A stretch of DNA of 64,000 nucleotides from positions 7,626,001 to 7,690,000 of the forward strand of contig NC_091990.1 in assembly GCF_044704955.1 (NCBI RefSeq). Reading direction: 5' to 3'. Under the pieces are notes generated by a model. It worked only from the letters and a program-made list of their open reading frames with translations. It made no database searches and had not been told where the DNA came from. Shown one piece after another: positions 1 through 64,000 of this stretch. The position numbers and the translations under genes are program-made. Every line of letters starts with the position of its first letter. The stretch's first letter is position 1. This stretch comes from Pristiophorus japonicus. Its lineage: Eukaryota.

Positions 1-149
1 GAAAGATCACGTTCTAAATTAGGAAACGGGTGCCGGTTCATGCAAGATTTTAAGTTTGTGATTATTCAAATTAGTTTTAGCAGAAACTTGAACCATAACT
101 TCACTTTGGAAAACTAGCACAAGTTTGAGTACAATTTGCTCCACATATA

Positions 150-1660
150 AACAATAACTTGTATTTACACAGCGCCTTTGAAGTAGCAAAACGCCCCAAG
201 ACACTTCACAGGTATGTAATCATGCAATAAAAATTGGCCCTGAGCCAAAGAGATATTAGGACAGGTGACCAAAAGCTTGGTCAAAGAGGTAGGTTTTAAT
301 GAGCGTCTTGAAGGAGCAGAGAGCGAGCGAGCGAGAGAGTGAGAGAGAGAGAGAGAGAGAGAACGAGTGAGAGCGAGTGAGAGCGAGTGAGAGCGAGTGA
401 GAGCGAGTGAGAGCGAGTGAGAGCGAGTGAGAGCGAGTGAGAGCGAGTGAGAGCGAGTGAGAGCGAGTGAGAGCGAGTGAGAGCGAGTGAGAGCAAGATC
501 GATCATAGCGACTTGTATTAATATAGAGTCATGGGAGATAATTCCAGAGCTGAAGACTGAGACAGCTGAAGGCACGGCCACCAATGGAGCGGCGATAGAA
601 ACTGGGAATGAACAAGAGGCCAGAATGGTCATGTCTAATTTTTTTTGGGGGTGGGCAGCCCATTCAAATTTCCGCGGTTTTTCCATTGTAAAGCCAGCAA
701 GCGGTCTGCACGGGACAGCTTAATAGTCGCAGGGCTGGAAGCAGTTACAGAGACAGGGACAGACAACACCACGGGAGGATTTCAACACAGAGGTGAGAAT
801 TTAAAATTTGAGGCGTTACTAGGCCAGGAGCCAATGTGGGTCGGCGAGCACAGGGGTAATGGGTGAACGGGACTAGGTGCGAGTCAAAATACGGGCAGCA
901 AAGCTTGGAATAAGCTGACATTTACGAAGGGTGGAGATGGGAAGCTGGCCAGTCATTGGAATAGTCGAGTCTGGTGGTAACAAAAGCATGGATGAGGGTT
1001 TCAGCATCAGCTGGGCTGAGGCAGGGATGGAGACGGGTGATATAATGGAGGTGGAAGTAGGCGGTTATAGTGATGGAGAGGCTATGGGTCGGGAGCTCAG
1101 CTCAGGGTCAAATAGGGTGGCGAGGTCACAAAAAGTCTGGTTCAGACTGAGACAGAGGCCAGCGAGGGGGATGGAATTGATGGCTAATGAACGGAGACTG
1201 TAACAGTGTCAAAGACAATGACTTTGGTTTTCCCAATGTTTAACTGGAGGAACTTTATGCTCATCCAGTACCGAATGTTGGACAAGCTGCAATACCACAG
1301 AGGCAGTGGAGGGATCGAGGGATGAGGTGGCAATCAGATAGGCCTGGGTGTCGTCAGCACACACGTGGAACCTGATGTCGTCTTTCCAGATGATGTTGCC
1401 GAGGGGCAGCATGTAGTTGAGAAATAGGACAGGGCCAAGGGTAGATCCTTGGGGAATTTCAGAAATAGTGGGAGTGGCGAAGAGAAGCCTTTGCAGGAGA
1501 TTTTCTGGCAATGGCTGGATCGAGAAGAATGGAACTAGACAAGGGCAGCCCCACCCAGCTGGTCGTTGGAGGAGGATGGTGCTGGTGTGGTCACCTGTGT
1601 CAAAAGATGCAGCCAGGTTGAGAAGGATCGTGTACCACAGTCAGTCACAGAGGATGTCAG
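150..1660 (-). mobile_element. L2-clade LINE 3' fragment (degenerate RT and 3' tail)
   Basis: Minus ORF 1209-1511 has RT motifs IPQGSTLGPVLF...FHVCADDTQ. The tail (ACAACTTGTATTT... on +) recurs at about 1990, 4870, 5965 and 59720. Confidence 0.75.
318..495. repeat. (GA)n followed by (GAGCGAGTGA)n 10-mer tandem repeat
   Basis: About 13 perfect 10-mers at 361-495, directly visible. Confidence 0.95.
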
Positions 1661-1720
1661 GAAGTTAGGTATACAGTACTTCAAATTAGAAACAACTGCA
1701 AAGGTTGGAAATAGACTCAC

Positions 1721-1822
1721 TTCAAATGGATTTAGATTGATGTAGGTGGATCCCGGTCTCGTCAGTCTTTCAATTTGCTGTTTTGGGGTCAGAACAGAGT
1801 CCCTCTTTTCAATCTGCTTAAC
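1721..1822 (-). CDS. DNAJC8: DnaJ homolog subfamily C member 8, coding exon 2
   Basis: 102-nt phase-0 exon, tttcAG|...|GTgagt, encoding VKQIEKRDSVLTPKQQIERLTRPGSTYINLNPFE, the DNAJC8/SPF31 signature. Later exons lie left of the window. Confidence 0.95.
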
Positions 1823-1959
1823 CTGAAAGAACACAAAGGTTGCATTTACCAAGAATGATTCATTAAATTAACATTTACAAAGATATCTTTTATGGAAATG
1901 ACACAAGTCAAATTGACAATTCAGCAGAACACTAGTATTCCTGGCCAGCTTGGAAAATG

Positions 1960-2540
1960 TATGACTTGTATTTATATAGCGCCTTTAAACAACAACAACT
2001 TATATTTATATAGAGCCTTTAAAGTAATTCAATGTTCCAAGGCATTTCACGAGTGTTATCGAACAAAATTTGACACCGAGCCACACAAGGGGATAGGTTT
2101 TAAGGAGCTTCTTAAAAGGAAGAAAGAGAGGCGGAGAGGTTTAGGGAGGGAGTTCCAGAGCTTAGGGCCCAGGCAGCTGAAGGCACGGCTGCCAATGGTG
2201 GAGTGATTAAAATCGAGGATACTCAAGAGGCCAGAATTAGAGGACCACAGAGATCTTGGAGGGTTGTGTGGCTGGAAGAGCTTACAGAGATAGGGAGAGG
2301 CAAGGACTATGGAGGGATTTGAAAACAAGGACGAGAATTTTGAATTTGAGGCGTTGCTGAACCGGGAGCCAATGTAGGTCAGCGAGCACAGGGGTGATGG
2401 GTGAGCGGGACTTGGTGCGAGTTAGGACACGGGCTGCTGAGTTTTGGATCACCTCAATCAAGTTTACAAAGGGTAGAACATGAGAGGCCAGCCAGGATTG
2501 CGCTGGAATAGTCAAGCCTAGAAGTAACAACGGCATGGTA
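1960..2540 (-). mobile_element. L2-clade LINE 3' fragment
   Basis: Minus ORFs encode IQNSAARVLTRTKSRSPITPVLADLHWLPVQQR and GSRAFSCLGPKLWNSLP, typical L2 C-terminus. Confidence 0.8.
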
Positions 2541-3067
2541 CAAAATAGATTGCAGTGACATTAACAAGATATAAATAGTTTGAAATACTGTCGTGTCACA
2601 AAGCATTATACTTATTGTGCAAGGAAAACAAAGACAGAGAAGGGGAAAAAGCCTCTTCACACAAACAGCAAATAAAGTGCAACCTACGAGCGCAACATCC
2701 CAATACTGAGGCAGCAACAGAACATTGCAACAGACGAAGGGCCATCGACCTGAAATGCTAACTGTTTCTCTCCACAGATGCTGCCTGACCCGCTGAGATT
2801 TCCAGCATTTTCTGTCTTTATTTCAGATTCCAGCATCTGGCAGTATTTTGCTTTTGTACTGCAACAGACTGAATGGGCCAAGAACAAGTTTAAAATAGGT
2901 GAGATGATTACATTGTTGGGCCAGCCTGCTGAGATTCAGGAGGTGTCAAGAGCAAAGGCTAAAAAAAGAAATAATGTGCCCTTCATCAATCAGGAAGCTA
3001 ATTATTGTGCTGAGGGTCTTACTCACTTTATATTCTATATATGCATTCCAATATAAGATACATTCTA

Positions 3068-3358
3068 ACCTGTATAATAGATAAGGGGGAGCCAGTGGAT
3101 GTGGTATATTTGCATTTACAGAAGGCATTCGATAAGGTGCCACACAAGAGGTTATTGAACAAATTTAGGGCTCATGGGATTGGGAGTAATATACTGGCAT
3201 GGATTGAGGATTGGTTAACGGACAGAAAACAGAGTAGGAATAAACAGGTCAATTTCGGGCTAGCAGCCTGTAACTAGTGGGGTACCGCAAGGATCGGTGC
3301 TGGGGCCCTAGCTATTCACAAACTGTATCAATGATTTGGACGAGGGGACCAAATGTGA
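3068..3358 (+). mobile_element. CR1-clade LINE RT fragment
   Basis: Encodes GEPVDVVYL.LQKAFDKVPH, followed by a GVPQGSVLGP-type segment. Confidence 0.8.
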
Positions 3359-4864
3359 TACAGGTGCAGCGTCGAGAATCCGGCGTTCCGGAATGTTCCA
3401 GAATCCGGACCGATCAGTGGCAGGGTTGTCAGGAATCCAGATCCGACGACCTTGCCGACCTCAGGCCTCACTGCCCTTACCTCAGGGCCTCCTCTCCGGC
3501 CCGCCCGACAACATCCTCCTCGGCGTGGCCAGACGGCCCGAACAGCTCTTCGGCGGGAGCCGGAAGGAGCCGCACTGCCGCCATTCCAGTGTTTATTTTG
3601 TTTGTTGTCGCCGGACTTCCCAAAATGAGGAATAATGGAGCTGGATTCAGAGATTTCTGTTCAAACCGTTCATTTTAAATAAAATTCAAACTGAGAGTTT
3701 ATTTTTTAAAGTTGTTGTTTGTCCTTCGAGACAGTGGCTCTTAAACTGAAAAATCACCAGGGACATTAACCCAACCAAGTAACATGAATCAAACTATAGT
3801 AACATTTACAAAACAAAGTAAAATGAATCCAAGTACAGCAACATTAATGAAACTTTATTAGTGATGTGCTTCAGCACTTCAGATCCTCCGTCTGTTGTGG
3901 TGAACGTTACTTTTTTCTTCTGCACAGCAGTCACTCCGTTAACAAAAACCAGGGCTGGAGATAAACATGGGTATCATCCATGATGTCAGCATGCGTTAGG
4001 TGCCGAGCTTATATCCGTTGCAATGTGCGAGTACTCTCACCCTGATCTTCGCGAGGAAAGAAACGAAAGCTGTGCAATTTAGATTTTTTGGGATCTGCTT
4101 TGGGTCCGCCTGCAAGGACTGTATTCGATATAGTGCAGCAAAGATCAAGTCTCTCATTCAGAGTTAGGTATAGAGCATGGACAGCCAGCACTGAACACCA
4201 TATTCTAAAGTACCTGTTTGACTAAAATTGCACTGAGCAGTGTCTGCATTGAAGCAAATGTTGGAAGGGAGTGAAGGGTTATGGGGAGCGGGCAGGGGAA
4301 GTGGAGCTGAGCCCAAGATCAGATCGGCCATGATCTTATTAAATGGCGGAGCAGGCTCGAAGGGCCAAATGGCCGACTCCTGCTCCCATTATGTTCTTAT
4401 GAAACACACAGGTTAGTATCTGTAAAGAGCAGAAACACAACACCAACTATTGATAGCTCCAGTAAAATGATCATGGATTTAGTCCTAAGACACCAAGATC
4501 ATTTGACTGATGCCAATCGGCATTGTGCACGTATTTCAGATTCCGACAGGGAACAGCTGCAGACAAGAGCCAGTCAAAATCTAAATCTGAGTCAACAAAC
4601 ACGCAATGCTACTTCGAAACAGTGGGCAGAGACACCACCGCTAACATTTGCCAAGCCTCTTGTCCAGTCAAAGCACCATTATGAGCTACCCAATATTCCA
4701 ACAGACACTGAACACCTAGCTGGTTCAGAACAGAGTTGGTGCAAGATTGACCTAGTTATGACATTTAACAACTGCCTCACTTAGAATATCTGAAATACTG
4801 TCTCGGGTAAGGGGTTTACAAACATAAGCTACAATGCTCACACAGTGAAACACAATCCAACCAA

Positions 4865-5420
4865 ATAACAACTTGTATTTATATAGCGCCCATTTAAAAC
4901 TGAGATAAGGAGGAATTTCTTCTCTCAGAGGATTGTAAATCTGTGGAATTCGCTGCCTCGGAGAGCTGTGGAAGCTGGGACAGTGAACAAATTTAAAAGA
5001 CAGAGATAGACAGTTTCTTAACCGATAAAGGAATAAGGGGAGCAGGCAGGGAAGGAAACCTGAGTCCATGATCGGATCAGCCATGATCGTATTAAATGGC
5101 GGAGCAGGCTTGAGGGCCGTATGGCCTACTCCTGCTCCTATTTCTTACGTTCTTATTAACGTAATGAAATATCCCAAGGCGCTTCACAGGAGTATTAGGA
5201 GATTAAAAAATGACACCGAGCTGCACAAGGAGAAATTACGCCAAAGAGGTAGGTTTTAAGGAACATCTTGAAGGAGGAAAGTGAGGTAGAGAGGTGGAGA
5301 GGTTTAGGAAGGGAGTTCCAGAGCTTGGGGCCCAGGCAACAGAAGGCACGGCCACCAATGGTTGAGCGATTATAATCAGGGATGCTCAAGAGAGCAGAAT
5401 TAGAGCAGAAATTAGGGCAG
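4865..5420. mobile_element. L2 3' end (minus) interrupted by a CR1 3' end (plus, about 4888-5155)
   Basis: L2 tail TTGTATTTATATAGCGCC is split by a CR1 3' segment ending CCTACTCCTGCTCCTATTTCTTACGTTCTTA. Confidence 0.7.
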
Positions 5421-5964
5421 AAATACCCTGCAGATCAAACTCTAAATTAACAGATTGGGAGACAGATCTCCCACCTGTCCGGTCAATGCAACAATCTGTC
5501 TTCCACTCACTAAACCCTGTTTGACCTGAAAGTTGGGGTTCCTTCAATAGCTCGGTATCAGCCAACAAAAGATCAACAGGCCGTCAGCGGGTGTCAATCA
5601 CAACATAACCAAAGTGCTGCTCCATTTCTGAAGTTGCATGTTCAGCCATGAACTCATTGAATGGCGGTGCAGGCTCGAAGGGCCAAATGGCCTACTCCTG
5701 CACTTATTTTCTATGTTTCTATTTCACAGATGTGCAACTGAAGTGTTTTTAAATTAATTTAATGATGGGATGAGAACAGATGTACGTTGATCCAGCCACT
5801 TATCGGCCAGATCTGACACATATGAAATCAATAACATTCTAATGCAACAATTTGATTACTGGACTCAACAACTTGACTCACAACAGCACTCTCTTCTTCG
5901 AGTCAGAATGTTCTGGATTCAAACCCTACTCCAGGAATTGGCCACATGATCTAGCGGACATTCC

Positions 5965-6310
5965 AACAACAACTTGTATTTATATAGCACCTTTAATGTA
6001 GCAAAATGTCCCAAGGCGCTCCACAGGAGTATTATGCGTTAAAAATTTGACACTGAGCCGCATACAAGTAGAAATTAGGGCAGGTGACCAAAAGCTTGGT
6101 CAAAGAGGTAGGTTTTAAGGAGCGTCCTGAAGGAGGAAAGAGAGGTAGAGAGGTGGAGAGGTTTAGGCAGGGAGTTCCAGAGCTTGGGGCCCAGGCAACA
6201 GAAGGCACGGCCACCGATGGTTGAGCGATTATAATCGGGGATGCGCAGGAGGGTAGACATCTCGGGGGTGGGGTGGGGTGGGGGAGGAGATTACAGAGAT
6301 AGGGAGTATT
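5965..6310 (-). mobile_element. L2 3' fragment
   Basis: Encodes GGRAFCCLGPKLWNSLP and has the same tail as the other L2 copies. Confidence 0.75.
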
Positions 6311-7374
6311 GAAGGAGTACGGCAATGTCGGAGGTGGCATCCTGGAGATTAGATGGTAAACCAAGGCTCCATCTACCCATTCAGGGGGGAAGGTACCAGT
6401 GCACTCTTCAAAAAGGAGCAGAGCAGTTTGCCACAGTCCTGAGTCACCATCCACAGCTCAAACCACCAACAAAAGAACGAGTCATTCATTTAACAGACTG
6501 TTTATAAAGTGGCTGCTGCATTTGCCTCCACAGGAGTCAAATCGCCGGCAGTTCAAGAGTAAGTCATTGATGGTGAATGTGGCGAAGTGTGACATAAATA
6601 CAAGTTTTTATTATCGTGGGTGGGTGCATGGGGAGCTGAGCGAGTGCACATGGATCAGCCATTGCACCATCAGCTGTGTCGGCAGCAATCGTGCCTGAAG
6701 TCAGAGTTGCCATTTATAAAACTGACCAGAGGAGCTCCCAGAGAACCGAGACTGGTCAGATAACACACTACTGGAGCTGTTCCAGTTTTGAAAAAAGAAA
6801 TTGCTTTGTCACAAAGTTATGATTCAGAAGGATTCAAATCCCACGCCAGGATATAATGCAGCAGCCATACCAATCCAAGATTGAGGGAGGACCACATTGT
6901 CAACACTCCTTTCAAAAGCACCCCTCTTCATTCAATCTTACTCACTGCACACATACGGGAAACACATGAGAGACAGTGTAATTATTTTTAATTGGTGTTA
7001 AATGTCATTTAGCATTTGTCTTCCCAACTGTATGGCCAATCCAAGCCCCTCTGTAAATCCATTGCTGCCTCAGATTCCACTGCTCCTGGTTTGCATCATT
7101 GACACATCTGGCAAGCCGGAGTTTTCCTTTGATAACCATGCTGATAGATACAGTGGAACAAGCACTAACTGCCCGCACCCCTTCCCTAGAGAGCTCTGTT
7201 CAACATCTTCAACCAGTTTGCCTCTCGTGTGATGCTTGGAGATCATGGCCTTCAAAAACTCTGCCACCCACAAGGACAGGCCTGTAACGAGTAGTTCAAC
7301 CATTGCCGTATTATAGACCAACCGTTCTCTTCAAGCACAATGCGAATTTGAAAGAACATTTAAAAATATTCAAT

Positions 7375-8400
7375 ACTCATCTTCCTAGGTGGTCCCTCGA
7401 ACGAGGATGACTTGCTTCCACACGAGTTCACAGATGTTTCAATGAAGGACCCGATATTCCAGTCCTGAACTCCAATTGAAGGGTGGAAGGTGCCTGTGCG
7501 TGGATTTTTTTTAACGTGTGGTGACCGTTGCACACCAGCCACCACACGGGCTTAACCAGGATGACTGGAGACCAGCTTTGCTGCACGGACCGAGTGCGCA
7601 GACATATCGCAGTGTGGGCTGGCCCGTGCTGCCCCTGGGCCCTCGACTCTTCTGGGCCCTGTATCCTCATTTGCCACACCTCCACCACGATCTCTCACCG
7701 CTTCTCCGTCACAAAACACTCGCCGCCTCGATCTCTTGCCGCCGCCCCCCCCCCCCCCGGCCACGATCTCTCGCCGCCCCCCCCCCCCCCCGGCCACGAT
7801 CTCTCGCCGCCCCCCCCCCCCGCCACGATCTCTCGCCGCCCCCCCCCCCCCCCGCCACGATCTCTCGCCGCCGTCCCCCCCACCGCCGCCACGATCACCC
7901 GCCGAATCTCAGCCACAATCCCTCAACGCTCCTCTGCCTCGATCACTCGCCACACCTCCGCCACGAACTTCCCGCTCCTCTGCTGTACCTGGGCCCCGCC
8001 AATGTTCCTGCCCACGCTCCAAACAGCGACCTGGGTCCTGATGACATCACCCAGTCACCCACCTCGAAGCCGTCGCACACTTGGAGCAGCTCGCGCTGGA
8101 AGTTGTAGTGATATTCTGTGGTTACATCCGAGGCAGGGTGTCCCTGAAGATGGAGCACACTGTGTCCACCGGTACGCTCGCGGCCTTCCACGAGAGGTGG
8201 GCGCCGGAGGGACTAGAGTGCATCATCACCCCCGGCAACCAAATTTAATTTGAATCACATAATGTCTAAAGTTTAATTTGTTTATTTGTCGGTTTAGTGC
8301 CCCTTTAATAAGGGGGCACTTGTATTACACTGGATTTACAGGTACAACTCAATAGATGTCGTGGTATTCCGCTCCAGCTCTCTTTATAGCCCCGACCCGT
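7375..8400 (-). mobile_element. RTE-related non-autonomous retroelement with internal GC-rich tandem expansion (7730-7890)
   Basis: 3' end resembles the RTE LINE tail (GGAAGCAAGTC.TCCTCG...GAGGGAC..CCTATGATG). Paralogous copies at about 24280, 38685, 48995, 54627 and 57855. Confidence 0.6.
8123..8355 (+). mobile_element. Short, older Tx1-clade 3' fragment nested in the RTE-related element
   Basis: Matches the Tx1 ORF2 end (...ECIITPGNQI) and carries the 3' UTR hairpin. Flanks TGTAGTGATATTC / TGTCGTGGTATTC look like a decayed TSD. Confidence 0.75.
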
Positions 8401-8721
8401 GGATTCAATACTATTCTCACCCAATAACCTGTACTTTTCCCAGCAGATATCACTTGACAGTGATCAGGAGAGGCAACCCTTGCTGATTCCTCCCCTCCCT
8501 AGCCGGGGACATAGAGGCAAGCTTCACTGCCCCAACTGGGATCTGCAGAAGCCCCAGGCATTAATCCCAAAACTAGCCCAGCACCACACCAGAAAGTGTA
8601 TTTACACACCAAGCTTTCAAATGCTTTCTCGAGGCACTGTATAAAAGAGCCAGACATGAGAAATTAAGATTAGTTGCTTATCTCTTGACCCGAGTGCTTA
8701 CTACATTCTAAATTTAGTCTT

Positions 8722-9341
8722 AGCTGTGGCTCAATGAGTCACCTCTGGATCAGAAGGTTGTGGGTTCAAGTCCCACTCCAGAGACTGCAGCATAAAAATC
8801 TAGGCTGACACTCCAGTGCAATGCTGAGGGAGCGCCGCGCCGTCGGAGGGGCCAGTACTGAGGGAGCGTCGCGTTGTCGGAGGGTCCAGTACTGAGGGAG
8901 CGTCGCGTCGTCGGAGGGTCCAGTACTGAGGGAGCGCCGCGTTGTCGGAGGGGCCAGTACTGAGGGAGCGCCGCACTGTCGGAGGGGCTAATACTGAGGG
9001 AGCGCCGCACTGTCGGAGGTGCCGTCTTTCGGATGAGACATTAAACCGAGGCCCCATCTGCTCTCTCAGGTGGACGTAAAAGATCCCATGGCACTGTTTC
9101 GAAGAGGAGCTTGGGAGTTCTCCCTGGTGTTCCGGGGTCAATATTTATCGCTCAGTTAATATCAATAGATGTTATCTGGTTATCACATTGCTGTTTGAGA
9201 GAGCTTGCTGTGCGCAACTTGGCTGCCTCGTTTCCCACATTACAACAGTGATTGCACTTCAAAAAGTACTTCATTGGCGGTAAAGCGCTTTGAGAAGTCC
9301 TGAGCTTGTTAAAGGCGCTATATAAATGCAAGTCTTTCTTT
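8722..9341 (+). mobile_element. tRNA-headed Deu-domain SINE (SacSINE1/AmnSINE1-like) with six 34-nt internal repeats
   Basis: B-box GGTTCAAGTCC, Deu-like core GGACGTAAAAGATCCCATGGCACT...GGTGTTCC, and L2-like tail AAAGGCGCTATATAAATGCAAGT. Confidence 0.75.
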
Positions 9342-9479
9342 ATAAACCATATACATTACATAAAATATTACTCAAAATATGTTATCGGTTTGCATTTAAC
9401 AGGACATCTGGAAAAATGCAATTATTGGGCGAGGAAACACACTGAGGAAGGGCTGGGAGCTTCCACCGCAGACAGACTG

Positions 9480-9822
9480 GACAGGCAGACCCCCGGACAT
9501 AGACCCACACAGAGACCTCCTCCCCACCCACACTCACACACACACACACAGACCCCCACAGACACAGACAGACCCACACACACCCCACCACTCACACACA
9601 CATAGACCCAGACCCACACACATGCACAGACCCACACTCAGTCAGACCCACACACCCCCCACCACACACAGACCCCCCCCCACACACAACCCCCCCTACA
9701 CACACACACAGACACAACCCCCCCTACACACACACAACCCCCCCACACACACACACAGACACAACCCCCACACACACACATAGACCCACCCCCCCCACAC
9801 ACACACACACACACACACACAC
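9480..9822. repeat. CA/C-rich low-complexity tract in DNAJC8 intron 1
   Basis: Imperfect (CA)n with C runs. Confidence 0.9.
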
Positions 9823-9952
9823 TCGGGCGCCCCTCAGTCCCAGGCCTAGGCCTCAGGCTGCTCGGGCCTTTCCTGGGGAATCGCCCGTCACACCGCGCGG
9901 GACGGCGGGGCCTTGCTGGAGCCGCTCCCCCGCTCCCCGCGGCCGCCCTTAC

Positions 9953-10039
9953 CTCGGTCAGGAAGAGTTTGAAAGCCTCCTCGCCGCCCGTCTCAGTGCC
10001 GGGGGCCGGGCCGCCCGCCGCTCCGCTCTCCGCCGCCAT
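9953..10039 (-). CDS. DNAJC8: DNAJC8 coding exon 1
   Basis: ATG in AAGATGGCG context, encodes MAAESG...EEAFKLFLTE, donor |GTAAG, joins exon 2 in frame (phase 0). Lies in a CpG-rich segment. Confidence 0.92.
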
Positions 10040-10075
10040 CTTCCCGCGCCACGTGACCCGCCCTCCCGCCGGGTG
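10034..10075 (-). promoter_or_regulatory. DNAJC8 proximal promoter motifs (YY1-like, E-box)
   Basis: CGCCATCTT at 10034-10042 and CACGTG at 10050-10055 in GC-rich context. Motif matches only. Confidence 0.5.
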
Positions 10076-10097
10076 ATGGACAGGAGCCGGCCCCGCG

Positions 10098-10911
10098 CTG
10101 CTCAACACAACCTGCAGCTCACTGCTTCCTGCAACTTGCTCAATGCAACTTGTTCAATGCAACCTGCAGCTCACTGCTTCCTGCTCCCTGCAACTTGCCC
10201 AATGCAACTTGTTCAATGCAACCTGCTCAACACAACCTGCAGCTCACTGCTTCCTGCAACTTGCCCAATGCAACTTGTTCAATGCAACCTGCTCAACACA
10301 ACCTGCAGCTCACTGCTCCCTGCAACTTGCTCAATGCAACTTGTTCAATGCAATCTGCTCAACACAACCTGCAGCTCACTGCTCCCTGCAACTTGCCCAA
10401 TGCAACTTGTTCAATGCAACCTGCTCAACACAACCTGCAGCTCACTGCTTCCTGCAACTTGCCCAATGCAACTTGTCCAATGCAACCTGCTCAACACAAC
10501 CTGCAGCTCACTGCTTCCTGCTCCCTGCAACTTGCCCAATGCAACTTGTTCAATGCAACCTGCTCAACACAACCTGCAGCTCACTGCTTCCTGCAACTTG
10601 CCCAATGCAACTTGTCCAATGCAACCTGCTCAACACAGCCTGCAGCTCACTGCTTCCTGCTCCCTGCAACTTGCCCAATGCAACCTGCTCAACACAACCT
10701 GCAGCTCACTGCTTCCTGCTCCCTGCAACTTGCCCAATGCAACTTGTTCAATGCAACCTGCTCAACACAACCTGCAGCTCACTGCTTCCTGCTCCCTGCA
10801 GCTTGCTCAATGCAACCTATCCAATGCTCCCTGTTCAATGCAACCGGCAACTTGTTCAATGCAACCTGCAGCTCACTGCTCAATGCAACCTGCAAATCGC
10901 TGCTCAATACA
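10098..10911. repeat. Higher-order minisatellite (about 66-nt unit built from 7/14-nt subunits)
   Basis: TGCCCAATGCAACT-TGTTCAATGCAACC-TGCTCAACACAACC-TGCAGCTCAC-TGCTTCC-TGCAACT repeated with variants. Confidence 0.95.
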
Positions 10912-11198
10912 ACTCTTTTGGGGGGGGGCTACAAAATAAACATTAGATCGAGTCCCCCCCCCCCCCCCCGATCTGGGGGACATTCCAGACACTTATAACT
11001 GCCCTCTTTTTTTTCCTTTTGTGATTTTTTGGGGGGCATTAAAATCATATAATTTACAAGTGCCCCTATAAAAGGGGAGGGGGACACTAAAATCCCCGGC
11101 AATTAAAACAAATTAAACTTTAAAACATAAAATCAAATTAAAATTTGGTTGCCGGGGGTGATGATGCACTCCAGTCCCTCCGGCGCCCACCTCTCGCG
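10912..11198 (-). mobile_element. 5'-truncated Tx1-clade copy with about 14-bp TSD
   Basis: Tx1 ORF2 end and 3' UTR. CGCTGCTCAATACA at 10898-10911 and 11197-11210. Confidence 0.9.
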
Positions 11199-11547
11199 CT
11201 GCTCAATACAACCTGCTGCACCCGAATGCATCCTGCACCTCAATGCCCTCTGCTCTGCTCAGCTCTCCTTGCAAGCAAAGACAACATGCTGCCTGACCCG
11301 CTGAGCATTTCCAGCAGTTTCTGTTTTTATTTCAGAATTCTTAAAATGCATTCAGGATAGCTTTTTTTTTACTTAGTCTGTAGCAAGCCCAACAAGAGCA
11401 GGTAGCAGGGTGGGGGTGGTTCTGGACTGAGTTTTAGGGAATGAAGTTGGGCAGGTAGAAGGGGTATCAGTGGGAGAGCATTTTGGAGGTAGTGATCATA
11501 ATTCAGTTGGAATCCAGAGGCCTGGACTAACGATCCGAAGACGTGAA

Positions 11548-12022
11548 ACTCTTTTAGAGTCTACCTGCAAAACATAAACATTAAACTGTGCCACCCGACC
11601 TGGGTGACACACCAGACATTTACAAGGCCCTTTTTTTCCTTTTTTTGGTTTTTTTTTTGTGTTTTTCTTTTTTTTTTTGGGCACTAAAATCACAATTTTT
11701 CCCCAGTGCCCCCTATAAAAGGGAAGGGGACACTAAAAGCACCGGCAATTAAAACAAATTAAACTTTAAAACGTAAAATCAAATTAAAATTTGGTTGCCG
11801 GGCGTGATGATGCACTCCAGTCCCTCCGGTGCCCACCTCTCGCGGAAGGCCGCGAGCGTACCGGTGGACACCGCGTGCTCCATCTCCAAGGACACCCTGG
11901 ACCGGATGTAAGAGCGGAAGAGAGGCAGGCAGTCAGGTTGAACGACCCCCTCGACCGCCCGCTGCCTGGACCGGCTGATGGCACCCTTGGCCGTGCCCAG
12001 GAGCAGTCCTACGAGGAGACCT
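11548..12022 (-). mobile_element. 5'-truncated Tx1-clade copy inserted in a SINE-like repeat
   Basis: Near-identical to the 3' end of the full-length copy. Perfect TSD TCCGAAGACGTGAA at 11534-11547 and 12023-12036. Confidence 0.93.
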
Positions 12023-12499
12023 TCCGAAGACGTGAATTCAAATCCCACCATGGCAGCTGGGGAATTTAAATTCAGTTAGTTAAATAAATCTGGAATAAAA
12101 AGCTAGTATCCGTAATGGTGACCGGTTTGTCGTTAAAAACCCATCTGGTGCATTAATGTCCTTTTGGGAAGGAATCCTGCCGTCCTTACCCGGTCTGGCC
12201 TATACATGACACAGCAATTTATTTATCTTAACTGCTCACCACCACCTTTTCAAGGGCAATTGGGGCTGGGCAATAAATGTTTTGAAAAGTAATGGAAAAG
12301 GATAAAAATAGATCAGGAGTTAAAGTTTTCGATTGGTGAAAGACCAATTTTACTAAACTGAGATCTGATTTAGCAAAAGTGGAGGGGAAACAGCGACTTG
12401 AAGATAAAAAAAAGAAAAGAAAGACAATCATTTATATAGCGCCTTTCACGACCACCGGACATCCCAAAGCACTTTACAACCATTGAAGATTAGTCTTAT

Positions 12500-13185
12500 A
12501 TTATTCCCAACTCTGTGAACTTTTATCTTGTGCAGTAACCTTTTATGTGGCATCTTATCGAATGCCTTCTGGAAATCCAAATACACCACATCCACTGGTT
12601 CCCCCTTATCCACCCTGCTGTTACATCCTCAAAGAACTCCAGCAAATTTGTCAAACATGATTTTGCTCTCATAAGACCATGCTGACTCTGCTTGATTGAA
12701 TTATGCTTTTTCAAATGTCCCGCTACTACTTCCTTAATAATGGACTCCAGCATTTTCCCAACAACAGATGTTAGGCTAACTGGTCTATAGTTTCCTGCTT
12801 TTTTGTCTGCCTCCTTTTTTAAATAGAGGTGTTACATTTGCGGTTTTCCAATCCGCTGGGACCGCCCCAGAATCCAGGGAATTTTGGTAGATTTTGCAAC
12901 CAATGCATCCACTATCTCTGCAGCCACTTCTTTTAAGACCCTAGAATGCAAGCCATCTGGTCCAGGGGACTTGTCCGTCTTTGGTCCCATTATTTTACCA
13001 AGTACTACTTCATTAGTGATTGTATTAAGTTCCTCCCTCCCTATAACCCCTTGATTATCCACTATTGGGATGTTTTAGTGTCTTCTACCGTGAAGACCGA
13101 TACAAAATATTTATTCAACGTCTCTGCCATTTCCCTGTTCCCCATTATTAATTCTCCAGTCTCATCCTCTAAGGGACCAACATTT
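12500..13185 (-). mobile_element. CR1 ORF2 fragment
   Basis: Encodes DKSPGPDGLH and SQHG...KSCLTNLLEFFEDVT. Confidence 0.85.
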
Positions 13186-13204
13186 AGTTTATGCACTGTC
13201 CCTG

Positions 13205-13555
13205 CCCAGGGTGGGACAGGTTTGCCGCACGCTCTTTCCACTGCCTGTGCTTGATTTCTGCATGCTCTCGGCGATGAGACTCAAGGTGCTCAGTGCCCTC
13301 CTGGATGCACTTCCTCCACTTAGGGCAGTCTTTGGCCAGGGACTCCCAGGTGCCGGTGGGGATGTTGCACTTTTTCAGGGAGGCTTTGAGGGTGTCCTTG
13401 AAACATTTCTACTGCCCACCTTTGGCTCGTTTGCCATGAAGGAGTTCCGAGTAGAGCGCTTGCTTTGAGAGTCTTGTGTCTGGCATGCAGACAATGTGGC
13501 CTGCCCAGCGAAGCTGATCAAGTGTGGTCAGTGCTTCAATGCTGGGGATGTTGGG
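13205..13555 (-). mobile_element. RTE-clade LINE fragment
   Basis: Paralogous to 15830-16160 (WAGHIV.MPDTRLPKQ region). Confidence 0.75.
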
Positions 13556-13769
13556 GTGAGGTATGGGAGGGCTGGTGACACTGGTGGAATGGTACTCCAG
13601 TAAGGAGTCGATGCTTCCAGGAGCGGAGGAGAAGAAAGTAGAAAACTGGCAGATAGTTATTGGTCAAACATCATTCCTTTCCCACCCCTCTTAAAATGTC
13701 ACAGTAAATAATCAGGCCTGCACACCTCCAAAACGTAGTGAGAACATTTTATCAGTGTTTAAAGACATC

Positions 13770-14366
13770 TAGCTACAGTTATACGGGGTATTGGTGAGGC
13801 CACACCTGGAATACTGCATGCAGTTTGGGTTTCCATATTTACAAAAGGATATACTTGCTTTGGAGGCAGTTCAGAGAAGGTTCACTCGGTTGATTCTGAG
13901 GGTGAGGGGGTTGACTTATGAGGAAAGGTTGAGTAGTTGGGCCTCTACTCATTGGAATTCAGAAGAATGAGAGGTGATCTTATCGAAACGTATAAGATTA
14001 TGAGGGGTCTCGACAAGGTGGATGCAGAGAGGATGTTTCCACTGATCGGGGAGACTAGAACTAGAGGGCATGATCTTAGAATAAGGGGCCGTCCATTTGA
14101 AACTGAGGTGAGGAGAAATTTCTTCTGAGAGGGTTGTGAATCTGTGGAAGTCGCTGCCTCAGAGAGCTGTGGAAGCTGCGACATTGAATAAATTTAAGAC
14201 AGAAATAGACAGTTTCTTAAATGATAAGGGGATAAGGGGTTATGGGGAGCGGGCGGGGAAGTGGAGCTGAGTCCATGATCAGATCAGCCATGATCTTATT
14301 AAATAGCAGAGCAGGCTCGAGGGGCCGTATGGCCTACTCCTGCTCCTATTTCTTATGTTCTTATGT
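13770..14366 (+). mobile_element. CR1 3' fragment with (TTCTTATG)n tail
   Basis: Encodes GLYSLEFRRMRGDLIETYKI and ends TTTCTTATGTTCTTATGT. Confidence 0.9.
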
Positions 14367-15169
14367 TTTAGGCAGGAAACCCTGCAGATCAGTGGGATCC
14401 AGAGAGTGAGGTAATTCCAGAAACAAACCAAGAAATCTTATCAATGAAGCCAGCACGTGAGAGGAATATAAGATTCTCGTGACCTTGTGCTGAAGATAAA
14501 TTGTTACATTTTTACATGTTGCAAGAATGTGTGGGAAGGAAAGCGTGCAAAGCAGTCAGATATTATTCCGATGGGTATTGTTTTCCCCGTTTTGAAGGAT
14601 TGACTCTCTTACTGGGGTTTTGTTCCAGAAATGCTACTCGCCCAGCTCGTGGCCCTTTCCCCATGTGAGTCTTGACAGTGTGTGTTTTCAGGGCAGTCAC
14701 GGAATGTGGGCATCACTGCCACCCTCATTACCCTCGAGAAGGTGGTGGTGAGGCGTCTCCTTGACAACTGAGTGACTTGCTGGGCCATTTCAGAGGCCAG
14801 TCACCGGCAATAATGTCCGACCCTGAAGGACATTAGTGAATCAGATGGGTTTTTATGACAATCCGGTAGTTACATGATCACCATTACTGATAGGGATGTG
14901 GTTGTGGGCTACAGTGGGAAGGCCAGAATTTATTGGCCATCCCTAGTTGCCCCGAGAAGGTGCTGGAGGGCCCTCTGCTTGAACCGCTGCAGTCCGTGTG
15001 GTGAAGTTGCTCCCACAGTGGCGTTTGGTGGGGAACTCTAGGACTTTGACTCAGCAACACTGAAGTAATAGCAATATACATCTACATCAGGATAGTGTTT
15101 ACCTGGGAGGTGATGGTGCTCCTGAACTGAGCTTCAATTGGACTGTAGCTTTACTGTCTTTTAAGAGCA

Positions 15170-15460
15170 TAAGAGCATAAGAAATAGGCCCCTCGAGCCT
15201 GCTCCACCATTCAATAAGATCATGGCTGATCTAATCATGGACTCGGCTCCACTTCCCTGCCCGCTCCCCATAACCCTTTATTCCCTTATTGCTCAAAAAT
15301 CTGTCTATCTCCACCTTAAATATATTCAATGACCCAGCCTCCACAGCTCTCTGGGGCAGAGAATTCCACAGATTTACGACCCTCTGAGAGAAGAAATTCC
15401 TCCTCGTCTCAATTTTAAATGGGCGGCCCCTTATTCTGAGACTATGTGCCCTAGTTTTAG
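15170..15460 (-). mobile_element. CR1 3' end
   Basis: Reverse complement of the CR1 3' segment seen at 14085-14366. Confidence 0.85.
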
Positions 15461-15696
15461 TTTTTGGATGAGATGTTAAACTAAGGCTCTGTCTCTGTCA
15501 AGGGGGTTGTAAAAAAAGATCATGGCACTATCCAAAAGAGCTGGAAATTCTTCCAGTAACCTGTTCAATATTCTTCCCTCAACCAACACCGCCAGAAACA
15601 AGCTGCACTGTTCATTTATCCCGGTGTGTAAGTTCACAGCCGGTGTTGTGTGCACCAAGGGACCGCACAACCATTTCCTGGATCCCTACACGGTGT

Positions 15697-16236
15697 CATC
15701 ATCATCATCATGGGCAGTCCCTCGGAATCGAGGAAGACTTATTTAGGTGGCTGAACAGTCCAATACGAGAACCACAGTCCCTATCACAGGTGGTACAGAT
15801 AGTTGTTGAGGGAAGGGGTGGGTGGGACAGGTTTGCCGCACGCTCTTTCCGCTGCCTGCGCTTGGTTTCTGCATGCTCTCGGCGATGAGACTCAAGGTGC
15901 TCAGCGCCCTCCCGGATGCACTTCCTCCACTTAGGGCGGTCTTTGGCCAGGGCCTCTCAGGTGTCAGTGGGGATATCGCACTTTATCAGGGAGGCTTTGA
16001 GGGTGTCCTTGTCATGTTTCCTCTGCCCACCTTTGGCTCGTTTGCCGTGAAGGAGTTTCGAGTAGAGCGCTTGCTTTGGGAGCCTCGTGTCTGGCATGCA
16101 GACAATGTGGCCTGCCCAGTGGAGCTGATCAAGTGTGGTCAGTGCTTCGATGCTGGGGATGTTGGCCTGGTCGAGGACGCTAACGTTGGTGCGTCTGTCC
16201 TCCCAGGGGATTTGTAGGATCTTGCGGAGACATTGC
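15697..16236 (-). mobile_element. RTE-clade LINE 3' fragment with (GAT)n tail
   Basis: Encodes CLRKILQIPWEDRRTN...LHWAGHIVCMPDTRLPKQALY, with (ATC)n on + at about 15697-15711. Confidence 0.85.
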
Positions 16237-16659
16237 ATTTTCAAGGTTAGCAGTTATACGTCCAAACCGCACTCGAGAGACCTCAGAATATCAGCAATGC
16301 CATGGGAGATCCACCAGGAACACAAATAAATTCCCTGCCTAAGAGCCAATGATTGGCTGACTTGGCAATGGAGCTGTGTTCCATTAAAACAGTTCATAAA
16401 TAATATTTCTCACATTACAACAGTGACTACACTCCAAAAATACTTCATTGGCTGCAAAGCGCTTTGAGACATCCAGTGGTCATGAAAGGTGTTATATGAA
16501 TGCAAGTCTTTCCTTCCAGTTAAAGCCAGACTTGGCCTTCAGCCACTTCCTGGCCCGACCACTTGATGGCGATCTACACAGTAAAATAAATACCTAAAAT
16601 CAGTCTTCGCAAACATGTCGCCGGTCAAACCAACAGTTTTAGATTAACTCGTTTTAGAT

Positions 16660-17380
16660 AATGGGGTCTGTACGAAGTTTCTACGGACCTGGGAAGGCAT
16701 CGGAAAAGCCGGTTTTCAGCGCACAATGCGCATGCGCAGAAAACCGGCTTTTCCGATCTGTCACGCTCCAACGCACAGCGGGAGCGAGGACATTTGCACG
16801 GGCAAGATTGCGGGATTTACCCAAATCTTGCACAGCAAATGTCCTCAAAAATCTTGCGCCCGAAAAAGCAGGCGCATAGCCGATTGTTACAGGCGCAAGA
16901 GTTTAAAAACCTAGAAAAAACATGATTATAATAAAAATTTTAAAAACATATTTATGTTAAAACCCCGCCCACTCAGGTAATGTTATTTTAAACCCTAATC
17001 CTAACTTTTTTTTTAAAATCGACAATTTTTTTTCTTGAAAAACATGTACAGTATAACAACTTTAATTTCTATTAGTGCATTGTGTGAGGTGTTTTTTTAA
17101 TGTTTTATGTGTTTTGGGGTTGTTCTCATTCATTGCAATAGGAGCTTTGTAACTTACAAAACTCCCATTACAATGAATGAGAAAATACTTACCTGTGATT
17201 GGGTGCCCAGGTCCACGTGACTCCTGCGCACGTCCCTACGAGCACACGCTGTGATGCGCTGGGAGAGGAGGCCTGTGGACCGGGATCTCGAGCGGACACA
17301 GCAGCTTCAGGTCAGTGCGCATTTTATGTTTCTTATTTAGTGCTTTGCCCGTGAGAAGTCCTTGAGAGGAATATCTGTCT
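16660..17380. mobile_element. Palindrome-rich element, probable non-autonomous DNA transposon
   Basis: Four internal inverted repeats (see findings). Termini not resolved. Confidence 0.45.
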
Positions 17381-18094
17381 CACAGTTTGAAAAGAAGCAC
17401 ATTTGGGACTTGAGTATAGCTTGCACAGATTTGCAGTTTGCCAAGTTGTGCAATGCATTTTTCAATTATTAATTTGTGATATAATTTAAAAAACACTCCA
17501 AGTTATGTAATCCATAATGAAATAATTTCATTGTGATTACATATTCTATACAACTATTTATTTACTACAGCAATTTTAGTATCAGCTGAATGAAATTGCA
17601 AACTATCTAATTTTACATTCACCACACGGACTGCAGCGGTTCAAGGCGGCGGCTCACCACCACATTCTCAAGGGGCAATTAGGGATGGGCAATAAATGCC
17701 GGCCTTGCCAGCGACGCCCACATCCCAGGAATGAATAATATAAAAAGATAATCATTTGGGGGTGGGGTTGCATAATTTTCTTTCTCCTCTCCTGAAGATG
17801 CTGACTCATGCTGGTTTCATTTCCACTCAGATATGAGAACTCTGGCGGGTTGTTTTCATCCCTAGATCAGGATCCTGAGGTCAATAATTGTTAAAGTTAA
17901 AAATACACTAATTCTGGACATCCGGCGGGGGGGGGGGGGGGGGGGGCGGGGAATGAAAATGCAGGAAATACACAGTGCACCAGTCAGCATCTAAGAACCA
18001 AAGCGAGATTTACATTTAGGCGGAACCCTTCATCAGAAGATATTATTGGTTTTTTGTTTTTCTGGAAATTTTAGTTCAGCTAGACGTTCCTCCT

Positions 18095-19020
18095 TTCCCT
18101 GGGTTCCTGGAGACGGAGCAAGCGGGGTCGTTGGCGATGGAGCTCGTGGTGTCCCTGGAGATGGAGCGCGCGGTGTGTCTGGGGACGGAGCGCAGTGCGT
18201 CTGGGGACGGAGCGCGGTGTGTCTCCGCGGTGGGTCGGGGGACGGAGCGCGGGGTCTGGGGACGGAGCGCGATGCCCCTGGGGACGGAGCGCAGTGTGTC
18301 TCCGCGGTGGGTCGGGGGACGGAGCGTGGAGTCTGGGGACGGAGCACGGGGCCTGGGGACGGAGGGCGGGGTCGGGGGACGGAGGCGGGGTCTGGGGACG
18401 GAGCGCAGGGCCTGGGGACGGAGGGCGGGGTCGGGGGACGGAGGCGGGGTCTGGGGACGGAGGGCGGGGTCGGGGGACGGAGGCGGGGTCTGGGGACGGA
18501 GCGCGGTGTCGGGGTCCGGAGGCGGTGTGTCTGGGGACGGAGGCGAGGTCTGGGGACGGAGCGCGGAGTCTGGGGACGGAGGCGGGGTCTGGGGACGGAG
18601 CGCGGGGTCTGGGGATGGAGCGTGGTGCCCCTGGGGACGGAGCGCGGTGTCGGGGTCCGGAGGCGGTGTGTCTGGGGACGGAGGCGGGGTCTGGGGACGG
18701 AGGCGGAGTCTGGGGACGGAGGCGGTGTGTCTAGGGACGGAGGCGGGGCGTGGGGACGGAGGCGGGTTCTGGGGACGGAGGCGGGGCCTGGGGACGGAGC
18801 GCGGGGTCTGGGAACGGAGGCGGGGCCTAGTGACGGAGGCGGGATCTGGGGACGGAGGCGGGGCCTGGGGACGGAGGTGGTGTGTCTCCGCGGTGTGTCT
18901 AGGGACGGAGGTGGGGTCGGGGGACGGAGGCGGTGTGTCTCCGCGGTGGGGCGGGGGTCCGGAGCGCTCCGGACCGGAGAGCATCATCACCCCTGGCAAC
19001 CAGATGTTAATTTGATTTGT
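18095..19020 (+). repeat. GC-rich minisatellite (about 20-24 nt units, GGGGACGGAG core) derived from a Tx1 ORF2 3' end
   Basis: Starts with GTGTCCCTGGAGATGGAGCGCGCGGTGT and ends with CATCATCACCCCTGGCAACCAGATGTTAATTTGA, both Tx1 sequence. Confidence 0.85.
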
Positions 19021-19169
19021 GCAGGTTCCCGCAATGATTATTTGACACGGTGCGGTGTTTATCTGCTGTCGCTAGAGGCCGGCGCGGGGAGTGAGCAGCA
19101 GCCGCTACCCCGCCAGCCTCCCTCCCGCGGCCGTGCTCACTGTCTGCCTGCAGTGTCGGGCCGCGCCGC

Positions 19170-19470
19170 CAGGGGGCGGGCTCAGCCATTGGTCGGCGTG
19201 CCGCTGCCTGATTGGCCGGCGGCGGTCAGCTGGTGCGGAGGCGGGAAGGCGGGGTTGACGTGTCAGTGAGCGGGGCCGTCAGATGACGTGCTGCGCGGCC
19301 GCGCGGGGCGGGGCCTGGTGGTCAGGTGGTGCGGGGGGGGGGGGGGCGAGGCCGCGCGGTGACGTACTTTGGGGGCGGGGCTAGTGGTCAGGTGTTACGG
19401 GGGCGGGGCCGCGCGGTGACGTAGTGTGCGGGGCGGGGCCTGGTGGTCAGGTGGTGCGGAATCGGGGCCG
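19170..19470 (+). promoter_or_regulatory. ATP5IF1 CpG-rich promoter with CCAAT, GC boxes and CRE-like sites
   Basis: ATTGG at about 19188 and 19211, TGACGT at 19256, 19284, 19360 and 19417, several GGGGCGGGG. Confidence 0.65.
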
Positions 19471-19525
19471 GGTCAGGGGTCAATCGGGCCCGCACGCAGT
19501 CAGGAACAGACAGACCGACGGAGAG

Positions 19526-19597
19526 ATGTTGCGCTCGCTGCTCCGCGCTCACAGTCTGGCGGCCCGTCTGGTGCGGGGCCTCTCAGACAGCGGCCAG
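19526..19597 (+). CDS. ATP5IF1: Mitochondrial ATPase inhibitor IF1, exon 1 (transit peptide)
   Basis: MLRSLLRAHSLAARLVRGLSDSGQ, an Arg/Leu/Ser-rich presequence. Donor CAG|GTGGGC, phase 0. Confidence 0.85.
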
Positions 19598-19699
19598 GTG
19601 GGCCCGGGGATAGTGCGGGGCGGGGCGGGGCGGGGACAGGCTCCGGGCCCGCAGGCTGGGCGGACAACCCGCCTCAAGGACGCGGTAACCCGGGGCCGC

Positions 19700-20170
19700 T
19701 GCTGGGGCCGGGCGGGGCCTGAGTCCAGGGCGGGGCTCTGGGTGGGTGTGTCCTGGGGTGGGCGGGGCTCTGGATGGGTGTGTCCTGGGGTGGGTGGGGC
19801 CTGTGTTCAGGGCGGGGCTCGTGTGCAGGTCTCTGGGTGGGTGTGTCCTGGGGTGGGCGGGGCCTGTGTCCAGGGCGGGGCTCTGGGTGGGTGTGTCCTG
19901 GGCGGGGCTCTGGGTGGGTGTGTCCTGGGGTGGGCGGGGCCTGTGTCCAGGGCGGGGCTCTGGGTGGGTGTCCTGGGGTGGGTGGGGCCTGTATCCAGGG
20001 CGGGGCTCTGGGTGGGTGTGTCCTGGGGTGGGCGGGGCCTGTGTCCAGGGCGGGGCTCAGGTGGGTGGGGCCTGTGTTCAGGGCGGGGCTCGTGTGCGGG
20101 TCTGGGTGGGTGTGTCCTGGGTGGGCGGGGCCTGTCTAGGAGGTGGAGCCTCGGGTGGGTGGGGCCTGTG
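19700..20170 (+). repeat. G-rich about 50-nt minisatellite in ATP5IF1 intron 1
   Basis: GGGGCCTGTGTCCAGGGCGGGGCTCTGGGTGGGTGTGTCCTGGGGTGGGC repeated. Confidence 0.9.
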
Positions 20171-20851
20171 TCGCTGCCCCTCCCCTCCCCCCAGGTGTGG
20201 GGGGCTGAGCCTCTGCCCAGGGTCAGTGCCCGATGCCCCGCTGGGGACACTGGGCCAGAGTCCGGCTCGGGCAGCATCCGCACGCGTTCCGCCTGTGAGA
20301 CTGACCACGACTTAATGCAGAAATCCTCGTTTCAGTCAGCCGTGTTTACATTTGCTGCTGGGCAGTGGAAAGTGAACCGAGAGGTGGCAACCCCCCATTT
20401 CACATCGGTTTGTTTCCCACGTGATGCAGGCAATCGAGCTGGGTACATGTTCGGTAACGACTGGCGCATTGTTTCAGCCGATGGATTAGAGGAGAGCCTT
20501 TTAATTGTTCCTGGGATGTGGGTGTTGCTGGCAAGGCTGGCATTTATTGCCCATTCCCTAATCGCCTTTGAGAAGGTGGTGGTGAGCTGCTGCCTTGAAT
20601 ATAACTGAGCTAGGCCATTTCAGAGACCAGGTAATAGTCAACCACATGTCCTGGAGTCACCCTGACCTCTAACTTCCACATAAGAAGGTGGAATGCGGTC
20701 ACAATGCTGCTGAGATGTCGTACTGTTTCAATTTGCACGCATGGGCGGTATAATTTTGTTCAAAGGGCAGCAGAAGATTTTCAAAGTAACATGGATAATG
20801 CTGTCTCTGTATTTCTAGCACTAAAGGCTATGCAATACTGTTTTCTTTCAG

Positions 20852-20964
20852 CTGGGAGAGCTGGGCAAGGGAGCCGGCAAGGGCGGTGGTGGCGGAGGAT
20901 CGATTAGAGAAGCTGGAGGAGCATTTGGTGCAAGACAAGCTGCATTGGAGGAGAAATACTTCAG
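20852..20964 (+). CDS. ATP5IF1: ATP5IF1 exon 2
   Basis: tttcAG|...AG|GTAAC, encodes [37 protein letters not shown] with the IF1 signature [11 protein letters not shown]. Confidence 0.95.
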
Positions 20965-21677
20965 GTAACTTTCTACTATCTGAAATCTGTAGTTGATTGA
21001 CTACAGTCTGTCCCGTTTCTCCTCTCCCCCCCGGATAGCCTGAACTAATGTAAATAACCCAGCAAAGTGGGAATTTTGTGCTTTTAAAAAAAAATCTAAT
21101 CTAGTTATTTGACTTGAGGAACTCTGGAGCTGAGAGGAGCAGACTCTGCAGTTTGTTCAGCTCTGTTAATGGCTTCAAATTTGCTGATTCTCGTCAGTGA
21201 GAGTGATTAACTTTGCTTTGTATTAACGTTCCACGTTGACGGCCCACAGTCAATGATTGCATTCTTGAACTTGCACTTCTTATCCTGATGCCTTGGCACG
21301 AGACTGATGCAGGCTTTCAGTGACATTCAAGATAAGAGCAGATGAATGCTTTCATACAGTGGATTTCCTCGCTCCCCCTTGATCTTTAACATTGTTTCAA
21401 ACATCTATCTCATTCCTCTTCAAGAATTTACGGATTTTTTTCCCAACATTTTGTGGCATAGATTTCGACATTTCAACAACCCACAATTTCTTTCTTAAAT
21501 GTTTTGCAATTATTGTTGTTTGAGAAATCCTCCTGTTCCTCATCTACACGCTTTTCGAGAACATGATTTAAACCAATTCTGCCTGCGTTATTCTGTCTTC
21601 TTAGGCTTTTACGTTACTTTTATTTCTATCAATACAATACCTCCTGGGCAATTCAATGTAGTTGTATTTTGTTGCAG

Positions 21678-21831
21678 GGAAAAGGAAAGGGATCAGATTG
21701 CGAAACTGAAGCAGCACCATCAAGAGGAGATTCATCACCATGAAGAGGAAATCCAGCGTTTACAGGATGCGGTCAGACGCCACAAGAGCCAGATCAAGAA
21801 GCTGAGGAAACAAGATGACGATGATGACTAG
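21678..21831 (+). CDS. ATP5IF1: ATP5IF1 exon 3
   Basis: tgcAG|, His-rich coiled coil EKERDQIAKLKQHHQEEIHHHEEEIQRLQDAVRRHK...DDDDD*. Spliced product is 112 aa. AATAAA at 21879 and 21931. Confidence 0.95.
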
Positions 21832-22344
21832 GATTTCTTGTGTCCTGACGAGGCTTTACGTATCTCAATCTTGGAGTTAATAAATGCGCTTTATCTGTAA
21901 TCATATGTGGATGTACATTGTGCATTATCAAATAAAGATGCATGTTAAATTTACTATCTTAATACTTAGTCTTATTTATTGCTGTAGACTTTCCATACAC
22001 CCTCAATACCGTGCATCAAATATTGCTGGTTTATCTTAACTTTGTGTATCACTGGCTGATGGAGTCTTAATCTCTACAAGCTATGCATTGTCTCTGCAGG
22101 TTATGACATACAAGATATTTATCATTAAAATGTTTGTATTTTATAGATGACGTGACCCAGCCAGGATTTGCTCATGGTAACCAATGTTCCCTCTATTCAA
22201 TCCTGGGATGTGTGCATCGCTGGCATTTATTGCCCATCCCTAACTGCCCTTGAGAAGATGGTGGTGAGCCGCCGCCTTGAACCGCTGCAGTCCGTGTGGT
22301 GAAGGTGCTCCCACAGTGCTGTTAGGGAGGGAGTTCCAGGATTT

Positions 22345-23420
22345 TGGGTTCCAAAATTGGCTCAGAGGCAGGAAGCAAAGGGTAATGGTTGATGGGTGTT
22401 TTTGTGACTGGAAGGATGTTTCCAGTGGGGTTCTGCAGGGCTTAGTACTGGGTCCCTTGCTTTTTGTGGTATACATCAATGATCTAGACTTGAATATAGG
22501 GGGTACGATTAAGAAGTTTGCAGATGATACAAAAATTGGCTGTGTGGTTGATAATGAAGAAGAAAGCTGCGGGCTGCAGGAAGATATCAATCGACTGATC
22601 AGGTGGGCAGAACAGTGGCAAATGGAATTCAATTCGGAGAAGTGTGAGGTAATGCATTTGGAAAGGTCTAACAAGGCAAGGGAATACACAATAAAGGGCA
22701 AGACACTGAAGTGTAGAGGAATGAAGGGACCTTGAAGTGCAGGTCCACAGATCCCTGAAGGTAGCAGGCCAGATAGATAAGGTGGTTAAGAAGGCATATG
22801 GAATGCTTGCCTTTATTAGCCGAGGCATAGAATACAAGAGCAGGGGGGTTATGCATGAACTGTATGAAACACTGATTAGCCACAGCTGGAGTACTGCGTG
22901 CAATTCTGATCACCACAATGCAGGAAATATGTGATTGCACTGGAAAGGGTGCAAAGGCGATTTACAAAGGATGTTGCTGGGAGTGGAGAATCTTAGCTAT
23001 GAGGACAGATTGGATCGGTTGGGTTTGTTTTCCTTGGAACAGAGGAGGCTGAAGGGAGACCTCATTGAGGTGTATAAAATTATAAGGGGCCTAGATATAG
23101 TGGATAGAAGGGGTCTATTTTCCTTCACGGAGGGGTCAACAACCAGGGGGCATGAATTTAAAGTAATTGGTAGAAGGTTTTGAGGGGAAATGTTTTCACG
23201 CTGAGGGTGGTGGGGGTCTGGAACTCACTGCCTGAAAGGGTGGTAGAGGCAGAAACCCTCACCATATTTAAAAAGTACTTGGATGTGCACTTAAAGAGCT
23301 GGAACCTACAGGGTTATGGACCTAGAGCTGGAAAGTGGGAATAGGCTGGATAGGCTCTTGTTGGCCGGTGCGGGCATGATGGGCCGAAATGGCCTCCTGT
23401 ACTGTAAACCTCTATGATTT
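22345..23420 (+). mobile_element. CR1 3' fragment (RT with FADD)
   Basis: Encodes SGVLQGLVLGPLLFVVYINDLD...KFADDTK, frameshifted downstream. Confidence 0.9.
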
Positions 23421-23424
23421 TTCC

Positions 23425-24270
23425 CCAACGACAATGAAGGATCGGCTGATTAAGTAGTCTGATATCAGACGTGGGTGTCTGGAACGTCATGTGGCCAGCA
23501 CGTTGCAATTAACTTTCACTATCCTTAAGGCGGATGCCTGTCTTGTAGCTGATGAGAAAACTCTGATTTTGGACAACAGTTGGTGAGGGAATTATCTGGA
23601 GGCTAGGTATCAGCACATGCTCTGACAGCCCAGATTTTCTGCCGACCGCCATTGCGAGACACAGAAGCAAGCAACTGTTGCTGGAGCTCTACGTGTCCAA
23701 TTTATGGTCTGGTTCAAAGGGATAATGGTGCATGTCCACAGTAGGTGGGCTGATGGTGGTAATGTCGCCATCTGAGCAAGGATTCAAACCTGCGTAAGTA
23801 GTAATTGTCCTTTTTGAGGATGAAGATGATCGTGTAGCTGCACAAAGTGAGACCCAGTTGATCCTCTGGTAGACTGACATTTAAGCTGAGTATGTCTGCA
23901 GTACTCGAGGGACGATTGGCGATTGACCAGCTCGTTACCTCACTGGGGCCTGTCACAGCTGAAACTCTTTCAGAGCTGGCAATGTGGTGGTTAAATGTTA
24001 CACACGGGTGTCTCTGAGTACAATTTGACTTCAGGCCTGTCAAATCGATCACTTGACTTGCTAATTGATGATGTATTGCTGAGAAGATCAGCGACCAGGT
24101 CTGTCCCTTACTGCTTTTGATAAGATGCATCACGCAGCGATTGGGGAAGCTGAATTTTCCATCCGACCCATCGAATGTGGACTATGCACCATTGGGATAC
24201 AACCGATGGTTTCTGCCTGGAGCTGGGAAAGTATCAAACCGCCCACACGGACGGTCTCTTCCCCAAAACA
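23425..24270 (-). mobile_element. Old, degenerate RTE-like LINE remnant (tentative)
   Basis: A minus frame gives LQRAGHM...SDIRLLNQ, resembling RTE LRWAGH...DxRLPKQ. Extent uncertain. Confidence 0.35.
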
Positions 24271-24277
24271 CTGAATC

Positions 24278-24960
24278 ACCATCATCATAGGTGGTCCCTC
24301 GAACGAGCATGACTTGCTTTCATGAGTTGACAGGTGTTTCGATGAAGGGGCCGATGTTCCAGTCCTAAACTGCAATTGACTGGGTGGAAGATGCCTGTGT
24401 GGATTTTTTTAATATATGGTGACCGTTGCACACCAGCCACCACACGGGCTTGACAGAGCTGGGCCTTTATCCAGTGGCAAGGATTAACCAAGTCGACTGG
24501 AGACCTGCTCTGCTGCACAGACCCAGTGCGCACACATCTCGCAGTGTGGGCCGGCCCGTGCTGCCCCTGGGCCCTCGCCTCTTCTGGGGCCCTCGCCTCT
24601 TCTGGGCCCCTCATTTGCCGCACCTCTGCCACAATCTCTCGCCGCTCCTCCACCAAGCATTCACCTCACCTCCGCCGCGATCTCACACTGCTCTCCGCCA
24701 TGATCTCTCGCCGCTCCTACGCCACGATCTCTTGTTGTACTTGCGCCACAAACTCTCGCTGCTCATCCGCCCCGACCTTCCCACTCCTCTGTACCTGGGC
24801 CCCGCCGATGTTCCTGCCCACACTCCAACACGGCAACCAGGGTTCGATGACGTCACCCAGTCGCCCACCTCAAAATCGTCGCACACTTGGAGCAGCTCGC
24901 GCTGGGGGTTGACGTGATACGCTGCTCCAGCTCTTTTATAGCCCAACCTGCGGACTCATA
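24278..24960 (-). mobile_element. RTE-related non-autonomous element
   Basis: Paralog of 7375-8400 without the Tx1 insert, with (ATC)n tail. Confidence 0.65.
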
Positions 24961-25896
24961 CCTCCGCTGAAGGGCTGATGCCAGACTGAATATCAAAGCC
25001 TCCCACATGGTGATCAGTTCCCCAGTGTGGAAATGGCCGATGGTCCATGTGCGACTATGGTGTGTCGTTACTGTAAAATGATGCACAACTGTCAGTGTGC
25101 CCTCCTGTGAATACTGTGAATGAAATGTGCAACTACACCATGTAAACCAGTGTATAATCTAACCGTTCAGGAAGAATTTTCAAAGAAATACCTGTATCCT
25201 GTTAATTGTTGAATGATTGACTGCTTTATAATTAGTAATGATTACCTTTATGAAATATTGATTTTTAAAATGAAACACAATCTGTAATAAATAGTATTTG
25301 GGGGATCTGGAGGGCTCTGTGTTTCTTCCCCTCGTCTCGCTGTGAAGTATGGGCCAGAACTTGTCCCAACCACTGAAATGGCTTTCCCTCCCTATGTTAC
25401 TGATCGCCTATAAACCTCTGATTTTTATCCCCCCTTGCTAATACTTATTCCGTCTCATTAGATTAATCCTTTGGCTCTCTGAAAACTATGGCTGAGATCC
25501 TTCTGAGTGTAAATTCCATGTCGTTCCATGTCCTCCCAGCCATCATGGTCAATATTAGGGGGAGCTGCTTCCCACAGTTTCCCTCGCCTTCGTCCTGTCT
25601 TACAAACCTCAGCACAATGGTTCTTACTTCAGCTTATTTTACCTTTCAACAGTGCAGTTTATTTTCATCTTGATTCATGTGTTTGACTATTATAAACATG
25701 TGTTAAACTTTATTATATTTGCAATACTATTGTGTCGTGTGGCTACATTTGTGGCTGGGTTTCTTCCTGCCGCACGTTGAGGCCATTGAAAAGTAATTCA
25801 ACAATAGCTTCGTTTAAAATTAGAAACTGCATTTGGACTTTCCTCCAATTGTAAACAAGTATGTTATAAATCGTGATGCCGATTCTTTAAAATAGA

Positions 25897-26607
25897 AGAC
25901 CTGGGTGTCATGGTACATCAGTCATTGAAAGTAGGCATGCAGGTACAGCGGTGAAGAAGGCAAATGGCAAGTTGGCCTTCATAGCGAGAGGATTTGAGTA
26001 TAGGAGCAGGGAGGTCTTGCTGCAATTGTACAGGGCCTTGGTGAGGCTGCACCTTGAATATTGTGTACAGTTTTGGTCTCCTAATATGAGGAAGGACGTT
26101 CTTGCTATTGAGGGAGTGCAGCGAAGGTTCACCAGACTGATTCCCGGGATGGCAGGATTGACATATGAAGAAAGACTGGATCGATTAGGCTTATATTCAC
26201 TGGAGTTTAGAAGGATGAGAGGGGATCTCATAGAAACATATAAAATTCTGACGGGACTGGACAGGTTAGATGCAGGAAGAATGTTCCCGATGTTGGGGAA
26301 GTCCAGAACCAGGGGGGCACAGGTCGAAGGATAAGGGGTAAGCCATTTAGGACCGAGATGAGTAAAAACTTCTTCACTCACAGAATTGTGAACCTGTTGA
26401 ATTCTCTACCATAGAAAGTTGTTGAGGCCAGTTCGTTAGATATATTCAAAAGGGAGTTAGATGTAGTCCTTACAGCTAAAGGGATCCAGGGGTATGGAGA
26501 GAAAGCAGGAATGGGGTGCTGAAGTTGCATGATCAGCCATGATCGTATTGAATGGTGGTGCAGGCTTGAAGGGCCTACACCTGCACCTACTTTCTATGTT
26601 TCTATGT
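25897..26607 (+). mobile_element. CR1 3' fragment
   Basis: Encodes KKANG.LAFIARG...LEYCVQFWSP...RGDLIETYK, tail (TTCTATGT)n. Confidence 0.9.
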
Positions 26608-27912
26608 TTAAAATATACTTTGTCACTAATTTACATTACACGGGATATACGGCACAGAAACAGGCCATTGGGCCAAACCAGTCCGTACCGGCGTTTATGC
26701 TCCACTCGAGCCTCCTCCCGTCTTTCCTCATCCATTGTTATAGATATACCACAAATGGGGAAGCTGGGGGGAAGGGTGGTGAGGTTGATACTCGATGGGA
26801 CCCAGACACAGAACCCCATAACTGATTGGTATATCGAACTCACTCAGTTAATACCTTTCTGTATATTGTGTGCTTTATGAATCTGTTTTGGTGCAATAGT
26901 GTGAAGTGTACTCGCAACTGACTCCAATTCTGAGACAAGTTTTCACCGTCGGTACATTTTTGATATTTTAGACCAACTTTTGCCTTTTCGAATCATTATT
27001 CTTTTCATCGCTGAGTCTTTAGTTTAATTGTCTTTGCTCTCCCTAGTACTATTATATTTAGTTGTGGTTTCTGCAACAAGTATTTATCAACGTGAATGAA
27101 TTTACTCAGTTGCGACATTGAGGTCAATTCTGCTTATCACTGAGGTGGCAGATTATTCATCAGGTTGTGTGTTGACTTCAGGATTTCATAGAAATTTACA
27201 GCACGGAGGAAGGCCATTTCGGCCCATCGTGTCCGAGCCGGCCGACAGAGCGACCCAGCCTAATCCCACTTTCCAGCTCTTGGTCCATGGCCCTGTAGGC
27301 AACAGTACTTCAAGTGCACATCCAAGTACTTTTTTAATGGGATGAAGGTTTCTGCCTCTACCACCCTTTCAGGCCGTGATTTCCAGACCCGCACCACCCT
27401 CTGCGTGAAAAAATGTCCCCTCAAATCCCCTCGAAACCTCCTATCAATTACTTTAAATCTACACCCCCTGGTTGTTGACCCCTCTGCCAAGGGAAAAAGG
27501 TCCTTCTCATCCACTCTATCCAGGCCCCTCATAATTTTATACAGCTCATGAGTTGAGTACCAAGGTAAGACTGATACCAGGCGAGAGCTGAACAATGGAG
27601 TAGAGATGTGGAAAGAGGGTGGTATGGTTGACCCTGTAAAAGGCTGCAGAGAGGTTGAGGAGAATGAGAGAAAATGCACCATGGTCATAGTCACAGGATG
27701 TCTTTTGTAACTTTGATTCTGGCTGTTTCAGAACTGAGGGTGGAGGTGGGGATGGGGAGAGGTTAAATCTGATTGGACAGATCGAAACATGGAGTTGCAT
27801 GAAAGATGGGCACGGATTTAGGAGATAATAACACATTCAAGGACTTTGGAGAAGAAAGACTGGAGATAGGGCGGTAGTTTACAAAGCCAAAGGGGTTGAG
27901 AGTGTTTTTTGA

Positions 27913-28450
27913 GAAGAAGATGCTGTCAGAGTCATAGAGATAGAAGAGATATTGGATGGGATAAAAATTGATAAGGAGGAGGTACGAGAAAGGCTGGCTG
28001 AACTTAAAGTCACCAGGACCAAATGAGATGCATCCCAGGATGCTGAGGGAAGTAAAGGTGGAAATTGCAGAGGGACTAGCCATAATCTTCCAATCCTCCT
28101 TAGATACCGGGCTGGTGCCAGAGAACTGGAGAATTGCAAATGTTACACCCTTGTTCAAAAAAGGGTGCAAAGATAAAGCCAGCAACTACAGGCCGGTCAG
28201 TTTAACTTTGGTAGTGGGGCAACTTTGAGAAATGATAATCAGGGACAAAATTAACAGTCTGGATTAATTAAGGAAAGCTAGCAAGGATTTGTTAAGGGAA
28301 ATTGTGTTTAACTAACATGATTGCGTTTTTTGATGAGGTAACAGAGAGGGTTGATGGGGGAAATGTGATAGATGTGTACATGGACATGCAAAAAGTGTTC
28401 GATAAAGTGTCACATAATATGCTTGCCAGCAAAGTTGAAGCCCATGGAAT
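27913..28450 (+). mobile_element. Older CR1 ORF2 fragment, resumes at 35184-35290
   Basis: KSPGP..MHPR...NYRPVSLT. ...GCCCATGGAAT continues as AAAGGGACAGTGGCAGCATGG after the younger CR1. Confidence 0.75.
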
Positions 28451-31400
28451 GAGCAGTGGTGCAGCAGGGAGGGATTCAAATTCCTGGGGCATTGGAACCG
28501 GTTCTGGGGGAGGTGGGACCAGTACAAACCGGACGGTCTGCACTTGGGCAGGACCGGAACCAATGTCCTAAGGGGAGTGTTTGCTAGTGCTGTTGGGGAG
28601 GAGTTAAACTAATATGGCAGGGGAATGGGAACCAATTCAGGGAGACAGAGGGAAACAAAATGGAGACAGAAGCAAAAGACAGAAAGGAGATGAGTAAAAG
28701 TGGAGGGCAGAGAAACCCAAGGCAAAAAACAAAAAGGGCCAATGTACAGCAAAATTCTAAAGGGTCAAAGTGTAATAAAAAAAGCAAGCCTGAAAGCTCG
28801 ATGGGAGGAGTATTCGGAACCCAGGAGAGGGCTCTGAGCTAGTTAGAGTGGGTGAGAGCTCAGATGAACAGGACCCCAAGAAAGAATGCAAAAGGCAGGA
28901 GGCAACAGAGCAGAGTAACACTGGGGTAAGTGTAAACCACAAGGTGATAGGAAGGGACAATATGTATGAATATAAAGGGGCTGCAGGAGGGGTCAAAACT
29001 AAAAAATCATGGTTTAAAAACTAGTATTAAAACACTCTACCTAAACGCACATCAGCATTCGAAATAAAGTAAATGAGTTGAGGGCACAAATCATTACAAA
29101 TGGGTATGATTTGGTGGCCATTACAGAAACGTGGTTGCAAGGTGGCCAAGACTGGGAATTAAACATACAGGGGTATCTGACAATTCGGAAGGATAGACAA
29201 GAAGGGAAAGGAGGTGGGGTAGCTCTGTTAATAAAGGATGATATCAGGGCAGTTGTGAGAGATGATATTGGCTCTAATGAACAAAATGTTGAATCATTGT
29301 GGGTGGAGATTAGAGATAGTAAGGGGAAAAAGTCACTGGTGGGCGTAGTTTATAGGCCCCCAAATAATAACTTCACGGTGGGGCGGGCAATAATCAAGGG
29401 AATAATAGAGGCATGTGAAAAAGGAACGGCAGTAATCATGGGGGATTTTAACCTACATATCGATTGGTCAAATCAAATCGCACGGGGTAGCCTGGAGGAG
29501 GAATTCATAGAATGCATACAGGATTGTTTCTTAGAACAGTATGTTACAGAACCTACAAGGGAGCAAGCTATCTTAGATCTGGTCCTGTGTAATGAGAGAG
29601 GAATAATAAACGATCTCCTAGTAAAAGATCCTCTTGGAATGAGTGATCACAGTATGGTTGAATTTGTAATACAGATTGAGGGTGAGGAAGTAGTGTCTCA
29701 AACGAGCGTACTATGCTTAAACAAAGAGGACGACAGTGGGATGAGGGCAGAGTTAGCTAAAGTAGACTGGGAACACAGACTAAACGGTGGCACAATTGAG
29801 GAACAGTGGAGGACTTTTAAGGAGCTCTTTCATAGTGCTCAACAAAAATATATTCCAGTGAAAAAGAAGGGTGGTATGAGAAGGGATAACCAGCCGTGCA
29901 TAACCAAGGAAATAAAGGAGAGTATCAAATTAAAAACCAATGCGTATAAGGTGGCCAAGGTTAGTGGGAAACTAGAAGATTGGGAAAATTTTAAACGACA
30001 GCAAAGAATGACTAAGAAAGCAATAAAGAAAGGAAAGATAGATTACGAAAGTAAAATTGCGCAAAACATAAAAACAGATAATAATAGCTTTTACCGATAT
30101 ATAAAACGGAAGAGAAAGACTAAAGTAAATGTTGGTCCCTTAGAAGATGAGAAGGGGGATTTAATAATGGGAAATGTGGAAATGGCTGAGACCTTAAACA
30201 ATTATTTTGCTTCGGTCTTCACAGTGGAAGTCACAAAAACCATGCCAAAAATTGCTGGTCACGGGAATGTGGGAAGGGAGGACCTTGAGACTATCACTAT
30301 CACTAGGGAGGTAGTGCTGGACAGGCTAATGGGACTCAAGGTAGACAAGTCCCCTGGTCCTGATGAAATGCATCCCAGGGTATTAAAAGAGATGGCGGAA
30401 GTTAAAGCAGATGCATTCGTTATAATCTACCAAAATTCTCTGGATTCTGGGGAGGTACCAGCGGATTGGAAAGCAGCTAATGTAACGCCCCTGTTTAAAA
30501 AAGAGGGCAGACAAAAGGCAGGTAACTATATGCCGGTTAGTTTAACATTTGTAGTGGGGGAAATGCTTGAAGCTATCATTAAGGAAGAAATATCGGGACA
30601 TCTAGATAGGAATAGTGCAATCAAGCAGACGCAACATGGATTCATGAAGGGGAAATCATGTTTAACTAACTTACTGGAATTCTTTGAGGATATAACGAGC
30701 ATGGTGGATAGAGGTGTACCGATGGATGTGGTGTATTTAGATTTCCAAAAGGCCATTCGATAAGGTGCCACACAAAAGGTTACTGCAGAAGATAAAGATA
30801 CGCGGAGTCAGAGGAAATGTATTAGCATGGATCAAGAATTGGCTGGCTAACAGAAAGCAGAGTCGGGATAAAGAGGTCCTTTTCGGGTTGGAAATCGGTG
30901 GTTAGTGGTGTGCCACAGGGATTGGTGCTGGGACCACAACTGTTTACAATATACATAGATGACCTGGAAGAGGGGACAGAGTGTAGTGTAACAAAATTTG
31001 CAGATGACACAAAGATTAGTGGGAAAGCGGGTTGTGTAGAGGACACAGAGAGGCTGCAAAGAGATTTGGATAGGTTAAGCGAATGGGCTAAGGTTTGGCA
31101 GATGGAATACAATGTCGGAAAATGTGAGGTCATCCACCTTGGGGAAAAAAAACAGTAAAAGGGAATATGATTTGAATGCGTAGAAATTACAATGTGCTGC
31201 GTTGCAGAGGGACCTGGGGGTCCTTGTGCATGAAACTCTTTTGGGAGCGAACAAAAACGTTAAACCGTGCCCCCCCCCCGATCTGGGGGAAACACCAACC
31301 ATTTACAAGGCTTTTTTTTGGGGGCACAGAATCATATTTTCCTCCAAGTGCCCCCTATAAAAGGGGAGGGGGACACTAAAAGCACCGGCAATTAAAACAA

Positions 31401-34400
31401 ATTAACTTAAAAACATAAAATCAAATTAAAATTTGGTTGCCGGGCGTGATGATGCACTCCAGTCCCTCCGGTGCCCACCTCTCGCGGAAGGCCGCGAGCG
31501 TACCGGTGGACACCGCGTGCTCCATCTCCAGGGACACCCTGGCTCGGATGTAGGCGCGGAAGAGAGGCAGGCAGTCGGGCTGAACGACCCCCTCGACCGC
31601 CCGCTGCCTGGACCGGCTGATGGCCTCCTTGGCCGTGCCCAGGAGCAGTCCTACGAGGAGGCCCTCGGACCTACCCGCTCCCCTCCGCACAGGGTGCCCA
31701 AAGATCAGGAGTGTGGGACTGAAGTGCAGCCAGAATTTCAGGAGCAGCCCCTTCAAATAACAAAACAGGGGCTGCAACCTCGTGCACTCAATAAAAACAT
31801 GGAACACGGACTCCTCCAGACCGCAGAAATTGCAGGCGGCCTGGGAGCCCGTGAACCGACTTAAAAATTTATTGCACGGCGCTGCTCCGTGCACCACCCT
31901 TCAGGCCAAGTCCCCGACAAATAGTGGGAGGACCCCTGCGTAGAGTGCCCTCCATCGGGGACCCCCGCCTCCTCCGGACGGCAAGATGGTACGCCATGGC
32001 GTGTCTGGACGGCAGGCGAGGATGGCAAAGTTGAGAGTGTGCAGGAGCAGCCCGTACAGGAAACCCCTCCGCACGGAACTGAAAGGCACGGAGGGGATTT
32101 CCCCGAGGTGGCTCAAGTTGTGAGGCGCCGGCCCCCGAGGGAGGTTCCGGGGTTTGGCGTCGATGAAGAATTCCGTCCGGACGGGGGTCAGTTCAGACGG
32201 GATCTCCCCATGTGCTTGAGCCTCCTCAATGCACCTAACGGAGTCAGGGCCCAGAGCTCTTTTTAGCAACTTGATGGCATCGGCCGCGCGACGGACGTTG
32301 GCAGAATTTAGGCGCCGCGCCAGCATGTCTGGCGCCATCCAGCCCGCTCCTCCGCCATCGAGCAGATCCCTGACCCTGGTCACCTCACCAGCCACAGCCC
32401 TCTCTTCCGACCGCCACAAAAAACCTTGGTCGTGGAGGTACGGATTCCCGAGCAGCGGCTCCTGCAGGACAGCCGCCACTCCAGCCGGTGGAGAGCTGCG
32501 CTTGGTGGAGACTTTGTTCCAGACCCTGATGAGTTCCTGGTAAAAGACAGGCAGCTCCCGGAGGGAACAGGAGCTGCGTGTCGTAGTTGAGGCTGTGCTG
32601 CTGGCGGAAGAAATACATCACCAGAGCACACCACCTGGGAGGGGGCTCGACGTAAAGGTATCTCTGCAGGGTCTGAAGACGGAAAGTCGCGAGCTGGGCG
32701 CTGACGCACACCAACGACTGACTGCCCTCCTCAAGCGGGAGACTCAAGACCGCGGCAGAGACCCAGTGCTTCCTGTTGTTCCAGAAGAAGTCCACCAGCT
32801 TCTTCTGTATCTTGGCGACAAACGCAGGGGGAGGGGTCAAAGTGACCAGCCGGTACCACAACATGGCGGCCACCAGCTGGTTTATGACTAGCGCTCGACC
32901 CCTGTAGGACAGCACTCGGAGCAGTCCTGTCCAGCGCCCTAGGCGAGCGGCGACCTTGGCCTCCAGCTCCTGCCAGTTCGCCGGCCAGGCTTCCTCGTCG
33001 GGGCTAAGGTAGACTCCCAGATAGAGGAGATGGGTCGTGCTCCAGGAAAAAGGCCTGAGCCCCTCCGGCAGGGAGTCTACCCGCCACTGACCCACCAGGA
33101 GTCCGGAACATTTCTCCCAGTTGATCCTGGCGGAGGACGCGGCCGAGTAAATCTCCTGACACTCACGCATCCTCCGCAGGTCAGCGGGATCCTCTACCGC
33201 GAGGAGCACGTCATCGGCGTAAGCCGAGAGGATGACCTCCACGCCCGGCCCTTGCAGAGCCAGTCCCGTCAACCTCGTCCGCAAGAGGCGCAGGAAAGGC
33301 TCCACGCAAACAGCATATAACTGGCCGGACATGGGGCATCCCTGGCGCACCCCTCTCCCAAAGCAAAGGGGCGCCGTCAAGGACCCGTTAACCTTAATCA
33401 GACACTCCGCGGCGGCGTATAAAAGTCGGATCCTGGCGACGAAATGCGTCCCGAACCCGAAAGCGCGCAGAGTTCCGAGCAGATAGTCGTGATCCACCCT
33501 GTCGAACGCCTTCTCTTGGTCGAGGGATAGGAAGGCGACCGACAGACCAGCCTCCTGGGAGTAATGGATGAGGTCCTGGACCAGATGGATGTTATCGTGG
33601 ATTGTCTGGCCCGGGACCGTGTAGGACTGGTCGGGGTGGATCATGTGGTCCAGCACGGCACCAAGGCAAGCAGACATCGCCCTGGTGAAGATTTTGTAGT
33701 CCGTGCTAAGGAGGGAGACCGGGCGCCAGTACTTAAGGAGGTGGAGATCGCCCTTCTTAGGCAGCAGGACGATGACTGCCCTGCGCCAAGAGAGGGGCAT
33801 CTCCCCGGTCGCCAGACTTTCCCCCAGGACCCGCGCGTAGTCGCCCCCCCAGGACGTCCCAGAACGCCCTGTGGAACTCCACGGTCAGCCCGTCCAGCCC
33901 CGGGGATTTTCCCCTCGAGAGCCAGTTGAGGGCGCCGATCAGCTCCGCCAGGCTTAGCGGAGCTTCCAGATTTTCGGCGCCCTCCGGGCTGACCTTCGGC
34001 AGGTCCTCCCACAAAACTCTACGCGCTTCCTCACTGGACGGCTCCGGAGAGAACAGGGCCCAATAATATTCACGGGCCCTGTTGTTGACACCCTCCGGAT
34101 CCGAGACGAGAGAGCCGTCGTCGGCCAGCAGCGTCAAGAGCTGCTTACGGACACCCTGTCTTTTTTCCAGCAAGTAGAAGAAGTGGGAGCCGCGGTCCAG
34201 ATCCCGCAGGAACCGGATCCGCGACCTCACGAACGCGCCTCGGGACCCGACGAGCTGCAGGTCCTTCAGCGCGGCCTTCTTCGCTTCGTACACCGTCCGC
34301 AGGGCCAGGTCCCCGACGACTTGACTGAGACGGGATGCCAGGTCGAGCACCTCTTTATCTAGGAGCCCGACTCTGGCCGCCCGCCTCTTGGTCGACCCCC

Positions 34401-35183
34401 TCGCGTACTCTTGACAGAAGACGCGGATGTGAGCCTTGCCCACGTCCCACCATAGCCTCAAGGAGGGGAAGCTCCTTGTGCATGAATCCCCCAAAAAAAG
34501 GTTAGTTTGCAGGTGCAGCAGGTAATCAGGAAGGCAAATGGAATGTTGGCCTTCATTGCGAGAGGGATGGAGTACAAAAGCAGGGAGGTGTTGCTGCAAC
34601 TGTACAGGGTATTGGTGAGGCCGCACCTGGAGTACTGCGTGCAGTTTTGGTCACCTTACTTAAGGAAGGATATACTAGTCTTGGAGGGGGTACAGAGACG
34701 ATTCACTGGGCTGATTCCGGAGATGAGGGGGTTACCTTATGATGATAGATTGAGTAGACTGGGTCTTGTTGGAGTTCAGAAGGATGAGGGGTGATCTTAG
34801 AGAAACATTTAAAATAATGAAAGGGATAGACAAGATAGAGGCAGAGAGGTTGTTTCCACTTGTCGGGGAGACTAGAACTAGGGGGCACAGCCTCAAAATA
34901 CAGGGGAGCCAATTTAAAACCGAGTTGAGAAGGAATTTCTTCTCCCAGAGGGTTGTGAATCTGTGGAATTCTCTGCCAAGGAAGCAGTTGAGGCTAGCTC
35001 ATTGAATGTATTCAAGTCACAGATAGATAGATTTTTAACCAATAAGGGAATTAAGGGTTACGGGGAGCGGGCGGGTAAGTGGAGCTGAGTCCACGGCCAG
35101 ATCAGCCATGATCTTGTTGAATGGCGGAGCAGGCTCGAGGGGCTAGATGGCCTACTCCTGTTCCTAATTCTTATGTTTTTATG
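28451..35183 (+). mobile_element. Young near-full-length CR1 LINE (end of SGNH-esterase ORF1, APE-RT ORF2), interrupted by Tx1
   Basis: ORF1 end WCSREGFKFLGHWNRFWGRWDQYKPDGLHL. ORF 29078-30763 has ITETWL, GDFN and SDH endonuclease motifs. FADD near 31000, several frameshifts, TTCTTATG-type tail at 35168-35183. Confidence 0.92.
31235..34472 (-). mobile_element. 5'-truncated Tx1-clade LINE (RT with YADD, C-terminal zinc motif), frameshifted
   Basis: LDQEKAFDRVDH, RQGCPMS, SAYADDV, CNFCGLEESVFHVFIEC. TSD TCCTTGTGCATGAA at 31221-31234 and 34473-34486. Confidence 0.95.
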
Positions 35184-35294
35184 AAAGGGACAGTGGCAGC
35201 ATGGATATGAAATTGGCTCAGTGACAGGAAACAGAGAGTAGTGATGAATGGTTGTTTTTCAGACTGGGGTCGGTACTAGGACCACTGCATTTCT

Positions 35295-35927
35295 TAGAAA
35301 CATAGAAACATAGAAAATAGGAGCAGTAGTAGGCCATTCAGCCCTTCGAGCCTGCACCACCATTCAATATGATCATGGCTGATCCTCTATCTCAACACCA
35401 TATTCCCGCTTTTTGCCCATACCCCTTGATGCCTTTTGTTTCTAGAAATCTATCTATCTCCCTCTTAAATACATTCAGTGACTTGGCCTCCACAGCCTTC
35501 TGTGGTAGAGAATTCCACAGGTTCACCACCCTCTGAGTGAAAAGATTTCTCCTCATCTCGGTCCTAAATTTCCTACCCCGTATCCTGAGACAGTTATCAT
35601 GTATGTCGACCATATATACTGACTGTATAGTCACATAAAGTGTGCCACCAGAGAGCACTGCGGTGGGAGACCTGAGGGTCACCTGATAGGTGTGCAGGGC
35701 CCAGTATAAAAGGCTGCCCACCATCTTGTGTGTCACTCTGGAGTTACAATGAATGGGCCTAAGGTCACAACAGCTCAAGTACAATACTAGACCTCGTGGA
35801 GTCATTCATAAATATTAAAGACATAACAACTGTGACCCCTTGTTCTAGACTTCCCAGCCAGGGGAAACATCCTCCCCACATCCAGTCTATCCAATCCTGT
35901 CAGAATTTTATACATTTCAATGAGATC
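35295..35927 (-). mobile_element. CR1 3' end (older subfamily), resumes at about 37302-37930
   Basis: (AGAAACAT)n tail on +. RT motifs FADN and KAFDKVPH lie in the 37.3-37.9 kb part. Confidence 0.8.
35592..35828 (+). mobile_element. Probable solo LTR (about 237 bp) inserted in CR1
   Basis: Interrupts CR1 GAGAC/TGTGACC. Ends (A)GTTAT...ATAACA are short inverted termini, TATAAAA at about 35705. Confidence 0.6.
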
Positions 35928-37304
35928 TGCTATAACTTCCGCCATCTCTTTTAATACCCTGGGATGCATTTCATCAGGACCAGGGGACTTGTCTACCTTG
36001 AGGCCCATTAGCCTGTCTAGCACTACCCCCCTAGTGATAGTAATTGTCTCAAGGTCCTCTCTTCCCACATTCCTGTGACCAGCAATTTTTGTCATGGTTT
36101 TTGTGTCTTCCACTGTGAAGACCGAAGCAAAATAATTGTTTAAGGTCGCAGCCATTTCCACATTTCCCATTATTAAATCCCCCTTCTCATCTTCTAAGGG
36201 ACCAACATTTACTTTAGTCACTCTTTTCCGTTTTATATATCTGTAAAAGTTTTTACTATCCGTTTTTATGTTTTTCGCAAGTTTACCTTCATAATCTATC
36301 TTTCCTTTCTTTATTGCTTTCTTAGTCATTCTTTGCTGTCGTTTAAAATTTTCCCAATCTTCTATTTTCCCACTAACCTTGGCCACCTTATACGCATTGG
36401 TTTTTAATTTGATACTCTCCTTTATTTCCTTGGTTATTCACAGCTGATTATCCCTTCTCTTACCGCCCTTCTTTTTCACTGGAATATATTTTTGTTGAGC
36501 ACTATGAAAGAGCTCCTTAAAAGTCCTCCACTGTTCCTCAATTGTGCCACCATTTAGTCTGTTTCCAGTCTACTTTAGCCAACTCTGCCCTCATCCCACT
36601 GTAGTCCCCTTTGTTTAAGCATAGTACGCTCGTTTGAGACACTACTTCCTCATCCTCAATCTGTATTACAAATTCAATCATACTGTGATCACCCATTCCA
36701 AAAGGATCTTTTACTAGGAGATCGTTTATTATTCCTCTCTCATTACACAGGACCAGATCTAAGATAGCTTGCTCCCTTGTAGGTTCTGTAACATACTGTT
36801 TTAAGAAACAATCCCGTATGCATTCTTTGAATTCCTCCTCCAGGCTACCCCGTGCGATTTGATTTGACCAATCGATATGTAGGTTAAAATCCTCCATGAT
36901 TACTGCTGTTCCTTTTTCACATGCCTCCATTATTCCCTTGATTATTGCCCTCCCCACCATGAAGTTATTATTTCCACTGGTCGGGGAGACTAGAACTAGT
37001 GGGCACAGCCTCAAAATACGGGGGAGCCAATTTAAAACCGAGTTGAGAAGGAATTTCTTCTCACAGAGGGTTGTGAATCTGTGGAATTCTCTGCCCAAGG
37101 AAGCAGTTGAAGCTAGCTCATTGAACGTATTCAAGTCACAGATAGATAGATTTTTAACCAATAAGGGAATTAAGGGTTACGGGGAGCGGGCGGGTAAGTG
37201 GAGCTGAGTCCACGGCCAGATCAGCCATGATCTTGTTGAATGGCGGAGCAGGCTCGAGGGGCTAGATGGCCTACTCCTGTTCCTAATTCTTTATGTTCTT
37301 ATGT
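35925..37304. mobile_element. Young CR1 copy with inverted 5' part (35925-36973 minus, 36971-37304 plus)
   Basis: Minus part corresponds to 29362-30412 and plus part to 34854-35183. Confidence 0.88.
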
Positions 37305-37931
37305 ACTCAAATCCTCTTGCAATGAAGGCCAACATACCATTTTCCTTCCTAACTGCTTGCTGCACCTACATGTTTGCTTTCAATGACTGGTGTAGAAGGA
37401 CATCCAGGTCCCTCTGTACATCGACTCTTCCCAAGCCATCACCATTTAAATAATACTTTGTCCTTATGTTTTTCCTACCAAAGTGGATAACTTCACATTT
37501 ATCCACGTTATACTGCATCTGCCATGTGTTTGCCCACTCACTCAACCGATCTAAATCACCTTGCAGCGACTTTGCATCCTCCTCACAACTCACAATCCCA
37601 CCTAGTTTTGTGTTGTCAGCAAACTTGGAAATATTACATTTGGTTCCCTCATCCAAATCATTTATATATATATTGTGAATAGCTGGGGCCCAAGCACTGA
37701 TCCTGTGGTACCCCACTAGTCACTGCCCGACACGCCGAAAAAGACACCGTTTATTCCTACACTCTGTTTCTTGTCAGTTAACCAATTTTCAATCCATGCC
37801 AATACATTAACCCCAATCCTATGTGCTTTTATTTTGCACACTGACCTCTTATGTGGGACTTTATCAAAGGCCTTCTGATAATCCAAATACACTACATCCA
37901 CTGGTTCTCCCTTATCTATTCTATCAGTTAC

Positions 37932-39060
37932 ATCTTCTTGATATATATTAATGACTTAGACTTGGATGTACAGGACATAAGACTTGAATCTATAGTGAAC
38001 AGTGAGGAGGATAGTGTTAGACTTCAAGAGGACATGGACAAGCTGCTGGAATGGTCAGACACGTGGCAGATTAAATTTAACGCAGAAAAGTGCAGAGTGA
38101 TACATTTTGGTAGGAAGAACGAGGAGAGCCAATATAACTTAAAGTGTACAATTCTAAAGGGGGTGCATGAACAGAGAGATCTGGGGGTATGTGTGCAAAA
38201 ATCATTGAAGGTGGCAGGGCAGGTTGAGAAAGCAGTTAAAAAAGCATACGGGATCCTGGGCTACATAAATAGAGGCACAGAGTACAAAAGCAAGGAAGTT
38301 ATGATGAACCTGTATAAAACACTGGTTTGGCCTCAACTGGAGTATTGTGTCCAATTCTGGGCACCACACTTTAGGAAGGATGTGAAGGCCTTAGAGAGGG
38401 TGCAGAAAAGATTTACGAGAATGGTTCCAGGGATGAGGGACTTCAGTTACGTGGATAGACTGGAGAAGCTGGGGTTGTTCTCCTTGGAGCAGAGAAGGTT
38501 GAGAGGAGATTTGATCGAGGTGTTCAAAATCACGAGGGGTCTGGACAGGGTAGATCGAGAGAAACTGTTCCCATTGGTGGAAGGGTCGAGAACCAGAGGA
38601 CACAGATTTAAGATGATCGGCAAAAGAACCAAAGGCGACATGAGGAAAAACCTTTTATGCAACAAGTTGTTTGGATCTGGAATGCATCATCATAGGCAGT
38701 CCCTTGTATCGGGGATGATTTGCTTTCATGCCAAAAAGGGATGAGTTCACAGGTGTTTCAATGAAGGACCTAATATTCCGGATCCCGAACTGCATCCTGA
38801 AGGGTGGAAGATGCCTGTGCATGGATTTTTTTAACATGTGGTGACTGTTGCACACCAGCCACCAGTACTGCCTGAAAGGATGGTGGAGGCAGATTCAATT
38901 GTGGCTTTCAAAAGGGAATTGGATAAGTACCTGAAGGGAAAAAAATTGCAGAGCTATGGAGAAAGGGCGGGGGAGTGGGACTGGCTGAAGTGCACTTGCA
39001 GAGAGCCGGCACGGGCTCGATGGGCCGAGTGGCTTCCTGTGCTGTAACCGTTCTGTGATT
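37932..39060 (+). mobile_element. CR1 3' fragment interrupted by an RTE-related short element (about 38685-38864, minus)
   Basis: Encodes EQRDLGV...LEYCVQFWAPH...RGDLIEVFK. Confidence 0.85.
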
Positions 39061-39469
39061 TTTTTTAAAAGGACACAGTACCCGAGGACGAGGAATCAGA
39101 CCAGGAGAAAACTATAAGCCTTAACAATAAAATCCAAATGCCAAGTTTAAGTACCGTATGATCAATGTACCAACTAGATGAACTATTTGTGCTTGTCAAT
39201 CGATTCATGAAGAAGTCAATCTTATTGCAATCTAAACAATAAAAAAGTTCTGAAGGAGTCACCAGAGGCTCAAACACCACACACCTGAAGCATGGGGTGG
39301 GCAGACTAAACGTGGAGTAAGAGAGCCATGTGCCTTCAAATGATAGTCCAGGAGGAGGACATTTGTGACGTATCTCTGGATAACCTCAGAAATTGAGTAT
39401 GTGAAAGCAAATGGCATTGGTTTAATCATTTGGCCCATCGTGCCTGAACCGGCTCTTTGATAGAGATAT

Positions 39470-39815
39470 CCAATCAGTGCCACTCTTCCCTGCTCCAATC
39501 AGTGCCACTCCCCCCTGCTCCAATCAATCCCACTCTCCCCTGCTCCAATCAGTGCCACTCTCCCCTGCTCCAGTCAATCCCACTCTCCCCTGCTCCAATC
39601 AGCGCCACTCTCCCCTGCTCCAATCAGCACCAATCTCCCCTGCTCCAATCAGTCCCAACTCTCCCCTGCTCCAATCAGCGCCACTCTCCCCTGCTCCAAT
39701 CAGCGCCATTCTCCCCTGCTCCAATCAGTGCCACTCCCCCCTACTCCAATCAGTGGCACTCCCCCCTACTCCAATCAGTTGCACTCTCCCCTGCTCCAAT
39801 CAGTCTCACTCCCCC
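39470..39815. repeat. 25-nt minisatellite CCAATCAGTGCCACTCTCCCCTGCT, about 14 copies
   Basis: CCAATC recurs at 39470, 39495, 39520, 39545 and onward. Flanks resemble a reversed CR1 3' end. Confidence 0.95.
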
Positions 39816-39845
39816 ACACTTTCCCCACAGTCCTGCAAGCATTTC

Positions 39846-41640
39846 CCTATCTGGGAGTCTACCTTAGCCCCGACGAGGAAGCCTGGCTGGCGAACTGGCA
39901 AGAGCTGGAGGCCAAGGTCGCCGCTCGCCTAGGGCGCTGGACAGGACTGCTCCGAGTGCTGTCCTTCAGGGTTCGAGCGCTAGTCGTAAACCAGCTGGTG
40001 GCCGCCATGTTGTGGTACCGGCAGGTCACTTTGACCCCTCCCCCTGCGTTTGTCGCCAGGATACAGAAGAAGCTGGTGGACTTCTTCTGGAACAACAGGA
40101 AGCACTGGGTCTCTGCCGCGGTCTTGAGTCTCCCGCTTAGGGAGGGCGGTCAGTCGTTGGTGTGCGTCAGTACCCAGCTAGCGACTTTCCATCTTCAGAC
40201 TCTGCAGAGATACCTTTACGTCGAGCCCCCTCCTAGGTGGCGTGCTCTGGAGACGTATTTCTTCCGCCAGCAGCACGGCCTCAACTACGACACACAGCTC
40301 CTGTTTGTGAGCTTGGGGGGGCTTCAGGACCGCCGTCCAGGAGCTGCCTGTCTTTTACAAAGAACTCACCAGGGTCTGGAACAAAGTCTCCACCAAGCGC
40401 AGCTCTCCACCGGCTGGAGTGGCGGCTGTCCTGCAGGAGCCGCTGCTCGGGAATCCGTACCTCCACGACCGAGATTTTAGGTGGCAGTCGGACGAGAGGG
40501 CTGTGGCTGGTGAGGTGACCAGGGTCAGGGACCTGCCCGATGGCGGAGGAGCGGGCTGGATGGCGCTAAAAACAGCTCTGGGCCCTGACTCCGTTAGGTG
40601 CATCGAGGAGGCTCAAGCACGTGGGGAGATCCCGTCCGAACTGACCCCCGTCCGGACGGAATTCCTCATTGGCGCCAAACACCGGAACCTCCCTCGGGGG
40701 CCGGCGCCTCACAACTTGAGCCGCCTCGGGGAAATCCCCTCCGTGCCCTTCAGTTCCGCGCGGAGGGGTTTCCTGTACGGGCTGCTCCTGCACACTCTCA
40801 ACTTTGCCATCCTCGCCTGCCGTCCGGACACGCCATGGCGTACCATCCTACCGTCCGGAGGAGGCGGGGGTCCCCGATGGAGGGCACTCTACGCAGGGGT
40901 CCTCCCACTATTCATCGGGGACTTGGCCTGGAGGGTGGTGCACGGAGCAGTGCCGTGCAATAAATTTTTAAGCCGGTTCACGGACTCCCAGGCCGCCTGC
41001 AATTTCTGCGGTCTGGAGGAGTCCGTGTTCCATGTTTTTATTGAATGCACGAGGTTGCAGCCCCTGTTCCATTATATAAAGGGGCTGCTCCTGAAATTCT
41101 GGCTGCACTTCAGTCCCACTCTCCTGATCTTTGGGCACCCTGTGCGGAGGGGAGCGGGTAGGTCCGAAGGCCTCCTCGTAGGACTGCTCCTGGGCACGGC
41201 CAAGGGTGCCATCAGCCGGTCCAGGCAGCGGGCGGTCGAGGGGGTCGTTCAACCTGACTGCCTGCCTCTCTTCCGCTCTTACATCCGGTCCAGGGTGTCC
41301 TTGGAGATGGAGCACGCGGTGTCCACCGGTACGCTCGCGGCCTTCCGTGAGAGGTGGGCACCGGAGGGACTGGAGTGCATCATCACGCCCGGCAACCAAA
41401 TTTTAATTTGATTTTACGTTTTTAAGTTTAATTTGTTTTAATTGCTGGTGCTTTTAGTGTCCCCCTCCCCTTTTATAGGGGGCACTGGGGAAAAATTGTG
41501 ATTTTAGTGCCCAAAAAAAAAACCAAAAAAAGAAAAACACAAAAAAAAAACCAAGGGGCCTTGTAAATGTCTGGTGTGTCACCCAGGTCGGGTAGCACAG
41601 TTTAATGTTTTTTGTTTTGCAGATAAACTCCAAAAAGAGT
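39846..41640 (+). mobile_element. Tx1-clade copy A (5'-truncated, post-RT ORF2 and 3' UTR)
   Basis: YLGVYLSPDEE...ECIITPGNQILI*, ends ...AAAAGAGT followed by TTCATGC. Confidence 0.95.
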
Positions 41641-41645
41641 TTCAT

Positions 41646-41956
41646 GCTCGCGGCCTTCCGCGAGAGGTGGGCACCGGAGGGACTGGAGTGCATCATCACG
41701 CCCGGCAACCAAATTTTAATTTGATTTTACGTTTTAAAGTTTAATTTGTTTTAATTGCCGGTGCTTTTAGTGTCCCCCTCCCCTTTTATAGGGGGCACTG
41801 GAAAATTTTTTGATTTTAGCGCCCCAAAAAAAAAAGAAAAACACAAAAAAAAAAAGGAGGAAAAAAAAAAGGGCCTTGTAAATGTCTGGTGTGTCACCCA
41901 GGTCGGGTGTCACGGTTTAATGTTTTTTTGTTTTGCAGATAAACTCCAAAAAGAGT
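41646..41956 (+). mobile_element. Tx1-clade copy B (about 310-bp 3' end)
   Basis: Repeats the ORF2 end and 3' UTR, followed by TTCATGCACAAGGA (41957-41970). Confidence 0.93.
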
Positions 41957-42882
41957 TTCATGCACAAGGAACCAATCGTGGAGCAGTGGAGGCGTGTCCT
42001 GCACAGTTGGAGCTGAGCTGCAGTGAGGAGAGGAGCTACCAACTTTTGCTCCTGCCTTTGAAGGCCTGGAGAGCCCTGAGAACAGCCCAGGAAGAGAAGG
42101 AAGGAAGGGGCTTCACCACCAACTTTCACCCAGGGGGAGAGGAGGAAAAAGCAGAAAACTTTTAACAACTTTTTACCATTTCTGCAAAGAGTTGAAGAGA
42201 GGGGGAAAGACCAACAACAACATCCAGTGTGGAAGGAGGGAGACTCTACCATTCTACAGGTGGGTGTGGGTGCATTTCCCAAAAAGACTTTGTTGTATCG
42301 GTGGGGGGAGGAAAGAAGACCACTGAGGGCCGGAACATCGCGGGGGGTGTGTGTGTGTGGAAAGTGTGTGTGGGAGTCTTGCCTACAACTAGGCCCCACA
42401 CACAATTGAACCCCCCCCCCCCCCAATTGCCTAGCCTGGGATAGCTGGAGCTACCAGGCTGAAGATTTCATTTCTTTAATCACCCATTTAACATCGTTAG
42501 GAGTGTGTGCCTGGTGGCCCAGGTGAAGACATCTTCTCCCCCCACCCGAAGACCACCCCAAAGACTATTTTGTGTTTTGCCATCTGGGGATTGCACCCAC
42601 CCACAGCTGCGAGGGGAGACCTGCCCTCGCAGTTCCCCCCCCCCTTCCCACCCCCCTCTCTCTTTCTCTGTTTCTCCCCTCTCTCTCTGAGAGCCCTTCC
42701 TTCCAGATTGGAAAAAACAATTGAGACAACTGAGCAGAGGGAGCAAGGCCCCTCCCCAATTGCCAACTAGGGGAGAGGTGTGCCTCGTTAAGAGCTCCTC
42801 CGCTCAGTCTATATACGAGGCCAATTAAGACCATTAAGGGCTGTGACTTTGGGGTGGGTGTAGCCCTTAAAGGGACCCCGTG

Positions 42883-44985
42883 ATGGCGACCCCATCCACG
42901 CCGGTGGCAGGGCCAGCGAGGACTTATGCGCAGGTGGCAACCGCTTCCACGGCACCTCCTGCGCCACCCGCTGCCCTGCCACCATTCAAACTAATAACAA
43001 AAAAACACGGGGTCAAGAGCGACACTCACCCCACAATGAGCATTGAGGAGTGCGTGCGGGCGATGGCTGGGGTAGTCGGCCCCTCGGCCATTGTTGCAGC
43101 CTCCAAGATGTCTGGGGAGGCTGTGTTCTTCCTGGGGTCGGAGCGGGCGGTGTCCCTGGCCCTCGAAAAGGGGCTCACGGTGGGCGGGACGTTCCTGCCG
43201 GAGGATCCTCTCGAGGCCACCGCGCAGAGGGTCATCATATCAAACGTCCCGCCCTTTGTTCCCGCTGAGCTCCTCCTCCCTCACCTACACCAACTGGGGG
43301 AGGTAAGGTCAGGGATCAACCCCATACCGCTCGGCCTCAGGGAGAACAGCCTGCGCCACGTGTTCTCCTTCCGCCGCCAGCTCTTTGTCCGGCTGGCGCG
43401 GGAGGAGACGACAGAGGGGTATTTTAATGTGGTGCACGAGGGGACTGCCTACCGCGTCTTCTGGACGTCGGACGGCGTGCGGTGCCATGCCTGCAGAGAG
43501 GTGGGGCACGTTCGCAAGAACTGCCCCGCCTCCAAGGCCGCCAAACCACCGAAGGCGGCCAAGGCTGGCGCCGCCGCCACCCCTCCTCCTAGTTGCGTCC
43601 GCGTGCCGGGAGCCGTAGGTGCGCGGGCATCGTCGGGGGCCTTTGTTTTCACGGCCTCCGGCGGGGGGGAGGGAGAGCGTCCGATCGAAAAGAAGGCGCG
43701 GAAGAAGACGAGACATCTAGAGGCGGGTCCCCTCAGTGCGCCAGAAAGTTTGACCACCGCGCTCAGCCCAACCCCGTCACCGACGAGCGCGGGGTGCCCT
43801 GAGCCCGTGCCCGAGCCCTTGACCAATACCGCAGAGGGGCTCGGGCGAGGGCAAGATAAGGAAAAGAGGGGGGCGGAGCGGGAGGCCTCGGCAGACATGG
43901 AGGTCTCCCTGCCTCCGCGCACCCCCAGGAACAAAAGGAGGCGCCGCTCCGATGAGGCGGAGGGGGAACAACATCCCTCCGCGGAGGAGGCGGTGCCCGC
44001 CGCGTGTCCCGCGTCCCCCACCAGCGCCCCCAAATTGCGCTGTAGGCGGGAGGAGTCTGTCCCCGGGGAGGGTGAGGCAGTCGAGGCTGCCCAGCCGCTG
44101 CCTCCTGGGGATGGAGTGGAGGATCTGCCCGTCGTGGGGGGCGTGGGGACCGCGGAAGAATGCGTAGCCGCCGGGTCGAGCGTCCCGGGGACTGAGGCGG
44201 GCGAGGCCGAAAAGGCCGAACCTGAGCCCGCCCAGCCAATACCCAACTTCCCCCGGGATTTGCTCGACTCGGCAGAAACTGACACTGCAAACAATTTTAA
44301 CATACATCCACACGCTGGGCCGGGGGGTGGCGGCGGGGAGGGGGAAGAACAACAACCCTCGCCCCCTACTTTGGAGCTGAGGGACTTGGTGGACCTGGAG
44401 AACTTCCTAAACTGGGTCTCTCCGTGTTCCCCGGCTCCTGGGGCGGAGGAGGAACCCCTTCCGCTGTCGCTTCCCGACCCAGCACCAATTTTAAAAGAGC
44501 CCAGTGGGGACTCCTCTGCCGACGATCCTGGGGGTGGGATCGGGGCAGAGCCAGGGCCAGATGGAGCGGCCGGGCCGTTTGCCGTACCTCGTGCGGTCGA
44601 CGGGCCGGCTGCTAGCGGCGACCTCCCGGAGGGGGACGGGGACTCGGTGGGGGACGCGGGTGAAGATCTCGAGTCCATCGCCAGTGAGGCGGTGGATCTG
44701 CTCGCGGCCGCCACTGAGACCCTCCTCATTCCCGCAGAGGAACTCCGGGACTTTTTGGTCCAGTGCCGGGGTCGCCGCGACCAAGCCCGTCTGGCCCTGG
44801 AAAGATGGTCCGAGCCGGGGCTGCTCGTCGCGTCCGTCCGCGCCGCCGCTAAAACCATGGCCGCGGGCGGGCCCTTATCAAAGGCTCAAGGCCTTGAGCT
44901 GCGCCGGCTCAAAAAGTTCCTCGCTGGGCTGCTGAAGGAGCGGAGGTCAACAAAAGACTCCGCTTCCTCCCCCACAATAGGTTAG
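42883..44985 (+). CDS. Tx1 ORF1, gag-like zinc-knuckle nucleic-acid-binding protein (700 aa)
   Basis: Open frame with IISNVPPFV...RHVFSFRRQ (Tx1 ORF1-like), CHACREVGHVRKNC (CX2CX4HX4C) and a long Pro/Glu-rich tail. Confidence 0.9.
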   Translation: MATPSTPVAGPARTYAQVATASTAPPAPPAALPPFKLITKKHGVKSDTHPTMSIEECVRAMAGVVGPSAIVAASKMSGEAVFFLGSERAVSLALEKGLTVGGTFLPEDPLEATAQRVIISNVPPFVPAELLLPHLHQLGEVRSGINPIPLGLRENSLRHVFSFRRQLFVRLAREETTEGYFNVVHEGTAYRVFWTSDGVRCHACREVGHVRKNCPASKAAKPPKAAKAGAAATPPPSCVRVPGAVGARASSGAFVFTASGGGEGERPIEKKARKKTRHLEAGPLSAPESLTTALSPTPSPTSAGCPEPVPEPLTNTAEGLGRGQDKEKRGAEREASADMEVSLPPRTPRNKRRRRSDEAEGEQHPSAEEAVPAACPASPTSAPKLRCRREESVPGEGEAVEAAQPLPPGDGVEDLPVVGGVGTAEECVAAGSSVPGTEAGEAEKAEPEPAQPIPNFPRDLLDSAETDTANNFNIHPHAGPGGGGGEGEEQQPSPPTLELRDLVDLENFLNWVSPCSPAPGAEEEPLPLSLPDPAPILKEPSGDSSADDPGGGIGAEPGPDGAAGPFAVPRAVDGPAASGDLPEGDGDSVGDAGEDLESIASEAVDLLAAATETLLIPAEELRDFLVQCRGRRDQARLALERWSEPGLLVASVRAAAKTMAAGGPLSKAQGLELRRLKKFLAGLLKERRSTKDSASSPTIG

Positions 44986-45010
44986 GTAGAGGTTGCACTA
45001 TGCTTTTGCC

Positions 45011-48000
45011 ATGAAGATAACCATAGCCAGCCTCAACATCAACGGCGGCAGAGGGGCACGCCGTAGATTTGACAATTTTTCGCTCCTGCGGGAGGGGAAA
45101 TATGCGGTGTGCTTCCTGCAAGAAACCCACACCGTTCCGGGAGACGAAGCCACGTGGCTCCTGGAATGGCAAGGAGAAGTCCGCATGAGCCACCTCACCG
45201 CCACTTCTAGTGGGGTGGCCATCTTGCTGGGCCCGCATTTTCAGCCGGAGATCTTGGGGGTCGAGGAGCCCATGCCAGGCCGCTTGCACGTAACGGTTCG
45301 CCTGGGGGACGTGCCGCTCCATCTCGTGAACGTGTACGCCCCTCATCCCGGCCCGCAGCAAACGCGCTTCTTCGAAGAAGTGTCCACTCTTCTTGGCTCC
45401 TTCGACGTCGGCGACTGTATTGTCCTCGGGGGGGATTTTAACTGCACCCTCGAGGCGAGGGACCGCTCCGGTGCCCCGCAGTGCATGACGGCGATGGAGA
45501 AGTTGAGGGACCTGGTCGGGTCCTTCAACTTGGTGGACGTCTGGCGAAATCTCCACCCCGACTCCAGCGCCTTTACTTGGGTGAGGCCTGGAGTTGGATG
45601 GTCTAGAGTCGACCGCCTTTACGTGTCTCGGGCGTACATTTCCTGCGTCCCGGCGGCCTCCATGCGGCCGGTGCCATGTTCGGACCACCACCTGGTGTGG
45701 GCGGAGCTCGCTTCGCTCCGCGCGAGGACGGGGTCCGCGTACTGGCACTTTAACAACCGGCTGCTGGAGGACGTGCGGTTCCAGGACTCGTTCCGTCGAT
45801 TCTGGTCCGACTGGAGAAGGAAGCAGGGGGGCTTCCCCTCCTTGAGGCTATGGTGGGACGTGGGCAAGGCTCACGTCCACGTCTTCTGTCAAGAGTACGC
45901 GAGGGGGTCGACCAAGAGGCGGGCGGCCAGAGTCGGGCGCCTAGAAAAAGAGGTGCTCGACCTGGAAGCCCGTCTCGGTCAAGTCGTCCAGGACCCGGCC
46001 CTGCGGACGGTGTACGAAGCGAAGAAGGCCGCGCTGAAGGACCTGCAGCTCGTCGGGTCCCGAGGCGCATTCATGAGGTCGCGGATCCGGTTCCTGCGGG
46101 ATCTGGACCGCGGCTCCCCCTTCTTCTACTCGCTGGAAAAAAGGCAGAGTGTCCGTAAGCAGCTCTTGACGCTGCTGGCCGACGACGGCTCTCTCGTCTC
46201 GGATCCGGAGGGTGTCAACAACAGGGTCCGTGAATATTACGGGGCTCTGTTCTCTCCGGATCCGTCCAGCGAGGAAGCGCGTAGAGTTTTGTGGGAGGAC
46301 CTGCCGAAGGTCAGCCCGGAGGGCGCCGAAAATCTGGAAGCTCCGCTAAGCCTGGCGGAGCTGACCGGTGCCCTCGCCCGGCTCTCGAGGGGAAAATCCC
46401 CGGGGCTGGACGGGCTGACCGTGGAGTTCCACAGGGCGTTCTGGGACGTCCTGGGGAGCGACTACGCGTGGGTCCTGGGGGAAAGTCTGGCGACCGGGGA
46501 GATGCCCCTCTCTTGGCGCAGGGCAGTCATCGTCCTGCTGCCTAAGAAGGGCGATCTCCGCCTCCTTAAGAACTGGTGCCCGGTCTCCCTCCTCAGCACG
46601 GACTACAAAATCTTCGCCAGGGCGATGTCTGCTCGCCTTGGTGCCGTGCTGGACCACATGATCCACCCCAACCAGTCCTACACGGTCCCGGGCCGGACAA
46701 TCCACGATAACATCCATCTGGTCCGGGACCTCATCCATTGTTCCCAGGAGGCTGGTCTGTCGGTCGCCTTCCTATCCCTCGACCAAGAGAAGGCGTTCGA
46801 CAGGGTGGATCACGATTATCTGCTCGGAACTCTGCGCGCTTTCGGGTTCGGGACGCATTTCGTCGCCCGGATCCGACTTTTGTACGCCGCCGCGGAGTGT
46901 CTGATTAAGGTTAACGGGTCCTTGACGGCGCCCTTAGGGCGTTGGACAGGACTGCTCTGAGTGCTGTCCTACAGGGGTCGAGCGCTAGTCATAAACCAGC
47001 TGGTGGCCGCAATGCTGTGGTACCGGCTGGTCACTTTGACCCCTCCCCCTGCGTTTGTCGCCAAGATACAGAAGAAGCTGGTGGACTTCTTCTGGAACAA
47101 CAGGAAGCACTGGGTCTCTGCTGCAGTCTTGAGTCTCCCGCTTGAGGAGGGCGGTCAGTCGTTGGTGTGCGTCAGCGCCCAGCTCGCGACTTTCCGTCTT
47201 CAGACCCTGCAGAGATACCTTTACGTCGAGCCCCCTCCTAGGTGGCGTGCTCTGGCGACGTATTTCTTCCGCCAGCAGCGCGACCTCAATTACGACACGC
47301 AGCTCCTGTTTGTGAACTTGGGGGGCGTCAGGACCGCCCTCCGGGAGCTGCCTGTCTTTTACAGGGAACTCATCAGGGTCTGGAACAAAGTCTCCACCAA
47401 GCGCAGCTCTCCGCCGGCTGGAGTGGCGGCCGTCCTGCAGGAGCCGCTGCTCGGGAATCCGTACCTCCACGACCGAGGTTTTATGTGGCGGTCGGAAGAG
47501 AGGGCTGTGGCTGGTGAGGTGACCAGGGTCAGGGACCTGCTCGATGGCGGAGGAGCGGGCTGGATGGCGCCAGACATGCTGGCGCGGCGCCTAAATTCTG
47601 CCAACGTCCGCCACGCGGCCGATGCCATCGAGTCGCTAAAAGCAGCTCTGGGCCCTGACTCCGTTAGGTGCATCGAGGAGGCTCAAGCACATGGGGAGAT
47701 CCCGTCCGAACTGACCCCCGTCCGGACGGAATTCCTCATTGGCGCCAAACACCGGAACCTCCCTCGGGGGCCGGCGCCTCACAACTTGAGCCGCCTCGGG
47801 GAAATCCCCTCCGTGCCCTTCAGTTCCGCGCGGAGGGGTTTCCTGTACGGGCTGCTCCTGCACACTCTCAACTTTGCCATCCTCGCCTGCCGTCCGGACA
47901 CGCCATGGCGTACCATCCTGCCGTCCGGAGGAGGCGGGGGTCCCCGATGGAGGGCACTCTACGCAGGGGTCCTCCCACTATTCATCGGGGACTTGGCCTG

Positions 48001-48481
48001 GAGGGTGGTGCACGGAGCAGTGCCGTGCAATAAATTTTTAAGCCGGTTCACGGACTCCCAGGCCGCCTGCAATTTCTGCGGTCTGGAGGAGTCCGTGTTC
48101 CATGTTTTTATTGAATGCATGAGGTTGCAGCCCCTGTTCCATTATATGAAGGGGCTGCTCCTGAAATTCTGGCTGCACTTCAGTCCCACTCTCCTGATCT
48201 TTGGGCACCCTGTGCGGAGGGGAGCGGGTAGGTCCGAAGGCCTCCTCGTAGGACTGCTCCTGGGCACGGCCAAGGGTGCCATCAGCCTGTCCAGGCAGCG
48301 GGCGGTCGAGGGGGTCGTTCAACCTGACTGCCTGCCTCTCTTCCGCTCTTACATCCGGTCCAGGGTGTCCTTGGAGATGGAGCACGCGGTGTCCACCGGT
48401 ACGCTCGCGGCCTTCCGCGAGAGGTGGGCACCGGAGGGACTGGAGTGCATCATCACGCCCGGCAACCAAATTTTAATTTGA
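45011..48481 (+). pseudogene. Tx1 ORF2 (APE endonuclease, RT, zinc motif), disabled
   Basis: SLNING, LQETH, GGDFN, SRVD and SDH endonuclease motifs. In-frame loss of the QG/YADD region relative to 32943-33368, and TGA at 46958-46960 where the other copies have CGA. Confidence 0.92.
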
Positions 48482-48718
48482 TTTTACGTTTTAAAGTTTA
48501 ATTTGATTTAATTGCCGGTGCTTTTAGTGTCCCCCTTCCCTTTTAAAGGGGGCACTGGGGAAAAATTGTGATTTTAGTGCCCAAAAAAAAAACCAAAAAA
48601 AGAAAAACACAAAAAAAAAGGAGGAAAAAAAAAGGGCCTTGTAAATGTCTGGTGTGTCACCCAGGTCGGGTGGCACGGTTTAATGTTTTTTGTTTTGCAG
48701 ATAAACTCCAAAAAGAGT

Positions 48719-48992
48719 TTCATGCAAAAGGACCCCCGGGTCCCTCTGCACCGTAGCATGTTGTAATTTCTCCTCATTCAAATAATATTCCCTTTTACTG
48801 GTTTTTTTTCCAAGGTGGATGACCTCACATTTTCCGACATTGTATTCCATCTGCCAAACCTCAGCCCATTCGCTTAACCTATCCAAATCTCTTTGCAGCC
48901 TCTCTGTGTCCTCTACACAACCCGCTTTCCCACTAATTTTTGTGTCAGTTGCAAATTTTGTTACACTACACTCTGTCCCCTCTTCCAGATCA
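48719..48992 (-). mobile_element. CR1 RT fragment forming the target flank of the Tx1 stack
   Basis: Reverse complement is near-identical to 30960-31234. Confidence 0.92.
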
Positions 48993-61190: not shown

Positions 61191-61578
61191 GGTACCCGAG
61201 GCAATAATGCGGGAACTCTCGTTAGTTGTCAACCACCTTCTGGAGAACTCCGTTGGTGCTTTCCGGCACTGGCCTTAAAAGCCGGAGACATGAGTTACTT
61301 GCATGTAGTATGGTGGAATGGGACTCGACTTAATGGAGTTGTCAGTGTTCAGAACATTGCAGACTTACTGTTTTTGACCTGGTTAATTTCAGTTATATAT
61401 ACACAGTTGTAATTATTGCTGGATGTCCTAATTGATGTGCAACGGCTGTGCTGTATGATCACACTCGAGCACCGATCACATTTCCTGGCGTGTGGACACT
61501 GGTAGAACAGTTGACTATTTTGCATGAATATGTTGTTTGGAAAATAAATACAATTTTGTTGTACTATGGTTACTTTAA

Positions 61579-61686
<108 letters not shown>

Positions 61687-61706
61687 TGAATAATTCAGCT
61701 CCATGT

Positions 61707-61779
61707 TCTGTCACTGATGAATTCTTATACCTACATTGTTTGATCTGTTAAATGAGAACAAACTTAATACTGAGATAGA
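61707..61779 (+). ncRNA. SNORD34: Box C/D snoRNA U34 (intron 5)
   Basis: C box CTGATGA at 61714, guide TACCTACATTGT plus D' TTGA as in U34, D box at 61770, stem TCTGTC/GATAGA. Confidence 0.88.
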
Positions 61780-61844
61780 TCAAGTTCTCTTCAAATTATT
61801 TATTCTGTTTGCTCTGTTTTAATCAATGTAATTTGCATTTACAG

Positions 61845-61904
61845 AGGAAACGCATGGTTGTGCCAGCAGCCCTGAAGATTGTACGTTTGAAGCCAACTCG
61901 AAAG
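61845..61904 (+). CDS. RPL13A: RPL13A exon 6
   Basis: RKRMVVPAALKIVRLKPTRK, 60 nt. Confidence 0.97.
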
Positions 61905-63251
61905 GTAATACTGAGCATTGCAATTTTTTTCCCCTTGAATCCACAGCCTCTGGGTTTATTCAGTATGTGGCTAAGCCAAGGTTCCAGGTTTGACCCCTGG
62001 TCTGCTGAGTTAGTTGATCCTGGGGCCCAGCAGCAGGGAGCCAGACTTGGTCTCTGGGTTAGGGGACGGAATAGGATGGATGCTAACCAGTGACCCTTGC
62101 CGGAAATGTGCGTGACAGCCCTGGTGCTTCCAACAATCATCGTGCTGCTGATGGTTACTTAGGTGGAGGGTAACCTATATCTACAGAGATCAGGCCCAGC
62201 AAGGAATCCATGCTTCTGGGAGGGGAGACAAAAGTTCCATTCCCCTTTTAAGAGGAAAGTCGTTTTGTTGTGTTTTTAGGTATTGGGTATGCTTGAAATC
62301 TTTTTTTGCTCAATGATGCAGGCAACCTGTTTCCCACCAAGAACAAGCCATTGCCCATGTAACCACCTGTGTAGCATGTAGGAAACAGGTTCTGCCATTT
62401 ACTGGTTCACAGTGGTAAATACAGCCATTTAATAGAACCTCTGGATTTTCTGTAACACTAGAATGTATTCTGTAGTTCAAATAGCAATCTGCTTTTTCGG
62501 AGACTCATTGGGTTTATCTGCCTTGTTCTTGTTCATTCTTGGTATGGGCAAGACTGACTATTACTCATCCCTAATTAACCTGATATGGTGGTGGACCATC
62601 TTCTTGAGTGGCTGCTTGCAGATATCATCCTATTTGTTGAAATTGGCCAGATGGGAGTGTTGGAGATTTGTTGGACTAATGATTATATTAAATCTGGTTT
62701 TCACTATAATGAGTTGCTTATGACATTGAAGCTTGTTTATGTAATGAGTTCCAAACAGTTTGTCATTGTCCCATTGATTGAATAAAATCTTTTTGAAAGA
62801 TTATAAAATAATTAGCATTACTTGCACATTGGGATTTGGATCCCTAGGAACTTCTGTTTGTGCTCCTTGAGTTGGTATTGGGTCATTGTCAGGCCTGACC
62901 GTCATAAGGCTGATGTCATAGAATCAGAGAAGTTTACAGCACGGAAGGTCGTCATTTTGGCCCCTCGTGTCTGTGCCGGCCAACAGGAGGCTATCCAGCC
63001 TAATCCCACTTTCCAGCTCTCGGTCCTTAACCCTGATGTGTAGCATTGACCTGTTGTTCCACCCTCGAACCAAGAGTACTAAAACCAATTGTTGTGCCTT
63101 AGCGCTGTTTTGACGGAGGCCAGGGATCAAACTTGGGGGCTCATTTATTTGCTGAGCCGTCGGGAAAGCAGTTTAAAAATAGGAAATACAATGTTACCCT
63201 GTCCAAAAGCTGAATCACGAGCTTGACTCTGGACTAATTGTTCCCCTGCAG

Positions 63252-63374
63252 TTTGCTCTTCTGGGTCGCCTTGCTCATGAGGTTGGCTGGAAATACCAGG
63301 CCGTTACGGCCACTCTCGAAGAGAAGCGTAAAGAAAAGGCCAAGATTCACTATGAGAAAAAGAAGAAAGTTTTG
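63252..63374 (+). CDS. RPL13A: RPL13A exon 7
   Basis: [41 protein letters not shown], 123 nt. Confidence 0.97.
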
Positions 63375-63821
63375 GTAAGTAGTGCCGTTCTTCAGATTAC
63401 TGCAATTTTATCCATTTTGTTTGAAGTGTCTGGTGCCGAGCACTGTTCCCTGGGAGAACCACAACCAGCTGGCTAGGATCCCTCCTGCTTGCCTGAGCTG
63501 AGATTGAGGATTCTTTGCTATTCTTGATAATGATTGACTGGTGCCCAATGTGTGTGGGCCCATAACTTGCTCTAGAGTGATGGCTACTGTTTGGGCCTTT
63601 ATGCTGCTGTGTTCACAAGGAAACCCATGGAAAGGTGAAGGTTATGTTTTAAACTTTTTTGTCCTGCAAATAAAGTGGATTTTAAATTGGTTCCATCGTT
63701 GCAGTTTTCTTTGTAATAATTGTGTATCTGTACTTGGAATAAAGCAAAAGTTAAAATGGGGCTTGTCTGATAAAACAGGAATTTATATTTTATCAATGAT
63801 TTTCATAAATTCTGTTCACAG

Positions 63822-63908
63822 AAACTGAAGAAAATTGCCGAGAAGAATGTTGAAAGCAAAATAGCCAAGTACACGGCTGTGCTAAAACAATATGGCGTTC
63901 TTGTTTAA
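63822..63908 (+). CDS. RPL13A: RPL13A exon 8
   Basis: KLKKIAEKNVESKIAKYTAVLKQYGVLV*. Total 205 aa. AATAAA at 63932-63937. Confidence 0.96.
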   Translation, partial: KLKKIAEKNVESKIAKYTAVLKQYGVLV

Positions 63909-64000
63909 TATATTCAGTTAGAGGCAGTGACAATAAAAACTGTAGAAAATGTTGATTTCCATGTGGCTTTGATTCTTTGATCTTTTCCCAATTAAAGCTT

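Follow-up and report, generated by a model that had tools for sequence, protein, structure and literature searches.

Results

Two CR1-linked Tx1 insertions in one window

Does a LINE of the Tx1 type repeatedly select a single nucleotide of another LINE, of the CR1 type, as its landing site? The question was raised by a 64,000-nucleotide stretch of Pristiophorus japonicus DNA (hereafter the window), for which an earlier note had described a Tx1 copy splitting CR1 ORF2 with a perfect 14-bp duplication. We re-found both the copy and its duplications at the same coordinates. The left part of the host LINE (28451..31234, + strand), broken by frameshifts and stops before the insertion, contains a possible ORF1 remnant (28451-28609, +) and, from 29045 (+), an ORF2 encoding endonuclease and reverse transcriptase. 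This ORF2 (+) is split between its RDLGVLVHE and KVSLQVQQ codons by a 5'-truncated Tx1 copy with an older, type-A tail (31235..34472, - strand), which begins at the equivalent of base 3886 in a sister copy 7190 bases long and is flanked by the 14-base target site duplication TCCTTGTGCATGAA at its 3' junction (31221..31234, +) and its 5' junction (34473..34486, +). The right part of the host (34487..35184, +) supplies the end of ORF2 and the 3' UTR, with TTCTTATG-type repeats last.

The region 39840-48718 is a single tandem array of three Tx1 copies. Copy 1, a 5'-truncated type-B element (39840..41640, +) whose left end lacks both a duplicated target and the CR1 right half, is followed by TTCATGC, a 7-base target remnant (41641..41647, +) that shares its final two bases with copy 2, itself short, 5'-truncated and of type B (41646..41956, +). 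A 14-base target duplication (41957..41970, +) then separates copy 2 from a 5'-intact type-B copy (41971..48718, +) comprising a 5' UTR, an ORF1 with a putative CCHC knuckle (42883-44985, +), an ORF2 with APE endonuclease, reverse transcriptase and a putative C-terminal zinc motif (45011-48481, +), and a 3' UTR terminating in AAAAGAGT. This copy is missing 427 bases from its reverse transcriptase near 46935; the endonuclease motifs are retained, one residue being deleted relative to a sister copy. As noted earlier, its 3' end adjoins a second host CR1 copy, a remnant (48719..48994, -) that begins at the same target base; the letters joined are again TTCATGC.

The ends at 41640 and 41956 do join TTCATGC, as had been reported, but they are not separate CR1-linked loci: because 39840-48718 is one three-copy array, the window has two such loci, not four. 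The statement that the copies are antisense to CR1 applies to both CR1-linked insertions in the window, and the 3' tail of the 31-kb copy is indeed distinct from those of the 41-48 kb copies (type A versus type B). The 15-mer spanning the Tx1/target junction occurs in the window four times exactly and once with two mismatches, against a chance expectation of 0.17.

A fifth, 5'-truncated Tx1 copy, absent from the earlier note, lies outside CR1 (11548..12022, -) and has its own 14-base duplication (11534-11547 and 12023-12036).

A young Tx1 element and an older CR1 host

Judged by its proteins, the inserted element belongs to the Tx1 clade of LINEs. The best named match of its ORF2 is Tx1L (51% over 99% of the query), and alignment with Xenopus laevis Tx1L gave 49.6% identity over 1,299 residues. 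In a FastTree phylogeny built on 25 of 32 rows, with Keno, Kibi and Tx1-Mar absent from the rows, ORF2 fell in one starred branch with Tx1L and two others. The element has two ORFs; ORF2 starts with an APE-type endonuclease (Pfam Exo_endo_phos, E=8e-11; L1 endonuclease structures, E=1e-19), and zf-CCHC in ORF1 (E=0.0017) and zf-RVT in ORF2 (E=4e-5) both fall short of Pfam's cut-off. Among 39 full-length copies, ORF2 is open in 18 and both ORFs in 11. Copies of the main type diverge by ~1.7%, versus ~4% between host CR1 copies. By these sequence measures, the Tx1 family is young and recently mobile.

The host ORF2 encodes an APE endonuclease and a reverse transcriptase by Pfam, is 39-43% identical to proteins of duck, goose, stork, crane, turtle and lizard, and shares one starred branch with those bird and reptile proteins in a FastTree phylogeny that had no L2 or Rex1 row. 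Bird LINEs of this kind are CR1 elements; the matched proteins themselves carry no CR1 label. A 53-residue ORF1 remnant had no Pfam match and contains a DGLH motif, which may relate it to esterase-type ORF1 proteins. The 3' end consists of (TTCTTATG)n short tandem repeats instead of poly(A); within the CR1 group a poly(A) tail is described as unique to Zenon in the part of the study drawn on here (PMC13343379).

None of 73 filled hosts retained a 450-codon open frame running up to the site, and 12 empty copies were as decayed as filled ones. The host CR1 copies are older than most Tx1 insertions, and the CR1 field looks like a safe landing ground that was already in place. The suggestion that the Tx1 element serves to disable CR1 finds no support as a role: ORF2 does get broken, but in host copies that are older and already decayed.

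Insertion is strongly specific for one CR1 base genome-wide

Across the genome, TTCATGC directly follows 9,019 of 11,803 degenerate type-B Tx1 3' ends and 835 of 1,049 exact Tx1 3' ends. The first 100 Tx1 ends on contig C1 ran directly into CR1 in 49 cases and into another copy via a target spacer in 32; they represent 89 loci, of which 75 were on target by script and two more by their CR1 5' flank. With 12 of these 89 sampled loci off target, specificity is strong, not absolute. Kojima's rule recognizes a target preference when more than 20% of flanks lie in one repeat, with duplications; here the figure is 76-80% of 3' ends and 77 of 89 loci. A random element would have a chance of ~1 in 100,000 of hitting such a site, even given 100,000 sites. 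By exact matching, 6,088 CR1 sites are filled and 26,397 empty (occupancy ~19%), and the genome contains at least 14,553 exact junctions and 3,954 5'-intact Tx1 copies at the site. The proposal that a Tx1-clade element repeatedly targets a single nucleotide of an abundant CR1 is therefore upheld by the genome-wide junctions, which are neither random nor mostly in an RNA gene.

Several limits apply to these counts. The samples come nearly all from contig C1 and were chosen by exact patterns, and so favour young Tx1 copies. Near the start of C1, seven of 30 filled-site loci are segmental duplicates in two sets (L131/132/134/137 and L130/133/135); since array duplicates also occur, junction counts exceed event counts. 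In contigs from six runs of five other organisms, no contig bridged the junction and one extended 10 bases past it, the repetitive tail having been skipped.

Two other accounts of the junction were rejected. A Keno-like RNA-gene target (U2, U5, 5S or tRNA) is at odds with the 81 of 100 sampled 3' flanks that were CR1 or target spacer, the remaining flanks having been judged by eye. A plain CR1 variant reading ...GAAACTC at the site is countered by the 6,088 of 6,731 such matches that run on into a Tx1 tail, as did 30 of 30 sampled filled sites; where the site continues with C or G (590 in total), 30 sampled cases were mostly CR1 variants, with about six Tx1 ends.

Roughly one type-B 3' end in four is not followed by the seven bases in exact form; some of these reflect point-mutated targets and some are real off-target sites. 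Off-target insertion sites share a loose common core, A|TTC. A secondary site having A|TTCA, in an unrelated old non-coding repeat, was used 62 times; this repeat had no protein match, and Rfam gave sub-threshold hairpin matches only.

The insertions are independent and duplicate local DNA

Forty 5' junctions on the CR1 right half comprised eight full-length copies and 32 truncated ones, the latter ending at 29 distinct positions, in agreement with the earlier view of independent insertions and not one duplicated junction. All 48 host flanks compared differed from one another, and more distant CR1 variants (76-86% identical) also serve as hosts (L001, L102). A variant base of the host is found again in every one of the seven spacers of array L083, the off-target arrays L073 and L115 have spacers of their own, and 10 of 12 off-target loci show duplications of 13-18 bases. 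The target duplication, mostly ~14 bases, derives from local DNA, off-target sites included. Because 5' ends vary and duplications are local, the Tx1 insertions are independent of one another; hitchhiking of one CR1-Tx1 composite was rejected, as loci differ in 5' ends, flanks and host variants. Signatures of reverse transcription were also found, as 10-12-base inserts (L136, L147, L155, L156) or as a whole 5S rRNA (L154) or tRNA (L146) joined to the terminal bases of the Tx1 tail.

Neighbouring copies share 5' ends

Neighbouring truncated copies within arrays had the same 5' end in 39 of 65 pairs, versus 47 of 5,021 pairs (0.9%) between loci. Their 3' ends tell a different story: over the last 100 bases, 32 pairs of same-end neighbours showed 263 differences versus 267 expected for unrelated copies. 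Shared 5' ends next to unrelated 3' ends suggest that a resident copy templates the newcomer's 5' junction. Against this, the first 100 bases of same-end neighbours were only modestly closer than expected (29 differences versus 41). As for order, the older type-A copy is last in six of six mixed arrays, private changes number 70 in upstream copies versus 110 in their partners, and at L146 the upstream insert opens with the initial 8 bases of the tRNA already resident there; a sign test for the upstream copy being younger is weak alone (24 versus 13 pairs, p=0.10). New copies probably go in upstream of the resident, and we consider it fairly likely that, in many cases, the new cDNA pairs with the resident copy by homology and so acquires its 5' junction.

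Some array members, namely copies 0 and 1 of L055 and three of the nine copies at C1 9.71-9.77 Mb, are plain duplicates or possible assembly artefacts. They bear on another explanation of the arrays, in which neighbours of equal length arise outside integration, first by tandem duplication and then by gene conversion or by unequal exchange involving distant copies. Unequal exchange inside arrays does produce 5'/3' mosaics, and identical neighbours or long common 5' tracts occur at L055 and in the nine-copy array (0/1, 5/6/7, 7/8). Yet tails differ in 32 of 39 same-end pairs, including two-copy arrays that hold no internal donor (L023, L041, L086), the 3' ends of neighbours are as unlike as those of unrelated copies, and the sharing of locus-private changes is almost confined to the vicinity of the 5' end. 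We therefore regard exchange as an unlikely, though not negligible, source of the shared ends.

Discussion

We propose that a recently mobile Tx1-clade LINE inserts antisense at a fixed base of CR1 ORF2, where its endonuclease likely recognizes, nicks and primes; we put the probability of this reading at roughly 85%. Recognition of the CR1 sequence by the predicted endonuclease would account for the one-base targeting. By analogy with Tx1L and R1, the first nick would fall on the CR1 sense strand after ...GTGCATGAA, the freed CR1 3' end would prime Tx1 cDNA, and a second nick ~14 bases away would yield the duplication. Because the 5' junction keeps the upstream flank and the duplicated target, the site can be reused, with newcomers upstream; a newcomer's cDNA may then pair with the resident Tx1 copy and inherit its 5' junction. 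The older CR1 copies, which number in the tens of thousands and are mostly dead, would act as a harmless landing ground.

Three other origins for the junctions were weighed against this one. R1 and R2 use target-derived RNA, and the present element might similarly be targeted by RNA-DNA pairing, with read-through transcripts annealing at a weakly specific nick, in place of an RNA that ends at AAAAGAGU without a target tail. Target-derived RNA has been discussed for 5' junctions (PMC2718515, in part). The element's last T overlaps the initial TT of the target, type-A copies often have one T fewer, and tandem arrays might produce read-through RNA. However, AAAAGAGT is also where off-target copies end, and they continue directly into their own local duplication with no CR1 bases; the L083 spacers, moreover, hold host-specific variant bases. 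The Tx1 RNA thus includes no more than one to three bases of the target. A supply of target bases by the element's RNA is largely rejected on these grounds, and we hold pairing as the targeting step to be improbable. A cue unrelated to sequence, for instance a host protein or CR1 integration intermediates, might instead draw the element to CR1, but this is a shade less credible still: the A|TTC core is too short alone to give 76-80% specificity, but such attraction sits poorly with one base and one orientation, with the 62 uses of an unrelated repeat, and with host copies that predate most insertions. The notion that nothing is targeted, and that a few CR1-Tx1 composites were amplified by CR1 machinery or segmental duplication, has in its favour the two small sets of segmental duplicates. 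Against it stand 32 truncated copies that have 29 different 5' ends between them, the many tail variants, the several host subfamilies and the duplication that each locus has of its own, equal in length at off-target sites; it is already refuted for the sampled loci, and we give it next to no weight overall.

Insertion at one CR1 base extends the Tx1 strategy beyond its listed targets, which are RNA genes, microsatellites, DNA transposons and LTR elements, to a LINE. In sharks and rays the CR1 group is given as the repeat class with the largest share, 22-34% of the genome (PMC13343379, in part), and repeat annotation of such genomes will miscount or fuse nested Tx1/CR1 elements. Youth and the presence of open copies make it possible to probe, by comparison with the closely related Tx1L, what gives an APE endonuclease its specificity. 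For the still poorly understood step by which non-LTR insertions complete their 5' junctions, the shared 5' ends are relevant; if newcomers do copy the 5' end of a resident neighbour, thousands of arrays record this step, and intact copies with a defined target make it testable.

That Tx1 elements target DNA transposons and LTR elements is already known. A search limited to the text of published papers found no CR1-targeting Tx1 family. With somewhat less than even confidence, we suggest an undescribed vertebrate LINE lineage that has specialized in coding sequence belonging to a different LINE clade, has filled about a fifth of its sites, and has its 5' ends completed by copying a resident neighbour.

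The nearest parallel is Tx1L, which inserts into a single sequence located within a different transposon and whose endonuclease is described as nicking that site almost exclusively (PMC1950540, PMC4494074; both in part). The present element likewise inserts at one sequence within another transposon, but its target is a CR1 LINE coding region whereas that of Tx1L is the DNA transposon Tx1D, and its DNA-contacting hairpin loop is three residues shorter and lacks the RDGH tip of Tx1L. Zepp of the alga Chlorella, an L1-group LINE, is reported to insert into LINE sequence of its own family; the element studied here instead targets a LINE of an unrelated clade, scattered over tens of thousands of genomic positions.

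Drosophila R1 is, like the present element, an APE-type site-specific LINE with a 14-base duplication, and its arrays also grow by insertion into the duplication at a resident's 5' end; unlike the present element it belongs to the R1 clade and targets 28S rRNA (PMC2718515). The portions of that paper used here say nothing of R1 neighbours truncated at a common 5' position, and R1 dimers with distinct truncations appear in the sections consulted of a preprint (bioRxiv 10.1101/158386). The crocodilian families Tx1-Mar, Tx1-8_Crp, Tx1-4_AMi and Tx1-9_AMi prefer fixed positions in other transposons (Kojima 2015, PMC4494074). As in the present family, crocodilian Tx1 elements form tandems around a duplication and mobilize small-RNA chimeras (PMC4494074). 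Their targets are Mariner, Harbinger and LTR elements, microsatellites, satellites and U2, U5 and 5S genes, the accessible text naming no LINE (PMC4494074); and those families are old, at 85-87% identity to consensus by the same partial source (PMC4494074), whereas the present family is young, with many open copies.

Tx1 insertions in the window and their host LINE

Re-examination of the window confirmed the coordinates reported earlier for its Tx1 copies and CR1 junctions. A 3.2 kb insert on the minus strand (31235-34472), bounded on both sides by a perfect 14-base duplication, interrupts ORF2 of a host LINE after the RDLGVLVHE codons, and the reading frame picks up again beyond it. The 3' ends at 41640, 41956 and 48718 join the same target bases, as the earlier note had described, but they are not several separate CR1 junctions: all lie in a single tandem array (39840-48718). 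The last copy of this array continues into a remnant (276 bases) of a second copy of the host LINE, and the array's left junction is lost. Directly left of this array, where the right half of CR1 would be expected, lies a tandem repeat with a ~22-base CCAAT-containing unit (39470-39830, plus strand). A fifth copy (11548-12022) is located outside CR1 and has its own 14-base duplication. Near it, at 11003-11197 (minus strand), lies a short piece from the 3' end of a related Tx1 variant whose 3' UTR differs and is shorter; the segment at 12037-12130 (plus strand) resembles the tRNA-like head of a SINE, inside which the off-target copy may sit.

The Tx1 insert has two ORFs, with the APE endonuclease and reverse transcriptase both in ORF2; 427 bases of the latter domain are missing from the window's 5'-intact copy. 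Among named proteins, Xenopus Tx1L ORF2 is its closest relative, at 51% for the piece in the window and, when an unbroken copy is compared, at 49.6% identity across 1,299 residues; the two share one common branch in the tree. The nearest named relatives of the host LINE are from sharks and rays, followed by turtles, birds, frogs and lizards at ~40%, and its 3' end is (TTCTTATG)n. From these relatives and this repeat end, we file the host as a putative CR1; a possible ORF1 remnant of 53 residues with a DGLH motif gave no Pfam match, and none of the tree rows is labelled CR1, L2 or Rex1.

Genome-wide use of a single CR1 base

The element had been proposed to target one nucleotide of CR1 repeatedly, and the fraction of 3' junctions at this target in the 5.9 Gb genome bears this out: the target's first seven bases, TTCATGC, come next in 835 of 1,049 matches to the exact 24-base Tx1 3' end, and in 9,019 of 11,803 matches to a degenerate pattern covering most tails of the main, younger type (type B). 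All genome counts are of exact matches and include segmental duplicates. The first 100 exact 3' ends, all on contig C1, were inspected one by one: CR1 follows directly at the target base in 49 cases, and a spacer of duplicated target leading to a further Tx1 copy in 32. One end continues through the target to other CR1 sequence, two enter a secondary site, and the remaining 16 lie elsewhere or meet mutated targets. These ends represent 89 loci, with 75 on target by script plus two by 5' flank.

The exact empty CR1 site has 26,397 matches (CR1 in 12/12 sampled) and the exact filled junction 6,088 (ending in a Tx1 tail in 30/30 sampled); therefore, ~19% of exactly matching CR1 sites are filled. 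Exact tail-plus-14-base junctions number 14,553, and 5'-intact copies behind the target 3,954. Site-specific, large-scale targeting of one LINE by another, young family is strongly supported. A CR1 variant with C for A just before the target base (sampled loci L175, L176, L180, L182 and others) makes up a large share of the 590 sites at which C or G comes next.

Independent insertions and off-target sites

Forty 5' junctions were on the right half of CR1; 8 are full length, and the 32 truncated copies have 29 different 5' ends. At these junctions, target bases run for 12–16 positions in 17 and for 4–10 in 11 (28 of 40 scored). No identical pair occurs among 48 host flanks. The duplicated bases are of local origin: array L083 has a host variant base in every spacer, and off-target arrays repeat their own local spacer between copies. 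These observations uphold the earlier claim of independent insertions; the only contrary evidence is two small sets of segmental duplicates, amounting to 7/30 loci in one sample.

Off-target loci have 13–18-base duplications in 10/12 cases, mostly starting at A|TTC or at a close variant of it. A secondary target in an old non-coding repeat (loci L160-L171, for example G000:C1:87069490) was used 62 times; the repeat's copies are 72–94% alike over aligned parts, with 12–15-base duplications in most sampled loci. Even poor sites see many rounds of reuse: off-target arrays L073 and L115 hold 13 and 12 or more short copies, respectively, with the local duplication between copies.

Order and shared 5' ends in tandem arrays

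Copies with the older tail (type A; mean nearest-neighbour distance 4.2% in 7 copies, versus 0.7% in 81 type-B copies) stand last in 6/6 mixed arrays. Upstream copies have 70 private changes versus 110, the paired test being weak (p=0.10), and at locus L146 the upstream insert starts with the first eight bases of a resident tRNA. Arrays likely extend from their 5' junction, which PMC2718515 also proposes for R1.

Adjacent truncated copies have the same 5' end in 39/65 pairs, compared with 0.9% between loci, and the tail differs in 32 of those 39. Across these 32 pairs, the last 100 bases show 263 differences versus 267 expected from unrelated copies, and the first 100 slightly fewer than expected (29 versus 41). 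In a nine-copy head-to-tail array of ~60 kb within one CR1 copy (G000:C1:9710119-9769900; L202-L208), with open ORF2 in six copies, members share variants at the junction and 5' tracts that vary in length; their tails differ. Duplication followed by gene conversion explains some same-end neighbours and may account for others; a few array members are simple duplicates or, possibly, artefacts of assembly. Most simply, incoming cDNA would pair with the copy already in place and adopt its 5' junction.

Age of insertions and effect on CR1

The earlier note held that insertion disables CR1. ORF2 is indeed broken by it, but hosts with filled and with empty sites are decayed to the same degree (73 and 12 copies). 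Host flanks differ by ~4% versus 1.7% among type-B Tx1 copies, and ORF2 is open in 18/39 full-length Tx1 copies. Most insertions probably struck CR1 copies that had died beforehand, in keeping with the safe-target strategy that PMC4640811 describes.

Probable insertion mechanism and comparison with known systems

Very short inserts and chimeras with 5S rRNA and tRNA occur at the target site, a pattern typical of nick-primed reverse transcription. At the CR1 site, the final 10–12 bases of a Tx1 tail are fused in one case to an entire 5S rRNA that follows a SINE-like head (L154:1375-1494) and in another to an entire tRNA plus its 3' trailer (L146:1401-1472); at L142, a truncated 5' end carries a tRNA-like 3' half. 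Such joins look like template-switch chimeras, which could give rise to new SINEs. One 5' truncation recurs across L044, L052, L054, L073, L079, L083, L092 and L169 at ~base 6899 of the 7190-base sister copy, ~290 bases from the 3' end, possibly reflecting a pause site or a short RNA source.

The Tx1L endonuclease nicks its own site almost exclusively, according to PMC1950540. By analogy, the enzyme described here would nick the CR1 sense strand after ...GTGCATGAA, the cDNA would be primed at that nick, and the other strand would be cut ~14 bases away. The predicted DNA-contacting hairpin loop has three residues fewer than in Tx1L, which would fit a changed target but is not proof of one.

Compared with window 48200-49000 and locus L006, sequencing runs X8, X9, X12 and X14, from three other organisms, contain pieces ~99% identical to the Tx1 at low depth, and two of them also contain such pieces of the CR1; carry-over DNA is a more likely source than a resident repeat.

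No CR1-targeting Tx1 family was found in the literature searched, mostly through search listings and outside Repbase, Dfam and subscription papers; comparison also drew on bioRxiv 10.1101/158386, PMC3747384 and PMC13343379. The text of Kojima 2015 (PMC4494074) describes Tx1 tandems around a duplication, and lists as targets piggyBac-type, Mariner, Harbinger and LTR elements, RNA genes, satellites and microsatellites.
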